Positions 1-64,000 of a stretch of 64,000 bases of DNA are shown piece after piece (within the stretch, counting starts at the first letter, position 1; each line of letters starts with the position of its first letter). Position numbers and translations under genes: made by a program. Under the pieces are notes generated by a model that made no database searches, had not been told where the DNA came from, and saw nothing but the letters and a program-made list of their open reading frames with translations. The DNA is from Leptospiria bacterium (GTDB taxonomy: Bacteria; Spirochaetota; Leptospiria; Turneriellales; CBDBES01): NCBI GenBank assembly GCA_965262015.1, contig OZ253494.1, positions 1,786,720-1,850,719 of the forward strand. The letters are read 5' to 3'.

Positions 1-232
1 CTAAATGACCCTGTTGTATAAATAGCTCACTGGCAAAATTGCCTACAAAAATTTCGATACGGTTATTTTTCTTGAGCCGATTGATCTCATCATAATCAAT
101 ACCTGTTTGCTCTAACGTTGATTCAACTATTGTTTTAAATAAGTCATGAATATTTTTCCCATTGTCTGAATAGGATTCGAGAAAGTCTGTCTGACTACCC
201 CCTATGATAAATACGTCCTTTGTTGTACTCAT
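1..232 (-). CDS. thiolase-fold (SCP-x / acetyl-CoA acetyltransferase-like) protein, N-terminal 77 aa only; rest of the gene runs off the left edge
   Basis: Not in the ORF track because there is no stop in the window. The reverse-strand ATG at 232-230 opens MSTTKDVFIIGGSQTDFLESYSDNGKNIHDLFKTIVESTLEQTGIDYDEINRLKKNNRIEIFVGNFASELFIQQGHL, a typical thiolase N-terminus (IxGxxQTxF ... FVGNF). Confidence 0.55.
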   Translation of the reverse strand, partial: MSTTKDVFIIGGSQTDFLESYSDNGKNIHDLFKTIVESTLEQTGIDYDEINRLKKNNRIEIFVGNFASELFIQQGHL

Positions 233-380
233 TTGAAAACCTCTCAAGTTTAAGAATATAAGGCAGTTACCATTACCACAGTAAATTATGGCACCACTCT
301 CTTATGCGTATATAATTTACAATGTTTAGCAAGTGGTCAAGTCTTTTACTTATAGTCCCAAGTAAGTATATTTGCCAAAT

Positions 381-589
381 CAAGTTCAGCTCTGAACAGT
401 TTAAGGCGTTCATAAGCCGTTTTTCTTGAAGATATTAAAAAGCGAAGAGAGTAACCAATGAAAACTCCTTTTACCATTGCCAAAAAACAGATCAAGAATG
501 GCTAACCCTGTTTACATTGTCCATAGATAATGCTGGCGGTACCAAGATTTCACAATTCTTCTGTGTTGCGTTGTGGCTGTGATAAGCCA
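381..589 (+). mobile_element. IS30-derived, internally deleted (MITE-like) element, copy 1
   Basis: The 5' part (cagtttaaggcgttcataagccg...aagagag..ATGAAAA) matches the sequence preceding the IS30-like HTH ORF at 12470-12530. The 3' part (ggctaaccctgtttacattgtccatagataatgctg) matches the IS30 3' remnant at 13085-13125. The same element recurs at 21270, 37068 and 37959. Confidence 0.4.
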
Positions 590-730
590 TTGAAAGAATA
601 CCATTTAAAATAGCAACGCCAGAAAAGGCAATAAATCCAGCTAATGCCGGAATACTAAAAGGTAACCTCACTAAGAAGTAGACCTGCAACTCCGCCCGCT
701 AAAGCAGAATAGACTTTCCAAATACATAAT
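590..730 (-). pseudogene. RND efflux transporter (CzcA/AcrB-type) C-terminal fragment, frameshifted
   Basis: Reverse-strand frames read ALAGGVAGLLL, then after a frameshift RLPFSIPALAGFIAFSGVAILNGIL. This is the conserved TM region of RND pumps (PLALIGGV..LRG.P.SISA.VGFIAL.GVAVLNG). It has no N-terminal 900+ aa and is interrupted by the IS30-derived element. Confidence 0.55.
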
Positions 731-811
731 ATTCTTCTGATAATTTGTTAGCAAAATGAATATTTAATTACTGAAAAAAAAGAACCTGAAAAGATAATAA
801 ATAAAAAACAA

Positions 812-841
812 TTGACATTTTATTCATTAAGAAGATATTCT
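812..841 (+). promoter_or_regulatory. sigma-70-like promoter of NHL paralog 1
   Basis: Perfect TTGACA at 812-817, an 18-nt spacer, then TATTCT at 836-841. The same block is conserved at 19600-19629 and 21798-21827. Confidence 0.4.
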
Positions 842-858
842 ATGCCAACGAGAACTTC

Positions 859-2418
859 ATGTCTCAATGCATCATACATTGGTGCAGTAAAGAGAGGTAC
901 CAAAATGATAAACAAGCAACAAGCAACAAGCAACAAGCAACAAGCAACAAGCAACAAGCAACAAGCAACAAGCAACAAGCAACCTATAAGTTTTCCCCTA
1001 AATTTTTAGAACGAATTGTTGATCAAGGTCAACATTCTTTCCATGTATTCAAAAGATACTTCTCGATCGGCGTATTTGCCGTATTGGTGGTAAGCACCGT
1101 CCAATGTGGTGGTGCCTCTGCCGACGCTACTACCCCTTCTGGTGGTGGTTCTGGACAGTTTGATCCTATTTGTACGAATGGTGTTGAATCAACAGAAAAG
1201 GTTTCAACCGCTAACACAGAAAAATGTGTTTCTTGCAATACTGGTTTTGAGAAAAATGGTGAACTTTGCGGAGGGTTTAATTTTATTTGTCCCAAAGGTG
1301 TGCCATTAACAGGTAAAGCTCCTGGGAAGAATATGGTAATGTGTACTTCTTGCGATAGTTATTATGCCTTAAAAAATATTGATAAAACCTGTGCCGAGGT
1401 TCAGGTTATAACGTTGGCGGGTGGTAACAAGGGGGGAGGCATGCCATGTACTCCATCTTCCTCCAGCTGTATGGATGGCATAGGTACTGCAGCACAATTT
1501 AATAATCCTGCTGGAATAGCGGTTGATAGTTCAGACAATATAATATATGTAGTAGATCGTCAGAATCATCGTATCCGAAAAATAACGCTTGCTAGTGGTA
1601 TAGGTACAGTTAGCTCATTCGCAGGTACTGGTACTTCTGGCAGTATGAATGACATGACTGGGATGCCTGGATCAGCACGATTCTGGCAGCCTGAAGGTTT
1701 AGCGGTTGATAGTTCAGGGATTGTATACGTGGCAGGTACAATCAGTAGTCTTATCCGTAAAATAACACCCCCTCCTAGTGCTACGGGCATGGGTACGGTT
1801 ACAACATTTGCAGGTGGCGGGAATCCAGCAGAATTTGTTAATCCTAATGGAGTAGCGGTTGATAGTTTAGGGATTGTATATGTGGCGGATACTGGGAACA
1901 ATCGTATCCGCAAGATAACACTTGATTATAGTGCTACGGGTATGGTTACGGTTACGGTTACAACATTTGCAGGTGGTAACAAGGGTGGAGGCATAGCATG
2001 TACTCCACCTTCCTCCAACTGTATGGATGGCATGGGTACTTCAGCACAATTTAATATTCCTGTTAGTGTAGCAGTTGATGGTTCAGGCAATGTATACGTG
2101 GCAGATCGTGGGAATCATCGTATCCGCAAAATAACGCCTGGTCGTGTGGTTACAACATTTGCAGGTGGCGGGAATCCAGCAGAATTTGATGCTCCTAATG
2201 GAGTAGCGGTTGATAGTAAAGGGTTTGTATACGTAGCAGATACGGGGAACCATCGTATCCGAAAAATAACGCCTGATGGTGTGGTTACGACATTGGCGGG
2301 TGGCAGGAATCCAGTACAATTTCACTTGCCTGAAGATGTAGCGGTTGATAAGTTAGGCAATGTATATGTGGCAGATACACAGAACGATCGTATCCGCAAG
2401 ATAGCCATACCACAATAA
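859..2418 (+). CDS. NHL-repeat six-bladed beta-propeller protein, lipoprotein-like (paralog 1); currently in frame through the heptanucleotide tract
   Basis: 519-aa ORF. The leader (NKQQATS)n-YKFSPKFLERIVDQGQHSFHVFK is followed by a hydrophobic segment ending VQC-GG. Then come Cys4 modules (DPICTNG..TEKCVSCN..GELC) and six blades of consensus GVAVDSxGNVYVADxxNHRIRKIT. C-terminus is IPQ. Confidence 0.85.
   Translation: MSQCIIHWCSKERYQNDKQATSNKQQATSNKQQATSNKQQATYKFSPKFLERIVDQGQHSFHVFKRYFSIGVFAVLVVSTVQCGGASADATTPSGGGSGQFDPICTNGVESTEKVSTANTEKCVSCNTGFEKNGELCGGFNFICPKGVPLTGKAPGKNMVMCTSCDSYYALKNIDKTCAEVQVITLAGGNKGGGMPCTPSSSSCMDGIGTAAQFNNPAGIAVDSSDNIIYVVDRQNHRIRKITLASGIGTVSSFAGTGTSGSMNDMTGMPGSARFWQPEGLAVDSSGIVYVAGTISSLIRKITPPPSATGMGTVTTFAGGGNPAEFVNPNGVAVDSLGIVYVADTGNNRIRKITLDYSATGMVTVTVTTFAGGNKGGGIACTPPSSNCMDGMGTSAQFNIPVSVAVDGSGNVYVADRGNHRIRKITPGRVVTTFAGGGNPAEFDAPNGVAVDSKGFVYVADTGNHRIRKITPDGVVTTLAGGRNPVQFHLPEDVAVDKLGNVYVADTQNDRIRKIAIPQ
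911..983 (+). repeat. heptanucleotide SSR (AACAAGC) x10 plus AAC
   Basis: Counted directly: ten perfect 7-nt units at 911-980, then AAC. Confidence 0.95.
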
Positions 2419-2441
2419 TCCTAATCTTGTATATTATTTTA

Positions 2442-2481
2442 CCCATCCCACGTTGGGGTGGGGATTTAGTTTTCTTTTTTT
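2442..2481 (+). terminator. Rho-independent terminator of NHL paralog 1
   Basis: CCCATCCCA-cgt-TGGGGTGGG forms a 9-bp stem with one G:U pair, followed by gatttagttttcttttttt. The same hairpin follows the other NHL genes. Confidence 0.7.
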
Positions 2482-2619
2482 AGCTGTTTTTTGATTATCA
2501 CCATGTTTCATATAAAATTAGTTTTTCTAATTTTATATTGCAGTTATAGACTTCTTATACGAGGCGATTAATCTCTTACCACCATTTTTTCTATGAAGTC
2601 TTGGTAAATTTGAAAGCAT

Positions 2620-2693
2620 AAGTTCCATTTTTAGACAGTTTAAGGCGTTCACAAGCCGTTTTTCTTTAAGATATTAAAAGCGAAGAGAGTAGT
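2620..2693 (+). mobile_element. IS30-derived element, 5' end only (truncated copy)
   Basis: aagttccatttttagacagtttaaggcgttcacaagccgtttttctttaagatattaaaagcgaagagag matches the 5' ends of the copies at 381 and 21270. It is cut off at the stop of the neighbouring minus-strand ORF. Confidence 0.4.
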
Positions 2694-2921
2694 TTATAGG
2701 AGCTTCATAAACCTAGATTCGTCGATGGGGTAACCTAACTCATTAGCAGTTTCAATATAAAAACGAATTACTTTTTTTATGCGTTGTCTGGCCTGTTGTT
2801 CATCTTTACCATAACAAAATATCTCTAATTCGGGACAGCTTGCCACATACTCATTTTCTTTTTTTGATATAACACTAATACTAGGTATATTTTTTACGTC
2901 TTTAATTTTACGGGCATCCAC
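2694..2921 (-). CDS. HicB-like (UPF0150) antitoxin-fold small protein, orphan
   Basis: 75 aa. The core ISVISKKENEYVASCPELEIFCYGKDEQQARQRIKKVIRFYIE fits the HicB N-terminal pattern (..Y.A.vPel.g....G.t.eeA...i.eai....e). No hicA partner is present. Confidence 0.4.
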   Translation of the reverse strand: MDARKIKDVKNIPSISVISKKENEYVASCPELEIFCYGKDEQQARQRIKKVIRFYIETANELGYPIDESRFMKLL

Positions 2922-2965
2922 ACGAAAACCATCGGATTAAATATTGATATTATAAAAACAAAAAT

Positions 2966-4207
2966 TTATATAGTATGAAAGACTTGATCTAAAATTGTAA
3001 AAGTAGCATCAATAGTAGTTTTTCTAACATTAAGTGGTGGCAGTAAGCGTACAATATTATTTCCAGCACATCCAATCACAAGACGTTTTTCTAGACAAGC
3101 CATCATTATGTCTTTAGATGAATATTCCTCTGATACTTCAATCCCCAGTAAAAATCCTAATCCACGTACATCTTTTATTTTATTGGGGTATTGTTTTTTT
3201 AGATCGTTAATTTTATTTATCATATATTTAGAAAGGGTTGTAACATGCTGAAGTATATTCATTGACTCTATTGTTCTTAACACCTCGTACCCAACAGCCA
3301 TAGCCAAATGATTACCACCAAACGTTGTACCATGCATGCCAGGCTTTAACACATTATGGTATTGTTCAGATACGATCATAGCACCAATTGGAAAACCTCC
3401 TCCTAAACCTTTGGCCAGAGTAAGCACATCGGGTACAATACCATAATGCTCGTAGGCAAAATATGCACCAGAACGTCCTATCCCAGTTTGCACTTCGTCA
3501 ATAACCATGATAGCATTATAATCTTGACATAAATGACGCACAGTTTCTACAAACTCTTTAGTTAGCTGAATAACACCTCCCTCACCTAGAATGGGCTCAA
3601 TAATAATACCTGCGACTTCATTATCCATACAGGCAACCAATGAGTCAATGTCATTAGCATGGATAAATTCTATGCCTGTAATTAAATTACCAAATCCTTT
3701 TCGTATTTTTTCCTGACCTGTCAGTGAAGCACTACCTAGGGTTCTACCATGAAAACTCTCTTGTAGAGAAATGATTTTGGGTTTATGGTTTGAAGCACCC
3801 CATGCCTTAACAAGTTTGAATCCTGCTTCATTAGCTTCTGTTCCTGTGTTACAGAAAAAAACCTTTCCCGGAAAGGAAAGTTCAACTAAAGCTCTAGCCA
3901 GTATAGACTGCCCTTGATTATAAAATAAATTAGAAGTATGCCATAACATCTCTGCTTGTCTAGTTAAAGCATACAATAGATCTGGGTTAGCATGTCCTAC
4001 CGAAGTTACTGCAATGCCTGATAAAAAATCAATGTATTGCTTTTCTTCAGTATCATATAAATATTCACCTGAACCATATTTAAAGGCTACCGGCAACCTA
4101 TCATATAAATTAAGAAGATAATTGTCATTGAGATGTTTTATTTCATCAAAATCCAGAAAGGTTGTTGGATCGTATGAGATGACTTTTGTTTTAGGAGTAT
4201 TTTTCAC
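2966..4207 (-). CDS. argD: acetylornithine aminotransferase (class III PLP aminotransferase)
   Basis: 413 aa. Motifs read: GIAVTSVGHANP, FFCNTGTEANE, DEVQTGIGRSG and LTLAKGLGGGFPIGAM (PLP-Lys region). Confidence 0.75.
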   Translation of the reverse strand: MKNTPKTKVISYDPTTFLDFDEIKHLNDNYLLNLYDRLPVAFKYGSGEYLYDTEEKQYIDFLSGIAVTSVGHANPDLLYALTRQAEMLWHTSNLFYNQGQSILARALVELSFPGKVFFCNTGTEANEAGFKLVKAWGASNHKPKIISLQESFHGRTLGSASLTGQEKIRKGFGNLITGIEFIHANDIDSLVACMDNEVAGIIIEPILGEGGVIQLTKEFVETVRHLCQDYNAIMVIDEVQTGIGRSGAYFAYEHYGIVPDVLTLAKGLGGGFPIGAMIVSEQYHNVLKPGMHGTTFGGNHLAMAVGYEVLRTIESMNILQHVTTLSKYMINKINDLKKQYPNKIKDVRGLGFLLGIEVSEEYSSKDIMMACLEKRLVIGCAGNNIVRLLPPLNVRKTTIDATFTILDQVFHTI

Positions 4208-4530
4208 AATTACAAGAGGTATAACAAATCATTTACGATGTTATGAGTTTAGTCTATATCACAATGGCCTTATCAGTTTTACTGAACATGTTTATATAGG
4301 TATGATATCTATGTGTCAATATCTTTTAATATAGAGATATAAAAAAATAATTCTACGATTTTACTTTGCTCTATTCCTCTGTCTCTTACATAGGTGAAGA
4401 GGGTAAAAATTGTATATAGCTAAAAAAAGTAACTAAATAGGTATTTTACTTGTTTTCCTGTGGGTTAAAACGAGTGTATCTTTTTGTTATTAATAGTTTT
4501 GAGGCAGAAAAGGGGGATTTTACTTAACCT

Positions 4531-5298
4531 ATGGAGATACTAGTTCTAATCAAGCAGGTGCCAGACACAGAGGCAAATATTACGATTCAGGAAAAAGATA
4601 TTAACGAAAACGGGATCAAATGGATTATAGCTCCCTATGATGAAATTGCTTTGGAAGAGGCTGTGCGTCTCAAAGAAAAACATGGAGATGTTCATATAAC
4701 GGTATTATCCGTAGGTCCAGAAAGGGTGGTTAGTAGTTTAAGGTCTGCCTATGCCATGGGAGCCGACTCTGCGGTATTAATAAAAACAGAAGAATATAAC
4801 ATGCTGGACTCAAGTGTTATTGCCGAAGCTATTTTAAAATCTATTGAAGGTAAACAGTATGATCTAATACTTGCAGGCAGACAGGCCACTGATTCGGATA
4901 ATGGCCAAGTACCTATTATTTTAGCAACATATATGGATTGTGCCATTGCAACTTTTGCTAATGCGATAGAGATCTCAGATCAAACAGCTAAAATAACTTG
5001 TGAAGTAGAGGGGGGCGAAGCCATATTTGAAGCAAATTTACCTCTAATCATGACAGCAAACGACAGACTAAACGAGCCTCGTTATCCATCTTTGAAGGGT
5101 ATTATGTCATCCAAAAAAAAGCCAATTGATACAAAAGAGTTATCTAGTCTAGGTATTTCTACTAATGCAGCCATTATAGTAAATGCTTATGTCGCTCCCC
5201 CAGATAGACCAGCAGGTAAGATTTTGGATAATGAGGATCCTGCAGGTAAGGTCAAAGATTTAGTGCATTCATTACATAATGAATTAAAAGTTATTTAA
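4531..5298 (+). CDS. etfB: electron transfer flavoprotein, beta subunit
   Basis: 255 aa. Starts MEILVLIKQVPDTE and continues ..NPYDEIALEEAVRLKE..LILAGRQATDSDNGQV. RBS aaggggga lies upstream. Confidence 0.9.
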   Translation: MEILVLIKQVPDTEANITIQEKDINENGIKWIIAPYDEIALEEAVRLKEKHGDVHITVLSVGPERVVSSLRSAYAMGADSAVLIKTEEYNMLDSSVIAEAILKSIEGKQYDLILAGRQATDSDNGQVPIILATYMDCAIATFANAIEISDQTAKITCEVEGGEAIFEANLPLIMTANDRLNEPRYPSLKGIMSSKKKPIDTKELSSLGISTNAAIIVNAYVAPPDRPAGKILDNEDPAGKVKDLVHSLHNELKVI

Positions 5299-5312
5299 GG
5301 TAGGTACAACAT

Positions 5313-6272
5313 ATGGCTAATATACTAACTATCGCTGAGGCGAAAAAAGATGGTTTAAAAAAGTGTTCATTCGAAGTGGTTTCTGTGGCAAAAATGCTTC
5401 AAACAGATAAAATTCATACAGTTTTAATTGGTGAAGAAGCCATTCTAAAAAAAGCTGATGAGTTAGGCAAATATGGTTCTGACGTTATTCATGTTTGTGA
5501 TACAAAAGAATTTTTGCCGATGACTTTTGCCAAGGCCATCGCTAAAATTATTGAAGAGAATGATATTCATATTGTTTTATTGTCTCATACTACATTGGGT
5601 AAAGAGATTGGTGCTCGTTTGAGTGCCTTACTTAAAGCAGGTATGATTTGCGAGGCCATCAAGATAGAGATGAGCTCTAATGGTAAAGTAGAATGTACTA
5701 AACCAGTCCATGCGGGCAAAGCTTATACCACCTTGAGTGTAGCAACAGATAGACAAATTATCAGTATTCGACAAAACTCCTATCCTCTCAAAGAATCTTC
5801 TGGTGATGGTAAAGTGCAAAGCTTTGACCTAGGTGAAATATCTGACAAAGTTACATTACTCTCTTTTTCTGAAAAAACAAGCGAGAGAGTCGCATTAACT
5901 GAAGCAGATATTATTGTTTCTGGTGGTCGTGGACTGAAAGAGGCAAGTAATTATAAGTTAGTTGAAGAAATAGCAGACTTATTAGGTGCGGGGACAGGTG
6001 CTACCAGAGCTATTGTCGATTCAGGATGGGTTGATCATACTTTACAAATTGGGCAGACAGGGCAGACAGTTTCACCTAATCTTTATATTGCATTAGGAAT
6101 TTCAGGTGCGATACAACATCTAGCGGGTATGGGTTCTTCTAAATATATTGTTGCTGTCAATAAAGATGCTGAAGCTCCTATTTTTAAAGTGGCTACACTA
6201 GGATTGGTTGATGATCTGTTTACCATTGTGCCACATCTTAAAACCGAGTTAGCCAAAGTAGTGGGACAGTAG
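5313..6272 (+). CDS. etfA: electron transfer flavoprotein, alpha subunit
   Basis: 319 aa. C-terminal FAD region reads VSGGRGLK...GATRAIVDSGW...QIGQTGQTVSPNLYIALGISGAIQHLAGM. Confidence 0.9.
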   Translation: MANILTIAEAKKDGLKKCSFEVVSVAKMLQTDKIHTVLIGEEAILKKADELGKYGSDVIHVCDTKEFLPMTFAKAIAKIIEENDIHIVLLSHTTLGKEIGARLSALLKAGMICEAIKIEMSSNGKVECTKPVHAGKAYTTLSVATDRQIISIRQNSYPLKESSGDGKVQSFDLGEISDKVTLLSFSEKTSERVALTEADIIVSGGRGLKEASNYKLVEEIADLLGAGTGATRAIVDSGWVDHTLQIGQTGQTVSPNLYIALGISGAIQHLAGMGSSKYIVAVNKDAEAPIFKVATLGLVDDLFTIVPHLKTELAKVVGQ

Positions 6273-6373
6273 CTCTTTATTATAAAATTGTTACAGTTTA
6301 CGTTAGTATTTGCATAAACTGTGGTAGTCGGGTGTCCTCATGATCATCCAGTAGAGCGGGAGGATATATTGTA

Positions 6374-7657
6374 GTGCAAAAACTAACCATTGGTATCTTT
6401 GGCTTTGGTACAGTTGGGCAGGCCCTGGTTGATATCATACGTAAAGAAAACTTACCCATAGAAATTGCGGGTGTTGTAGATAGAAGTCATCAGCATAAGA
6501 AAAAGCTACTTGCGGGTATACCGTCAAGCAACGACTTCAATTTTATTTTAAATAATACCGATGTCCAACTTGTTATAGAATTAATTGGTGGTGTTGATAC
6601 TGCATTATATATTGTGCGTGAAGCGTTAGATCGACGCAAGTTTGTCATTACTGCTAACAAAGCTTTGCTTGCGGAACATGGTTATTCTTTATTTACCAAG
6701 GCAAAAGAAAATAATACTGTTATTTTGTTTGAGGCAGCCATTTTAGGAGCTCTCCCTCTTGTAAAAAATCTACACAACTATTTTGCCTATGAACATATTC
6801 GTCATTTTCAAGGTATTTTTAATGGTACATGTAATTATATTTTAAGTTTGATGCGTATTAAAAAACAAACGTATGAAACAGCACTTAAAAAAGCACAAGA
6901 GTTAGGTTTTGCTGAGGCAGACTCTGCTTTAGACGTAGAGGGGAAGGATACAGCCCAGAAATTAGCCCTTACCACTAGTCTGATACAAAATCGATGGATT
7001 GAATGGTGCAATATACCTGTCATCGGCATAGAAGATATTACCCAGATTGACATAGAGTGGCTAGATGAAATGCAGTTACGTGTTCGTTTAATCGCTACTT
7101 ATTATAATCATGGTTCTCAGACAGAATTACATGTGCAACCCACTGTATTGTCTAAAGAACATAAACTATGGGATATTGAAAATGAAGACAATGCTATTTT
7201 AATAGAGGCAAAATATTCTAATTTCCATGTATTTATTGGCAAGGGTGCTGGTGCGTACCCAACTGCCTATGCTGTGATATCTGACCTACATAGCATTATG
7301 GTAAATGACTTATATTCTCAGAAGCTGGGTTATGCTAACTGGCCTTATATGAATGATATGGTTGGAAAAGAATTAGAGACACCTTTTTATGTTCGTACCA
7401 TTGTAGATAATAGTCCTGGTGTCTTGTCTCTTGTATCAGGTATTTTAGGTCAACATGGGGTATCTATTGATCTAGTTGAGCAAAAATGTATAAATGAGTC
7501 TACCAATTCTATATGTGTTTTTTTGGTAACGCATCCATGTAAATTGTCATCCATTAAAAAGGTGGTGGGTGATCTGGGTAAACTTTCTCCAGTGCAAGAC
7601 CATGTAATTTATCTATTAGTAGATAAACCATCAGAACAGAATGTTAATCTAACATAG
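6374..7657 (+). CDS. hom: homoserine dehydrogenase with C-terminal ACT-like domain
   Basis: 427 aa with a GTG start. Motifs: GIFGFGTVGQ (NAD site), ITANKALLA, GIFNGTCNYIL, and a C-terminal FYVR..DNSPGVLS regulatory domain. Confidence 0.85.
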   Translation: MQKLTIGIFGFGTVGQALVDIIRKENLPIEIAGVVDRSHQHKKKLLAGIPSSNDFNFILNNTDVQLVIELIGGVDTALYIVREALDRRKFVITANKALLAEHGYSLFTKAKENNTVILFEAAILGALPLVKNLHNYFAYEHIRHFQGIFNGTCNYILSLMRIKKQTYETALKKAQELGFAEADSALDVEGKDTAQKLALTTSLIQNRWIEWCNIPVIGIEDITQIDIEWLDEMQLRVRLIATYYNHGSQTELHVQPTVLSKEHKLWDIENEDNAILIEAKYSNFHVFIGKGAGAYPTAYAVISDLHSIMVNDLYSQKLGYANWPYMNDMVGKELETPFYVRTIVDNSPGVLSLVSGILGQHGVSIDLVEQKCINESTNSICVFLVTHPCKLSSIKKVVGDLGKLSPVQDHVIYLLVDKPSEQNVNLT

Positions 7658-7668
7658 TTGAGCTTGTT

Positions 7669-8355
7669 ATGTTGCAGAGTCGCAAAGATCTGGTTCATTT
7701 TATTTTAGTTGGTTTTTTCATTGCGAATGCCATTTTAGCAGAGCTTGTGGGTGGTAAGGTATTCGTTCTTGGTGGCTTATCATTTGGATGGATAGAATTA
7801 CCTGAGATTATACTCTCTGTGGGAGTTATCCTATGGCCTATCGTTTTCCTTACTACAGATATCCTTAATGAATATTTTGGTAAAGACGCAGTTAAGAGGC
7901 TTACATGGTTCACCGCAGGTTTAATATTGTATTGTTTTGCTATGTTATATATTATCCAGAGTGTACCTAGTTGGAAGAACTCTCCCATTTCTGCAGATGT
8001 TTTTGCTAAAGTATTTAGTCAATCCATGTGGATTATTGCTGGATCCTTAATTGCTTTTTTATTAAGTCAGCTAATTGATATAATGACATTTTTATTTTTG
8101 AAAAAAATAACACAGGGTACACACCTATGGCTGCGTGCAACAGGTAGCACAGTGGTTAGTCAATTGGTAGATACTTTTTGCGTAGGGTTTATTGGATTTG
8201 TTTTACCTGGCTCTTTGGATATTGATCAATATCTACGTGTATCTTTGGGTAATTACTTTTATAAGTTTATAATTGCTGTTTCTGTAACTCCTCTGATCTA
8301 TGTCATACATTTTATACTTGATAGATATATGTTAGACACTAAAGATTTAACGTAA
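7669..8355 (+). CDS. queuosine-precursor transporter (YhhQ/VUT family) membrane protein
   Basis: 228 aa and polytopic. The TTDILNEYFGK motif and overall layout match YhhQ/DUF165. queF lies 2 kb downstream. Confidence 0.65.
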   Translation: MLQSRKDLVHFILVGFFIANAILAELVGGKVFVLGGLSFGWIELPEIILSVGVILWPIVFLTTDILNEYFGKDAVKRLTWFTAGLILYCFAMLYIIQSVPSWKNSPISADVFAKVFSQSMWIIAGSLIAFLLSQLIDIMTFLFLKKITQGTHLWLRATGSTVVSQLVDTFCVGFIGFVLPGSLDIDQYLRVSLGNYFYKFIIAVSVTPLIYVIHFILDRYMLDTKDLT

Positions 8356-8439
8356 CTTATTTTATCATATTTGTATATATATATGGTTACAAACGAATCA
8401 GTGTCTTCTAAATTGAAGTGTCAAAACAAGCCCCAATTA

Positions 8440-8636
8440 AATGGTAAGATAGAAAGATTGCATTTAAATTTACGAAAAGAAGCAGATATGGCTTCTTAGT
8501 CAAATTTATTCACAGAGAAAATGCGAATTAAAATAGATGAATATCTCACGTGGTATAATACAAAAAGACCACATTTCTCTTTAAACTTTTGACGCCACAT
8601 GAGAAATTTTACGAATCTATGAAAGTGGTATAGGTG
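8440..8636 (+). pseudogene. DDE (rve-type) transposase C-terminal remnant
   Basis: Reads ..KIDEYLTWYNTKRPHFSLNF, then a stop/frameshift, then LTPHEKFYESMKVV*. This is the canonical YN..RPH..L...TP tail of IS3/IS481-type integrase-fold transposases. No upstream catalytic domain is present. Confidence 0.55.
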
Positions 8637-8756
8637 ATAACTGTAACATATCTCCATGGGTTCTACGCTTCATTGGAATAAAAATGTTGACAGAATCTCA
8701 TTGTTTTATTCCTTGAAGGCTATCCATATGAATATTTGGGCCCAAGGGGGGACACA

Positions 8757-10529
8757 ATGAGTAATTTCTATCACGACAACGAAGACATTCAGTTTTATAC
8801 TAAGCATTTTATAGGCTGGAACACGATTATCCCAAGGTGGGAAAAAGATTTTAGGGATGCTAAACATTATCAAACAACACAAGATGAGAAGTATCAAATG
8901 GCACCTTCTAATATTGAAGAAGCCTTAGAAATATATGAAGCTGTTTGGGAACAGGTAGGAAAATTGAGTGGTGAAGAGATTGCAGGTATAAGTCAAACAC
9001 TGGATCGTAAAGGTCTCAAGTTGCAAGAAGGTAAAGTTATATTCCCTGAAGAACTTCAACGTATTTTTGATCTGTTCTCTCAATCAGGTCTCTTTGGTGT
9101 GTGGATGGGCAGAAAATATAATGGTACCCCAATGCCCAGGATAGCCCAAGCCTTTTTTATAGAGATAATAACTCGTGCAGATGTTTCTCTGGGTATTACT
9201 TTCTCTATGACCAGCATGGGTGCTGTCCTTGAAAAATTTGCCTCTGAATCTATCAAAGAAGAATACGTGAAGAAAATGGCAGTTGGTGATATGTCTTCGG
9301 CAATGGCACTTACTGAGCCTAATTATGGTAGTGATTTATCCAACGTGCAAACTAAAGCTACCAAAGTAGAAGGGGGGGGAGAAGGTGTATTTGAGATAAC
9401 AGGTACAAAACGTTTTATTACACAGGCTTGTGGTTTACTAGACAAACCTGCTGCATTGGTTGTTTTAGCAAGGAGTGAGGGCCTTGGGAAAGGTGCAAAA
9501 GGCTTAAGTTTCTTTTTAGTTGAGTCAGGTGATGTAGAAATTGCTGGTCTAGAAAACAAAATAGGTTTGCATGCGTCTCCAACGTGTGAAGTGGTATTTG
9601 ATAAAAGCAAAGCTCTTTTAATAGGTGAAGAAGGTAAAGGTCTGGTCGAATATGCTATGGAGCTAATGAATGCTGCCCGCCTTTTTGTTACGTACCAAGC
9701 AGTTGGTATTTTAGAGGCTTCATATAGAGAAGCGAAAAAATACGCCTCAGAAAGACAACAATTTGGTAAGCCCATTCAGGATCTACCTCCCGTAGGTAGG
9801 TTGTTGCGTGAAGTAGAGGCTACCCTGCATGCTTCCAGGGCTTTAGCTATCGAATCAAGTATTCGTGTGTCTGAATATCAGGATGAGGTAGCTATTGAAG
9901 AAGAAACTGGCAAATCCATAAGAGAAATCAAACGTATGCCCAAGATTAAAAGACTAGAAAAATTAGCCCGTCTCTTTACTCCCGTGTCTAAATATTTCTG
10001 CTCAGAAGCTGCCAATAGTGGTACCTATAAAGCAGCCCAAGTTTTTGGAGGTTCTGGTTTCATAGAAGATTATAAAATCGCCCAGCTATACAGGGATGTG
10101 CGTATTACGACTATCTACGAAGGTACTTCTCAATTACAAGTGCTTGGTGCCATTGGTGGTATTGTAGAAGGTATCAAAGAAGGTGGTTTTTTATGTGAAT
10201 ATGTAAATGAAAAGATTCAAATATTAAACAATAATAAAATAAAAGCAAGATTCGCAGAACATTTGAAAGAAATCCAGGATTTAGTTGTTCTTTATAAACA
10301 GCTCAATGATAAGACAATGTATTCACAAGAGGTAGTAGATTATTTTGCTTATGTATATTTGAGTCTCTTACTTGCTATCCAAGTGGATTTTTGTATGGAT
10401 AAAAAATTATCCATTTTAGCAACAAAGCAAAGAGCATTTGATTGCTTCTATACCGAGTCTTTGGCAAATATGGAGGCTATAAAAAGTAAGATTAATAATA
10501 TTTTAACGCCTGCCTTCGCTAGCTGTTAG
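8757..10529 (+). CDS. acyl-CoA dehydrogenase, long form (591 aa)
   Basis: The ORF track starts at 8736 (TTG). The ATG at 8757 follows AAGGGGGGA and is preferred. Motifs: ALTEPNYGSDL, FITQA, QQFGKPI, IYEGTSQLQ. Confidence 0.85.
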   Translation: MSNFYHDNEDIQFYTKHFIGWNTIIPRWEKDFRDAKHYQTTQDEKYQMAPSNIEEALEIYEAVWEQVGKLSGEEIAGISQTLDRKGLKLQEGKVIFPEELQRIFDLFSQSGLFGVWMGRKYNGTPMPRIAQAFFIEIITRADVSLGITFSMTSMGAVLEKFASESIKEEYVKKMAVGDMSSAMALTEPNYGSDLSNVQTKATKVEGGGEGVFEITGTKRFITQACGLLDKPAALVVLARSEGLGKGAKGLSFFLVESGDVEIAGLENKIGLHASPTCEVVFDKSKALLIGEEGKGLVEYAMELMNAARLFVTYQAVGILEASYREAKKYASERQQFGKPIQDLPPVGRLLREVEATLHASRALAIESSIRVSEYQDEVAIEEETGKSIREIKRMPKIKRLEKLARLFTPVSKYFCSEAANSGTYKAAQVFGGSGFIEDYKIAQLYRDVRITTIYEGTSQLQVLGAIGGIVEGIKEGGFLCEYVNEKIQILNNNKIKARFAEHLKEIQDLVVLYKQLNDKTMYSQEVVDYFAYVYLSLLLAIQVDFCMDKKLSILATKQRAFDCFYTESLANMEAIKSKINNILTPAFASC

Positions 10530-10949
10530 ATGAGAGATGCGGGAGAACCTGCTCCGTCTGTTGATAGTTATGATAATAGACAGGGTGATATACCTTCTTT
10601 AAAGACTCCCGTTATTGAGACTTTTAAGAATGTTTACCCAAAGAAACGATTTACGGTTCATTTAGAAATACCTGAATTTACAGCGATGTGCCCCAAAACA
10701 GGTTTACCTGATTTTGGTATTGTATTTCTAGAATATCAGCCTTCCATATGTTGTATTGAACTCAAATCTCTAAAAAATTATTTTTTGTTCTATAGAACAG
10801 TTGGTATTTTTCACGAGAATGTGGCCAATAAAGTCTTAGATGATATTTGTCAGGCCTGCACTCCTCACTATGCCAAAATTAAAGTAGAGTACAACCTTAG
10901 AGGAGGAATTCGTACCATTGTCGTCCGTGAATATCCATCCAACATTTAA
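10530..10949 (+). CDS. queF: NADPH-dependent 7-cyano-7-deazaguanine (preQ0) reductase
   Basis: 139 aa with the type-I QueF signature EFTAMCPKTGLPDFG...IELKSLKNYF..YR...IFHE. Confidence 0.85.
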   Translation: MRDAGEPAPSVDSYDNRQGDIPSLKTPVIETFKNVYPKKRFTVHLEIPEFTAMCPKTGLPDFGIVFLEYQPSICCIELKSLKNYFLFYRTVGIFHENVANKVLDDICQACTPHYAKIKVEYNLRGGIRTIVVREYPSNI

Positions 10950-11646
10950 ATCACTAATAGTAAAAAATTATCTAATCTCAACCGCAGCTGTCCTTGTTGT
11001 GATATTCTTAATTAATGCTCTGCATGCTGTCATTGTACTATATTTTGATATTTTACCAAAAGAACCTAAATACTATACATCATACCATATGGGAATTCTT
11101 ATCCTTATGCAAGCTGTGGTGGTTATAGGTGTTCTGTTACTATGTACTAAAGTTTTTTCTCTGATTCCCTTTTCTTACAAGCCTATACCAGGTATTAAAC
11201 GTATACTTAAAATGGGGTTATTACTTATGGGGGTAAATATAGGAATAGGCTTCCTATATAATATAGTTGGAATACAGCCTGATCAATTTGAAATGCTAAA
11301 TAAAATAAATTTGCGTGAAGATTATATGATCTTTCTAATTTGTGTTGCTTGCATAGCTCCGTGGTATGAAGAATTATTTTTTAGAGGCTTTATTTTAAGT
11401 AATCTAGTCAACACAGAGGTTCCAGCTCAATATCATAAATGGTACCAAATATCAGGGGTATGCTTTTCTTCCTTACTGTTTACCCTTATGCATGTTGATA
11501 TGGATGCCAGTATAGGTATTTTTGCTATCTCTATTGTATTTAGCATAGTTACCATTCGGACACAGTCCATTACAGTATCTACAATTTTACACATCACACA
11601 AAACAGCCTGGCTAGTATAATATTCCTTTTCTACAATAAGGCATAA
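10918..11646 (+). CDS. CPBP-family (CAAX-type) intramembrane metalloprotease
   Basis: Polytopic, with PWYEELFFRGF (EExxxR motif) and a later FTLMH motif. The start is uncertain: TTG 10918 overlaps queF by 32 nt, and GTG 10927 is an alternative. Confidence 0.6.
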   Translation: MSSVNIHPTFKSLIVKNYLISTAAVLVVIFLINALHAVIVLYFDILPKEPKYYTSYHMGILILMQAVVVIGVLLLCTKVFSLIPFSYKPIPGIKRILKMGLLLMGVNIGIGFLYNIVGIQPDQFEMLNKINLREDYMIFLICVACIAPWYEELFFRGFILSNLVNTEVPAQYHKWYQISGVCFSSLLFTLMHVDMDASIGIFAISIVFSIVTIRTQSITVSTILHITQNSLASIIFLFYNKA

Positions 11647-11650
11647 TTAC

Positions 11651-12385
11651 TTATCGAGGCTTGTGTGACTTACTAACTATCATCAATATAAATCGTAGTA
11701 TACGCTTCATCCATTTAAAACCAGCAATATATTTTAAGAGAGCACCAAAAAACAGTAGTAATGTTAAAGATAGTAAAGATAATGATACTATATAATGCCT
11801 ATATAAAGCCAGAGGATACAAAATAATCACAGTATAAGAGCTATAAGTATGAGAATAGAAACGGAAAGCATAATCCGCACCTGTAAGTAAATAGTTATAT
11901 CTCGTACCTTCAAAATATTCTGCCATTGAAGGATCGTGTAGTATATCTTGGTTAAGTATCTTCAAGCTTGGATCCAAAAATAATATCCTAACACTACTAT
12001 TTAGATAAAAAAATCTTTTGATGTTACTTGTATACTGAACATAATTTTCAGCCACCTGTGGAACAGAAGAAGTCTCTTGTATAAGATATTCAATAAAACA
12101 CCATAGCTGTGTAATTTCCATTAGCCATGGTTCAAATGTTAATTGATCCATCCAATGGGGAGACAGACTAAAATAGTAGAGCATTCTGCTTGCATAGTGA
12201 AATAAACTACTGTAGCACCCTATAACATCTTCACACACTTTCACTGAAGTAATATTTTCTCTTTCAATATCCTTAACCTCTTGAGAACCTATATAAGAAG
12301 TACCGAGAAAAAAAACTAGCAGACATAATAGAAAACAATATTTAGAACGTGCCGACATAGCAAAACTTATCACAGATAAGCTCAT
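11651..12385 (-). CDS. hypothetical protein with N-terminal signal-like and C-terminal TM segments
   Basis: 244-aa ORF with no recognisable motif. Hydrophobic N-terminus is CFLLCLLVFFLG; C-terminal TM is LSLLSLTLLLFFGALL. Confidence 0.4.
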   Translation of the reverse strand: MSLSVISFAMSARSKYCFLLCLLVFFLGTSYIGSQEVKDIERENITSVKVCEDVIGCYSSLFHYASRMLYYFSLSPHWMDQLTFEPWLMEITQLWCFIEYLIQETSSVPQVAENYVQYTSNIKRFFYLNSSVRILFLDPSLKILNQDILHDPSMAEYFEGTRYNYLLTGADYAFRFYSHTYSSYTVIILYPLALYRHYIVSLSLLSLTLLLFFGALLKYIAGFKWMKRILRFILMIVSKSHKPR

Positions 12386-12454
12386 CTCATATCAAATATA
12401 ATATGTAAATATAAATATAAATTTATAGAGTACACACCCTTAGAATGGAAAGTC

Positions 12455-13130
12455 AAGTCTGGAGTTGGAAAGTTTAAGGTGTTCATAAGCCATTCTTTTT
12501 AAAAGTAAGGAGAACAGCTAATGAAAATCAAATCAATCAATGGATACATATCGAGAAATATTTATCAGAGAATATGAGTTATAGGGGGATAGCTCAAAAA
12601 ATAAATATATCAAAGTCTGCTGTCTTTTATGAGATAAAAACAAAATCAATCAATGACATACATAAGGCTAGAAATGCACAATACCTTACTGAAAAGAAAA
12701 AATATTATGCAAAGTATTATATTTAGGTCTATTCATAACATGAAAAATAGTATAAAAAAGTGTTTAGAGTATGGAGAATAGACACGATGTACATACAAAA
12801 TGGATATATTGCGGTTATAGTAGAAAGGTATCTTGAAAGATTATAGCAATGCTTATACCTAATCTAAAAGTAGAAACATTATTAGAAGCATGGGAACAGT
12901 TGTTTCCTTATGGTAGATAATATCCAGGCTATCGTCTATAGCAGAAGAACTGAAAATACAAAATTTCAAAGGAAGAGATATTCGAGCCTCCTATATGCAT
13001 GCGACCCATGTTCACCGTGGCAAAAAAATATATTTAGATCTTGTACTATGATCAATAACATGTGTAGGCTATCCTTACAAGGGAAAACTACTAACCAAGT
13101 CTATTCTGTCCAGAACTGGTAATGACTCTA
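12455..13130 (+). pseudogene. IS30-family insertion sequence remnant (most complete copy in the window), multiply frameshifted
   Basis: The 5' end plus ATG at 12521 is followed by an HTH-like stretch, QWIHIEKYLSENMSYRGIAQKINISKSAVFYEIK...ARNAQYLTEKKK (IS30 N-terminus pattern). Decayed pieces follow: IAVIVER and LYACDPCSPWQK...LQGKTTNQVYSV (IS30 YF..PY.SWQRG...PKG.DLS). Confidence 0.55.
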
Positions 13131-13304
13131 CAGAATCATGCAAACTAATTTTTATAGTAATTTAAAAGTACTTTATATGTAAAAAAACATTAGACAATTT
13201 ATCTATAATCTTATCTCTTCGGTGTAAAGAAAGAGTATAAAAATATGACAGACTTAAATCTAAATCTTTTATGACGATAAGTTTACCATAGAGAAAGTGA
13301 TTGT

Positions 13305-16300
13305 ATGATCCGTACTTTAAAACATATACTTCTTGTTTTTCTCACAATATTTTTATTTTTCCCTAGTTGTGGTAATGTAAGGGAATATATAGAGCAAGAG
13401 AGGAGACCTGAATCACCCTCCATTGGCAACCCCAATTTCCTAGAATTTGTAGAAGGATTTGAGGGAACATCCGAGTATAGACTCCTTGAGATTTCTGCTT
13501 TAGCAACTGTCACTATGGCAGGTAATGAAAGATATCTGTATGCGGGTGCCCGTAGCGACAATGCCATTCTAGTGTTTAATATTTCAGATGCACAATTAGA
13601 ACATATCCAAACCATAATGGATGTTGATAGCCCGGCTTACCATTTAGAAGAAGTTAATGAGCTAATTACCTTTCAGGTAAATGAACAACATTATGTCGCT
13701 ACTAGCTCTTTTAAAGAGAGTGGTTTTAATATTTTTAAGGTGGGTATAGACGGCAAGCTCACCATAATTGATTCCAGAGAAGATACAAGAGATATTAACC
13801 TTACATATACCTCATATCTGCATGTGGTAACTCATGGCACGGATACTTTTTTGATCGTGGGCAGTGGTGTACTAGAACATAGTGTCTTGGAAGGCAAGGG
13901 ATTAAGTATTTATAAATTCGAGAACGATGAAGTTACCTTAGAGAGTACAGTTCCCCTTAATAGCAACGAGCTGTTGCCACTTATAGCTGACATTCGTTCA
14001 ATACAAACTCCAAGTGGTCCAGTTATTTTTGTGGGTAGCATGGACAGGCAAGATAACAGCCTATTAACCTCTTACAGAATGGATAGTAGTGGTGCTGTTA
14101 CTACCATGACCCATATCAGCAGTATTCGACATGATGATGTAATATCCGAGGGGTCGGTAGAAACAGATGACTTTGGGTATGGAAGGTCCAATCGGTATGG
14201 TTTTTATGCTATAAGTGCCTTAGAGATATTTAGTGCAAATGAAAATGCTCCTGTTTTTTTGTTGGTTGCGGGTGATCGTATTGGTAGTGTAAGCTTGTTT
14301 GAGGTATCCAGGACGGACGGTAGCCTAAGACACATAGTTAGTATTTTATGGGATTTCGACAATGGTAGACAGGAGTTTGTATCTGGTATATTTAACCTAT
14401 TGCATATTTATTATGCAGATACCAGCTATCTATTGTTTCCTAACAACACATATTCTATGGGTATTTATCGTGCTTCAGCGAGTGGTTTAGACTATGTTAA
14501 CGTAATGTATGCTATGCCAGGTTTACACCTTCGTAATGTTCGAGCTATTGCTTCTGTGCATATTGATGGTAGATACTATGTTTTTACTGCTGGTTCTGAC
14601 CGTGGTATTGGTATGTTCAAGATGAATGGTGAAGATGATGGTGCGACCCTTATTCCCATCTTTGATCCTATCTGTACGAATGGAACCCCCTCAACGGTAA
14701 AGATTTCTACTGACAATACAGAAAAGTGTGTTTCTTGTGATAACTATTATGCCTTAAAACGTGATGAAAGCTGTACTCCAGTTATTGTTGAGACGTTGGC
14801 GGGTACTGGGACTGCAGGTTTTATGGATGGTGCAGGTAATGTAGCACAATTTTATGAGCCTACTGGGGTAGCGGTTGATAGTGTGGGTAATGTATATGTG
14901 GCAGTTAAAAATAGCCATCGTATCCGTAAGATAACGTCTGGTGGTGTGGTTACAACATTGGCGGGTACTGGGACTGCAGGTTTTATGGATGGTGCGGGTA
15001 ATGTAGCACAATTTAATGAGCCTAGAGGAGTAGCGGTTGATGGTTTAGGCAATATATATGTGGCGGATACTGATAACAATCGTATCCGTAAGATAACGCC
15101 TGGTGGTGTGGTTAGCACGTTTGCGGGTACTGGGACTGCAGGGAACATGGATGGTGCGGGTAATGTAGCACAATTTAATAATCCTTATGGAGTAGCGGTT
15201 GATGGTTTAGGCAATATATATGTAGCAGATACTGGTAACCACCATATCCGCAAAATAACGTCTGGTGGTGTGGTTAGCACGTTGGTGGGTACTGCTAGTC
15301 CTGCTGGAGTAGTGGTTGATGTTTCAGGCAATGTATATGTGACAGATAGTAATAACCATCGTATCCGCAAAATAACATTTGATTCTAGTGGTACGGGTAC
15401 GGTTACAACATTGGCGGGTACTGTAACTGCAGGTTTTATGGATGGTGCAGGTAATGTAGCACAATTTAATGAGCCTAGAGGAGTAGCGCTTGATAGTGTG
15501 GGTAATGTATATGTGGCAGATACGAATAACAATCGTATCCGCAAGATAACGCCTAGTGGTGTGGTTAGCACGTTAGCGGGTACTGGAACTCAAGGGGATA
15601 TGGATGGTGTGGGTAATATAGCACAATTTAATGAGCCTAGAGGAGTAGCGGTTGATAGTGTGGGTAATGTATATGTGACAGATACTGATAACCACCGTAT
15701 CCGTCGGCTAATCATAGAATCTCCTACTATTGATCCTATTTGTACGAATGGTACCCCTTCAACAGCAAAGGTTTTCTTTGCTAATACAGAAAAGTGTGTT
15801 TCTTGTGATAGTGGTTTTGATTTAAATGGCGAGATTTGCGGAGGGTTTGATCCTATCTGTACAAATGGAACCCCTTCAACGACAAAGGTTTTTACTGCTA
15901 ATACAGAAAAGTGTGCTTCTTGTAATAATGGTTTTGGTTTGGATGGTGAGCTTTGCAGAGAACAGTTTGATCCTATTTGTACGAATGGTGTTGCTTCGAT
16001 GGTAAAGCTTTTTACCGCTAATACAGGAAAGTGTGCTTCTTGTAATAATTATTACGCCTTAAAACGTGATGAGACCTGTACACCAATTATGGTTGAGACA
16101 TTGGCAGGTACTGGAACTGCAGGATTTATGGATGGTGCAGGTAATGTAGCACAATTTAATGTTCCTGTTGGAATAGCGGTTGATGGTTTAGGCAATGTAT
16201 ATGTGGGGGGGCGGGGTAACGGTCGTATCCGTAAGATAACGTCTGGTGGTGTGGTTAGCACATTTGCGGGTACTGGAACTCAGGGTTTTATGGATGGTGT

Positions 16301-18197
16301 GGCTAATGTAGCACAATTTAATATTCCTAGAGGAGTAGCGCTTGATGCTTCAGGTAATCTATATGTGGGGGATTTGAATAACAATCGTATCCGTAAGATA
16401 ACGTCTGGTGGTGTGGTTAGCACATTTGCGGGTACTGGAACTGCAGGTTTTATGGATGGTGCGGGTAATGTAGCACAATTTAATGGACCTCATGGAGTAG
16501 TGGTTGATGGATCAGAGTTTGTATATGTAGCGGATGGGGTAAACGATCGTATCCGTAAGATAACGCCTGGTGGTGTGGTTAGCACGTTGGCGGGTACTGG
16601 AACTCGGGGATTTATGGATGGTGCAGGTAATGTAGCACAATTTAATAATCCTAGAGGAGTAGCGGTTGATAGTTCAGGCAATGTATATGTGGCAGATAGG
16701 GGTAACAGTCGTATCCGTAAGATAACGCCTGGTGGTGTGGTTAGCACATTTGCGGGTACTGGAACTGCAGGTTTTATGGATGGTGCAGGTAATGTAGCAC
16801 AATTTCATTATCCTATAGGTATAGCGCTTGATAGTATAGGCAATATATATGTGGCAGATAATGGTAACAATCGTATCCGTAAGATAACGCCTGGTGGCAT
16901 GGTTAGCACATTAGCAGGCACTGGTATTAAGGCTGATGGTACTGCGGGAGGAGGTTTTATGGATGGTGCGGGTAATGTAGCACAATTTCATGCTCCTGGT
17001 GGAGTAGCGGTTGATAGTGTTGGCAATGTATACGTGGCAGATAGGTCGAATCATCGTATCCGTCGGCTAATTATAGAATCTCCTATTATTGATCCTATCT
17101 GTACGAATGGAACCCCTTCAACAGCAAAGGTTTTCTTTGCCAATACAGAGAAGTGTGTTTCTTGCAATAGCTTTTATACCTTAAAACGTGATAAAACCTG
17201 TGCACCAGTTTCTGTTAGCACGTTAGCAGGTACTGGTAGTTATGGTTTTATGGATGGTGCGGTTTATGTGGCAAAATTTAGTAGTCCTATAGGAGTAGCG
17301 GTTGATAGTTCAGGGTTTGTATACGTGGGAGATAATGACAACCATCGTATCCGGAAGATAACGTCTGGTGGTGTGGTTAGCACGTTGGCGGGTACTGGAA
17401 CTCAAGGTTTTATGGATGGTGCGGGTAATGTAGCACAATTTAATTTTCCTGCTGGAGTAGTGGTTGATGGTTCAGGCAATGTATATGTGGCGGATACTGA
17501 TAACAATCGTATCCGTAAGATAACGTCTGGTGGTGTGGTTAGCACGTTAGCAGGTACTGGAACTGCAGGGGATATGAATGGTGCAGGTACTGTAGCAGAA
17601 TTTCGTCAACCTAGAGAAGTAGCGGTTGATGGTTCAGACAATGTATATGTGACTGATGCTGGTAATCATCGTATCTGCAAGATAAGCACAAATTTTATGG
17701 GTGTGATTGTGGTTAGCACGTTAGCAGGTACTGGAATTGCAGGGTCTATGGATGGTGCGGGTAATGTAGCACAATTTAATGGACCTAGAGGAGTAGCGGT
17801 TGATGATTCAGGGTTTGTATATGTGACAGATAGTTCTAACGATCGTATCCGGAAGATAACGTCTGGTGGTATGGTTAGCATGTTGGCAGGTACTGGAACT
17901 ACAGGGTCTATGGATGGTGCGGGTAATGTAGCACAATTTAATTACCCTAATGGAGTAGCGGTTGATAATTCAGGTAATGTATATGTGGCAGATAATGGCA
18001 ACAATCGTATCCGTAAGATAACATCTACGGGTGTAGTTAGCACGTTGGCGGGTACTGGTCGTAGAGGATTTAGGAATGGTGCGGGTAATGTGGCAAAATT
18101 TGATGGACCTGTAGGAGTAGCGGTTGATAGTGATGGCAATGTATATGTGGCGGATCAGCACAACAATCGTATCCGCAAGATAACCATACCACAATAG
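13305..18197 (+). CDS. giant NHL-repeat lipoprotein: N-terminal ~450-aa unassigned domain plus three six-bladed NHL propellers separated by Cys4 modules
   Basis: 1630 aa. The signal peptide with lipobox-like LFFPSC-G has no SSR. I count 18 blades ending (N/D)xRIR(K/R). Blocks are joined by HRIRRLIIESPxIDPICTNG, which occurs twice. C-terminus is RIRKITIPQ. Confidence 0.85.
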   Translation: MIRTLKHILLVFLTIFLFFPSCGNVREYIEQERRPESPSIGNPNFLEFVEGFEGTSEYRLLEISALATVTMAGNERYLYAGARSDNAILVFNISDAQLEHIQTIMDVDSPAYHLEEVNELITFQVNEQHYVATSSFKESGFNIFKVGIDGKLTIIDSREDTRDINLTYTSYLHVVTHGTDTFLIVGSGVLEHSVLEGKGLSIYKFENDEVTLESTVPLNSNELLPLIADIRSIQTPSGPVIFVGSMDRQDNSLLTSYRMDSSGAVTTMTHISSIRHDDVISEGSVETDDFGYGRSNRYGFYAISALEIFSANENAPVFLLVAGDRIGSVSLFEVSRTDGSLRHIVSILWDFDNGRQEFVSGIFNLLHIYYADTSYLLFPNNTYSMGIYRASASGLDYVNVMYAMPGLHLRNVRAIASVHIDGRYYVFTAGSDRGIGMFKMNGEDDGATLIPIFDPICTNGTPSTVKISTDNTEKCVSCDNYYALKRDESCTPVIVETLAGTGTAGFMDGAGNVAQFYEPTGVAVDSVGNVYVAVKNSHRIRKITSGGVVTTLAGTGTAGFMDGAGNVAQFNEPRGVAVDGLGNIYVADTDNNRIRKITPGGVVSTFAGTGTAGNMDGAGNVAQFNNPYGVAVDGLGNIYVADTGNHHIRKITSGGVVSTLVGTASPAGVVVDVSGNVYVTDSNNHRIRKITFDSSGTGTVTTLAGTVTAGFMDGAGNVAQFNEPRGVALDSVGNVYVADTNNNRIRKITPSGVVSTLAGTGTQGDMDGVGNIAQFNEPRGVAVDSVGNVYVTDTDNHRIRRLIIESPTIDPICTNGTPSTAKVFFANTEKCVSCDSGFDLNGEICGGFDPICTNGTPSTTKVFTANTEKCASCNNGFGLDGELCREQFDPICTNGVASMVKLFTANTGKCASCNNYYALKRDETCTPIMVETLAGTGTAGFMDGAGNVAQFNVPVGIAVDGLGNVYVGGRGNGRIRKITSGGVVSTFAGTGTQGFMDGVANVAQFNIPRGVALDASGNLYVGDLNNNRIRKITSGGVVSTFAGTGTAGFMDGAGNVAQFNGPHGVVVDGSEFVYVADGVNDRIRKITPGGVVSTLAGTGTRGFMDGAGNVAQFNNPRGVAVDSSGNVYVADRGNSRIRKITPGGVVSTFAGTGTAGFMDGAGNVAQFHYPIGIALDSIGNIYVADNGNNRIRKITPGGMVSTLAGTGIKADGTAGGGFMDGAGNVAQFHAPGGVAVDSVGNVYVADRSNHRIRRLIIESPIIDPICTNGTPSTAKVFFANTEKCVSCNSFYTLKRDKTCAPVSVSTLAGTGSYGFMDGAVYVAKFSSPIGVAVDSSGFVYVGDNDNHRIRKITSGGVVSTLAGTGTQGFMDGAGNVAQFNFPAGVVVDGSGNVYVADTDNNRIRKITSGGVVSTLAGTGTAGDMNGAGTVAEFRQPREVAVDGSDNVYVTDAGNHRICKISTNFMGVIVVSTLAGTGIAGSMDGAGNVAQFNGPRGVAVDDSGFVYVTDSSNDRIRKITSGGMVSMLAGTGTTGSMDGAGNVAQFNYPNGVAVDNSGNVYVADNGNNRIRKITSTGVVSTLAGTGRRGFRNGAGNVAKFDGPVGVAVDSDGNVYVADQHNNRIRKITIPQ

Positions 18198-18212
18198 TCT
18201 TGTATATATTTT

Positions 18213-18250
18213 GCCCTGCCTTGCTACGGGGCAGGAGTGCTTGGTTTTCT
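18213..18250 (+). terminator. weak terminator-like hairpin after the giant NHL gene
   Basis: CCTGCC..GGCAGG forms a 6-bp stem with a 9-nt loop, followed by a T-rich run (tgcttggttttctttc). Weak. Confidence 0.3.
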
Positions 18251-18298
18251 TTCATTTATATCTATTTTTTCTCATTGATATACATATTATATAAATTT

Positions 18299-19425
18299 AG
18301 CAAGATAATTAGGGTCAGCACAGTTGATGTAAGATATACCACCCCACGACTACTGTCGCTAGGAGTGGTTGTACTTCAGCACATACATTCCTGTGGCCAA
18401 TATTATGGGCAGAAAACCTAAGGTATATATTCTTATCCTGTTAAAGCGGTCATCATCATAGCTCTAAGGGGTAGAAAGGTTCCCTGTGTAATTCATTTCA
18501 TAGCCTGGTTTTGCCAGAAAGTTTAAGTCGATTAAAGAAGCCAACCAAGATAATTAGGGTCAGCACAGTTGATGTAAGAATACCACCCCACAACTACTGT
18601 CGCTAGGGGTTGTTGTACTTCAGCACATACATTCCTGTGGCTAACATCATGGGTAGAAAACCTAAGATATATATTCTTATCCTGTTAAAGTAGTCATCAT
18701 CACAGCTCTAAGGGGTAGAAAGGTTCCCTGTGTAATTCATTTCATAGCCTGGTCTTGCCAGAAAGTTTAAGTCGATTAAAGAAGCCAACCAAGATAATTA
18801 GGGTCAGCACAGTTGATGTAAGAATACCACCCCACAACTACTGTCGCTAGGGGTTGTTGTACTTCAGCCCATACATTCCTGTGGCCAATATTATGGGCAG
18901 AAAACCTAGGATATATCTATCCTGTTAAAGCAGTCATCATCACAGCTCTAAGGCGTAGAAAGGTTCCCTGTGTAATTCATTTCATAGCCTGGTTTTGCCA
19001 GAAAGTTTAAGTCGATTAAAGAAGCCAACCAAGATAATTAGGGTCAGCACAGTTGATGTAAGATATACCACCCCACGACTACTGTCGCTAGGGGTTGTTG
19101 TACTTCAGCACATACATTCCTGTGGCCAATATTATGGGCAGAAAACCTAGGATATATCCTGTTAAAGTAGTCATCATCACAGCTCTAAGGCGTAGAGAGG
19201 TTCCCTGTGTAATTCATTTCATAGCCTGGTTTTGCCAGAAAGTTTAAGTCGATTAAAGAAGCCAACCAAGATAATTAGGGTCAGCACAGTTGATGTAAGA
19301 ATACCACCCCACAACTACTGTCGCTAGGAGTGGTTGTACTTCAGCACATACATCCCTGTGGCCAACATCATGGGTAGAAAACCTAAGGTATATATTCTTA
19401 TCCTGTTAAAGCGGTCATCATCATA
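18299..19425. repeat. tandem array (~4.6 copies, period 238-245 bp) of the 3' end of an RND pump pseudogene
   Basis: Unit starts (caagataattagggtcagcac) are at 18301, 18546, 18790, 19030 and 19268. The reverse strand of each unit reads MMMTALT..LGFLPMMLATG / AEVQQPLATVVVG / GILTSTVLTLIILVGFFNRLKLSGKTRL* across three frames. Confidence 0.85.
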
Positions 19426-19544
19426 ACCCCAATTAAGAGTAGACCTACAACTCCGTCCGCTAGAGAAAACAAAATACCTAGTAAAATTAGAATCGTTTGT
19501 AGCCAATTATAGAAAGCAGAATAGACCTTCCAAATACATAACAT
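19426..19544 (-). pseudogene. RND pump fragment joined to the last tandem unit
   Basis: The reverse strand reads MLCIWKVYSAFYNWLQTILILLGILFSLADGVVGLLLIGV, then runs directly into MMMTALTG* of the array. The ~70 codons present at the other loci are deleted here. Confidence 0.5.
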
Positions 19545-19548
19545 TTTT

Positions 19549-19563
19549 CTGACAGATTGTCAG
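19549..19563. promoter_or_regulatory. perfect palindrome CTGACA-gat-TGTCAG upstream of the NHL-2 promoter (possible operator)
   Basis: Read directly. It is identical at 21747-21761 and degenerate at locus 1 (ctgataatttgttag). Confidence 0.2.
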
Positions 19564-19599
19564 CGAAATGAGTATTTAATTACAAAAATGAAAAAACAA

Positions 19600-19629
19600 T
19601 TGACATTTTATTCATTAAGAAGATATTCT
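19600..19629 (+). promoter_or_regulatory. sigma-70-like promoter of NHL paralog 2
   Basis: TTGACA at 19600-19605 and TATTCT at 19624-19629. The block is identical to locus 1. Confidence 0.4.
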
Positions 19630-19697
19630 ATGCCAACGAGAACTTCATGTCTCAATGCACCATAATTGGTGCAGTAAAGAGAGGTACCAAAATGATA

Positions 19698-19763
19698 AAC
19701 AAGCAACAAGCAACAAGCAACAAGCAACAAGCAACAAGCAACAAGCAACAAGCAACAAGCAAC
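19698..19763 (+). repeat. heptanucleotide SSR (AACAAGC) x9 plus AAC
   Basis: Counted directly: 63 nt at 19698-19760, then AAC. Confidence 0.95.
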
Positions 19764-19863
19764 CTATAAGTTTTTTCCTAAATTTTTAGAACGAATTGTT
19801 GATCAAGGTCAACATTCTTTCCATGTATTCAAAAGATACTTCTCGATCAGCGTATTTGCCGTA

Positions 19864-21072
19864 TTGGTGGTAAGTGCCGTCCAATGTGGAGGTGCCCCCT
19901 CTGCCGACGCTACTACCCCTTCTGATGGTGGGTCTGGACAGTTTGATCCTATTTGTCCCAATGGTGTTGCCTCAACAGAAAAGGTTTCAACCGCTAACAT
20001 AGAAAAATGTGTTTCTTGTAATATTGATTTTGAGAAAAATGGTGAACTTTGCAGACCATTCAATTTTATTTGTCCCAATGGTGTTGAATCAACAGGTAAA
20101 GCTCCTGGGAAGGGTATAGAAAAATGTACTTCTTGCGATAGTTATTATGCCTTTAAAAGTGATAAAACCTGTGCCGTGGTTATGGTTAGCACGTTGGCGG
20201 GTACTGACGCTACGGGGGATTTTAATGAGCCTGGTGGAGTAGCAGTTGATGGTGATGGGGTTGTATATGTGGCAGATACATTAAATCATCGTATCCACAA
20301 GATAACACCTGATCCTATTGATCCTAATGGTACTGGTATGGTTATCACATTGGCGGGTACTGACGCTACGGGGGATTTTAATACTCCTAGAGGAGTAGCG
20401 GTTGATAGTTCAGGCAATGTATATGTGGCAGATGGTAAGAATCATCGTATCCGCAAAATAACATTTGATCCTAGTGGTACGGGTACGGTTATCACGTTGG
20501 CGGGTACTAATGCTATGGGGGATTTTAATCAGCCTGGTGGAGTAGCGGTTGATGGTTCAGGCAATGTATATGTGGCTGATATAGTTAACCATCGTATCCG
20601 CAAAATAACATTTGATCCTAGTGGTACGGGTACGGTTATCACGTTGGCGGGTACTGATGCTATGGGGGATTTTAATCAGCCTTTTGGCGTAGCGGTTGAT
20701 AGTTCAGGAAATGTATACGTGGCTGATACTAGTAACCATCGTATCCACAAAATAACGCCTCCTTCTAGTGGTATGGTTATCACATTGGCGGGTACTGACG
20801 CTATGGGGGATTTTAATACTCCTAGAGGAGTAGCGGTTGATAGTGATGGCAATGTATATGTAGCAGATACATTCAATCATCGTATCCGCAAAATAACGCC
20901 TAGTGGTGTGATTAGCATGTTGGCGGGTACTGGGGCTATAGGGGACATGAATGGTGCGGGTGGTGATGCACAATTTCACTCTCCTAATGGAGTAGCGGTT
21001 GATAGTGATGGCAATGTATATGTAGCAGATACATTAAATCATCGTATCCGCAAAATAACCATACCACAATAA
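19864..21072 (+). CDS. NHL-repeat six-bladed propeller protein (paralog 2); body ORF out of frame with its upstream ATGs (apparent phase-OFF)
   Basis: The ORF-track start (TTG 19864) lies inside the hydrophobic segment. The same frame is open back through the SSR (..QQATYKFFPKFLERIVDQGQHSFHVFKRYFSISVFAVLVV) but contains no start codon. ATG 19647 and ATG 19692 are in another frame and stop at TAA 19767-19769. Six blades; IPQ C-terminus. Confidence 0.75.
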   Translation: MVVSAVQCGGAPSADATTPSDGGSGQFDPICPNGVASTEKVSTANIEKCVSCNIDFEKNGELCRPFNFICPNGVESTGKAPGKGIEKCTSCDSYYAFKSDKTCAVVMVSTLAGTDATGDFNEPGGVAVDGDGVVYVADTLNHRIHKITPDPIDPNGTGMVITLAGTDATGDFNTPRGVAVDSSGNVYVADGKNHRIRKITFDPSGTGTVITLAGTNAMGDFNQPGGVAVDGSGNVYVADIVNHRIRKITFDPSGTGTVITLAGTDAMGDFNQPFGVAVDSSGNVYVADTSNHRIHKITPPSSGMVITLAGTDAMGDFNTPRGVAVDSDGNVYVADTFNHRIRKITPSGVISMLAGTGAIGDMNGAGGDAQFHSPNGVAVDSDGNVYVADTLNHRIRKITIPQ

Positions 21073-21095
21073 TTGTAATCTCGTATCTTATTACA

Positions 21096-21131
21096 CCCAT
21101 CCCACGTTGGGGTGGGGTATTTAGTTTTTTT
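21096..21131 (+). terminator. Rho-independent terminator of NHL paralog 2
   Basis: The CCCATCCCA-cgt-TGGGGTGGG hairpin is followed by gtatttagttttttt. Confidence 0.7.
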
Positions 21132-21269
21132 AGCTGTTTTTTGATTATCACCATGTTTCATATAAAATTAGTTTTTCTAATTTTATATTGCAGTTATAGA
21201 CTTTTTATACGAGGCAATTAATCTCTTACCACTATTTTTTCTATGAAGTCTTGGTAAATTTGAAAGCAT

Positions 21270-21543
21270 AAGTTCCATTTTTAGACAGTTTAAGGCGTTC
21301 ATAAGCCGTTTTTCTTTAAGATACTAAAAATAAAGAGAGCAAGTAATGAAAATTCCTTTTAGCATTGCCAAAAGACAGATCAAGAATGGCTAACCAAGTT
21401 TGCACTGTCCAGAGATGATGCTGACGGTACCAAGATTCCACAGCCAATCACTTAAAAATACTTGATATTTGTACTCTTTAGAGTACGTATCCACGCAATT
21501 CCTCTGTGTTGTGTTGTGGCTGTGTTAAGCCGTTTCTCACGAG
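21270..21543 (+). mobile_element. IS30-derived MITE-like element, full-length copy (~270 bp)
   Basis: It shares its 5' end with 12470-12530 and its 3' part (ggctaaccaagtttgcactgtccagagatgatgctgac..cacttaaaaatacttgatatttgt) with 13085-13175. It abuts the RND fragment. Confidence 0.45.
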
Positions 21544-21742
21544 CCAACCAAGACAATTCTATTTAAAACAGCAACACCATAAAAGACAATACATCCACCT
21601 GATGCTAGAATCCTAAAAGGGTAACCCCAATAAGAAGTAGACCTGCAACTCCGTCTGCTAGAACAAACGGAATACCTAGTAGAATTAGAATCGCTTGTAG
21701 CCAATTATAGAAAGCAGAATAGACTTTCCAAATACATAACAT
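21544..21742 (-). pseudogene. RND efflux transporter C-terminal fragment
   Basis: The reverse strand reads MLCIWKVYSAFYNWLQAILILLGIPFVLADGVAGLLLIGVTLLGF*, then decayed ..AVLNRIVLVG. It is homologous to the fragments at 590-730 and 19426-19544. Confidence 0.5.
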
Positions 21743-21746
21743 TTTT

Positions 21747-21761
21747 CTGACAGATTGTCAG
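21747..21761. promoter_or_regulatory. palindrome CTGACA-gat-TGTCAG upstream of the NHL-3 promoter
   Basis: Identical to 19549-19563. Confidence 0.2.
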
Positions 21762-21797
21762 CAAAATGAGTATTTAATTACAAAAATGAAAAAACAA

Positions 21798-21827
21798 TTG
21801 ACATTTTATTCATTAAGAAGATATTCT
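21798..21827 (+). promoter_or_regulatory. sigma-70-like promoter of NHL paralog 3
   Basis: TTGACA at 21798-21803 and TATTCT at 21822-21827. Confidence 0.4.
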
Positions 21828-21895
21828 ATGCCAACGAGAACTTCATGTCTCAATGCATCATAATTGGTGCAGTAAAGAGAGGTACCAAAATGATA

Positions 21896-22003
21896 AACAA
21901 GCAACAAGCAACAAGCAACAAGCAACAAGCAACAAGCAACAAGCAACAAGCAACAAGCAACAAGCAACAAGCAACAAGCAACAAGCAACAAGCAACAAGC
22001 AAC
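21896..22003 (+). repeat. heptanucleotide SSR (AACAAGC) x15 plus AAC
   Basis: Counted directly: 105 nt at 21896-22000, then AAC. Confidence 0.95.
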
Positions 22004-22103
22004 CTATAAGTTTTTTCCTAAATTTTTAGAACGAATTGTTGATCAAGGTCAACATTCTTTCCATGTATGCAAAAGATACCTCTCGATCAGCGTATTTGCC
22101 GTA

Positions 22104-23507
22104 TTGGTGGTAAGCGTCCAATGTGGTGGTGCCTCTGCCGACGCTACTACCCCTTCTGATGGTGGGTCTGGACAGTTTGATCCTATTTGTCCCAATGGTG
22201 TTGCCTCAACAGAAAAGGTTTCAACCGCTAACACAGAAAAATGTGTTTCTTGTAATAGTGGTTTTGGTTTAGACGGTGAGATTTGTAGAGAACAGTTTGA
22301 TCCTATTTGTCCGGATGGTGTTGCCTCAACAGAAAAGGTTTTAACCGCTAACACAGAAAAATGTGTTTCTTGTAATGGTGGTTTTGAGAAAAATGGTGAA
22401 CTTTGCAGACCATTCAATTTTATTTGTCCCAATGGTGTGCCATTAACAGGTGAAGCTCCTGGGAAGAATATGGTAATGTGTACTTCTTGCGATGACTATT
22501 ATGCCTTAAAACGTGATGAAACCTGTGCCGAGGTTCAGGTTATAACGTTGGCGGGTACTGGGGCTGTAGGGGACATGAATGGTGCGGGTGGTTCAGCAAA
22601 ATTTAATGAGCCTAGTGGTGTAGCAGTTGATAGTGATGGGGTTGTATATGTGGCAGATAGTCATAACCACCGTATCCGCAAGATAACGCCTCCTTCTAAT
22701 GGAATAGGTATGGGTACGGTTAGCACGTTGGCGGGTACTAATGCTATGGGGGATTTTAATGAGCCTAGTGGAGTAGCGGTTGATAGTGATAAAAATGTAT
22801 ACGTGGCGGATCGTCGTAACCATCGTATCCAGAAGATAACGCCTAATCGTGTGGTTACAACGTTGGCGGGTACTGGAATGAAGATAGGGGAAATGGGGGG
22901 GATGGTAAAGGGAGGAGCTTTTAGTGATGACGTTGACACTAACGGGGATAGCATGCTTGATCCTGGTTCAGCACAATTTAGTCAGCCTTATGGAGTAGCG
23001 GTTGATAGTGATAAAAATGTATATGTGGCTGATATAGCTAACCATCGTATCCGGAAGATAACATCTACGGGTGTAGTTAGCACGTTGGCGGGTACTGATG
23101 CTATGGGGGATTTTAATCAGCCTTTTGGCGTAGCGGTTGATAGTTCAGGAAATGTATACGTGGCTGATACTAGTAACGAGCGTATCCGGAAGATAAGCAA
23201 TACTATGGGTATGGGTATGGGTATGGTTAAGACCTTGGCGGGTTCTGGTCTTGCTCTTACTAGAGGAGTAGCGGTTGATGGTGATGACAATGTATATGTG
23301 GTTGATGGTGGCCATCGTATCCACAAGATAACGCCTAGTGGTGTGATTAGCACGTTGGCGGGTACTAGGGCTTCAGGGGACATGAATGGTGCGGGTGGTT
23401 CAGCACAATTTTTCTCTCCTTATGGAGTAGCGGTTGATAGTGATGGCAATGTATATGTAGCAGATACATTCAACCATCGTATCCGCAAAATAACCATACC
23501 ACAATAA
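22104..23507 (+). CDS. NHL-repeat six-bladed propeller protein (paralog 3); body ORF out of frame with its upstream ATGs (apparent phase-OFF)
   Basis: The situation matches paralog 2. ATG 21845 and ATG 21890 read through the SSR into TAA 22007-22009, while the body frame starts at ACC 22002. It has three Cys4 modules, six blades and the IPQ C-terminus. Confidence 0.75.
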   Translation: MVVSVQCGGASADATTPSDGGSGQFDPICPNGVASTEKVSTANTEKCVSCNSGFGLDGEICREQFDPICPDGVASTEKVLTANTEKCVSCNGGFEKNGELCRPFNFICPNGVPLTGEAPGKNMVMCTSCDDYYALKRDETCAEVQVITLAGTGAVGDMNGAGGSAKFNEPSGVAVDSDGVVYVADSHNHRIRKITPPSNGIGMGTVSTLAGTNAMGDFNEPSGVAVDSDKNVYVADRRNHRIQKITPNRVVTTLAGTGMKIGEMGGMVKGGAFSDDVDTNGDSMLDPGSAQFSQPYGVAVDSDKNVYVADIANHRIRKITSTGVVSTLAGTDAMGDFNQPFGVAVDSSGNVYVADTSNERIRKISNTMGMGMGMVKTLAGSGLALTRGVAVDGDDNVYVVDGGHRIHKITPSGVISTLAGTRASGDMNGAGGSAQFFSPYGVAVDSDGNVYVADTFNHRIRKITIPQ

Positions 23508-23530
23508 TTGTAATCTCGTATATTATTATA

Positions 23531-23553
23531 CCCATCCCACGTTGGGGGTGGGG
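23531..23553 (+). terminator. terminator-like hairpin after NHL paralog 3
   Basis: The same CCCATCCCA..TGGGGGTGGGG hairpin is present, but no clear T-run follows. Confidence 0.4.
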
Positions 23554-23632
23554 TTAGGATATTTGCAAATAGTTAGTTGATGGTGGTATAATTAAATCTT
23601 GAGATAACACAGGTGTTTTAGCAAGATGTTAT

Positions 23633-23722
23633 CAGCCTTATGGCGTAGCGATTGATGGTTTAGGCAATGTATATGTGGCAGATGCAGGTAACCATCGTAT
23701 CCAAAAGATAACGCCACAATAA
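23633..23722 (+). pseudogene. isolated terminal NHL blade fragment
   Basis: Reads [29 protein letters not shown]. This is the last blade plus the family C-terminus, with no start codon, leader or other blades. Confidence 0.7.
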
Positions 23723-23952
23723 TTATGATCTTATATTTTGTTTCGCTTTGCCGTGGGGTTGAGATAAAGTTGGTTTTCTTCTTCATGGTTGATATATCTC
23801 ATATGTTTTAAGTTTGGTCACATCTGCTTTAAGAAAAAAACTATGAATACTTAAATTGTCCATAACCAGAATTAACTTTCAAAGTATAAAATACGTCCTT
23901 TAAAATTTTGGCTTGACTACTCCACACATATGGCCTGCAGTGTGCGTAGATT

Positions 23953-24177
23953 ATGCCGAAGCAGTGCGTTGTTACACAAAAGAAAACTCGTAGCGGTAAT
24001 AATGTGAGTCATTCTCATGTTAAAACTAAACGAATCTTTAAGGCTAACATACATAAACAACGAGTCTATGTACCTCATTTAAAAAAGTGGGTGAAGCTTA
24101 CTATTTCAGCCCGTGGTTTAAAGATTTTGCAAAAAAAAGGTGCCGATAAGGTTCTTCCCCCTAATATCCTTGCATAG
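23953..24177 (+). CDS. rpmB: 50S ribosomal protein L28
   Basis: 74 aa. MPKQCVVTQKKTRSGNNVSHSHVKTKRIFKANI matches the L28 signature (C..tGk....GnnvSHs..kTkR.f.pN). Confidence 0.85.
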   Translation: MPKQCVVTQKKTRSGNNVSHSHVKTKRIFKANIHKQRVYVPHLKKWVKLTISARGLKILQKKGADKVLPPNILA

Positions 24178-24255
24178 CTATTTAGCTGTGTTATTTGGAT
24201 TATAATTATACCAAAAAATTGCTTTTTTTTAAGGCCAGTGATCCGTAATTAGTGA

Positions 24256-26115
24256 GTGATGCGTTTTTTATTATTACGTTATGCAAGTCTGCCAATTCTC
24301 TTGTGTTTATGTATTATCTTGTCAGCAAATTCAATTACCTTCACAGATAGGCATGAGAAAATAATGAATCTAGGTGATAAAGTAAATTCTACCTATAATG
24401 ACTACCTTCCTTACGTCTCACCTAATGAAAATTTATTATATATGACGTCTGATCGCCCTAGTTATAAAGCCAGCCTACTGCAAGCAGATACACAATATTA
24501 TCAAAGTCGCATATGGAAAATTCCAATGCTTCATAGAGAGGGAAACTTATCCTTTGGTTATCCCACTATTTTTGATAGCAAGATCAATAATAGGATATTT
24601 AATGGTCTTGTATCTGTAAGATATATTTCGGATAGTGACTACCATATTTATTTTACTTCATTGACTAACCATATCTCAGTGAATAGCAATACTGATATTT
24701 TAGTGGCTCATGTGGTAAACAGCGAAGTTGAAACAGTTAAAGTAATTCATGAAATTAGCACAGGATTTAATGAACGCATGCCCTACATCTCTTCAGATGG
24801 CACGGCATTATTTTTTTCTTCTGACCGTCCAGGCGGTTATGGAGAGGATGATATATGGGTCTCTACTTATAACTTTACCCAAAAAACCTGGAATGTTCCT
24901 GCTAATTTGGGACAAAATGTAAATACACCTAATTCAGAGATTTCGCCGTCTATCCACCATAATAATAGTTTATTTTTCTCTTCAAATAAAGAGGGTGGTA
25001 TTGGCGGGTATGATATTTATGTTACGCAAAAAAATAAGCGTATCCCAGATCTATTACATTGGGATCAAGCAAAAAATATCAGTCTACCTTATAATTCACC
25101 ATGGGATGACGAACGGCCCGTTTTTACTCATTCAACACAATATTTTTATTTTTGCTCTAATCGTGCAGGAGGTTATGGTGGTTATGATATCTATAAAGCG
25201 AAAGTGCCTTTAATCATTAAACCCCATAAAACGATTACTTTACAGGGTCGAATTTATGATCACATTTCTCAGGTTGGAATTAAAGCAAATATTCAGGTTC
25301 TTAATTATGATACAGAAATTAATATTTCTAGCATCTTACCTCTAGGGCGCTATTCTGTAAAGCTACGTAATTCAGACAAATACCAAATTATTGTTTCTGC
25401 ACTTGGTTATCAAACACAAGTATATCATCTAGATTTTCAAGATCAAGTAAGTGATATCGATATGATTGAAAAAAATTTTCTCTTAGATACCAAGAACAAT
25501 ATGAAATCTCATAAGATGATGCAAGACAAGATGTCACCCACTCATAAGATGATGCAAGACAAGATGTCACCCACTCATAAGATGATGCAAGACAAGATGT
25601 CACCCACTCATAAGATGATGCAAGATAAGATGTCACCCACTCATAAGATGATGCAAGATAAGATGTCACCCACTCATAAGATGATGCAAGATAAGATGTC
25701 ACCCACTCATAAGATGATGCAAGATAAGATGTCACCCACTCATAAGATGATGATACATGATTCCATGCATTCGGACAGTCAACCTATGGCTATTATCCTC
25801 TTTAAACGTCATATATATAATAAGCTTATCCCAAACGAAGAAGCAAAAATCCGGACTCTATTTACTAGGTGGAAACAAAATCCACAGCACTCATTCCAAT
25901 TAAGGGGACATTCTGCTCGCAAAGAAAAAAAAGATAGAAAGAAAGACCTGTCTAAGAAACGAGCTATGTATGTAAAAGAACGCTTATTATTGTATGACAT
26001 TCCTGAAGAAAGAATTCAGCTCAACTGGTATGCAGATAAGAGGCCTGCCATGGTCGAGAACACAATAAAAAAAAGTGAGCTTAATCAGCGAGTAGAGATA
26101 TTTTTACTAAAGTAA
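24256..26115 (+). CDS. OmpA-family envelope protein with TolB-like (PD40) repeats, a Met/His-rich tandem repeat and a C-terminal OmpA domain
   Basis: 619 aa with a signal peptide. Repeated Y(F)SSDRPGGYG..DIY(W) motifs indicate PD40-type blades. The C-terminus LRGHSA..LSKKRAMYVKERLL..NQRVEIFLL is an OmpA_C-like peptidoglycan-binding motif. Confidence 0.75.
   Translation: MMRFLLLRYASLPILLCLCIILSANSITFTDRHEKIMNLGDKVNSTYNDYLPYVSPNENLLYMTSDRPSYKASLLQADTQYYQSRIWKIPMLHREGNLSFGYPTIFDSKINNRIFNGLVSVRYISDSDYHIYFTSLTNHISVNSNTDILVAHVVNSEVETVKVIHEISTGFNERMPYISSDGTALFFSSDRPGGYGEDDIWVSTYNFTQKTWNVPANLGQNVNTPNSEISPSIHHNNSLFFSSNKEGGIGGYDIYVTQKNKRIPDLLHWDQAKNISLPYNSPWDDERPVFTHSTQYFYFCSNRAGGYGGYDIYKAKVPLIIKPHKTITLQGRIYDHISQVGIKANIQVLNYDTEINISSILPLGRYSVKLRNSDKYQIIVSALGYQTQVYHLDFQDQVSDIDMIEKNFLLDTKNNMKSHKMMQDKMSPTHKMMQDKMSPTHKMMQDKMSPTHKMMQDKMSPTHKMMQDKMSPTHKMMQDKMSPTHKMMQDKMSPTHKMMIHDSMHSDSQPMAIILFKRHIYNKLIPNEEAKIRTLFTRWKQNPQHSFQLRGHSARKEKKDRKKDLSKKRAMYVKERLLLYDIPEERIQLNWYADKRPAMVENTIKKSELNQRVEIFLLK
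25510..25752 (+). repeat. 33-bp tandem repeat, 7 perfect-length copies plus a partial one, encoding (HKMMQDKMSPT)n
   Basis: Counted directly. Copies 1-3 carry GAC-AAG and copies 4-7 carry GAT-AAG (a synonymous C/T difference). The partial eighth copy diverges to HKMMIHDSMHS. Confidence 0.95.
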
Positions 26116-26124
26116 TATTGTATT

Positions 26125-26682
26125 ATGAAACTATATACCATTATTTATCTGTTTTTTCTTCTGTGTTTTGCAAGTTGTATGCCAGAAAACAAGAAAAATT
26201 ATGCGGATACTTCTGTGGCAGGCAACATGAGTTTGCAACAAGCAAGTAACATGAGTTTGCAGCAAGCAAGAGAGCTAATTACCTCAAAACAAAAAAAAGT
26301 AGAGATACCCAATTATATATGGAAAAAACTTTTAACTCCACAAGAATATGATATTTTACGTAATAGTGGTACGGAATATCCATTCACGGGGTCACTTTTA
26401 AAGAATAAACGTAAAGGCATATATATTACAAAAGGTTGTCAACAACCTGTGTTTTCTTCAGAACATAAGTATGACTCTGGTACAGGATGGCCTAGCTTTT
26501 ATGATATGATAGACTCATCTAATCTTATTTTAAAAGCAGATTATTCGTTGGGTGTCAAAAGAATAGAAATATTAGGTTCCAAATGTAATGAACACCTGGG
26601 ACACCTCTTTCATGATGGGCCTCCACCCACGGGACTACGTTATTGTATTAATTCTCTTTCTTTAACATTTATGCCTCAATAG
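26125..26682 (+). CDS. msrB: peptide-methionine (R)-S-oxide reductase, exported (lipoprotein signal)
   Basis: 185 aa. Lipobox LLCFASC. MsrB core reads GTEYPFTG...GTGWPSF...HLGHLFHDGPPPTGLRYCINS. The N-terminal linker has a 24-nt tandem duplication (NMSLQQAS/NMSLQQAR) at about 26222-26270. Confidence 0.85.
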   Translation: MKLYTIIYLFFLLCFASCMPENKKNYADTSVAGNMSLQQASNMSLQQARELITSKQKKVEIPNYIWKKLLTPQEYDILRNSGTEYPFTGSLLKNKRKGIYITKGCQQPVFSSEHKYDSGTGWPSFYDMIDSSNLILKADYSLGVKRIEILGSKCNEHLGHLFHDGPPPTGLRYCINSLSLTFMPQ

Positions 26683-26684
26683 TT

Positions 26685-29351
26685 ATGAATTTTTTGCTAC
26701 ATTATCTCACCGTCCTTCTAGTTTATTTTGTGGTAGGATTTATTAGTGTTATTAATACTGTGGAGTTAGGGTGGTATCCTAAGAAAAAAATTGCTACATC
26801 CGTGGTTTTTTATGCCGTACATAACTCCCAAGAGTTATCAAGACCAGTATTATATATAGCGACAGCAAGTTTGTTAAGTCCATTTGTAAAAGGTAAACTC
26901 AACAGTTTAACTATTCGCTTACATAAATGGGAAAAATCTCAAATGCGCCAGTTTAATGTAGCACGTGTGCGTATGCCTCCATCAAATGTATTATTTCCTT
27001 TGAACTTATCTTTGGCCTATCATAAAGAGCATATTATATTGTGTTGGCAAGAAACAGATCTGGGTACAGTAGAAACCTATATTAAATATGTTGAAAGTAA
27101 AGATGGAGGAAAACATTTTTCCAAAATAAAAACTTTTCATGGGAAGAAAGGGAAAATTTATTTATTACCCGTGTTAAAAGTAGATCAAAAAGGACGTTTT
27201 AGTCTTTTTTACCAGAGAAAGTTATCTAACAACCGCTTCACCTTGGAACAAGCTGTTTATAAGAGTTCAGGCTTTAAACCTTATACCTTAATTGTAAAGG
27301 ATATTCGCTCTGCCAGTTATGGTGTCTTTTTCCCTTCCATTGTTATGCAGAATAAAACCATACGTGTTTTTTTCCAGGATAAACTTAAAAATAACCACCA
27401 AGATGATTTATTTTATGCACATTCTGATAATCGTGGATATAGTTATGATAATGCTGATAGTCTAACTAAGGACTCTCTACAAGATCTAGTTCCCAATGCC
27501 ATTATGATTAAAAATAATTATGAATGGGTATGGCAAAAGCAGGATGGTGAAAGTTCTGATATTTATTATGCCGGTGACAAAGTACTTCCTGTAAAAATAA
27601 CCTCATTAAAGAGTCCATCTTACCATCCTAGCATTAATTATACGGATTCGGTGGGTAGGGTAATTGTATGGCATGATTTTCGAGTGAACCCACCCCAAAT
27701 CTATGCTTCTTTTTTTGATAAAACTGAAATCTCACGACTGAAAAAACCTCATAATGTCAGTCAGTCTAGGTGGTTGGCAGAGGAACCTCAGTTAATCAAT
27801 TGGAATAAAAATCTCTATTTATTTTATTTAACTAAGCAGTCGCTTTACATGAGGCAGGTAGATTCTATAGCAAGTCCTATTCGGATTACATCATCTACTC
27901 ATCGTTTTTCTGTGCCTTCTAGGCGACGTACAGGATTCTTCAGATTGGCATTTGGGTTTGAGCCTTCAGGAATAGCTTCTGTGGCGTGGGCCCAAGATAA
28001 AAAACCTGATACAGTGCCTTTACTTTACAATATTCTAGGTGCAACTAATCATATTACTCTTACAAATATCACCCCAGGTAATTATTACTTGCATGTTAGA
28101 TATAAGGATAGGGCTGGCAATGAATCACCAACATCCCATTATCACTTTATTCTAGATACAACCGTCCCATCAAAGCCGATTATCCAGTCTGATACACATC
28201 TACATGCAACTGTCTCTATAGAAAAAGATGCAAAATTTAGATTTTATTCAGAAGATGACTCTGGTGTTAAATACTATTCTTATGCTTTTTCTCCCAATAG
28301 AAGTGCACCCTTATCAAAACGCACAGAAAATGGAGAATTAAAGTTCCTAGATTTAGAACCTGGGATCTATTATCTTCAAATTCATGCTACTGATTTTGCG
28401 GACAATAAATCAAAAAGAGCTGTGCATAAGGTAATTGTAGAGAGTGTTGATTATTCCTTAATAGTGGATACAAATATCGCTAATAGTCAACTTAAAGAAG
28501 ATAACTTACAGATAAATACCGTTGATACCAAAGATTATCAGGTTGATAGCATTTATTATGCCATTGGGACAGATAAAATAGATCCTTTTGAAAAAGGTAT
28601 ACAAATAGATTTCACGGAAGAGCACAATTACAAGAGTAGTAGTATTCCCCTAGATAAGTTCCGTAAAAAAAGACTATATTTGCTTTCTCTTGGCTATATT
28701 TCCAAAAAAAATAAGAAAAGTAATATAAAATATTTCCCATTTGAATATATAGGTTCGCAATGGTCACCCCGAACAGTGGCACGGCCAACAGTAGAAGAAA
28801 CATCGATAGTAGAAGAAGCACCAATAGCAGAAGAAGCACCAGCAGAGAGTGCAATAACAAACATACCGATAGAGAGAGAAGTGCAAGTTCCAACCCCACA
28901 GTATTCCCAAACATCTGTTACGATTACACCTACCATTGATGTATCTAGGATTAATGAAAAACATAGTATTTACAAGGTACAATTCTCTATACCCGCAAAT
29001 TATCGTCGTCATCTTCGAGGCTACTTTTGGCATCTAACGGATTTACCTTTAGTACCTTCTGATATTCATAAAATTAACTCAAATGGTGGGCCAGAGTACA
29101 TTTATAATCTTGAACCGGGTATTTATTATTTGTCTGTAATGCCTCTTTTAAAAAATCGCCATAGATATTTGTCTTCGTCTTATTCCTATGTTCGTTTAGT
29201 TGTTAAAAACACTTCTTTCTTCTCTAAGTTTAAATTATATTTTTTACTATCACTAATTGGTAGCTTAGTAGTATTAGCAGTTTATTATAGAAATTTAGTA
29301 TATTTCTATTTGTCTGCCTTGCGTCAAAATACATTATCTAGGAAAAGATAG
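26685..29351 (+). CDS. large hypothetical envelope protein, TM segments at both ends, three Y_Y_Y-like Ig/beta-sandwich motifs
   Basis: 888 aa with an N-terminal TM (LTVLLVYFVVGFISVI) and a C-terminal TM (LYFLLSLIGSLVVLAVYY). Repeated motifs: PGNYYLHVRYKDRAGNES, PGIYYLQIHATDFADNKS, PGIYYLSV. An acidic VEETSIVEEAPIAEEAPAES linker is present. Confidence 0.6.
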   Translation: MNFLLHYLTVLLVYFVVGFISVINTVELGWYPKKKIATSVVFYAVHNSQELSRPVLYIATASLLSPFVKGKLNSLTIRLHKWEKSQMRQFNVARVRMPPSNVLFPLNLSLAYHKEHIILCWQETDLGTVETYIKYVESKDGGKHFSKIKTFHGKKGKIYLLPVLKVDQKGRFSLFYQRKLSNNRFTLEQAVYKSSGFKPYTLIVKDIRSASYGVFFPSIVMQNKTIRVFFQDKLKNNHQDDLFYAHSDNRGYSYDNADSLTKDSLQDLVPNAIMIKNNYEWVWQKQDGESSDIYYAGDKVLPVKITSLKSPSYHPSINYTDSVGRVIVWHDFRVNPPQIYASFFDKTEISRLKKPHNVSQSRWLAEEPQLINWNKNLYLFYLTKQSLYMRQVDSIASPIRITSSTHRFSVPSRRRTGFFRLAFGFEPSGIASVAWAQDKKPDTVPLLYNILGATNHITLTNITPGNYYLHVRYKDRAGNESPTSHYHFILDTTVPSKPIIQSDTHLHATVSIEKDAKFRFYSEDDSGVKYYSYAFSPNRSAPLSKRTENGELKFLDLEPGIYYLQIHATDFADNKSKRAVHKVIVESVDYSLIVDTNIANSQLKEDNLQINTVDTKDYQVDSIYYAIGTDKIDPFEKGIQIDFTEEHNYKSSSIPLDKFRKKRLYLLSLGYISKKNKKSNIKYFPFEYIGSQWSPRTVARPTVEETSIVEEAPIAEEAPAESAITNIPIEREVQVPTPQYSQTSVTITPTIDVSRINEKHSIYKVQFSIPANYRRHLRGYFWHLTDLPLVPSDIHKINSNGGPEYIYNLEPGIYYLSVMPLLKNRHRYLSSSYSYVRLVVKNTSFFSKFKLYFLLSLIGSLVVLAVYYRNLVYFYLSALRQNTLSRKR

Positions 29352-29357
29352 TAAAGT

Positions 29358-31103
29358 ATGTCTAGTCGTAATTTTCTTTATATTGCTATTTTATGTAGTA
29401 TCTGCTTTTCTCCGTATTTGGTGTCTAAATCAAAATCTCTAAAGAATTTATGGCCTTTAGCAAATAGTCGCCTAATTCATCTAAAAGACTTTGCTTGGTA
29501 TAATAAATTTTTGACTTTGGTAGATGATACAGATATTGTCTTGGTTAGTCCGTCCACAAACCAAACAAATAATATATTCTCTTTCCCTTATGATATTGTT
29601 GCAGTTCAGGGTTTACGCCTCAATAGAGGAGTGCTTATTGCAGGTTTATCTAAGAATAGAAGGATAATTAACTTTGTAGGTTTTAGTGACAAATGGAATA
29701 TGGTGTACCAGGAGACTTTACGCTTGCCTTATGTTATCGCTTCATTTGATGCACAATTAAATAATAGAGGACGTCCTCTTATTTTGCTACACAGCTATAA
29801 CCAACAAAATCATTTAATTTCCTTATGGGATGATGGAAATTTACATGAATTATATAGATCCCATTATAATATTAAGGCTAGTATAATCGAGCAATCAACT
29901 AACTCTGTACATATTTTACACCAAAGTACAGCAGAACAGATATGGTTAATATATAAGGATGATCAATACCATGAATTTAAGCTACCTATCCAGTTAGTAC
30001 AGAACTTTTTCTTAACCGTTGACCATACCGTATTGTTATTAGGTGTCGATGCGAAGGGTACTTTATGGAGATTTTCATTGAACAACCAAAAATTATCCAG
30101 TGTGCGTGTTTATCGAGACCCCAGATTAATTTTTGTAAGTCAAATTACCTTGGTGTATCACAAAAGTAAACTCAGCCTTTTTATGGTATCCAATGATAAA
30201 GGTTATATTTGGAAAGTTGACTTCAAAAATTTTATTAAGAATCCTAGACTAAACCGTGTTAGTAAACAACGTATACTAGGTAATACTTCCCTACATCCTA
30301 TATACTTAGGAGAGAATTTAAATATATTAATAGAAACACCATTAAAACATGTTTACCTTACTTCTTGGGGTGCGGATAAGTTAGCAATTTATGATGTAAA
30401 ATGGAAAATATCAGGTGAAAAAACAGCTCAATTAACAATTTCTTGGAAAAATGCTAAAAAATCTACCAAGTTATTATATAGTTATCTAATGGATCAAAAA
30501 TCTAATTCAGAGCCTTTGGATGAATACAGCTATCTTCCAAGGAATCAGGCTATACTTTATAACCTCAAAGAGGGAAATTATATTTTACATCTTCAAGCAT
30601 ATGATAAAAAAGCGAAGATAAAATCACCTATTTATCATATACCTATTTTGTTGTTATATACTCCACCAGAACCTAAGATTAGTTTCTTAAATGAGATTTC
30701 ACCTTCTGTGTTTCATCCAGGTGCCATAAGGTTTTACATACAGGATAAATTGGATATAAACTACTATGCAGAAGTAAATAAAATACCTGTTTATACGCCA
30801 AAGAAAAAACTTCAGTTAAAATCTCGTATTGCTGATATCTATGTTGGTGAATCAGAGGACTGGTATTATTTACACATGCGTTCACAAGAACCCAATACAA
30901 AGAAGTATAGCACAGTTTTACATGTACCTTTCTCGATGCGTCCATCAGGCACATCTCTTGAGGGTGGTAATGGTTTCATTGACCATATCTATCATGAATT
31001 ACAGCTTCTATTAAAAAAGACAGATTCTGTTAATAATCAAAATTCTATTAATGAGATTAGAAAGAGACTAGATGTTTTGCAAGAGAAATTAGAAAATGAT
31101 TAA
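29358..31103 (+). CDS. hypothetical secreted protein, distant paralog-like partner of the preceding gene
   Basis: 581 aa with a signal peptide (AILCSICFSPYLVS). It carries the same motif type (EGNYILHLQAYDKKAKIKS) and has a coiled-coil-like C-terminus. It is translationally coupled to its neighbours (6-nt gap upstream, 1-nt overlap downstream). Confidence 0.55.
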   Translation: MSSRNFLYIAILCSICFSPYLVSKSKSLKNLWPLANSRLIHLKDFAWYNKFLTLVDDTDIVLVSPSTNQTNNIFSFPYDIVAVQGLRLNRGVLIAGLSKNRRIINFVGFSDKWNMVYQETLRLPYVIASFDAQLNNRGRPLILLHSYNQQNHLISLWDDGNLHELYRSHYNIKASIIEQSTNSVHILHQSTAEQIWLIYKDDQYHEFKLPIQLVQNFFLTVDHTVLLLGVDAKGTLWRFSLNNQKLSSVRVYRDPRLIFVSQITLVYHKSKLSLFMVSNDKGYIWKVDFKNFIKNPRLNRVSKQRILGNTSLHPIYLGENLNILIETPLKHVYLTSWGADKLAIYDVKWKISGEKTAQLTISWKNAKKSTKLLYSYLMDQKSNSEPLDEYSYLPRNQAILYNLKEGNYILHLQAYDKKAKIKSPIYHIPILLLYTPPEPKISFLNEISPSVFHPGAIRFYIQDKLDINYYAEVNKIPVYTPKKKLQLKSRIADIYVGESEDWYYLHMRSQEPNTKKYSTVLHVPFSMRPSGTSLEGGNGFIDHIYHELQLLLKKTDSVNNQNSINEIRKRLDVLQEKLEND

Positions 31104-31819
31104 TGTATGATATTGTACTCTGTTCTCCTTGGAACTTCATTTCCAATACACAAACCAATATCTTACATTTGCCTTTAACCAAGATAAAGTCTTATGGTTG
31201 GGGTCGTCTTAAACAAACAATTACCAAGAACTATGATATTGGAGTGTTAACTTCAAAAAGTGTGATATTTTGTACGTTTTCCCTAGATCGTCTTCCCGTT
31301 AAACGCATTATTTGTATTGGACCTAGCACAGCACGTGTATTTTACGAACACTATCCAAAATCAAATAAGGTTTATGTTCCCCCTACATATAATGCATTAG
31401 CAGTGGCAGAATGGATTATCCAGCATGTGAAAGGCAAGTCTGTCTTATGGCTAGGTGGGAGAAATGGTATAAAAACAGGAATAGAATTACTACGTGATCA
31501 GCTATATTCAGTGGATATAGTTGACACGCATCAGTCCTGCTTTCTAGATAGAAAGACAATCGAAAATAGTATTAAACACTTAGTAGAACTCACTCCTTTT
31601 ATAGAAGAAGAGAAATATTGGGTCTTGACTTCACCTTCTTCTGCGATGAGTTATATTCGTAATGGTTTGTATAGGAAACAACATCACATTGCTTGCTTAG
31701 GCAAGGAAACCCAGTCAACTTTGCTACAGAATAAGATTACTCCTTATTATGTAGCTCGTCATAGTACATTGGATCATTTATTGAGTGATATATCATGTCT
31801 GATGCTGGGTTATAAGTAA
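31103..31819 (+). CDS. uroporphyrinogen-III synthase (HemD)-like protein
   Basis: 238 aa with a two-lobed HemD-like pattern: ..VLTSKSV..(C)IGPSTARVF...GKSVLWLGGRNG...L...LYSVDIVDTHQ...WVLTSPSS...ACLGKETQSTL. Confidence 0.5.
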   Translation: MYDIVLCSPWNFISNTQTNILHLPLTKIKSYGWGRLKQTITKNYDIGVLTSKSVIFCTFSLDRLPVKRIICIGPSTARVFYEHYPKSNKVYVPPTYNALAVAEWIIQHVKGKSVLWLGGRNGIKTGIELLRDQLYSVDIVDTHQSCFLDRKTIENSIKHLVELTPFIEEEKYWVLTSPSSAMSYIRNGLYRKQHHIACLGKETQSTLLQNKITPYYVARHSTLDHLLSDISCLMLGYK

Positions 31820-31842
31820 AAAAAGGCAGTGTTTCCACTGCC
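31818..31842 (-). terminator. Rho-independent terminator of flaB (31870-32712)
   Basis: GGCAGTG-tttc-CACTGCC forms a 7-bp hairpin. On the minus strand it is followed by TTTTTTT (plus-strand A-run at 31818-31824). Confidence 0.7.
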
Positions 31843-31869
31843 TAAAGTCCATTTTACAGGGTCGTTATT

Positions 31870-32712
31870 TTATCCGATCAGTCGCAAAATCGTTTGTGAT
31901 TGATTATTTGACTTGGATAACATCGCCATACCACTCTGTAACAATATTTGTCGTGTTGTGAGGTTTACCATCTCCTCGGCCATGTCAGCATCACGAATAC
32001 GCGATTCAGATGCCTGCACGTTCTCATAGGCTGTCATTAAACCTCTAGCAACATTCTCTAAGCGATTTTGGTAAGCTCCTAAATCAGCTCTTTGCTTCAG
32101 TAGTTTTTCCAAACTACTATCTATTACTCCAATTAATTCATTTGCTCTTGTAATTGTAGAAATTGAAGCAATGGTGTTGTTGCTTTTTAAGTTGAATGCT
32201 GTTGCCGTCATTGTAGCAATATATACCCTTTCACGTTGATACATATTTGGCCCCATGTGAAACCACATCGAAGCACGTCTAGACGTTCTAGAGAAATCAC
32301 CTTGAAACAATTGGAAGCGGTTAAATTCCGCTTGGGAAGCTATTCTATCTATTTCGTCAATTAATTGAGATACTTCAATCTGCATTAATTGGCGATCTTC
32401 ACTAGTGTAGATCCCATTTGCTGCTTGGATAGACAAAACACGCATTCTCTGGAATACATTTGTCACTTGTTCAAGATAACCTTCGGCAGTTTGTACAAAA
32501 CTCATACCATCTTCAGTATTACGTTCAGCCTGCCTTAATCCTAAAATTTGTGTTTTGAGTTTTTCTGCAACTGCTAAGCCCGAGGCATCATCTCCTGCAC
32601 GGGTTATTCTCATGCCCGAAGATAACTTTCTTGTGGTACTATCTATGTCCCACTGGTTAAACTTCAAAACTCTATGAGTGTTAATTGCACTCATATTGTG
32701 ATTAATAATCAT
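31870..32712 (-). CDS. flaB: flagellar filament core protein FlaB (flagellin)
   Basis: The preferred start is [11 protein letters not shown], 8 nt after AAGGAG; the ORF-track GTG at 32721 abuts the RBS. Conserved flagellin termini: [16 protein letters not shown]...Q..GL.QA.RN..DG.S..QTAEG and ..[13 protein letters not shown]...T..QIL.QSG.AML. Confidence 0.9.
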
Positions 32713-32786
32713 CGTAGACACTCCTTGTCATTTATTTGGTCTTCTTTGATACAATTTATATCTCAGATTCCCAAGAAAATTCACGT

Positions 32787-32832
32787 GAAAAAAAGTTATA
32801 CGGGATAGTACGAACAAATATCCCGTATAACT
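32787..32832 (-). terminator. strong hairpin plus T7, terminator-like, between the two flaB genes
   Basis: The minus strand reads AGTTATACGGGATA-tttgttcgtac-TATCCCGTATAACT (perfect 14-bp stem) followed by TTTTTTT. Confidence 0.65.
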
Positions 32833-33076
32833 ACTTAGTTTGGAAGGAAGATCAATAAATTTTATTAATCCGAAATTACACTTAATCATGTGATATCTCT
32901 TGGGAATCTGAACTATGTAACATTTACATGTTCTGTATACCAAGACAAAGAATTTAGGATAGCAAGTCAGCTAACCTATCTACATTTTCAAATAGCATAG
33001 AAACATAAGCCGTTATTTTACTACGGCCTATATCCCTTTGTACTCTTACTTTCTTTCGTTATTGGTCATATCAATA

Positions 33077-33922
33077 CTATCTCAATAGTTGTAGAACTGT
33101 TTGAGATTGTGCATTGGCCTGTGCTACCATAGCTGTACCACTTTGAACAAGAATCTGATTTCTAGTGAAATCACTCATCTCTTCCGCCATATCTACGTCT
33201 CTGATACGAGATTCAGAAGCCTGAATATTCTCGTAAGCACTCATTAGCCCTTTTGAGGCGTACTCCATACGATTGTAATAGGCTCCTAAATTTGCCCTCT
33301 CTTTGTTGACAATAAAGAGAGCTTCATCCATTAAACCAATTACTTCATTAGATTTTGTTGCTGTCGACAGGCTGATATTTGTTCCATCGGCGTTTTTCAT
33401 TTTCAATGCATTCGCCGTCATAGTTTTAACATATATCCTTTCACGTTGATGTGTATTAGCTCCAATGTGTAACCACATCGAAGTGTTTCTTGAGGTTCTA
33501 GAGAAATCACCTTGAAATAATTTCAAGGTATTAAATTCTGCCACAGAAGCTATTCTATCTACTTCATCAATTAACTGTGATACCTCCACTTGTATCATCA
33601 AACGGTCTTCTTGCGTATAGATACCATTAGAACTTTGTACAGACAAAGTTCTAATCCTATGTACCATCGCAGCAGTTTGGTGCAGATAACCTTCAGCAGT
33701 TTGTATAAAACTCATCCCATCTTCTGCGTTTCTTTCCGCTTGACGTAAACCTTTGATCTGCGCACGCATCTTTTCGGATACAGCTAAGCCAGAAGCATCA
33801 TCCCCTGCCTTATTGATACGCATACCACTTGAAAGTTTTTCCATGTTATGGTTTACATCCCAGTGCTTAAACTTGAGCACACGATTAGAATTAATCGCTG
33901 CCATGTTATGGTTTATGATCAT
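33077..33922 (-). CDS. flaB: flagellar filament core protein FlaB (flagellin), second paralog
   Basis: 281 aa. Starts [18 protein letters not shown] with RBS AAGGAGGAG 7 nt upstream. Same conserved N- and C-terminal flagellin domains. Confidence 0.9.
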
Positions 33923-34147
33923 TTTCGACTCCTCCTTGAATCGCTTTTAAATCTATTTACAATACATATGCTCTGGACATCCTTATCCCACATGTCTGTA
34001 TTGCACCCAAATAAACATTCACTTGGATCATAGATTCTCTGTGTGTAATTTCGGAATTCTTATTGTTAAACTAAAAAAGGATAAGACAAATAATATTTCC
34101 TGGTGTTCTAGTTTAGTTTATTATGATATAGAGGTGCAGTTTAGATA

Positions 34148-35032
34148 ATGTTTAGTATGACAGGTTATGGTGAAAGCCATTTAACAATCAATCAAAATAA
34201 GTTTCGTGTACGTATACGTAGTTTTAACTCTAAGTTTCTAGAACCCTGCTATACATTACCAGAAGGGTTAGAAGGCTTGGTAAATATCCTAGATAAGCAT
34301 GTAAAATCTAGACTTAATCGAGGCAAGATAGAAGTTTATCTTGATGCTGACCAAAATACATTCCAGCAACCCTATTTTAACAAGAATATATTGGAGCAAT
34401 ACCAAACAGCGTTTGCACAGTTTTATAAAAAAGATAACATAAAAATACCCATGGAATTATTAGTCCAACTACCTGGTTTTATTAGTACCAAGTATCAAGG
34501 TTTACAGGATATTAGTTCTAAAATAGAATTTTATTTTTTGAGGGCTTTGCTAAAACTTATCCAAGAAAGAAGAAGAGAAGGTCGCCAGATTAAACGACTT
34601 ATTAAGATATTACTTAGAACCTTAAAGAAAACACTTTATAAAATAGTCGTTTTGCATAAAAAAGAACATAAAGAACATGTAAAAATGATTAGAGGCAAAT
34701 TTAGTCAGCTGGTTGTACGTAATCCAAACTTAGCTAGATCCATAGAAGTTAAAGACAAACTTTGGTATGCCTGTAAAGATGAGTTAATCAACACATTAGT
34801 GAATGATATTGCAGAAGAGATTGCTCGATTGGATATTCACATTAAAAATATGGAGCAGTGTATTGAAGTGGATGATATTGTAGGCAAGAAATTAGAGTTT
34901 TATTCACAAGAGCTAATACGTGAAGTAAATACTTTGACTGCTAAAACAGATAATATTATTATCAATGAATTAGGTATCGCAATGAAAGTATCTATTGAGC
35001 GCATACGGGAACAAATACGCAACATAGAATAA
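34148..35032 (+). CDS. yicC: YicC-family stress-induced protein
   Basis: 294 aa. N-terminus has MTGYG. C-terminus reads DIAEEIARLDIHIKNM...GKKLEFYSQELIREVNTLTAKT (DUF1732 signature). Confidence 0.8.
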   Translation: MFSMTGYGESHLTINQNKFRVRIRSFNSKFLEPCYTLPEGLEGLVNILDKHVKSRLNRGKIEVYLDADQNTFQQPYFNKNILEQYQTAFAQFYKKDNIKIPMELLVQLPGFISTKYQGLQDISSKIEFYFLRALLKLIQERRREGRQIKRLIKILLRTLKKTLYKIVVLHKKEHKEHVKMIRGKFSQLVVRNPNLARSIEVKDKLWYACKDELINTLVNDIAEEIARLDIHIKNMEQCIEVDDIVGKKLEFYSQELIREVNTLTAKTDNIIINELGIAMKVSIERIREQIRNIE

Positions 35033-35066
35033 AGTAAATAGGTATTATTTACTTTATGGACGTATT

Positions 35067-35909
35067 ATGTTAGATTATCGCTATAAAAATCTTTATGTTA
35101 AGTGTATTACCATCGGGGGTATAGAGACATGCTATATCCTTCCACAGTTAGGTATAGCTTTTGACGTTGGCCGTGCACCTAGATCTTTGATTAATATACC
35201 TACTATCTTTTTAACTCATGGCCATTTAGATCATGCATCAGGCTTACCTTATTATGTAGGACAGCGTGCTTTACGTAATTTATCTGTTCCAAATGTATAT
35301 TTATCCAAAAAACTTAAACCTTATTTAGAAAGTATTTTACAACTATGGGGTAAGGTCGAAGACTTCCAAAGCCCCTGTAATTTTCATGCTGTTGATCCCC
35401 AACAAGATATTTGGATTGGTGATCGTACCTATGTGAGGGTTCTGGATTCATTTCATAGAGTCCCCAGTCATGGTTATGTTATTTTTGAGCGTACGATCAA
35501 GCTTAAAAAAAAGTATGTGGGCTTGTCATCAGCAGAAATTGTACAACTTAAGAAACAGGGCAAGTTAATTGTAGAAGAAGTAGATATACCTATATTCGCT
35601 TTTTCTGGTGATACAACCATCGAATTTGTTTTACATAATCCCGTTGTATTAGAGGCTAAGGTACTCTTTATGGAGTCAACCTATCTAGATAAAAAGCGTC
35701 CAGTAGAAAGGGCTCGTAAATGGGGCCATACTCATCTAGACGAAATTATCATGAACCAGGATAAATTTAAAAATGAGAAATTAGTTCTAGTACATTTATC
35801 ACAAATTTATTCTAGAGAATCTGTGGCGGCTGTACTAAAGCAATCAGATATTCATCTTAGAGGTAGGCTTGATATTATTTATCGTTCTGGTATCTACTCT
35901 TACGTGTAA
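35067..35909 (+). CDS. MBL-fold metallo-hydrolase (RNase Z-like)
   Basis: 280 aa with LTHGHLDHASGLPYY (HxHxDH motif) and a downstream histidine (WGHTH). Confidence 0.6.
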   Translation: MLDYRYKNLYVKCITIGGIETCYILPQLGIAFDVGRAPRSLINIPTIFLTHGHLDHASGLPYYVGQRALRNLSVPNVYLSKKLKPYLESILQLWGKVEDFQSPCNFHAVDPQQDIWIGDRTYVRVLDSFHRVPSHGYVIFERTIKLKKKYVGLSSAEIVQLKKQGKLIVEEVDIPIFAFSGDTTIEFVLHNPVVLEAKVLFMESTYLDKKRPVERARKWGHTHLDEIIMNQDKFKNEKLVLVHLSQIYSRESVAAVLKQSDIHLRGRLDIIYRSGIYSYV

Positions 35910-35924
35910 TATTGGTGCCTGTCT

Positions 35925-36830
35925 ATGCGAGAAAAACTCCAGGGATATTACCTTGCTAGCTTTGGTAGCGTATCCGCCAGTATCTTTTTTATTGCCGTTA
36001 AGGGCAGTCATCATGGACAGCAGTTTTCTGTTGGTTTCTTGTGGTTAATCTATGGATTCGCCTGCTTGATTAGTATGTTATTATTTACACGACCCAAAGA
36101 ATTTTTGGTGACGTGTAATTGGCCTACCATAGTGTTTGGTGTTGCATTTGGCCTATTTTCTATCATGGGTAACTATGCTATTGGGCGAGCACTAGAGTTT
36201 TCTAGCCCAAGTGTCACCGTAATTATATTGCGGGTACAGGTTCTTTTTGTTATATTAATGGGTATTATCTTCTTGGGTGAAAAGTTACGGAAAGAATTAT
36301 GGTTTGGCTGTGCAGTTAGTTGCTTAGGGTTTTTATTATTACGTTGGAATTCATTAAACGATGGCTTGCATTATAAAACAATCTTATGGAGTTTATTTGC
36401 AGCGGGAAATTTTGCCATTGCAAATGTTGCGATAAAAAAATGGATTCTTCTTTTAAATTTGCCTGTTATTAATTTTTTACGATTGTTGGTAGGGGCACTT
36501 ATACTTCCCTTTTTCATTAACGGCTCGATTAATCATTTTATATACCAAGTAGTGGATATGCGTATGGTACTATTGGCCTTTACAGCAGCTTTATGTGGAC
36601 CTAATCTATCTCGATTATCTCAGATGTATGCAATGCAAAAACTCCCCGTATCTCATACTATCCTTTTTACAATGTTAACCCCTATGGTAACAATGTATCT
36701 AGCTTGGTTATTATGGGATACATTACCTTCATATATGATGTTAGCAGGTAGTTCTCTCATCCTAGGTGGGGTGATGCTGTCTACATTAGATATAGGGGCT
36801 TTATATAGGAGAATAAGAAACATCCCGTAG
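35925..36830 (+). CDS. EamA/DMT-family transporter
   Basis: 301 aa with about 10 predicted TM segments in two similar halves. The 3' end overlaps the tRNA-Glu on the opposite strand by about 10 nt. Confidence 0.55.
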   Translation: MREKLQGYYLASFGSVSASIFFIAVKGSHHGQQFSVGFLWLIYGFACLISMLLFTRPKEFLVTCNWPTIVFGVAFGLFSIMGNYAIGRALEFSSPSVTVIILRVQVLFVILMGIIFLGEKLRKELWFGCAVSCLGFLLLRWNSLNDGLHYKTILWSLFAAGNFAIANVAIKKWILLLNLPVINFLRLLVGALILPFFINGSINHFIYQVVDMRMVLLAFTAALCGPNLSRLSQMYAMQKLPVSHTILFTMLTPMVTMYLAWLLWDTLPSYMMLAGSSLILGGVMLSTLDIGALYRRIRNIP

Positions 36831-36892
36831 GGGAGTCGAACCCCTGTTGCAGGAATGAAAATCCTGAGTCCTGACCACTAGACGAACGGGAC
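36821..36892 (-). tRNA. tRNA-Glu (anticodon TTC)
   Basis: Reverse complement: GTCCCGT-TC-GTCT..AGGAC-T-CAGGA-TTTTCAT-TCCTG-..AGGGG-TTCGACT-CCCCT-ACGGGAT-G. The cloverleaf was checked by hand. No encoded CCA. Confidence 0.85.
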
Positions 36893-36897
36893 AAATA

Positions 36898-36970
36898 TAA
36901 GGTGTCCGGGATTCGAACCCGGGGCCCACTGCTTAAAAGGCAGTTGCTCTACCAACTGAGCTAACACCTC
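36898..36970 (-). tRNA. tRNA-Lys (anticodon TTT)
   Basis: Reverse complement: GAGGTGT-TA-GCTC-AGTTGGTA-GAGC-A-ACTGC-CTTTTAA-GCAGT-..CCGGG-TTCGAAT-CCCGG-ACACCTT-A. Confidence 0.85.
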
Positions 36971-37067
36971 AGGTAATAAATTACATAGCACGGTTTGTTT
37001 CAAACTTGTCTATGTCAACCCATTGTTTAATTCTAGAATAAGTAAATTTGGAATAGAGAGTTAGTAC

Positions 37068-37219
37068 TGATTCTGGACAGTGTAAACAGGGCTAGCCATT
37101 TTGATCTGTCTTTTTCACTATGGTAAAAAAGAATTTTCATGGGTTGCTCTCTTTATTTTTAGTATTTTAAGAAAACGGCTTATGAATACCTTAAACTATC
37201 CAAAAATGGAACCTACGCT
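37068..37219 (-). mobile_element. IS30-derived MITE-like element, truncated copy flanking the short NHL gene
   Basis: ctgattctggacagtgtaaacagggctagccattttgatctgtc...aaacggcttatgaataccttaaactatcc is the reverse complement of the element at 21270-21543, covering the 5' end through the mid part. Confidence 0.4.
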
Positions 37220-37317
37220 TTCAAATTTTCTAAGACTTTATAGAAACAGTCTATAACTGCAATATAAAATTAGAGAAACTAATTTTATATGAAACATGGT
37301 GATAATTAAAAAACAGC

Positions 37318-37356
37318 TAAAAAAAACTAAATACCCACCCCATACGTGGGATGGGT
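37318..37356 (-). terminator. Rho-independent terminator of the short NHL gene
   Basis: The minus strand reads CCCATCCCA-cgta-TGGGGTGGG followed by tatttagttttttt. This is the same hairpin as at the other NHL loci. Confidence 0.65.
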
Positions 37357-37378
37357 ATAATAAGATACAAGATTACAA

Positions 37379-37906
37379 TTATCGTGGTATAATTATTTTA
37401 CGGATACGATTGTTGTCCGCATCCGCCACATATACATTGTCATTACTATCAACTGCTACTCCTGTAGGATTTTTAAATTGTGCATCTATACTGGTGCCAT
37501 CTTTGCAGGACTCTCCGCCTGTTGCGGGGGTAGTAGTGCCACATTCAGTAGCAGTATTCCCCCCAGCGTTACCACCTGCGAACGTTATAACCTTAACCAC
37601 GGCACAGGTTTCATCACTTTTTTTTAAGACATAATCGCTATGGCAAGAAACACATTTTTCTTTATTCGTAGAAGCTTTTTCTGTTGAGGAAATACCATTG
37701 TTACAGGTATACTGGGGACTGTTGGGGGGGGGGCTTACAGCAGTAGGGGTTCCATCTCTACATTGAATGCTCACCATTAACATAGCAAAGACACTGATCA
37801 ATAAATGTCCTTTGAATACATGGAAAGAATATTGGCATTGGTCAGCGATCTGTTCTAAAAAGGTTGTAATGTATTTATAGATTTGTTGGTTATATGTCAT
37901 TTCCAA
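37379..37906 (-). CDS. short NHL-family protein: leader, one Cys4 module and a single terminal NHL blade
   Basis: 175 aa. MEMTYNQQIYKYITTFLEQIADQCQYSFHVFKGHLLISVFAMLMVSIQC is homologous to the leader of the SSR paralogs but has no heptamer tract. One blade is present (GVAVDSNDNVYVADADNNRIRKIIIPR*). Confidence 0.7.
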   Translation of the reverse strand: MEMTYNQQIYKYITTFLEQIADQCQYSFHVFKGHLLISVFAMLMVSIQCRDGTPTAVSPPPNSPQYTCNNGISSTEKASTNKEKCVSCHSDYVLKKSDETCAVVKVITFAGGNAGGNTATECGTTTPATGGESCKDGTSIDAQFKNPTGVAVDSNDNVYVADADNNRIRKIIIPR

Positions 37907-37958
37907 TGTCTCCTAATGTTTGATTTGTTTAAATCGAATGTTTTACCTCCTCTTAGTT

Positions 37959-38238
37959 CGTGAGAAACGGTTTATCACAGCCACGACGCAACACAGAGGA
38001 ATTGTGTGGATATACACTCTAAAGAGTACAAATGTTAAGTATTTTTGAATGATAAATTGTGAAATCTTGGTGCCGTCAGCATTATCTATGGACAGCGTAA
38101 ACAGGGTTAGCCATTCTTAATCTGTCTTTTGCACCATGGTAAAAAGGAATTTTCATGGGTTGCTCTCTTTATTCTTAGTATTTTCAAGAAAAACGGCTTA
38201 TGAATATCTTAAACTATCCATAGCTGAACTTGACTTGA
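37959..38238 (-). mobile_element. IS30-derived MITE-like element, full-length copy
   Basis: cgtgagaaacggtttatcacagcc...ggacagcgtaaacagggttagccattcttaatctg...aaaacggcttatgaatatcttaaactatcc is the reverse complement of the 21270-21543 element. It has the same orientation as the copy at 37068. Confidence 0.45.
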
Positions 38239-38309
38239 CAAATATACTTATGGAGTACATAAATTAAGTGTTTACAAAGCATGTTTTAGTCAATACTATG
38301 GGGTGTGTA

Positions 38310-38381
38310 CGGGATGTGGCGCAGTGGTAGCGCACCTGTTTTGGGAACAGGGGGTCGCTGGTTCAAATCCAGTCATCCCGA
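38310..38381 (+). tRNA. tRNA-Pro (anticodon TGG)
   Basis: CGGGATG-TG-GCGC-AGTGGTA-GCGC-A-CCTGT-TTTGGGA-ACAGG-..GCTGG-TTCAAAT-CCAGT-CATCCCG-A. Confidence 0.85.
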
Positions 38382-38386
38382 AGTTT

Positions 38387-38460
38387 GCGCCAGTAGCTCA
38401 GTTGGATAGAGCAACGGCCTTCTAAGCCGTGGGCCAGGGGTTCGAATCCTCTCTGGCGTA
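38387..38460 (+). tRNA. tRNA-Arg (anticodon TCT)
   Basis: GCGCCAG-TA-GCTC-AGTTGGATA-GAGC-A-ACGGC-CTTCTAA-GCCGT-..AGGGG-TTCGAAT-CCTCT-CTGGCGT-A. Confidence 0.85.
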
Positions 38461-38484
38461 CTTGTCTTGTAGAGGGGTCTTATA

Positions 38485-39531
38485 ATGGAATATCGTAAGT
38501 TAGGCAATACAGATGTTAGCGTTAGTGCGATTTGTCTAGGTACAATGACGTGGGGTGAACAAAATACAGAGGACGAAGCACATGAACAGCTTGATTATGC
38601 GAAAAGTAGGGATATCAACTTTATTGATACTGCTGAATTATATCCTGTCCCCATCAAAGCAGACACATATACTCTAACAGAACAATATATAGGCAATTGG
38701 TTTCATAAAAATAAACAACGAGATAAATATATTTTAGCCACTAAAATAGCTGGCAAATCAGATGGCCTCTCGTGGATAAGGAATGGTCGCAATTGTTTTG
38801 ATAAAAAAAATATTACAGAAGCACTTGAAGGTAGCCTCCGTCGATTAAAAACTGATTATATCGATTTATACCAACTACATTGGCCAGATCGTAAAACTAA
38901 TTATTTTGGGACTCTTGGATATAAGCAGGCGAAACAAGATGATTTTATCTCTATCGAAGAATCCTTATCTGTTCTCAATCAACTTGTCCAGGATGGTAAA
39001 ATACGTTATATTGGTGTGTCTAATGAAACACCTTGGGGAGTAATGAAATTTTTAAAAATAGCAGAGAAGCAAGGTATGGCAAAAATAGTTTCCATTCAAA
39101 ATCCCTATAATTTATTGAATCGTACTTATGAAGTTGGATTGGCAGAAATTTCCCATCGTGAAAACATTGGTTTGCTTGCCTACTCTCCACTAGCATTTGG
39201 TCTCTTAACTGGTAAATATACTTTAGATACACAACCTTCGGCAAGGGATCGGCTTGTTAAGTATGAAGCCTACTTTAGTCGATATCGTAATGATTTGGCA
39301 GTACAGGCTACTAAAAGATACGTAGCAATAGCAAAAGAGCATAACATTTCTTTAACCCAGATGTCTCTTGCCTTTGTTACTAACAAACCTTTCGTAGCTA
39401 GTAATATTATTGGTGCTACTAGGATGGAACAACTAAAAGAAAATATAGATAGTGCAGAAATTATTTTATCTGGAGAGATCCTTAAAAAAATTGAAGCTGT
39501 CCACCTAATGAATCCAAATCCTACTCCTTAA
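38485..39531 (+). CDS. NADP(H)-dependent aldo-keto reductase (Tas/YajO-like)
   Basis: 348 aa. Motifs: LGTMTWG, INFIDTAELY, YIDLYQLHWPD, IRYIGVSNE, AYSPLAFGLLTGKY. Confidence 0.8.
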   Translation: MEYRKLGNTDVSVSAICLGTMTWGEQNTEDEAHEQLDYAKSRDINFIDTAELYPVPIKADTYTLTEQYIGNWFHKNKQRDKYILATKIAGKSDGLSWIRNGRNCFDKKNITEALEGSLRRLKTDYIDLYQLHWPDRKTNYFGTLGYKQAKQDDFISIEESLSVLNQLVQDGKIRYIGVSNETPWGVMKFLKIAEKQGMAKIVSIQNPYNLLNRTYEVGLAEISHRENIGLLAYSPLAFGLLTGKYTLDTQPSARDRLVKYEAYFSRYRNDLAVQATKRYVAIAKEHNISLTQMSLAFVTNKPFVASNIIGATRMEQLKENIDSAEIILSGEILKKIEAVHLMNPNPTP

Positions 39532-39551
39532 CCCGAGTAGTAAAACTTCTT

Positions 39552-40931
39552 ATGCTTCATAAATCTTTCACCAAAAATTTATTAGCTAAACTATATTTTT
39601 CTCCTGATAGTAAAATAAAATTGGGATGGGATATACTAGTTATAATAACTGCTATATTTACCTCGATAGACATTACCCGACGTATTGCCTTAGATTATTC
39701 GTTAAATAGTCTCTTTATTCTATTCGATTTAGTAGTGACAATAATTTTCACCTTAGATATAATCTTCAATTTTTTCACACCAATCAAAGTAAATAGACAA
39801 TATATTTCCTCCCCTAAAAAACTTGCTAATGCTTATCTTAGAGGTACCTTTTTACTAGATCTTTTAGCGGCTTTACCTATGGATATGATATTATCTCAAT
39901 TATGGGGCCAACAAGATATGTCTGTCATGTATTTTTCATTTTTTCGTTATTTACGTTTTTTACGTTTGATTAAAATATTTCGATTAGTTCGACTAAGCTA
40001 CCTAATGAAAAAATGGGATTACATGCATGTTCTCAATCCTTCAACTATTAGACTAACTTTCTTTATATTCTGGTTAGCTATTCTTTCACATTGGATTGCC
40101 TGTGGATGGTTAATTATTTATCATGAGGGTGTACAATATGATCGCTTAGCTCATTATCTTCGTGCTTTATATTGGACAATTACAACACTGACTACGGTAG
40201 GCTATGGGGATATTGTACCCAAAACTAATTTGCAACTATCATACACTATGATTACTATGTTGTTAGGAGTGGGTGTTTATGGTTATGTGATTGGTAATAT
40301 GGCAACCTTGGTCGCCAATTTAGATTTGGGTAAAGCCAAGTACATGAAAAAAATGGAAACCTTAAATACTTTTTTTCAGGCTAGGCATATACCACATACA
40401 TTAAGAAAAAAAATAACAGATTATTATACCTATCTATGGGAAAGTGAGTTGGGTGACGATCATGAGGCCATTCTAACTGAATTACCACAATCCCTCAAAG
40501 TAGCATTATCTGTTTATCTTAACCAAAATATTATACAAAAAGTGCCTTTGTTTCATGGGGCTACACCAAACCTCATCAAAGAGGTTGCCCTAGAATTAAA
40601 AAGTTTTTTTTATGCACCTGGTGACATCGTTACCCAAAAAGGTGATATCGGAGATGCTATGTTTTTACTCAGCAAGGGTGTGGTGGAATTATTAGAAGAC
40701 GAAAACACAGTATTTAGCGAATTACAGGCAGGAAGTTTTTTTGGTGAAATGTCTCTTGTGTTGAGCCGTCCTAGAATGTTTACTATTCGGGCAAAAGACT
40801 ATTGTGATATTTATGTACTCAACCGAGAAGCTTTTGATAAAGTCTCTTTAAATCATCCATCATTTAAAAAACAAGTTAATCAAGTGGTTAATGCAAGACT
40901 GGAAAAGAACTTAAACAAAGAGAAAAAGTAA
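39552..40931 (+). CDS. cyclic-nucleotide-gated K+ channel (6TM voltage-sensor-like, pore and C-terminal cNMP-binding domain)
   Basis: 459 aa. S4-like segment FRYLRFLRLIKIFRLVRL, selectivity filter TTLTTVGYGD, and CNBD motif FFGEMSL...RMFTIRA. Confidence 0.85.
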   Translation: MLHKSFTKNLLAKLYFSPDSKIKLGWDILVIITAIFTSIDITRRIALDYSLNSLFILFDLVVTIIFTLDIIFNFFTPIKVNRQYISSPKKLANAYLRGTFLLDLLAALPMDMILSQLWGQQDMSVMYFSFFRYLRFLRLIKIFRLVRLSYLMKKWDYMHVLNPSTIRLTFFIFWLAILSHWIACGWLIIYHEGVQYDRLAHYLRALYWTITTLTTVGYGDIVPKTNLQLSYTMITMLLGVGVYGYVIGNMATLVANLDLGKAKYMKKMETLNTFFQARHIPHTLRKKITDYYTYLWESELGDDHEAILTELPQSLKVALSVYLNQNIIQKVPLFHGATPNLIKEVALELKSFFYAPGDIVTQKGDIGDAMFLLSKGVVELLEDENTVFSELQAGSFFGEMSLVLSRPRMFTIRAKDYCDIYVLNREAFDKVSLNHPSFKKQVNQVVNARLEKNLNKEKK

Positions 40932-40951
40932 TTTAGATAAAACTAGTTATA

Positions 40952-41692
40952 TTAGAATTCATTTGAATATTGCAATGTTAATATTCTTTCTATAGGTTCC
41001 TTATGAGCAAACATTAAACTAAATTGAAGAACAAGATTATCAATAAAGTTTAGTTGTACACCTACATTAAACAATGCTTGGTTAATACGATTCCTGGTAA
41101 GATATAATCGACTTATTTCAACAATAGGTACAATATAACCAATAGGTATATCTATACTAAGAAATAAAGCAGTATCCTCAGGTTTTACATGTGGCTGTAT
41201 AGGCATTTTTACTCCAAAGTGTATATGTTGGGTACCCTCAAGAATAAAAAGAGGTTTTGTAAATGATATGTAGGTTCCATAAATAATTTTATTAAGTGGA
41301 TTAGCACTATTTGTTCTACCCTCATTACCAGTGTAAAAGGAGTCATATCCAAATGCTATAAGTATAGGAAACTTTTCCCAACCATCAGTGATTTTAAATT
41401 TAGCGACTACACCAGGAATATTCACTGCGATACGTCCAATTCCTACTAAACTTTGTATGTCGAATGACACACCAAGATAAATGTTATCATGAACTCCTAG
41501 AATAGCTTTTGTATGTAAGCTACCCTGTGTATAAAGTGTAGTAGCTATATAATAACTTCTAGATGATAAGGTTGTTGCATTAACGCTGTCTACTCCATAT
41601 AAAATAGGAACGATTGCATCTATTTTTGGCATGTATGCAGAATATATAATTAGTAACAAAACAATACGTATAATTAATTTATAAAAAGACAT
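40952..41692 (-). CDS. hypothetical outer-membrane beta-barrel-like protein
   Basis: 246 aa with a signal peptide, an alternating amphipathic pattern and a C-terminal aromatic residue (..LQYSNEF). No family was recognised. Confidence 0.4.
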   Translation of the reverse strand: MSFYKLIIRIVLLLIIYSAYMPKIDAIVPILYGVDSVNATTLSSRSYYIATTLYTQGSLHTKAILGVHDNIYLGVSFDIQSLVGIGRIAVNIPGVVAKFKITDGWEKFPILIAFGYDSFYTGNEGRTNSANPLNKIIYGTYISFTKPLFILEGTQHIHFGVKMPIQPHVKPEDTALFLSIDIPIGYIVPIVEISRLYLTRNRINQALFNVGVQLNFIDNLVLQFSLMFAHKEPIERILTLQYSNEF

Positions 41693-41775
41693 TTATAGAA
41701 CGGTTTCGGACAAAATTATAATTTCTAAAGCTGTTTAATTGTATCTTACGTTTTAGAATAATTTTTTATGCAAAT

Positions 41776-42849
41776 TTATTCTGTTTTTGATATATTAATG
41801 AAAATACCAAATAGCCCTAGATAGGTAATTAAAGAAGTGCCACCATAACTCACTAATGGCAAATTAATCCCTGTGGTAGGCAGTAACCCCATGTTAACAG
41901 CAATGTGTATATTGGCTTGCAGGAAAAAAAGCAATATTATACCTGCACCAAGTAGTTGGCCAAATAAATCTGTTTTTTTGTGAATAAGTACAAAACCAAG
42001 GATACTAATGCCTGTATACAATAATAATATCATTACAATACCAACAAATCCTAGGTTTTCTGCAACAATAGCTAGTATAAAATCTGTATGACGTGCCTGA
42101 AATGTATGTCGTACTGCACCCTCTCCTATTCCCTTACCCCATATTCCCCCTGCAATGAAGGCCTTGAAAGAAGCAACTAATTGGTAACCTTCTTCAAATC
42201 GGTATCTCCATGGATCTAAAAAAGCAAGTAATCTTTTAAATCGCCAAGGTACTTTAATAACAGCATAATATAGTATGGGTAATAAATTAATAGATAATAA
42301 CAATAATATAAAAAATGGAAATTCAGTTAAAAAAAGTAAAAATACTAAGCTAATTAATAAATGAAAGGCTGTGCCAAAATCAGGTTCTAAACTAATAAGA
42401 AGAGTGGGTATCGCAATGATAAATAAGCTTATGATAGACTTAACATACACATTTAACTGTGTAGTAGTAGTATATATTCGGCAGATTAGAAGTATTACAG
42501 CAAATTTACTTATATCAGATGGTTGAAAAGAGAAGCCTGCGACTTCTATCCATCGTCTTGCTCCTCCAGCAGATTTGCCAATGAATGGCACAAATACAAG
42601 AGCTAGGGACAATAGAGAAGCTAAATATATAGGCCACGCTAGACGATGCCATATTTTATAAGGTATTTGGGTGGCTATAATACAGATAATAAGCCCCAAA
42701 AACATGATAATAGTTTGTTTGCGAATATAATGATAAGGGTCACCGTATTGCTGTCTAGCCATAAAGAAAGACGAAGAAAAAAGTAAGATGAGACCAAGTA
42801 ATGTAAGAAAAATAATACAACTAAATAAAAAAAGAGTTTTAGATTTCAT
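41776..42849 (-). CDS. SEDS-family peptidoglycan glycosyltransferase (FtsW/RodA/SpoVE)
   Basis: 357 aa and polytopic. Motifs: QPSDISKF, EPDFGTA, HTDFILA, LPLVSYGGTSL. There is a 4-nt overlap with prfA. Confidence 0.8.
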   Translation of the reverse strand: MKSKTLFLFSCIIFLTLLGLILLFSSSFFMARQQYGDPYHYIRKQTIIMFLGLIICIIATQIPYKIWHRLAWPIYLASLLSLALVFVPFIGKSAGGARRWIEVAGFSFQPSDISKFAVILLICRIYTTTTQLNVYVKSIISLFIIAIPTLLISLEPDFGTAFHLLISLVFLLFLTEFPFFILLLLSINLLPILYYAVIKVPWRFKRLLAFLDPWRYRFEEGYQLVASFKAFIAGGIWGKGIGEGAVRHTFQARHTDFILAIVAENLGFVGIVMILLLYTGISILGFVLIHKKTDLFGQLLGAGIILLFFLQANIHIAVNMGLLPTTGINLPLVSYGGTSLITYLGLFGIFINISKTE

Positions 42850-43928
42850 GCTTCCATGTCAGCTAATAAAAGTTCTTGTTCATACTCTAGCAACCTGTCT
42901 ATGATATCTTGTAGTTCACCCTCTAAAATACGTTCTAAATTATGAGAAGTATATTTAATGCGATGATCAGTGACTCTACTTTGAGGAAAGTTATAAGTTC
43001 TTACTTTCTCTGAGCGATCACCTGAACCCACTTGGCTCTTTTTCATCTGGGATTGTTTTTCATGTTGTTCAGCCATTTCGGATGCCTTAATGCGTGCCCG
43101 CAAAATAGACATTGCCTTCGCTTTGTTTTTATGTTGTGATTTCTCGTCCTGGCAAGTAACAATAATATTCGTGGGTAAATGTGTGATCCTAATTGCAGAA
43201 TCCGTGGTGTTCACACTCTGACCACCCGGCCCCGAAGAACGGAACACATCAATTTTAAGATCTTTATTTTGTATATTAAGCTCTTCTTCTTGTACTTCTG
43301 GAATTATGGCAATCGTACATGCCGATGTATGTATCCTACCACTTGATTCCGTTGCAGGTACTCTCTGGACTCGATGTGTTCCTGCTTCGAGGTGTAATGT
43401 TGAATAAGCCTTTTTATGCTTAACAAAAATAATTGCCTCTTTCACTCCATCTAAACCAGTGATTTGTATAGAAGTAATTTCAAAAGGCATAGATTCGAGA
43501 TCTAAAAATTTTGTATACATTTTCAGAAGGTCTTTTGCAAACAAAGCGGACTCATCCCCACCTGTACCCAATCGAATTTCTAAATAAATATTTTTTCCTG
43601 TATTTTCATCTTTGGGCAATATCTCAATTAAGATATTTTTCTTCAAATTGATAATATTTTGTTGTAATTCATTTGCTTCCTCATTTAAAAGTTCTGTAAG
43701 ATCAGCTTCATTTTCACATTTAAGTTGTTCTTGTATTTCTTTAAGATGAATGACACTATCTTTATAGTTTTGTATCTTGTCGTATACTGGTGATAGAACA
43801 CTTCTCTCTTTTCCTAATTTACTGAGAGCTTGGGGATTTTGTGTAATCGATTCGTTTGATAGTTCTTTTTCAATAGAACGGTATCTTTCTAATACCATTT
43901 CCATTTTAATCTCAAAAAAATTGCTCAT
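42846..43928 (-). CDS. prfA: peptide chain release factor 1
   Basis: Motifs: GGQSVNTTDSA (GGQ) and the RF1-type tripeptide in RVPATESSGRIHTS. The start is set at MSNFFEIK (43928) because the longer ORF-track start (43964) would overlap the tRNA-Arg. Confidence 0.9.
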   Translation of the reverse strand: MSNFFEIKMEMVLERYRSIEKELSNESITQNPQALSKLGKERSVLSPVYDKIQNYKDSVIHLKEIQEQLKCENEADLTELLNEEANELQQNIINLKKNILIEILPKDENTGKNIYLEIRLGTGGDESALFAKDLLKMYTKFLDLESMPFEITSIQITGLDGVKEAIIFVKHKKAYSTLHLEAGTHRVQRVPATESSGRIHTSACTIAIIPEVQEEELNIQNKDLKIDVFRSSGPGGQSVNTTDSAIRITHLPTNIIVTCQDEKSQHKNKAKAMSILRARIKASEMAEQHEKQSQMKKSQVGSGDRSEKVRTYNFPQSRVTDHRIKYTSHNLERILEGELQDIIDRLLEYEQELLLADMEA

Positions 43929-43933
43929 TATTT

Positions 43934-44006
43934 TACTCCCACCAGGATTCGAACCTGGGCACATGCCTTAGGAGGGCACTGCTCTATCCATCTGAGCTAT
44001 GGGAGC
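43934..44006 (-). tRNA. tRNA-Arg (anticodon CCT)
   Basis: Reverse complement: GCTCCCA-TA-GCTC-AGATGGATA-GAGC-A-GTGCC-CTCCTAA-GGCAT-..CCAGG-TTCGAAT-CCTGG-TGGGAGT-A. Confidence 0.85.
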
Positions 44007-44527
44007 TCCTGATGCAATTCTTTATACAACATACTAGGCTGTATTTCTTTATTATCCTGGTATTTATCACTTACATAGTTTGTATGTGTGCCTTCAAGTG
44101 TATGGTAGAATATTTGGCAAATTTGTATACCCGCATAAATTCGTATAGGGTGTACTGCCATGATTTCTAGTGTCCAGTAACCTCTAAAACCAACGTCACC
44201 AAATCCTGCTGTGATATGTATAAAAAGTCCAAGCCTGCCAATACTACTCCTGCCTTCTAACATTGGCACTAAGTTATATGTTTCTGTATATTCTATCGTT
44301 CTACCCAGGTATAATTTATTTTTTTCTAGCAATAGCCCTTTTTCTGGTATGTTAATAGTGGTACATGAGTTATTATGTTTCATATCTAACTCCTGATCGT
44401 TATATACCAGTAGCTCACAATGTAAACTTAGGTTATAGGAGTTTACATTGAGATGTTTCCTATTAAAAGGCTGAATTATAATATCTTGATTTATTCTTTT
44501 CTGTATTTCTTGCCCCGAAATAATCAT
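43997..44527 (-). CDS. dcd: dCTP deaminase
   Basis: 176 aa. MIISGQEIQKRI..., ...EGRSSIGRLGL.. and ..GYWTLEI.. match the dCTP deaminase/dUTPase fold family. The last about 10 nt overlap the tRNA-Arg 5' end. Confidence 0.7.
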   Translation of the reverse strand: MIISGQEIQKRINQDIIIQPFNRKHLNVNSYNLSLHCELLVYNDQELDMKHNNSCTTINIPEKGLLLEKNKLYLGRTIEYTETYNLVPMLEGRSSIGRLGLFIHITAGFGDVGFRGYWTLEIMAVHPIRIYAGIQICQIFYHTLEGTHTNYVSDKYQDNKEIQPSMLYKELHQELP

Positions 44528-44602
44528 AACAGATGAGTTTTTTAGAAATTTTGATTGTCAACCACATAAAAAAAAATGATACTCATATTGTAATCTTGAC
44601 TA

Positions 44603-44944
44603 GGGGACGCATTGGTTTCGACTAAGATAGTTTAGAACTATGAAAAGCATGCAAAGAGCCATCTTTTAAAAATGGCAACTTAAAATAAATGACAATAGTC
44701 AAGAATTTGCTTTAGCTGCTTAGTGCAGTTAGCGCCGTTTTATCTGTTCGCTTCTAGGTAGGTAAAATGGCTCACATTATAGAAGCTAGGTTTTGTGTGG
44801 CAAAGGCATAAAATCGAAACTATTTTGCTTAGGGTAATGTTGCACTGTCTATGAGACACATTATCTGAAACTTAATCATAGACTAAGCATGTAGAAAGCT
44901 TATTTTGATATTTTAGGACGCGGGTTCAAATCCCGCCGTCTCCA
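44603..44944 (+). ncRNA. ssrA: tmRNA (ssrA)
   Basis: 5' end GGGGACGCATTGGTTTCGAC and 3' tRNA-like end GGACGCGGGTTCAAATCCCGCCGTCTCCA. The internal tag ORF AAT GAC AAT AGT CAA GAA TTT GCT TTA GCT GCT TAG gives tag (A)NDNSQEFALAA. Confidence 0.9.
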
Positions 44945-46025
44945 TGTTTATTTCTTCATCTTGTTGTATTGTACTTATTTGGGTACTTTGTAGTCCAGAC
45001 AGTTGTCCACAGGCAGCATTAATGTCATTACCTCGATTTTTACGTATTGTGGTAAAGATATTATGTTCTATTAAATGGTTAGCAAATTTTGTTATAGTAT
45101 CCAATGAGCTTGTTTCATAAATACTTTTTTGAATTGTATTAAATGGGATGAGGTTGACCTTGGCAGGTTTACGGGATAAAATATGCACTAATTCTTTGGC
45201 ATTCTCTATAGAATCATTAATACCTTTTAGCATTACGTATTCAAAAGTAATACTACGTTTTTTCCAGTTAGACGCATAATCCCAGCATGCTGTCAAAAGA
45301 GTTTCAATGGGATAGCGTTGATTAATCGGTACTAACGTGTTTCGTAATGTATTATTTGGAGCATGTAACGAAATAGCTAGATTAACATCTAATCGTTTAA
45401 GTTTCTGAATTTGAGGTACAATTCCTGACGTACTAACCGTAATTTTTTTTCTTGATAGGTCATATAAGCGGTCATCTAAAAGCATTTCTATTGTAGAAAG
45501 AACGTTATCTAGATTGGCCATGGGCTCTCCCATACCCATAAAAACAATATTTGAAATGGGTTGCAGTTTTTTTGTTAGTACCATTTTTTTTGCATGCCAT
45601 ACCTGTCCAATAATCTCAGAAATAGTTAAATTACGTGTAAAACCTTGTTGTCCAGTGGCACAAAATGGACATTTAAATACGCAACCCACTTGTGAAGAGA
45701 TACAGAGAGTAGCTCGTTTTGTTTCGGGTATATATACTGTTTCAATCAAGTTTTGGTCATCTAACTTAAATAATAACTTATGTGTTTGATCATGAGATAT
45801 GGCTGTATAATTCAGAGGAGGGAAGGCAATGATATTATTCATGTCTAGTTTTTGACGTAAATTCTTTGAAAGATTATGCATATCTTCAAACCGAGTTACT
45901 TGAAAACCATGTATCCATTGCAATATTTGTTCAGCTCGCCATTCAGGTTCTTTCATACTAGATAAAAGTTCACGTAAATCATATTTACTATATGTGGATA
46001 GATTGGCACGCTTCATTATAGTCAT
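44913..46025 (-). CDS. rlmN: 23S rRNA/tRNA (adenine-C2)-methyltransferase RlmN (radical SAM)
   Basis: 370 aa. Motifs: CISSQVGCVFKCPFCATG (CxxxCxxC), NIVFMGMGEP, and C-terminal ..INAACGQL. The last about 10 codons read antisense through the tmRNA 3' end. Confidence 0.85.
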   Translation of the reverse strand: MTIMKRANLSTYSKYDLRELLSSMKEPEWRAEQILQWIHGFQVTRFEDMHNLSKNLRQKLDMNNIIAFPPLNYTAISHDQTHKLLFKLDDQNLIETVYIPETKRATLCISSQVGCVFKCPFCATGQQGFTRNLTISEIIGQVWHAKKMVLTKKLQPISNIVFMGMGEPMANLDNVLSTIEMLLDDRLYDLSRKKITVSTSGIVPQIQKLKRLDVNLAISLHAPNNTLRNTLVPINQRYPIETLLTACWDYASNWKKRSITFEYVMLKGINDSIENAKELVHILSRKPAKVNLIPFNTIQKSIYETSSLDTITKFANHLIEHNIFTTIRKNRGNDINAACGQLSGLQSTQISTIQQDEEINMETAGFEPAS

Positions 46026-46203
46026 TCCTACACAATAATATTATCAAATGTTAAATTGGTCCACGCATTTATGCAACGTTTTATCTTGGATAAATGATAT
46101 TACGAATATTTTTAGTTGAGATACATCATAATAATATATATGTTAACTGCAATGCAAAATCAAAGATGCTGAAGCATTTAAATTGACCCACATACTTAGG
46201 GGC

Positions 46204-47103
46204 CTACTCTACTAGAGTATAAATTGATTTAGGTATCCATTCTTTATTAATGATTGATAATTTATCCCAGTCATATGTATAATTTTCATCCCATATCCAA
46301 GAACCTAGTACGTTGACAATAGGCTTATCTGTGTTTAACAATCGTATGAATCCATCTTTGATATCATTTAGCTCTGTCCCTCTAAAAGGTATATCAAATT
46401 TATTCTTGTATTCTTTTTCTTCATGCTGGTAGTCGACTTGAGAGAAAAAGTCTTTGAAATTTTTATGGGGAACTTCCTCCATGCAATCTTTATACCACTT
46501 ATTTAGCTCAGGAAATTTACCGCTCTTCATATTTCTTTGCACTAAAACTCTAATACCACGAGATGAAAAACTCTCAAAAAAACCCAACCGAAGGATTCTA
46601 AATTTATCGTGATGTTTTATTGCTATTTCTTCCATCAGAGATTTTGCGTATAGCATTGCACCATATGACATTAGCAGTGGTTTTATCCACACAAATCCGG
46701 ATATCCCCACAGCTAAAGCTGGCTTTAGTTGCTTTGTTAATGACAATAAAGGATAAACTGAATAGCGAATACTTGTTTCAACCTCTTCCTTCGTCGCATA
46801 AGGGCAGGGAAACCCAGTGGGCCCCATAGCGAATGTATACACCATACAATCAATAGGCCTTCCTTGGATTTGTTTTATTATTTTATCTTGATATTCATCA
46901 TTGGTATAGTCTATCCCAGTGATTGTTTCATGTACATGTTCAATGTTCTCATTCCTAGAAGTGGTTCCAATGATTTTGTACTCTTCACCTCGAGAATTGC
47001 AATCATGCTTTATTCCGTCCGTAATAAACCTTCCAACATTACTGGAAGCTCCAAGTATAAGAAATGTTTTCATACAGTTACACGGGTAAGATATATGGAC
47101 CAT
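46204..47103 (-). CDS. hypothetical Rossmann-like (SDR/enoyl-reductase-like) protein
   Basis: The only hint is KTFLILGASSNVGR (glycine-rich dinucleotide-binding-like) and a loose resemblance to enoyl reductases. The start is uncertain (47103 or 47073). Confidence 0.35.
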   Translation of the reverse strand: MVHISYPCNCMKTFLILGASSNVGRFITDGIKHDCNSRGEEYKIIGTTSRNENIEHVHETITGIDYTNDEYQDKIIKQIQGRPIDCMVYTFAMGPTGFPCPYATKEEVETSIRYSVYPLLSLTKQLKPALAVGISGFVWIKPLLMSYGAMLYAKSLMEEIAIKHHDKFRILRLGFFESFSSRGIRVLVQRNMKSGKFPELNKWYKDCMEEVPHKNFKDFFSQVDYQHEEKEYKNKFDIPFRGTELNDIKDGFIRLLNTDKPIVNVLGSWIWDENYTYDWDKLSIINKEWIPKSIYTLVE

Positions 47104-47129
47104 ATGGAAAGAAAAAAACAGTTGTTTCT

Positions 47130-47200
47130 TGGAAAGTCAGCGCCAGTTCTGGACAGAACAGACTTGGTTTGTAATCATGACCTACAAATGTCGTATGGAA
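47130..47200 (-). mobile_element. IS30 3'-end remnant
   Basis: The reverse complement ..catttgtaggtcatgattacaaaccaagtctgttctgtccagaactgg matches 13060-13112. Confidence 0.45.
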
Positions 47201-47223
47201 ATTATTTTAGCCTACAAACAGTA

Positions 47224-48312
47224 TTATTTTTTTGGAGCTTTCAACCAATTGATTATAAGAGGGAATATGTCTTTGTGTGCGTTCTGAGCATACATAAAAT
47301 CCGTATGACCATAATCATGCAACATACCATTTGCTTTACTTAAAATAAACAATGTTTTATCTTTGCTACCAAGATTGTCATATATATATCTCATAACTTC
47401 GGGAGATGCTAGAATATCCTTCTTAGGGGCTATTAACAAAGACGGGACACGAATTTTATGTAGAGATTCTCTATAATTGATCGAACGATCTACACTATAA
47501 ATATCAGGGCCATGATCTCTCAGTGCATGCATAAATTGGTACCACATAGTCTTAGGGTCATTGCTTAAGGCTTTGGTTAAAGACTTAAGCTTATCTGGTG
47601 CTAAGAGGCTCATTTGACCAGGCAGACACAGAGTCTTATCAATCATATGTAGCACTGTCTTAATAGAGATAGGTAGATAATCTAAAATGGCAGCCATTTT
47701 TCCAAGATTATATAGGGGCAAATACGAAAACCCTACACCAAAAACAAGAGGGCCAAGTCTACTAGCCAAGAGATATATTTCATACGATAGGATGGCGAAT
47801 ATCACCGGTCCAGCAAGAGAAATAAATTTTGCTATTCTCTTCTCTTCATAATGTCCTAATCTAGCTAATCCTATAAAGCCACCCATACTGTGACCAATAT
47901 AAATAACTTTTTTCTTTCCAGTTTGCTCAAGTACATGAGTAATAGCCGTATCTACATCATATTTTATTAAAGGGTCCATAGAGTGACTGTCTTTTTCATG
48001 CCATCCTATTCCCTTTGGTATTTTTACTCCTTGTCTACCCCTGAAATTTATAAGCCATACATCATATCCTGATTGGTTTAGTAGAGATGGTAAACTATTA
48101 TCACCTTTTATAGTATATAGACCTGTATTCGTTCCAATAGCATGGGTTAAAATAACAGGATCTTTTGTTTTATCTAGTTGATCAGGTGCCAAGTGCTGCA
48201 CACCTATAAACCACTTATCTGTGGTTTCTACACTATACGCTTTTTCGTTACTGTGTACATTTATCTGAAATATCAGATAAAAACATAGTATAAGCATAGA
48301 AGGATTATGCAC
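47224..48312 (-). CDS. secreted alpha/beta-hydrolase (lipase/esterase-like)
   Basis: 362 aa with a signal peptide, the nucleophile elbow GHSMGG and a C-terminal HxDF-type segment (YGHTDF). Confidence 0.65.
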   Translation of the reverse strand: MHNPSMLILCFYLIFQINVHSNEKAYSVETTDKWFIGVQHLAPDQLDKTKDPVILTHAIGTNTGLYTIKGDNSLPSLLNQSGYDVWLINFRGRQGVKIPKGIGWHEKDSHSMDPLIKYDVDTAITHVLEQTGKKKVIYIGHSMGGFIGLARLGHYEEKRIAKFISLAGPVIFAILSYEIYLLASRLGPLVFGVGFSYLPLYNLGKMAAILDYLPISIKTVLHMIDKTLCLPGQMSLLAPDKLKSLTKALSNDPKTMWYQFMHALRDHGPDIYSVDRSINYRESLHKIRVPSLLIAPKKDILASPEVMRYIYDNLGSKDKTLFILSKANGMLHDYGHTDFMYAQNAHKDIFPLIINWLKAPKK

Positions 48313-48369
48313 TATAATAGTCGTCTTTTACACTCCATACACTTGCCGTGTAGATAAAATTTATAGTAA

Positions 48370-49971
48370 TCATAATAAATTTTCTAAAAACTCCGTTGTT
48401 TCTCGTGTATAGCTACTTATATTTTTCATTTTAAGAAAACTATGAGTAATTATATTGGTGTTTTTTTCATCAATAAAAACCAAATCTTTGATAAAGCTAA
48501 GGTATTTACCAACTAAGTAGTGGGTTAGTAAAACAAAGTCACGTTTCTTATGTGCGGATGTGTATTGGTCTGTGTTTGTTTTAGAATCTAAATAAGATTT
48601 ATATAAGGTGACATATAAACAAACTGCATACGAAAATGATAATATGGTTGATGGATGACGCCTAATTTGTTTTGCGTTTACACATGCTGATCGCACCAGT
48701 CTGCCGACACTTTGTAAAATACTTAGTTCTGTTGCTAATCCTGTATCATAATCAGGATTAAAGTTAAAATCTTGTTCTTGGTTTGTTGGGAGAAATGTGA
48801 TATGTTTACATAGATACTCATAATTGCGTATACTAGAACCAATAATTAAGTGCATGATTTCACTTGTGCCACCACCAATTGAACCTAAACGAGAGTCTCT
48901 GTAGATGCGTTCCACATCATATTCTTTCATATAACCCCATCCACCTAATATTTGTATAGCTTCTCTACAACAGTCTTCACCCATATCTGTAGTGACCAAT
49001 TTAGTTATGGATGCCATGAGAACTGTATCCTGTTTACGGTCTATCAATTCTGCACAAAACTGTACTAAGCGCCTTCCATTTTGCAAAGCTAACCATATTT
49101 TAACTATTTTAGATTGTATGGCAAAATAATTTATAATAGGTTGGCCAAACTGATTCCTTTGTTTAGCATAATTTAAAGACTTGTCTAACAAAAAACTATT
49201 AAAACCGTTATTCATAGCACTCAAAGTGCTTCTTTCCCATTCTAAAGTTTTATGAATTACCCTAGAAAATCCATAATGTAGTTCTCCCAGTAAATTCTCT
49301 TTGGGTACTTTTATATTATCAAAAATCAGTTCAGATGTTTTTGAGGTATTCATCCCCATTTTCTCCAGAGGTTTTCCTGAAGAAAACCCATCTAATTTTG
49401 TTTCTAATATGAATGTAGAAATACCAAAAGGATTTCTGCTGTTAATACCTTGTGTCCTAGCCGTTACAATAACTAGATCAGCGATGGGTCCGTTTGTAAT
49501 AAACATTTTGGATCCATTTAAAATGTAATGATCTCCATCTAATTTTGCGGTAGTCAACATACTGGCTGCGTCTGAGCCAGATGAAGCTTCTGTTAAACCA
49601 AAGGAAGTTATATATTCTCCAGAAGCAATTTTAGGAAGATACTTTTTTTTTTGTTCTTCGGTTCCAAAAATAATAATGGGCAGTGTTCCAATGGTCATGG
49701 TGGCACCTATCGAAAGAGTTAGACCACCATCACCTCCTCCATAGCAAAATGCTTCAGCGGCTTGCACCAATTGTAAACAACTTCCACCTTGTCCTCCATA
49801 TTCTTGAGGAATCAATATACCTTGCAAGCCAATTTTACTGGTCTTGTGCCATATTTCTTTATCCCATCGTTGATTCTTATCTCTTTCTTGTACTGATGGG
49901 TATACATTTTGCATAGCAAATGTCTTTACTGTGTCATATAATTCAATATCTCTTACATAATGGGTATTCAT
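48370..49971 (-). CDS. acyl-CoA dehydrogenase with ~150-aa C-terminal extension (paralog A)
   Basis: 533 aa. Motifs: GLTEASSGSDAAS, MFITNG, QFGQPI, GGWGYMKEYDVERIYRD. It is a paralog of 55475-57079. Confidence 0.85.
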   Translation of the reverse strand: MNTHYVRDIELYDTVKTFAMQNVYPSVQERDKNQRWDKEIWHKTSKIGLQGILIPQEYGGQGGSCLQLVQAAEAFCYGGGDGGLTLSIGATMTIGTLPIIIFGTEEQKKKYLPKIASGEYITSFGLTEASSGSDAASMLTTAKLDGDHYILNGSKMFITNGPIADLVIVTARTQGINSRNPFGISTFILETKLDGFSSGKPLEKMGMNTSKTSELIFDNIKVPKENLLGELHYGFSRVIHKTLEWERSTLSAMNNGFNSFLLDKSLNYAKQRNQFGQPIINYFAIQSKIVKIWLALQNGRRLVQFCAELIDRKQDTVLMASITKLVTTDMGEDCCREAIQILGGWGYMKEYDVERIYRDSRLGSIGGGTSEIMHLIIGSSIRNYEYLCKHITFLPTNQEQDFNFNPDYDTGLATELSILQSVGRLVRSACVNAKQIRRHPSTILSFSYAVCLYVTLYKSYLDSKTNTDQYTSAHKKRDFVLLTHYLVGKYLSFIKDLVFIDEKNTNIITHSFLKMKNISSYTRETTEFLENLL

Positions 49972-50227
49972 TTTATCCTGTAAACTTTAGTAGGCAACCC
50001 ATTCCCAGTTATAAACCTCATTTTACCTCAGAGAAGAGAGCCTATATACCAATGTGAAAGCAATACTTACACACCCTTAGATCTCCATATTAATTATGGT
50101 ATATAATGGGAAGATCAATTATAAAAGATTACCTATATTTTTATTGACTTATTATGGCCTTTTATTCTTTATGTCGCATGTGCACCAGTATTAGATTATG
50201 TCTTAGCTTTAGTGTTGCGGTGCTTTA

Positions 50228-50674
50228 GTGCAGAAAGTTACTCATTTCCATGGTTCTTTTCTACTAGAGTATAAGAGGTCTCCCGGTAAAATAGTAGGGC
50301 GATTTCTGTCTACATTAAGAGATGAAGCTAGGATATTGGCTATTCGCTGTGCTGAGTGTAATAATGGCTTTTTGCCTCCACAGGCCTTTTGTCCAGATTG
50401 CAGGGCAAAAATGCAGACTTTCTTTGCTGTTCCTGAAACAGGTCAGGTTGCGTATTTAACAAAGGTGTGTAAGCCTGTACCATTCTTCGACTGTCCTGTA
50501 CCTTATTATTATATCGGTATCCAATTTGCAGGTGTTAATACTGTTTTCTGGCATAGGTCATTTGATGATAAGCTAGAAATTGGTGACACCATAAAAGCAG
50601 TCTTTAAGGATGAAAGTGAAAGAGTAGGATCTATTTTAGATATTGATCATTTTACCGCAGTGAAATTGATATGA
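50228..50674 (+). CDS. DUF35-family Zn-ribbon/OB-fold protein (acyl-CoA-associated)
   Basis: 148 aa with a GTG start. A four-Cys ribbon (CAECNNGFLPPQAFCPDC) is followed by an OB-fold-like region. There is a 4-nt overlap with the next gene. Confidence 0.7.
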   Translation: MQKVTHFHGSFLLEYKRSPGKIVGRFLSTLRDEARILAIRCAECNNGFLPPQAFCPDCRAKMQTFFAVPETGQVAYLTKVCKPVPFFDCPVPYYYIGIQFAGVNTVFWHRSFDDKLEIGDTIKAVFKDESERVGSILDIDHFTAVKLI

Positions 50675-52674
50675 GTTTTCAAAGTTTACCTGATTTCATT
50701 CACGCTACTACTCAAGATAGAGATGAAGCTACATACCTAATATTTAAAGACAGTAGCTATTCTTACAGGCAAATGGAAAACTTTTATTTGAAAAAGGCAA
50801 GTTTTCTACGAGACAAAACCTCTTTCAAAGAGCAAGATAAGGTCGGTATTTTTTTACCAAATAGTGTCGAGTTTGTGATCGCATTTTTTGGTGTCATGTA
50901 TGCACGAGGCACTTCAGTTACTTTTAATATCATGTTAAAGACAGACGAAATACTGTACCAAATCGATCATTCAGAGATCTCTGTACTTGTCACGAGTGCA
51001 TCTTTATTTAAGATTATAAAACCAGTAATAGACCAGTTGGACAATTTGAAAGAAATTATCTTTATTGATGATCACACAGAAACAGAACAAGATAAAAAAC
51101 ATCTAGATTTTTGGAAAGGTATAAATGATGCACAACCAATAGAAGATTATAGTATCGTACAACCGTCTGATGTTGCTGGGATTTTATATACAAGTGGTAC
51201 AACTGGGAAGCCTAAAGGGTGTATGCTATCTCATAGCAATTATTTAGCTAATATAGAATCTATAAGAAAGAGTATTCAACTGGAAAAAGACGATGTAAAT
51301 TGTTGTATCATGCCTCTTTTTCACGTAAATGGCCAGTTAGCCTCGTTACTCGCCACTATATTGTTTGGTTCTGCATTGGTATTGGAGGAATATTTCAAAC
51401 CTAGAACATTTATTGATACTCTAATTAAGTATAAGTGTAGGATGTTTAGTGCTGTCCCCGCTGTCTATAGCTACCTCAATAATATGGCAGAATATAAGGA
51501 TGGTGTAGACCTGTCATTTTTGAAGGTGTGTTTGTGTGGAGCTGCCCCTATGAAGGTTAAGATATTTAATACATTTGAAAAAAAGTTTCAAGCAAAAATT
51601 CTTGAAGGGTATGGTTTGTCTGAGGGAACATGTGCAACCGTTCTGAACCCCGTAGATGGTGTACGTAAGATTGGTTCTATTGGTAAGGTAATGCCTGACC
51701 AAGAGGTAATCATTATAGATTCTCAGGGTAAAGCTATGAAGCAGGGTCAAATAGGTGAAATTTCTATTCGTTCTGCCAGTGTTATGCTGGGTTATCTAAA
51801 AAATAAAAAAGCAACAGATGAAGTAATTGTAGATGGATGGTTGCGTACTGGTGATCTAGGTTATCAGGATGAAGATGGTTATTTTTATATTACTGGTAGA
51901 AGTAAAGAAATGATCATTCGTGGTGGTGAAAATATATATCCCAAAGAGTTAGAAGAAGTTTTAATTACATACGATGGTATGATTGAATGTGCTGTATTTG
52001 GAGTTCCCGACCAGAAGTATGGAGAAAAAGTAATTGCTGCGGTACAGCTATTAGATGGTACCCCAGAAAATCCAAGGGCTATTAATAAGTTTTTACGGGG
52101 TAAGCTTGCTAGCTATAAACAACCTGACCAAATTTTATTTGTCAGTGATTTCCCAAAAACAAGCACAGGGAAAATCCAAAAATTTCAATTACAACAAGAT
52201 TTTTTTGGAAATAAGAACCTTGTTAAAGTGCTTGAAGAAAAAATTGATATTCCTTTCAGATGGGCTTATGGAACGGCTATGTCCCGTTTTTTTACAAACA
52301 TCAAAGAGAAAGGAGCATTTATTGGCTCTGTATGCCCTTCATGTAAAGAGATTTTTGCTTTCCCCAAGTCTTATTGCGGTGCCTGTTTTACAGATTGTGA
52401 TGAATGGGTTGATCTGGGTGGACCATGTACAGTCAAGACATTCACCACCATACATGTCAAGTTTGGCGGACAACCTAAGGAGCCTCCTTATACAACAGCT
52501 TGGATACATGCTGAAGGAGTGCATATGTTTTTCTTGCACATTCTAGAGGTAGATGATGAGAAAGAGATTGTAAAGAACGCCGAGGTAGAACCTGTACTAA
52601 AACCTATAGAAGAGAGAGTGGGATCTGTTTATGACATCAAGCATTTTGTTCTAAAAAAGAGGGGTAATCAATGA
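50671..52674 (+). CDS. acyl-CoA synthetase (AMP-forming) fused to a C-terminal DUF35 Zn-ribbon/OB domain
   Basis: 667 aa. Adenylation motifs YTSGTTGKPKG, GYGLSEG, TGDLGYQDEDGYFYITGRSKE and KTSTGKIQK are followed by ..GSVCPSCKEIFAFPKSYCGAC.. plus an OB-like tail. Confidence 0.8.
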   Translation: MSFQSLPDFIHATTQDRDEATYLIFKDSSYSYRQMENFYLKKASFLRDKTSFKEQDKVGIFLPNSVEFVIAFFGVMYARGTSVTFNIMLKTDEILYQIDHSEISVLVTSASLFKIIKPVIDQLDNLKEIIFIDDHTETEQDKKHLDFWKGINDAQPIEDYSIVQPSDVAGILYTSGTTGKPKGCMLSHSNYLANIESIRKSIQLEKDDVNCCIMPLFHVNGQLASLLATILFGSALVLEEYFKPRTFIDTLIKYKCRMFSAVPAVYSYLNNMAEYKDGVDLSFLKVCLCGAAPMKVKIFNTFEKKFQAKILEGYGLSEGTCATVLNPVDGVRKIGSIGKVMPDQEVIIIDSQGKAMKQGQIGEISIRSASVMLGYLKNKKATDEVIVDGWLRTGDLGYQDEDGYFYITGRSKEMIIRGGENIYPKELEEVLITYDGMIECAVFGVPDQKYGEKVIAAVQLLDGTPENPRAINKFLRGKLASYKQPDQILFVSDFPKTSTGKIQKFQLQQDFFGNKNLVKVLEEKIDIPFRWAYGTAMSRFFTNIKEKGAFIGSVCPSCKEIFAFPKSYCGACFTDCDEWVDLGGPCTVKTFTTIHVKFGGQPKEPPYTTAWIHAEGVHMFFLHILEVDDEKEIVKNAEVEPVLKPIEERVGSVYDIKHFVLKKRGNQ

Positions 52675-53822
52675 AAACCTGTATTATATCATGTGCCGAA
52701 TCTAAATTTGTAGAGAGAGAAGATGAGTATAGTCTAGATGAATTAGTGTATTCAACAACGAAATCTGTTCTTAGCAATGCAGGCATGGGCCATGAGCAAA
52801 TAGATTGTGTTATACATGCTGGCGACGATGTGTTAGATGGAATTAATATTAATCATGTCTATCAAGTAGAGGCGGCAGGGTCTCTTCTCAAAGAAGAAAG
52901 TAAAATAGAAGCTGATGGTGCATACGCTTTGTTCTATGCAATAGCTAGATTATTATCTGGTGGATTTTCTACAGCTTTGGTTATTGGTTATTCAAAAGCC
53001 AGCGAATCTTCCTTATCCTTTGTAGATGGATACAAACCTTATTCTAGTCCTGAAGTATCAGGTAGTTGGTATTATCATACACAATTAGAACCTTTTTATT
53101 TGAGACCTCTAAAGTATGATGTTGTTTCTTATCATGCTTTGCAGTATTCTTCTTTTTTGCACAAGAGCAAGTTGACGGAAGAAGATGTCGCTATTTGTAC
53201 CCAAAAAAATAAAATGAATGGTCTAAAAAATACAAATGCTCCATTCGCTTCTGATATGTCTGTAAATGATATTTTAAGTTCAGATTATGTTTCTTCTCCT
53301 ATTCGAATAAATGAATTACCCCCGCAAACAGATGGTGTTACGGCCTTAATCGTTTCTACAGAACAATGGATGAAGGAAAACAAGAAAGAAGGTGTTTATA
53401 TTACTGGTTTTGGTATGTCTGCCGACTCATACTATCCTGGTTACAGGGATCTATCAGAGTGCCAAAGTGCAAATATCGCCATGGCTAAGGCTAAGAAAAT
53501 GTCTAATGTGGATAACGTTGAGTCTGCTGAACTTTATAGTCTTTTCTCTTATCAGGAGCTTATGCTCTACAAAGAATTATTTGGTTGGGGTTATGAAGAG
53601 ATCAAAGAAAAAGTCAAAGGAAATTATACAGGATATAACTCAAGCTTACCAGTAAATCGTTCAGGTGGTGTTATTTGTGCCCATCCTATTCTGGCGTCGG
53701 GTCTTTCTAGGATTATGCATTCAGTTAATCAGATAAAAACAGGAAAGTGTCAAAACTCACTGTCACATTCCCAATCTGGATTAGGAATGCAGAATAATAT
53801 AGTTTATATTTTAGAGGCTTGA
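52671..53822 (+). CDS. thiolase-fold protein, apparently lacking the nucleophilic Cys (subunit 1)
   Basis: 383 aa. The thiolase-like N- and C-domains retain (N)RSGGVICAHPILASG. At the C(A/G)SG-x13-SG position the sequence reads IEADGAYALFYAIARLLSGG. Confidence 0.65.
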   Translation: MKTCIISCAESKFVEREDEYSLDELVYSTTKSVLSNAGMGHEQIDCVIHAGDDVLDGININHVYQVEAAGSLLKEESKIEADGAYALFYAIARLLSGGFSTALVIGYSKASESSLSFVDGYKPYSSPEVSGSWYYHTQLEPFYLRPLKYDVVSYHALQYSSFLHKSKLTEEDVAICTQKNKMNGLKNTNAPFASDMSVNDILSSDYVSSPIRINELPPQTDGVTALIVSTEQWMKENKKEGVYITGFGMSADSYYPGYRDLSECQSANIAMAKAKKMSNVDNVESAELYSLFSYQELMLYKELFGWGYEEIKEKVKGNYTGYNSSLPVNRSGGVICAHPILASGLSRIMHSVNQIKTGKCQNSLSHSQSGLGMQNNIVYILEA

Positions 53823-54997
53823 GAATGAATAAAGCAGCAATCATCGGTACCGGTCAGACAAAGACAAAATTAAAGCGCAAGGATGTTATTTTGCCAGAAC
53901 TTATGCGTGAATCCATAGATGTAGCTTTAAGAGATGCAGATATGGAAATCCAAGAAGTAGATGCTATTTTAGTAGGTAATTCTCCTGATATGCTTGATGG
54001 AATTAATCATCCTGAACACTGGTGTACTGATATGATAGGCGGGAAAAACTTACCTGTTATACGAGTTCATACGGGTGGTACAGTAGGTGCTTCAGTTGGT
54101 ATCATGGGTCATTATACAGTAGCCTCTGGTATTTTTGATACAGTTATTGTTGTCTCAGGCAATAAACTATCAGAAACCCCTGTTCAAAGGGGGCTTACTT
54201 ATGTCTATCACCCTACTTGGGGAAGAGACTATGCCGCTGGAGCCATTTCTATTGTTGCTGGGCAAGCTAGACTTTATATGGATAGATATCCTCACATCAC
54301 AGAAAGAGTACTAGCGGAAGTAGGTGTCTTGGCTAGAAAAAACGCCCTAAATAATCCATATGCAACTTTAAAGTTACCCACAGTGAATGTAGAGATGTTA
54401 CTTAACATGGCTTATTTATCTACTCCATTAAGGTTGCTTGATTCTTGTCCAATATCAGATGGGGCTTGTGCCATGGTTATCGAGAATGGTCATAAGGCCA
54501 AAAAAAGGTCAGTTCCTAAAAGTTGGATACAAGCTGTTTCAACGATAGCTGACGGTAGCAATTATCCACAAAGAGATTGGATTAAGCCTCTCGCTTTAGA
54601 AAAGGCAGCGAGTACCGTATACAAGAAAGTTGGTATTACAAATCCCATAGAACAGCTAGACGTGGTCGAATTGTATGATGCTTTTACCGTGCAAGTCTTA
54701 CTTTGGACAGAAGGAATGGGTATTGCTGAATATGGGCAAGCTTATAAATACATAGAAGATGGGACTTTCTCTCTTAAGGGTAAATGTCCTATAAATCCAT
54801 CGGGCGGTGTACTCTCTAGTAATTCAATAGGTGCCTCTGCTATGGTAAGGCAGGTCGAGATTGCTCTGCAAATCACTAGAAAAGCTGGAGATAGGCAGGT
54901 AGAAAAAGCTGACGTTGGTTTAGCTCATGGTTGGGGGGGAGCTATCCAATTCCATGTTAATATGATACAAAGTAAGCATGAGGATTTAGTTTTATAG
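53819..54997 (+). CDS. SCP-x/Ltp-type thiolase-fold protein, apparently lacking nucleophilic Cys and catalytic His (subunit 2)
   Basis: 392 aa. Starts AAIIGTGQTK. It has VHTGGTVGASVGIMGHYTVASG in place of the Cys motif, and INPSGGVLSSNSIGASA in place of GHP.GA.G. Confidence 0.65.
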   Translation: MRMNKAAIIGTGQTKTKLKRKDVILPELMRESIDVALRDADMEIQEVDAILVGNSPDMLDGINHPEHWCTDMIGGKNLPVIRVHTGGTVGASVGIMGHYTVASGIFDTVIVVSGNKLSETPVQRGLTYVYHPTWGRDYAAGAISIVAGQARLYMDRYPHITERVLAEVGVLARKNALNNPYATLKLPTVNVEMLLNMAYLSTPLRLLDSCPISDGACAMVIENGHKAKKRSVPKSWIQAVSTIADGSNYPQRDWIKPLALEKAASTVYKKVGITNPIEQLDVVELYDAFTVQVLLWTEGMGIAEYGQAYKYIEDGTFSLKGKCPINPSGGVLSSNSIGASAMVRQVEIALQITRKAGDRQVEKADVGLAHGWGGAIQFHVNMIQSKHEDLVL

Positions 54998-55000
54998 ATA

Positions 55001-55471
55001 ATGAGTGAACTTTTAGACAGAAGTGTTTTTTTTGAAGATTTCAAGGAAGGTATGAAAATAAAGACACATGGTAGAACTTTACTCCAGTCGGATATCATGA
55101 GTTTTGCGGGTCTCACTGGGGATTTTAATCCAATACATGTAAATAGCGAATACGCTAAAGATACAGTATTTGGTCGAAATATAGCCCATGGAATGCTTAC
55201 ATTCTCTGTGGCTACTGGTTTGTCTATACTCACAGGATTTATGGATAGAAGCATTATAGCCTTTGACAGCGTAGAGAATTGGAAGTTTAAAAGGCCAGTA
55301 TTCCCTGGTGATACTGTGCATGTTGTAATAATATGCCAGAAAAAAGAAAAATATAATTTTCGAGGGAATGTGACGGGAGGCTTGGTCAAGTGTCATGCTG
55401 ATGTGATCAACCAAAAGAATAAGATATGTCAATCAGGTATCTTATGTTTCTTTGTACAAAATCGTAGCTAA
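55001..55471 (+). CDS. MaoC-like (R)-specific enoyl-CoA hydratase (hot-dog fold)
   Basis: 156 aa. Reads FAGLTGDFNPIHVNSEYAKDTVFGRNIAHGML (hydratase 2 motif). Confidence 0.8.
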   Translation: MSELLDRSVFFEDFKEGMKIKTHGRTLLQSDIMSFAGLTGDFNPIHVNSEYAKDTVFGRNIAHGMLTFSVATGLSILTGFMDRSIIAFDSVENWKFKRPVFPGDTVHVVIICQKKEKYNFRGNVTGGLVKCHADVINQKNKICQSGILCFFVQNRS

Positions 55472-55474
55472 AAT

Positions 55475-57079
55475 ATGTATTATATACCTAAAGATTCTGT
55501 CGAAGTTTTTCAATCGTTCAAGAAATTTGCACGGGATAAGATATTACCATCAGTACAAGAAAGAGATAAAACAGAGTACTGGGATAAGACAATATGGGAA
55601 GGTCTTTCAGAAATTGGTGCTTTGGGTGCTTTAATACCAGAAGAATATGGGGGGCAGGGTGCTACTTGTTTACAAGCAGTGTTAATGACGGAAGCACTTG
55701 CTGTAGGTAGTGCAGATGGAGGGCTTATTCTAGCTACCAACGTCCAGATGGTCATTGGGACAGTTCCCATCATTATCTTTGGAACCGAAGAACAAAAGAA
55801 AAAATATCTTCCTAAAATTGCCTCTGGAAAATATATAACCTCCTTTGGTTTAACAGAAGCTTCATCTGGCTCTGACGCAGCCAGTATGTTGACTACTGCA
55901 AAATTAGATGGAGATCATTATATTTTAAATGGATCCAAAATGTTTATTACAAACGGGCCTATTGCTGATCTAGTTATTGTAACGGCTAGGACAGATAAGA
56001 AGCAAAGTAGAAGTGCATTTGGTATTTCTACTTTCATACTGGAAACAAAATTAGAGGGGTTTTCTTCAGGAAAACCTTTGGAAAAAATGGGGATGAATAG
56101 CTCAAAAACATCTGAACTGATTTTTGATAATATGAAAGTACCCAAAGAGAATTTACTAGGGGAACTACATTATGGATTTTCTAGGGTAATTCATACAAAT
56201 TTAGAATGGGAGAGGGTGATTTTAATGGCCAATGGACTTGGCTCTACAACATATGTATTAGAAACATGCTTTAGGTATAGTCTAGAAAGAAAACAGTTTG
56301 GGCAATCTATTATTAATTTTTATGCTATATATAGTAAACTGGTTATGTTATGGTGTATGAGCACAGCAGCTCGCCGGTATTTATATGCAGTGGCTATTTT
56401 AAAAGATAAAGGTCATAAGATTCTATTTCAAGCTTCCATAGCCAAGCTTTTTATTACAGACTATGGTGAGGGGTGCTTCAGAGATGGTATACAAATATTA
56501 GGTGGATGGGGTTATATGAAAGAGTATGACGTGGAACGTATTTACAGAGATGCACGCTTGGGTACTATTGGTGGTGGTACAAATACAGTCATGCAAATGA
56601 TTATTGCATCAAGTATACGTAATTATGGTAGTTTTTGTGCGGGTCTAGAACTATTTGAAGAAAGTAAAAACGAGTGTTTGATGAAAGAGAAGTACCCCAC
56701 TAGTATATCAAGAGAATTAGAAGCTTTATTATGCTTAAGATCTCTAGTCGAATCTGCTTATAAGCAGATAAAAACCATAAGGAAAAGTCAAGAAACTATG
56801 ATAAGCTTTTCTAATGTAATATGTATGTATTCTATTTTACAACATTCCTATTGGGATTGTGCTGTGGACACAGAGAATTATACATCTGCTCATAAAAAAC
56901 GAGATTTCTTTTTACTTTTGAACTATATGATCAATCAAAATCTTCATTCTATACAAAGCCTATCTTTTGTGGATGAAAAAAATGCAAGTGATTTACTAGA
57001 TAACATGCTCAAAATGAAGAATATCGATGAGAACATGAAAACAACAATGGATTTTTTAAGAAATCAATATTTTGTATAG
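55475..57079 (+). CDS. acyl-CoA dehydrogenase with ~150-aa C-terminal extension (paralog B)
   Basis: 534 aa with the same motifs as 48370-49971. A central tract of about 440 nt is nearly identical to paralog A. Confidence 0.85.
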   Translation: MYYIPKDSVEVFQSFKKFARDKILPSVQERDKTEYWDKTIWEGLSEIGALGALIPEEYGGQGATCLQAVLMTEALAVGSADGGLILATNVQMVIGTVPIIIFGTEEQKKKYLPKIASGKYITSFGLTEASSGSDAASMLTTAKLDGDHYILNGSKMFITNGPIADLVIVTARTDKKQSRSAFGISTFILETKLEGFSSGKPLEKMGMNSSKTSELIFDNMKVPKENLLGELHYGFSRVIHTNLEWERVILMANGLGSTTYVLETCFRYSLERKQFGQSIINFYAIYSKLVMLWCMSTAARRYLYAVAILKDKGHKILFQASIAKLFITDYGEGCFRDGIQILGGWGYMKEYDVERIYRDARLGTIGGGTNTVMQMIIASSIRNYGSFCAGLELFEESKNECLMKEKYPTSISRELEALLCLRSLVESAYKQIKTIRKSQETMISFSNVICMYSILQHSYWDCAVDTENYTSAHKKRDFFLLLNYMINQNLHSIQSLSFVDEKNASDLLDNMLKMKNIDENMKTTMDFLRNQYFV

Positions 57080-57247
57080 CTATCCTTTTTAGTAATAAAT
57101 GTGGTAGTAGTAAGGTACACAGAAAAAAAATTGAAAATCATTTAGCTGTATTTTTTGTGAGAATATAAGCTAAGGGGTAGCTTGAGAATGTTGTCAAACA
57201 ACTAGAAAAATATTTTGACAGAAAAATAGATTATTACACCTTAAAAC

Positions 57248-57360
57248 AAAGAAATATATTTAGATCTTGTACTATAATCAATAGGATGTACGACCTTATC
57301 GCTATAAGGGAAAACTGTTAACTAAGTCTATTCTATCCATACATAGTGCTGACTCTCCAC
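57248..57360 (+). mobile_element. IS30 3'-end remnant
   Basis: aaatatatttagatcttgtactataatcaataggatgta..aagggaaaactgttaactaagtctattctatcc matches 13024-13105. Confidence 0.5.
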
Positions 57361-57442
57361 TTTACTTTACATTTAATATGTAAAATTATATTGACTTAGT
57401 AGGTATGTCAACACCAACAGTTTCTCAGAGAGGATATAAAAT

Positions 57443-58639
57443 ATGGATTATGCACAATATGTACAAAATGCTATGCCAGGTGTGGCTGTAAATGATGACT
57501 TAGTGCAAATTGTAGAGGTGGTAGATAAAATTGGTAAGGAACAAATTGTTCCTGTTCGGGCTGAACTAGATGAAAAAGAGGAATTTCCTTATAAAATATT
57601 AGAAAAACTTAAGAAAGCTGGTGTCTATCAAGTACTTTATAGCGACAAGTTTGGTGGTCTAAACTTGGGCGGGTTAGGGCTTTGTTTGATTATAGAGACA
57701 GTTAGTAAATATTGCCTAGGAGTTTGTACATCTTTTGGTGGAAATAAATTATGTTCGTTACCAATAGAAGTAGGTGGGACAAAGGAACAGCATCGAAAAT
57801 ATGTTGATCCTCTTGCCTGTGGTGAAATATTAGGTGCCGTAGCTTTGAGTGAGCCACATGCGGGCTCTGATGTACCCAGTATGTCTACGAGTGCAGTAAA
57901 AAAGGGTAGTGCATATATTTTAAATGGCACAAAACAGTGGATTACCAATGCAGGTGTTGCTGATCTATACGTTATTTTTGCTATGACAGATAAATCCAAG
58001 GGTGCCAGGGGTATGTCCGCTTTTATTGTTGAGAAAGATACACCTGGTTTGAGTTTTGGTAAAAAAGAAAATAAACTGGGTATACGCTGTTCACATACAC
58101 GTCAGGTTATTCTAGATAATTGCGAAATTCCTGAGGATAATTTAATTGGTTTGGTACCGGGGAGGGGGTTTATTCATGCCGTGAATACACTAACTACTTC
58201 TAGACCATTAGTAGCAACAATGGCCGTTGGTGTGTCACAAGGTGCTTATCATGAGGCTCTTAAGTATACTTATCAGAGAGAACAGTTTAATACTAAAATT
58301 ATTAATTTTCAGGCAGTTGGTCATATGCTAGCAGATATGGGAACGAGGATAGATGCGTCACGCCTATTAAGTTATCGTGCAAGTATTTATGTGACAGAAA
58401 AGAATCCTGAGGCCTCTAAGTACGCCTCGATGGCAAAGTATTATGCTGCTGAGACAGCTGTATCAGTGGTTAATGATTCTCTGCAATTACATGGTGGCTA
58501 TGGATATACCAAAGATTATCCCATAGAGAAAATGTATCGAGATGCTAAGATACTTACTATTTATGAAGGTACTTCTCAAATACAAAAAAATGAAATTGCT
58601 GCCTATGCTGTAAAGCATGCAAATAAACTTAGTCAATAG
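57443..58639 (+). CDS. acyl-CoA dehydrogenase, short/medium-chain type
   Basis: 398 aa. Motifs: ALSEPHAGSDV, QWITNAG, REQFNTKI, IYEGTSQIQ. Confidence 0.85.
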   Translation: MDYAQYVQNAMPGVAVNDDLVQIVEVVDKIGKEQIVPVRAELDEKEEFPYKILEKLKKAGVYQVLYSDKFGGLNLGGLGLCLIIETVSKYCLGVCTSFGGNKLCSLPIEVGGTKEQHRKYVDPLACGEILGAVALSEPHAGSDVPSMSTSAVKKGSAYILNGTKQWITNAGVADLYVIFAMTDKSKGARGMSAFIVEKDTPGLSFGKKENKLGIRCSHTRQVILDNCEIPEDNLIGLVPGRGFIHAVNTLTTSRPLVATMAVGVSQGAYHEALKYTYQREQFNTKIINFQAVGHMLADMGTRIDASRLLSYRASIYVTEKNPEASKYASMAKYYAAETAVSVVNDSLQLHGGYGYTKDYPIEKMYRDAKILTIYEGTSQIQKNEIAAYAVKHANKLSQ

Positions 58640-58677
58640 TAATCATCTATAGATTAGGTTTTGTGTAGTTTCCCCTT

Positions 58678-60750
58678 TTGATAGTTTGCTTATTTTTTGA
58701 TTTACCTTTTGTAAAGCCAGTACTTTTTCAGGTACCAGATAAATTAAAGCCTAAAATAATTCTTCATGGTCGTGTAGTAGCAAATGTTCAAGGTGCATCT
58801 CACACTAGCTTTGTATATGATATATTATTAGCTGGAGATCCTAAATACCCAACCACTTTGAGCCGTATAGAAGCTATCCACCATATAGTGGATAAAGAAG
58901 CCATTCTAAACAAGGAACAACTTGCCATTGCTGTATTTCTTGCAGACTATTATATATGTACACTAGGAGAGGCCATCTTTCGTATTTTACCTGCAGGTAA
59001 AAATATGCCATCTAGTAATGTATTAGTTAAACAAAATATACCTATTAAGGCTAGTGTACAATCTCTATTAGAGCAACAAAAACAAGTATTATCTGATATA
59101 TCAACTAATATGAGCAAGCGTAAAAAGAATGCACCCTATATTCATCTCATTTTTGGTATTACAGGTTCAGGGAAAACACGCCTCTATTTAGAATTAATTA
59201 ATCAAAAATTATGTAATCAAGAAGGTGTAATTCTAATGCTACCTGAGATCGCTTTGTCATACCAATTTTTGGATATCTTATCCCCCTATTATGGTGATCA
59301 AATGGTATTATTGCACTCAAATTTAACAGTTACTGAGAGACTAACAGCTTATATGAAGTTAAAAAAAGGTGAAGTATTTTTAGCAGTGGGCACTCGTTCT
59401 ACTATTTTTGCCCCTATTTGTAATTTATCTCTTGTTATTATAGACGAGGAGCATGATCAGTCTTATAAAGAAAGTCAAAAGCCTTATTATCATACTAAAA
59501 CAATCGCATGGTTTCGTTTAAATGCAATTTCAAAAGAAACTGGAATTGATACAATGCTTATTCTAGGTTCAGCAACCCCATCATTGGAAAGTTATTATCT
59601 AGCGAAGCAGTCTGTTATTGGTCTATCATATTTACGTAAAAGAGCTACCCAACAGCCTTTGCCTCATATACATACCATTTCACATAATGTTTTTCATAGT
59701 AGTGCATCTATTTTTTCACTATTTCTCATTAAGAAAATAGAACATCACTTGCAAGCCAATAAACAAATTATCTTGCTTCTAAATCGTAGAGGTTATAGCC
59801 ATTTTGTTTTTTGTAAGACTTGTAAAAGTAGTATCTCTTGTTCTCGATGTTCTATCACAATGACATATCATCAAAGTAAGAGTGGTAAGGGTGGGGCCAA
59901 AAGTTTTTTACAATGTCATCTCTGTGGTTTACAGAAAAACTATGTTACTACATGTGCTAGTTGCCGTTCTCCTCTGACGTTGATGGGGAAGGGTATCCAG
60001 AAAGTTGAAGATGCACTAGATTTTCACTTTCCTGAGATACCTTATGCTAGAATTGATCAAAATACTGCCAGAACAAAAAACTATGTTCCAGAAATTTTAG
60101 AGGCATTTCGTAACAAAGAAATTCGTATTTTAATTGGTACACAAATGCTCGCAAAAGGCTTTGATCTGCCTGGTGTCACGTTAGTAGGTATTGTCAATGC
60201 AGATATCGGTCTAAACCTACCTGATTTTCGATGTATGGAACGTATTGCACAATTACTCACCCAAACAGCGGGTAGAGCAGGCAGGCACGAAGCAGGGGAA
60301 GTCGTTATGCAGACTATGCAGTCAGATAACCCAGCAATCCAATTATCAACAAATTACCAATATGAAGAGTTTATGCAATATGAGTTAAAAATTAGAAAAC
60401 TAATGTTTTATCCTCCGTATTGTAAAATGATTCGCATTCTTATTAGTTCCCAAAAAGAATCTACGTTATTAGAAATGTATTCTAAACTTAATCATTTATT
60501 ACATCATGAAGTATTTCATGGAGGCTTATTTAGTAATCATACTGCTATCTATCCCCATGAGATTTTAGGTCCCGTAGAGGCACCCATCTACAAAATTAAA
60601 AATATGTATAGATATCATGTTTTATTTAAAGATCTAGATCACAAAAAACTTCGTTTATTTGCTAAAGAGGTGGCAGCATTTTTGGATAAGCTAAAACATA
60701 AACATGATTTTTTATATTCTATTGATGTAGACCCTGTAGATCTTTTATAA
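58678..60750 (+). CDS. priA: primosomal protein N' (replication restart helicase PriA)
   Basis: 690 aa with a TTG start. Walker A is GITGSGKT and the DEAH-type box is IIDEEHD. The Cys-rich Zn region reads CKTCKSSISCSRCS...CHLCG...CASC. Motif VI-like segment is QTAGRAGR. Confidence 0.9.
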   Translation: MIVCLFFDLPFVKPVLFQVPDKLKPKIILHGRVVANVQGASHTSFVYDILLAGDPKYPTTLSRIEAIHHIVDKEAILNKEQLAIAVFLADYYICTLGEAIFRILPAGKNMPSSNVLVKQNIPIKASVQSLLEQQKQVLSDISTNMSKRKKNAPYIHLIFGITGSGKTRLYLELINQKLCNQEGVILMLPEIALSYQFLDILSPYYGDQMVLLHSNLTVTERLTAYMKLKKGEVFLAVGTRSTIFAPICNLSLVIIDEEHDQSYKESQKPYYHTKTIAWFRLNAISKETGIDTMLILGSATPSLESYYLAKQSVIGLSYLRKRATQQPLPHIHTISHNVFHSSASIFSLFLIKKIEHHLQANKQIILLLNRRGYSHFVFCKTCKSSISCSRCSITMTYHQSKSGKGGAKSFLQCHLCGLQKNYVTTCASCRSPLTLMGKGIQKVEDALDFHFPEIPYARIDQNTARTKNYVPEILEAFRNKEIRILIGTQMLAKGFDLPGVTLVGIVNADIGLNLPDFRCMERIAQLLTQTAGRAGRHEAGEVVMQTMQSDNPAIQLSTNYQYEEFMQYELKIRKLMFYPPYCKMIRILISSQKESTLLEMYSKLNHLLHHEVFHGGLFSNHTAIYPHEILGPVEAPIYKIKNMYRYHVLFKDLDHKKLRLFAKEVAAFLDKLKHKHDFLYSIDVDPVDLL

Positions 60751-60999
60751 GTTAATTTTTCTTTGAAGAGTATTCTGTTTTATTTCTATAATAGTTTTTT
60801 CAGGTTTGAATGTATACAAGGTTCCTTGTGCTAAAAGACTTATAAGAAATAAATAGAAAAACAGCAGTATGTCATCTAAAGCAGTGTGTAATACAAGTAG
60901 TAAAGGTAATGTTCTAAGGTAAACAACACTCCATTCGTACATAAAATAGAAACTACTATAATAAGCAAAAAAAATCAGGAAAAAAATACAGACAGTCAA
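60745..60999 (-). CDS. hypothetical small membrane protein
   Basis: 84-aa ORF with two hydrophobic segments. No other support. Confidence 0.3.
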   Translation of the reverse strand: MTVCIFFLIFFAYYSSFYFMYEWSVVYLRTLPLLLVLHTALDDILLFFYLFLISLLAQGTLYTFKPEKTIIEIKQNTLQRKINL

Positions 61000-61050
61000 A
61001 CAGTAAATAATTGCTTGCCTATGTTGGTTATTTATTCTGAATAAAATAGC

Positions 61051-62373
61051 TTACCTAATCTTTAACTGTATTTTTGATGGTATTTGGGATAATTTTTCAT
61101 AACCACGCACATAAAGTAAGTCGCCTTTATGGTGTTGACACTCTTCTGAAGTGGACATATGATATTTAACATAATTTTCACTAACTAATTTAATTCTATT
61201 TTTGTCTACTGATTCTATAATAGCTCTGAATACTAAAGAAGTAGTGTTTTTTTGGTAAGTCTTTTGCATTAAAGTACGTAATAATTGTAATTTTGCTACC
61301 CTCTCTTTAATTATTTTACGAGAGATGCGATATATATTTGGATACTTATCATTATCTATTTTGGCAAGAACTGAAGTATGCTTTCTTTCCGAATAGGGAA
61401 AAATGTGTATGTTAGCAAAAGATAGCTCCTTGCACATATCAAAAGTTTCTTGAAAATATTCATTGGATTCGCCAGGAAATCCAAGGATAATATCTGTTCC
61501 TATATGTATAGTGGGCACTAACTTACGTACTTGGGTAATATTCTTAATAAATTGCTGGGGCGTATAGCCACGATTCATCCATTTCAATATCATTTTTGAT
61601 CCACTTTGCAGTGGTACATGTAAAAATTTTGCCATTTTTTCATGCATTAAAATTTGGGCTAGCTCTAAATTTACATCACCTGGTTCAATAGAACTAATCC
61701 TAATATAAAAATCACCTGGTATTTTTAAAAGTGCTTTTAATAATTCATAAAAGGATATGCCTTCATATTTGTAACAACCAATATTGACCCCCGTCAATAC
61801 TAGTTCGTGAAAGCCTATATTAACTAAATGGTGAGCTTCCTGTAAAATATCATTAATGTCCCGGGACATTTGTTTGCCTCGTGCCTGGGGTATCTTACAA
61901 TAACTGCATTTTTTATTGCATCCATCTTGTATTTTAATATAAGCACGAGCTCGATCTGTTTTTTGGTGATAAGTATATCGAAATTGTGTCTGTGATAATT
62001 GATGGAATTGATGTTGATATTCTGGATTAATCAGTTTCGGTATACTAGATTTTGTAACGTTAGGGATGATGGCGTATACACCTGGTAGAGCTTGAATTTC
62101 TTCTGGATCTGTACTAGCATAGCATCCTGTAACAATAATTTTTGTCATAGGATTAGAACGATGTACTTTACGAATTGCCTGCCTTGTTTTTTGGTCTGCT
62201 CGATTGGTAACTGTACAGGTATTCATAATAATATAATCAGCTTCTTTAGCATCTGAAACAATATTAATATTATCATGCATCATGGCTGATTCCATTGCAG
62301 TGGATTCATATTGATTTAGTCTACAACCAAAATGTATAAAATATACATTGACTTTATTTTCAGTTTGCATCAA
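61051..62373 (-). CDS. mtaB: tRNA methylthiotransferase, MtaB-like (radical SAM, MiaB family)
   Basis: 440 aa. N-terminal UPF0004 cysteines occur in FGCRLNQYES...NTCTVT...TGC. The radical SAM motif is CNKKCSYCKIP. A C-terminal TRAM-like region is present. Confidence 0.7.
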   Translation of the reverse strand: MMQTENKVNVYFIHFGCRLNQYESTAMESAMMHDNINIVSDAKEADYIIMNTCTVTNRADQKTRQAIRKVHRSNPMTKIIVTGCYASTDPEEIQALPGVYAIIPNVTKSSIPKLINPEYQHQFHQLSQTQFRYTYHQKTDRARAYIKIQDGCNKKCSYCKIPQARGKQMSRDINDILQEAHHLVNIGFHELVLTGVNIGCYKYEGISFYELLKALLKIPGDFYIRISSIEPGDVNLELAQILMHEKMAKFLHVPLQSGSKMILKWMNRGYTPQQFIKNITQVRKLVPTIHIGTDIILGFPGESNEYFQETFDMCKELSFANIHIFPYSERKHTSVLAKIDNDKYPNIYRISRKIIKERVAKLQLLRTLMQKTYQKNTTSLVFRAIIESVDKNRIKLVSENYVKYHMSTSEECQHHKGDLLYVRGYEKLSQIPSKIQLKIR

Positions 62374-63187
62374 GTTTCCTCAGATTCTCTTCAACTGTGT
62401 TGTATAAGGCATGTGATTGATCTGCCATACTTTCTATAGCTGTTCGATAATGTGTATGTGCCTGTTCAAGGAGATGTTTCTTTTCTATCAGATTATTAGT
62501 TAATTGGGCTTGGCAATGATGAGTATAACCTAACATATTAGATATATATGGTGTTTTTTGTATGGCCGAAGCCCATTCCAGCGAAATAGTAGCTTTGTTA
62601 TATTGTTTTTGTGATAGATAAACACGTGCTTCTATTACAAGTGCTTCTAATTTAGCTAATCTGTTAACTACCTTGCTTGTCTTTACAAATTGTATATGTC
62701 GTAAAGCCTCAGAATACTTCGCTTCATGTAGATATGCCCGGGCTATAATATTCAATAATTTTAGTTTATGCTTGTCTTGCGTAAGGTTTTTATATCCCTC
62801 TCGTGCAACTTGAATGGCTTGTGCGTATTGTTTGTCATGTAAATACAATAAACTTAATTCAATGTATATAGAAGGATGATTAGGTTCAGATAGCGAAAAA
62901 CTTTTGAAGTGAGAAATAGCAGATTTATAATTTTTCAGATGCCAGTAATTATGTGCTGCTATGTATCGTAGATTGGAGTTTTGCAGATCAGAAATAATCA
63001 CATGGCGAATATGATCTAGGGATTCTTCATAATTCTTTTGGTTGTAAGTTTGCACCGCTTTTTTAGTATATTCTGCAATGTATTCTGGTGAAGCATCTTC
63101 CTTTTCTACAACAGGTAAAATCGCTTGGACAGTTAGAAAAAACATGATACAGAGATTATGGGAAAGACAAGTAGACACATCCTTCAT
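62360..63187 (-). CDS. TPR-repeat protein
   Basis: 275 aa with a signal-like N-terminus and several 34-aa A/Y-rich helical repeats (..YEESL..NYKSAISHF..YAQAIQVA..YSEALRHI..). It overlaps mtaB by 14 nt. Confidence 0.6.
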   Translation of the reverse strand: MKDVSTCLSHNLCIMFFLTVQAILPVVEKEDASPEYIAEYTKKAVQTYNQKNYEESLDHIRHVIISDLQNSNLRYIAAHNYWHLKNYKSAISHFKSFSLSEPNHPSIYIELSLLYLHDKQYAQAIQVAREGYKNLTQDKHKLKLLNIIARAYLHEAKYSEALRHIQFVKTSKVVNRLAKLEALVIEARVYLSQKQYNKATISLEWASAIQKTPYISNMLGYTHHCQAQLTNNLIEKKHLLEQAHTHYRTAIESMADQSHALYNTVEENLRKLDAN

Positions 63188-63295
63188 ATAGAAGCTAATT
63201 TATCTACGTCAAGTTTTTTTCAATCCATTTTAATTAAATACAAAATGAGTTGACAACAATAGAACAAGGACTAGCCTGATAGGCGGTATATAGTC

Positions 63296-64000
63296 ATGAG
63301 TTTATTTGCTGGATATGATGATCGTGAGGAGACAGAGGTTTGGAAAGAGTATAAACTTACCAAGTCTCTCGCTATTAGAGAGTACTTTGTTGGCAAATAC
63401 GCTGCTCTAGTGAAGTATGTTGCAGGCAAGATATCCATTGGTATGCCCCAAAATGTAGAATTTAATGATCTGGTAAGTTATGGTACATTTGGTTTACTGG
63501 ATGCGATTGAGAAATATGATCCCACCAAAGAAGTTAAATTTAAGACATATGCTATGACTAGGATACGTGGTTCTATATTTGATGAGCTACGAAAAATGGA
63601 TTGGGTCCCTCGTACTGTACGCAGTAAAGCTAAAGATATTGAGCGTATTGTCATTGAGCTAGAGAATAGAATGGGACGTACAGCTGAAGATCATGAAGTA
63701 GCACAAGAGCTGGATATGAGTTTAGCTGATTTTCATACACTTGTGAATCAGGCATCTGTCACCAGTCTAATATCTTTAAACGATGTATGGCATAGAAATA
63801 GTGATTCAGAGGAATTTTCTTTTATTGATGCAATTGAATCACCTGTTAATATGAATCCAGATGTTCTGGTCGAACGAGAAGAAGTTAAGAATGTTATTAT
63901 TGAGGCAATCAAGAAGTTGCCAGACAAAGAAAAAAAAGTGATTGTTCTATACTATTATGAAGATCTAACTCTCAAAGAAATAGGTGAAATTCTTGAGGTG
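63296..64000 (+). CDS. fliA: flagellar sigma factor FliA/WhiG (sigma-28), C-terminus beyond the right edge
   Basis: Not in the ORF track because there is no stop in the window. ATG 63296 opens [20 protein letters not shown]...[19 protein letters not shown]...[25 protein letters not shown]...[25 protein letters not shown] (regions 2, 3 and start of 4). Confidence 0.85.

Follow-up and report, generated by a model that had tools for sequence, protein, structure and literature searches.

A compact gene cluster in a Leptospiria bacterium combines DUF35, thiolase-fold, hydratase and acyl-CoA dehydrogenase (ACAD) genes, and raises the question of whether it serves plain beta-oxidation or another way of breaking C-C bonds. 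We analyzed it within a 64,000-nucleotide stretch of contig OZ253494.1 (hereafter the window). Judging from the sequences, the operon most likely acts on unusual fatty-acid-like chains and breaks them in an aldol-type reaction, not by normal beta-oxidation. The module is of a known kind that is biochemically uncharacterised, and the variant found here is new.

The operon and its surroundings

The ORF calls together with Pfam matches revealed six coupled genes spanning exactly 50228-57079, with further genes of interest on either side:

46204..47073, - strand: conserved protein, 289 aa from M11, N-terminal GASSxxG Rossmann-like motif
47224..48312, - strand: alpha/beta hydrolase, lipase/esterase-like (Pfam Abhydrolase_1, Hydrolase_4)
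48370..49971, - strand: long-ACAD paralogue, 533 aa, divergently transcribed (Pfam)
50228..50674, + strand: DUF35a, free-standing Zn-ribbon/OB-fold protein, 148 aa (Pfam zf-ChsH2, CxxC...CxxC)
50671..52674, + strand: acyl-CoA synthetase (ACS)::DUF35b fusion (Pfam AMP-binding, AMP-binding_C, OB_ChsH2_C)
52671..53822, + strand: ThlA (thiolase-fold A), Ltp4-like, Cys-less, 383 aa (Pfam Thiolase_C_1 only)
53825..54997, + strand: ThlB (thiolase-fold B), Ltp3-like, Cys-less, 390 aa (Pfam Thiolase_N, Thiolase_C_1)
55001..55471, + strand: MaoC-type (R)-specific enoyl-CoA hydratase, single hot-dog, 156 aa (Pfam MaoC_dehydratas)
55475..57079, + strand: long ACAD, 534 aa (all three ACAD Pfam domains)
57443..58639, + strand: conventional ACAD, 398 aa, butyryl-CoA-DH-like (Pfam, NCBIfam)

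For ThlB the ATG at 53825 was used as the start (390 aa); the ORF tool places it at TTG 53819. The gene junctions, read from the sequence, are two ATGA start/stop overlaps, the first shared by the DUF35a stop and the fusion start, followed by gaps of 2, 3 and 3 nt. The tight coupling of the operon is therefore real. The original prediction had spoken of seven translationally coupled genes; the coupling stands, and the number is six, as in its own list. Every family it named in the operon was matched in Pfam searches, and the flanking second long ACAD, alpha/beta-hydrolase and short-chain-type ACAD are present as it described. A chance arrangement is ruled out, the same gene set being syntenic in dozens of independent contigs. 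The nearest homologues come from Leptospiraceae/Leptospirales MAGs (52-72% identity), and the window also holds flagellin and many NHL-repeat proteins, in keeping with the predicted spirochaete-like origin.

DUF35a matches zf-ChsH2 at E 5e-6, and its top PDB matches are the archaeal DUF35 6esq_E and ChsH2(DUF35) 6ok1_B; it is an "a-type" DUF35, which is kept beside the module in Leptospirales. In the fusion protein, residues 1-515 form the synthetase (AMP-binding at E 8e-83, plus AMP-binding_C) and residues 516-667 (DNA about 52216-52674) form DUF35b, whose OB_ChsH2_C match was complemented by analysis of the isolated tail, confirming a zinc ribbon and an OB fold. About 40 fused homologues were found, every one from Leptospirales-type MAGs; the fusion is specific to Leptospirales. 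The synthetase domain has its closest matches among ordinary Leptospira long-chain fatty-acid ligases, so plain fatty acids would suit it as well as unusual ones.

The MaoC hydratase (MaoC_dehydratas, E 2e-26; top PDB match 1q6w) has an intact hydratase-2 motif, F-x2-L-T-G-D-F-N-P-I-H. The operon ACAD consists of an ACAD core and a roughly 150-aa C-terminal tail of unassigned family that gave no significant Pfam match. It reads LEWER and IGGGT, which means that the MCAD-type YEG glutamate is absent. The divergent 533-aa paralogue is 59% identical to it and shares the tail. The 398-aa ACAD, which lies 364 nt beyond the operon, aligns with an IYEGT motif containing the YEG catalytic glutamate. 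The alpha/beta hydrolase has a hydrophobic N-terminus, and its position suggests a link to the pathway. The protein at 46204-47073 gave zero Pfam or NCBIfam matches even at E<=10 and a weak FabI-like PDB match (E 0.05); a 38%-identical orthologue directly follows the long ACAD in another locus (L001). This protein is probably a partner of the long ACAD and, being Rossmann-like, could be a dehydrogenase. The window is rich in ACADs and ETF, the latter encoded at 4531-6272. No steroid-degradation context was found in the window.

The thiolase-fold pair and its distribution

The best NCBIfam match of ThlA is PRK07937 (Ltp4 family; 184 bits, below the cutoff of 419) and that of ThlB is PRK08313 (Ltp3 family; 364 bits, below the cutoff of 514); true Ltp4 and Ltp3 orthologues score above the respective cutoffs. 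Against the Tsukamurella orthologues, ThlA is 25% identical to Ltp4 over its full length (E 8e-41) and ThlB 36% identical to Ltp3 (E 3e-80). In a NJ tree the A clade includes Ltp4 (78% bootstrap) and the B clade Ltp3 (96%), both apart from archaeal thiolases, and by these comparisons ThlA corresponds to Ltp4 and ThlB to Ltp3, one-to-one. The specific analogy with Ltp2 and the igr operon that had been proposed could not be maintained: ThlB scores 63 bits against Ltp2 and 80 against Sal, as opposed to 241 against an Ltp3 orthologue, and the partner proteins differ as well (see below).

Both proteins have Gly where a thiolase has its nucleophilic Cys (Gly83 in ThlA, Gly87 in ThlB), and they are therefore not thiolases. 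ThlA has YSLF in place of HDCF and AHP in place of GHP; in its clade Tyr and His occupy positions where Ltp4 has His and Asn. In ThlB, HDCF became Y286-D-A-F and the GHP His became Asn335; together with the Cys-to-Gly change, this pattern of loss is universal among 63-66 ThlB homologues. Across 63 homologues, which span bacteria and Asgard archaea, E284, Y286 and N335 are kept in at least 97%, as are R82, T85, Q351 and Q360. The AF2 model of ThlB (pLDDT 84) has the SCP2/archaeal-thiolase fold; that of ThlA (pLDDT 87) has as its top fold match the Cys-less thiolase-like ST0096 (4yzo). As the pair is Cys-less and groups separately, it did not turn out to consist of ordinary thiolases with intact residues, the outcome that would have spoken for plain beta-oxidation.

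In Ltp2 (YDHF) and Sal (YDCY), which also have Gly for Cys, the Tyr equivalent to Y286 is the catalytic base (PMC12329534). The invariant E284-x-Y286, which includes this Tyr, and N335 make ThlB the probable catalytic aldolase subunit of the module. Neither His/Tyr344 of Ltp2 nor Cys304 of Sal has a counterpart in ThlB.

A genome scan turned up 80 MAG loci with the four-part module (A, B and two DUF35 domains), spread over groups as far apart as Leptospirales, Dehalococcoidia and Asgard archaea; the module is common in the last of these and in anaerobes. The A/B pair is accompanied by two DUF35 domains, as in the window, in 38 of the 46 evaluable loci, and these domains may be encoded by two separate genes, joined in tandem (the Rv3521-like 309-aa protein) or divided between a free protein and an ACS fusion. 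A pattern scan did not find the module in cultured Leptospira genomes. Seven-gene versions with two ACADs exist in related Leptospirales operons. One of these, in locus L082, consists only of ThlA, ThlB, DUF35, ACS::DUF35, MaoC and two ACADs, the first of which shares 50% identity with the window operon's ACAD. It is bounded by unrelated genes and contains neither a 3-hydroxyacyl-CoA dehydrogenase (HADH) nor a thiolase.

A proposed route and its alternatives

We consider it reasonably probable that the operon encodes a self-contained route of activation, dehydrogenation, hydration and retro-aldol cleavage, which would shorten an acyl chain without HADH or thiolase. The acyl-CoA synthetase would form the CoA thioester, the long ACAD would introduce a 2,3 double bond, passing its electrons probably to the ETF noted above, and the MaoC hydratase would add water to give a 3-hydroxyacyl-CoA. 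A heteromeric complex of ThlA, ThlB, the free DUF35 and the DUF35 that tethers the synthetase would then split the C-alpha/C-beta bond by retro-aldol chemistry, with the ThlB Tyr as base, giving acetyl- or propionyl-CoA and an aldehyde or ketone. ORF and Pfam analysis detected no HADH within the operon, and related operons with neither HADH nor a true thiolase fit this route; enzymes of these two kinds encoded elsewhere in the genome may act in trans. A point against the route is that the operon contains no aldehyde dehydrogenase or ketone-processing enzyme for the product. Retro-aldol chemistry is needed for substrates with a tertiary or sterically blocked beta-carbon, and beta-branched (e.g. 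isoprenoid-type) or otherwise bulky acids are candidate substrates. The predicted aldol-type C-C cleavage of an unusual acyl-CoA, in preference to plain beta-oxidation, is supported by the combination of DUF35, Cys-less thiolase-fold proteins, MaoC and ACAD.

A different explanation, which we regard as unlikely, is that ThlA and ThlB are non-catalytic lipid-binding carriers or scaffolds ("lipid-transfer proteins") organising the CoA ligase, hydratase and ACADs while ordinary FadA/FadB cleave elsewhere. It would account for the loss of all canonical thiolase catalytic residues from ThlB and most from ThlA and for the missing acid residues of Ltp2 and Sal; DUF35/thiolase assemblies can serve as scaffolds on which MaoC and reductase partners gather (bioRxiv 10.1101/2024.07.05.601840), and the ordinary character of the ACS domain agrees with it. 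However, the near-invariance of seven polar active-site positions in ThlB is hard to explain in this way, one of them is the experimentally proven base of Ltp2 and Sal, and ThlA/ThlB are the sole candidates for a cleaving enzyme in operons such as L082.

Less likely still, the complex may run in the condensing, biosynthetic direction and form C-C bonds by aldol or Claisen-type chemistry, like the archaeal KT/DUF35 fatty-acid-synthase complex, the thiolase/HMG-CoA synthase complex and the acyltransferases PhlABC/MucABC. All structurally known DUF35-partnered thiolase-fold systems are among the fold matches, archaeal KT/DUF35 binds a MaoC dehydratase, and the module is frequent in Asgard archaea and anaerobes. 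The compared systems all require the nucleophilic Cys, however, which the window pair lacks; the partner genes belong to catabolism (a ligase of the AMP-forming type that acts on free acids, ETF-type ACADs, a hydrolase nearby), no HMGS/KAS III-like partner or recognisable reductase is present within the operon, and the relatives Ltp3/4 are catabolic. Finally, that both proteins are working 3-ketoacyl-CoA thiolases of an ordinary beta-oxidation cluster is very improbable and largely refuted by the residue analysis: homologues are annotated publicly as "acetyl-CoA C-acetyltransferase" or "thiolase family protein", fatty acids are what Leptospira-type bacteria live on and the window abounds in ACADs and ETF, but both proteins have Gly for Cys, ThlB is devoid of the HDCF His and Cys and of the GHP His, HADH is absent from the operon and from L082, the pattern scan did not find the module in cultured Leptospira genomes, and the closest unfused ligase (L. 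kmetyi) has no ThlA/ThlB beside it.

Comparison with known systems

The highest structural similarity (TM 0.87-0.90) was to the archaeal thiolase/HMG-CoA synthase/DUF35 complex (6esq) and the Sulfolobus KT/DUF35-MaoC-reductase fatty-acid synthase complex. DUF35 serves there as an assembly factor with MaoC as a possible complex partner, as may hold for the window, but the archaeal thiolases have retained their catalytic Cys and His, which are absent here, and work by Claisen condensation or thiolysis. The benzoylsuccinyl-CoA thiolase BbsAB (7pxp) and PhlABC/MucABC likewise pair DUF35 with an SCP2-type thiolase-fold subunit, and the Phl/Muc complexes contain two different subunits of the thiolase superfamily. 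Unlike the window pair, BbsB and PhlC work with a catalytic Cys; in Phl/Muc the second subunit resembles KAS III/HMGS, whereas that of the window is a second SCP2-type protein, and a single DUF35 type is present instead of two. ST0096 of Sulfolobus tokodaii, the best PDB match for both ThlA and a genuine Ltp3 orthologue, also aligns without the nucleophilic Cys, but keeps the HD and GHP histidines and belongs to neither the A nor the B clade of the tree.

The Ltp2-ChsH2(DUF35)-ChsH1 system with FadE28/29 (igr, 6ok1) shares with the window a thiolase fold with a DUF35 partner, Gly for Cys, a Tyr opening the HDCF-equivalent motif, and a co-encoded MaoC hydratase and ACADs acting in the order ACAD, hydratase, retro-aldol cleavage. 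Similarity of Ltp2 to ThlB is nevertheless low (Foldseek rank 26), the motif being YDAF and not YDHF, with Asn at the GHP His position. The core is a homodimer in Ltp2 and a proposed A+B heteromer here; DUF35 resides on the hydratase in igr and is free or on the CoA ligase here; the window MaoC is a single self-sufficient hot-dog and not a ChsH1/ChsH2 pair, and its ACADs are not of the FadE28/29 type. The proteobacterial bile-acid aldolase Sal-Shy(DUF35) (9myr) resembles ThlB in its DUF35-linked thiolase fold, Tyr base, Gly for Cys and an amide about 50 residues past the Tyr (Gln352 in Sal, Asn335 in ThlB), and its Shy hydratase is, like ours, a catalytically self-sufficient MaoC. It differs in that Sal is a homodimer with DUF35 fused to Shy, and its essential Cys304 is Ala in ThlB.

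The closest known relatives are not Ltp2/igr but actinobacterial Ltp4/Ltp3 with their tandem-DUF35 neighbour (Rv3522/Rv3523/Rv3521 type, with FadD19/EchA19). To our knowledge no Ltp3/Ltp4-type enzyme has been biochemically characterised, the aldol-lyase role coming from genetics and analogy. The literature treats Ltp3 and Ltp4 as aldol-lyases, needed only where the sterol side chain is branched at C24, and fadD19 and echA19 are induced along with them (PMC6273163, PMC10832528, PMC6593523). With only 25% and 36% identity and scores below the family cutoffs, the window proteins are distant from them; of the two DUF35 domains one is free and the other joined to the ligase, where the actinobacterial pair has a tandem fusion, and the hydratase is MaoC-type where EchA19 is crotonase-type. 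Both systems nevertheless have adjacent Cys-less thiolase-fold genes in the order Ltp4-like, then Ltp3-like, accompanied by two DUF35 domains and with an acyl-CoA ligase next door.

Operon layout and accessory enzymes

The operon at 50228-57079, part of a 1.92-Mb contig, consists of six ORFs. Seven coupled genes had been counted in the original prediction, a form which, with two acyl-CoA dehydrogenases (ACADs), is known in relatives. Read from the sequence, the first two junctions are ATGA overlaps and the next three are gaps of 2, 3 and 3 nt; a scan of 49800-58800 for promoters and terminators returned counts equal to the shuffled expectation. Each family assignment made earlier was confirmed by Pfam, and the flanking long ACAD, alpha/beta hydrolase and other ACAD were found as described. 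When the tail of the acyl-CoA synthetase (DUF35b) was scanned alone, the zinc ribbon was matched too. For every protein tested, the nearest homologues were those of Leptospiraceae/Leptospirales MAGs, which bears out the proposed spirochaete-like origin.

Genes of the operon and related genes in the window
4531-6272: ETF beta/alpha genes (ETF, electron acceptor for ACADs)
8736-10529: further ACAD, 597 aa
47224-48312 (-): alpha/beta hydrolase, operon neighbour
48370-49971 (-): long ACAD paralogue, 59% identical to the operon ACAD
50228-50674 (+): DUF35 protein (DUF35a), 148 aa; Pfam zf-ChsH2
50671-52674 (+): acyl-CoA synthetase with C-terminal DUF35 (ACS::DUF35), 667 aa; Pfam AMP-binding, AMP-binding_C, OB_ChsH2_C
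52671-53822 (+): thiolase-fold protein ThlA, 383 aa; Pfam Thiolase_C_1
53819/53825-54997 (+): thiolase-fold protein ThlB, 392/390 aa; Pfam Thiolase_C_1
55001-55471 (+): MaoC hydratase, 156 aa; Pfam MaoC
55475-57079 (+): long ACAD, 534 aa; all three ACAD Pfam domains
57443-58639 (+): conventional ACAD, 398 aa, normal YEG

MaoC has the hot-dog fold (Pfam E 2e-26) and the hydratase-2 motif, seen in its translation as FAGLTGDFNPIH; the general form of this motif is [YF]-x(1,2)-[LVIG]-[STGC]-G-D-x-N-P-[LIV]-H. In the translated ligase the adenylation motifs are kept. Its nearest unfused relatives are Leptospira 'long-chain fatty acid-CoA ligases' (51-52% identity), which in L. kmetyi have an unrelated gene context. 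Orthology of the ACS domain with FadD19 was rejected, both because 27% identity is the generic level of the ANL family and because its closest unfused relatives are these Leptospira ligases of unrelated context.

The operon-linked ACADs (55475-57079 and 48370-49971, and 15216-17584 of L082, a comparison locus from another genome) have IG[GA]GT in place of the Y-E-G glutamate of MCAD-type enzymes, together with a conserved LEWER or ER motif; the 398-aa ACAD keeps YEG. The LEWER glutamate may correspond to the helix-G glutamate of isovaleryl-CoA and long-chain ACADs, enzymes that accept branched or bulky substrates. Isovaleryl-CoA dehydrogenases (IVDs) are among the top PDB matches, and the residue pattern suggests that the operon-linked ACADs use an IVD/LCAD-type catalytic base. 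C-terminal tails of ~150 aa (56630-57079 and 48370-48820) are conserved in both window paralogues and in the Leptospiraceae MAG L001 (1790-3400), and the orthologous 390-aa ACAD of L082 lacks them; no significant Pfam family was found for them even at E<=10. The presence of four ACADs in 64 kb suggests a lipid-oxidising lifestyle.

A 289-aa protein (46204-47073, -) with an N-terminal GASSxxG Rossmann-like motif has a 38%-identical orthologue at 3397-4257 of L001, directly after the long ACAD. It had no Pfam or NCBIfam match at E<=10 and a weak FabI-like PDB match (E 0.05), and may be a pathway dehydrogenase or reductase that has gone unrecognised.

Elsewhere in the window, four NHL-repeat beta-propeller proteins are encoded at 859-2418, 13305-18197, 19864-21072 and 22104-23507, one of them of 1630 aa; their genes coincide with a local rise in GC (0.42-0.44 vs ~0.35) and with a GC skew as strong as 0.36. 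Two large adjacent ORFs at 26685-31103 (888 and 581 aa), downstream of a PD40/OmpA protein, had no Pfam match at E<=1e-6. The 3' end of a tmRNA gene (44603-44944, +; tag DNSQEFALAA) overlaps the listed end of an RlmN-like ORF (44913-46025, -). Five tRNA genes are present, with stretches listed at 36820-36971, 38310-38461 and 43934-44006.

Active sites and fold of ThlA and ThlB

Both proteins have an SCP2-type thiolase fold: the AF2 models reached pLDDT 84 (ThlB) and 87 (ThlA), and Foldseek gave TM-scores of 0.8-0.9 to 7yvy, 6esq, 4yzo and 6hsp. For ThlB and ThlA, respectively, Ltp2 ranked 26th and 25th, and Sal, the DUF35-bound bile-acid side-chain aldolase, 34th and 23rd. Alignment of ThlB to solved thiolases located Gly87 at the position of the nucleophilic Cys (AACASG to TGGTVG), Y-D-A-F (Y286) in place of HDCF and S-N-S (Asn335) in place of G-H-P. 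Alignment of ThlA with ThlB and with its family placed Gly83 at the Cys position; ThlA has Y-S-L-F at the HDCF site and A-H-P, with His kept, at the GHP site. The set of nucleophilic Cys, HDCF and GHP found in catalytic SCP2/archaeal-type thiolases, BbsB and PhlC included, is present in neither protein.

In TcLtp2 the Tyr of YDHF is the catalytic base and Tyr344 the acid, CtSal uses Tyr302 and Cys304 of YDCY, and the former nucleophile position is a backbone Gly, Gly89 in Sal (PMC12329534). With Gly at the Cys site and Tyr at the HDCF site, ThlB therefore has both hallmark substitutions of thiolase-derived aldolases. It has neither acid residue of Ltp2 or Sal.

The pattern is general in the family. 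The Cys is missing from every one of the 63-66 ThlB sequences, which keep E284, Y286, F289, N335, R82, T85, Q351 and Q360. The invariant polar set of ThlA is D53, E76, D82, K109, Q158, E287, Q295, H366 and Q374, and at its HDCF-equivalent position the window clade has Tyr and all others, Ltp4 included, have His. An insertion of ~19 residues at about 115-131 of ThlA (FVDGYKPYSSPEVSGSWYY; pLDDT <50) was seen only in the window clade (P0002-P0008). The nucleophilic Cys is also absent (VDNTSGSGGS) from the solved thiolase-like protein ST0096 of Sulfolobus tokodaii (4yzo), the PDB entry that ThlA and a genuine Ltp3 orthologue both match best; we know of no description of its function.

These residues bear on the alternatives to an aldolase. 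ThlA and ThlB might act as a scaffold or lipid carrier, which we consider unlikely, as the invariance of the active-site residues disfavours it. A condensing, biosynthetic role like that of the archaeal KT/DUF35 systems is more doubtful still: the required Cys is absent, and the ACADs, ETF and AMP-forming ligase fit it poorly. That the two are ordinary thiolases was rejected as highly improbable, being refuted by the residue analysis. A PhlABC-like acyltransferase was also rejected, since the Cys and a KAS III/HMGS partner are both missing.

A four-part module and the proposed retro-aldol pathway

The ThlA motif KVExDGA[FWY] was scanned against 185,579 species genomes and 80 loci were found, all in MAGs. 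The bacterial ones belong to Leptospirales, Blastocatellia, Planctomycetota, Dehalococcoidia, Geothermincolia-type Actinomycetota, Clostridia, Syntrophomonadaceae and Desulfovibrionaceae, and the archaeal ones to Hermod-, Prometh-, Thor- and Odinarchaeota and to Ca. Methanolliviera. At E<=1e-30 a ThlA profile recovered 1,472 representatives of 50%-identity clusters.

Neighbourhoods were mapped with our own ORF calls and phmmer. ThlB lies directly 3' of ThlA in 60 of 68 evaluable loci, and at least two DUF35 domains stand beside the A/B pair in 38 of 46; in the window these are DUF35a and the ligase tail DUF35b. The two DUF35s are distinct paralogues, the ligase carrying the b-type. The gene order is DUF35-A-B-DUF35 in Actinomycetota and Asgard archaea and A-B-DUF35-DUF35 in Dehalococcoidia, Blastocatellia, Proteobacteria and Clostridia. 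Most Leptospirales have A-B-DUF35-ACS::DUF35-MaoC-ACAD-ACAD, and the window clade (L001, L008) has DUF35-ACS::DUF35-A-B-MaoC. A tandem DUF35 fusion occurs in Tsukamurella (an Rv3521-like protein) and in some Blastocatellia.

Two loci differ in copy number or completeness. A Promethearchaeia MAG (L074) has two complete DUF35-ThlA-ThlB-DUF35 modules (9408-12848 and 15264-18671) on one contig, along with three ligases and an ordinary thiolase+DUF35 pair, a sign that the module has expanded by paralogy in this Asgard archaeon. A Leptospirales MAG (L010), among the 8 exceptions in the 68 loci, has an orphan ThlA (10001-11134) with no ThlB or DUF35 adjoining; a GDPD phosphodiesterase and a peroxiredoxin come next.

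Sal-ShyDUF35 is an alpha-beta-beta-alpha heterotetramer (PMC12329534). By analogy we infer a ThlA:ThlB heterodimer flanked by one DUF35 on each side, and in Leptospirales one of the two DUF35s would carry the CoA ligase. The fixed architecture of two Cys-less thiolase-fold subunits and two DUF35 types thus predicts an alpha-beta-beta'-alpha' complex, and the family pattern names ThlB E284, Y286 and N335 as targets for mutagenesis.

The L082 operon, bordered by signalling genes and ilvD, contains ThlA, ThlB, DUF35, ACS::DUF35, MaoC and two ACADs only. The window operon is its equivalent, with one ACAD in line and the paralogue divergent. No HADH (3-hydroxyacyl-CoA dehydrogenase), true thiolase or aldehyde dehydrogenase was found in either operon. 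The most economical reading, and one we hold to be probable, is that the ligase would activate an acid, the ACAD would dehydrogenate the acyl-CoA, MaoC would hydrate the product, and ThlA/ThlB/DUF35 would cleave the C-C bond by a retro-aldol reaction. Chemically, such a route is sensible for substrates with a tertiary or hindered 3-hydroxy carbon; isoprenoid-type beta-methyl acids are speculative candidate substrates.

A wider reading is offered tentatively. ThlA, ThlB and the two DUF35s might form an unrecognised, widespread heterotetrameric retro-aldolase, providing an O2- and carboxylase-independent bypass of the beta-oxidation block in hosts from Leptospirales, Blastocatellia and Dehalococcoidia to Asgard archaea. 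Its substrates would be beta-branched or bulky acyl-CoAs (for example isoprenoid acids of the phytanate or farnesoate type, or side chains attached to rings) and its products a ketone or aldehyde and acetyl-CoA. In Leptospirales the ACS::DUF35 fusion would physically tether the module to its own CoA ligase, and Ltp3/Ltp4/Rv3521 would be a sterol-specialised branch. If the aldolase assignment is true, the module would be a hydratase/aldolase alternative to thiolytic beta-oxidation, with a bearing on branched-lipid turnover in soils, oceans and anoxic sediments, on biocatalysis that breaks or makes C-C bonds, and on the annotation of the family, whose proteins currently carry the label acetyl-CoA acetyltransferase.

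Relation to the igr/Ltp2 and Ltp3/Ltp4 systems

An identity of the igr/Ltp2 type had been put forward for the cluster in the original prediction, after the actinobacterial Ltp2-ChsH1/ChsH2-FadE28/29 system. Three defining features were tested and none was found. The Ltp2 site comprises YDHF and a second catalytic Tyr (Tyr344), whereas ThlB has Y286-D-A-F and ThlA Y-S-L-F, with Asn335 and His, respectively, at the thiolase GHP position. In the igr system DUF35 is C-terminal on the MaoC hydratase subunit of a two-MaoC heteromer, whereas the window MaoC is one 156-aa protein that carries no DUF35, and the DUF35 domains are free or ligase-fused. Close sequence kinship to Ltp2 is also lacking. For Ltp2, Sal and BbsB bit scores were used in place of a tree, and in phmmer ThlB scored 241 bits against Ltp3, 150 against the best thiolase (P. 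furiosus), 111 against BbsB, 80 against Sal and 63 against Ltp2 (6ok1_A); Ltp2 ranked 11th and 7th in two PDB sequence searches. Because of these three differences the cluster is placed outside the igr/Ltp2 family, and by analogy it would work like the steroid hydratase/aldolase systems without belonging to that family.

An igr-like operon on Rhodococcus qingshengii plasmid pLP1 (L005, 4682-14339) contains two ACADs, split MaoC-N/MaoC-C, a single DUF35, a CoA-transferase, an SDR and a ligase, together with a truncated ThlA-like 'hypothetical protein' (304 aa) and an Ltp3-like thiolase-domain protein. It bridges igr-type and Ltp3/4-type systems.

The adjacent SCP2-type genes of the window, Ltp4-like (52671-53822) then Ltp3-like (53825-54997), have the same order as in Tsukamurella (L006) and Nocardia (L087). 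L006, reached by tblastn of plasmid-labelled records, has a fadD19-like ligase, a crotonase, a 309-aa OB-fold protein and two thiolase-domain genes, with cyp and fadA5 close by. This set matches the M. tuberculosis order Rv3515c fadD19, Rv3516 echA19, Rv3521, Rv3522 ltp4, Rv3523 ltp3 (PMC6429209). ThlA aligns over its full length with the Tsukamurella Ltp4 orthologue (25% identity, E 8e-41) and ThlB with the Ltp3 orthologue (36%, E 3e-80); the Cys-less TGG/TAG-S-VG and SGGVLSSN motifs are common to the window and Tsukamurella proteins. No Ltp2 was found in the 50-kb stretch around Nocardia farcinica ltp4/ltp3.

In an NJ tree (200 bootstraps) ThlA joined the clade of Ltp4 (78%) and ThlB that of Ltp3 (96%). 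The thiolase references split off at 74%, with the archaeal thiolases and ST0096 outside both clades; these references were three PDB sequences from HMMER alignments and locus-derived thiolases, Ltp2, Sal, BbsB and SCPx being absent. Grouping with ordinary thiolases, which would have overturned the proposal, was thus not seen. The best NCBIfam matches were NF005924 (Ltp4 family) for ThlA, 184 bits vs a cutoff of 419, and NF006180 (Ltp3 family) for ThlB, 364 bits vs 514, so that neither reached the curated cutoffs; the Tsukamurella orthologues scored 593 and 734 bits on the same two families, above cutoff. By these scores the window proteins are distant relatives outside the curated Ltp4/Ltp3 subfamilies.

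Ltp3 and Ltp4 are described as aldol-lyases that only sterol side chains branched at C24 require and that release propionyl-CoA by a retro-aldol reaction; their genes are co-induced ~97-fold with fadD19 and echA19 on phytosterol (PMC6273163, PMC10832528, PMC6593523). Their role on branched sterol side-chain CoA esters comes from Rhodococcus genetics and literature statements only, and our literature search found no biochemical or structural study of either. For years all maps of the mycobacterial cholesterol cluster have named the two, and to our knowledge neither has been described biochemically. The window has no steroid genes.

The cluster is a distant relative of the Ltp3/Ltp4/Rv3521 module, because architecture and clades are the same, yet the scores fall below the curated cutoffs. 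The analysis suggests that Ltp3 and Ltp4 form one branch of a large family. The Leptospirales ligase::DUF35 fusion is a Rosetta-stone link of a CoA ligase to the putative aldolase, parallel to the genetic FadD19-Ltp3/4 link in Actinobacteria. New here are this fusion, MaoC instead of crotonase, the Leptospirales host and a widespread fixed 2+2 module.
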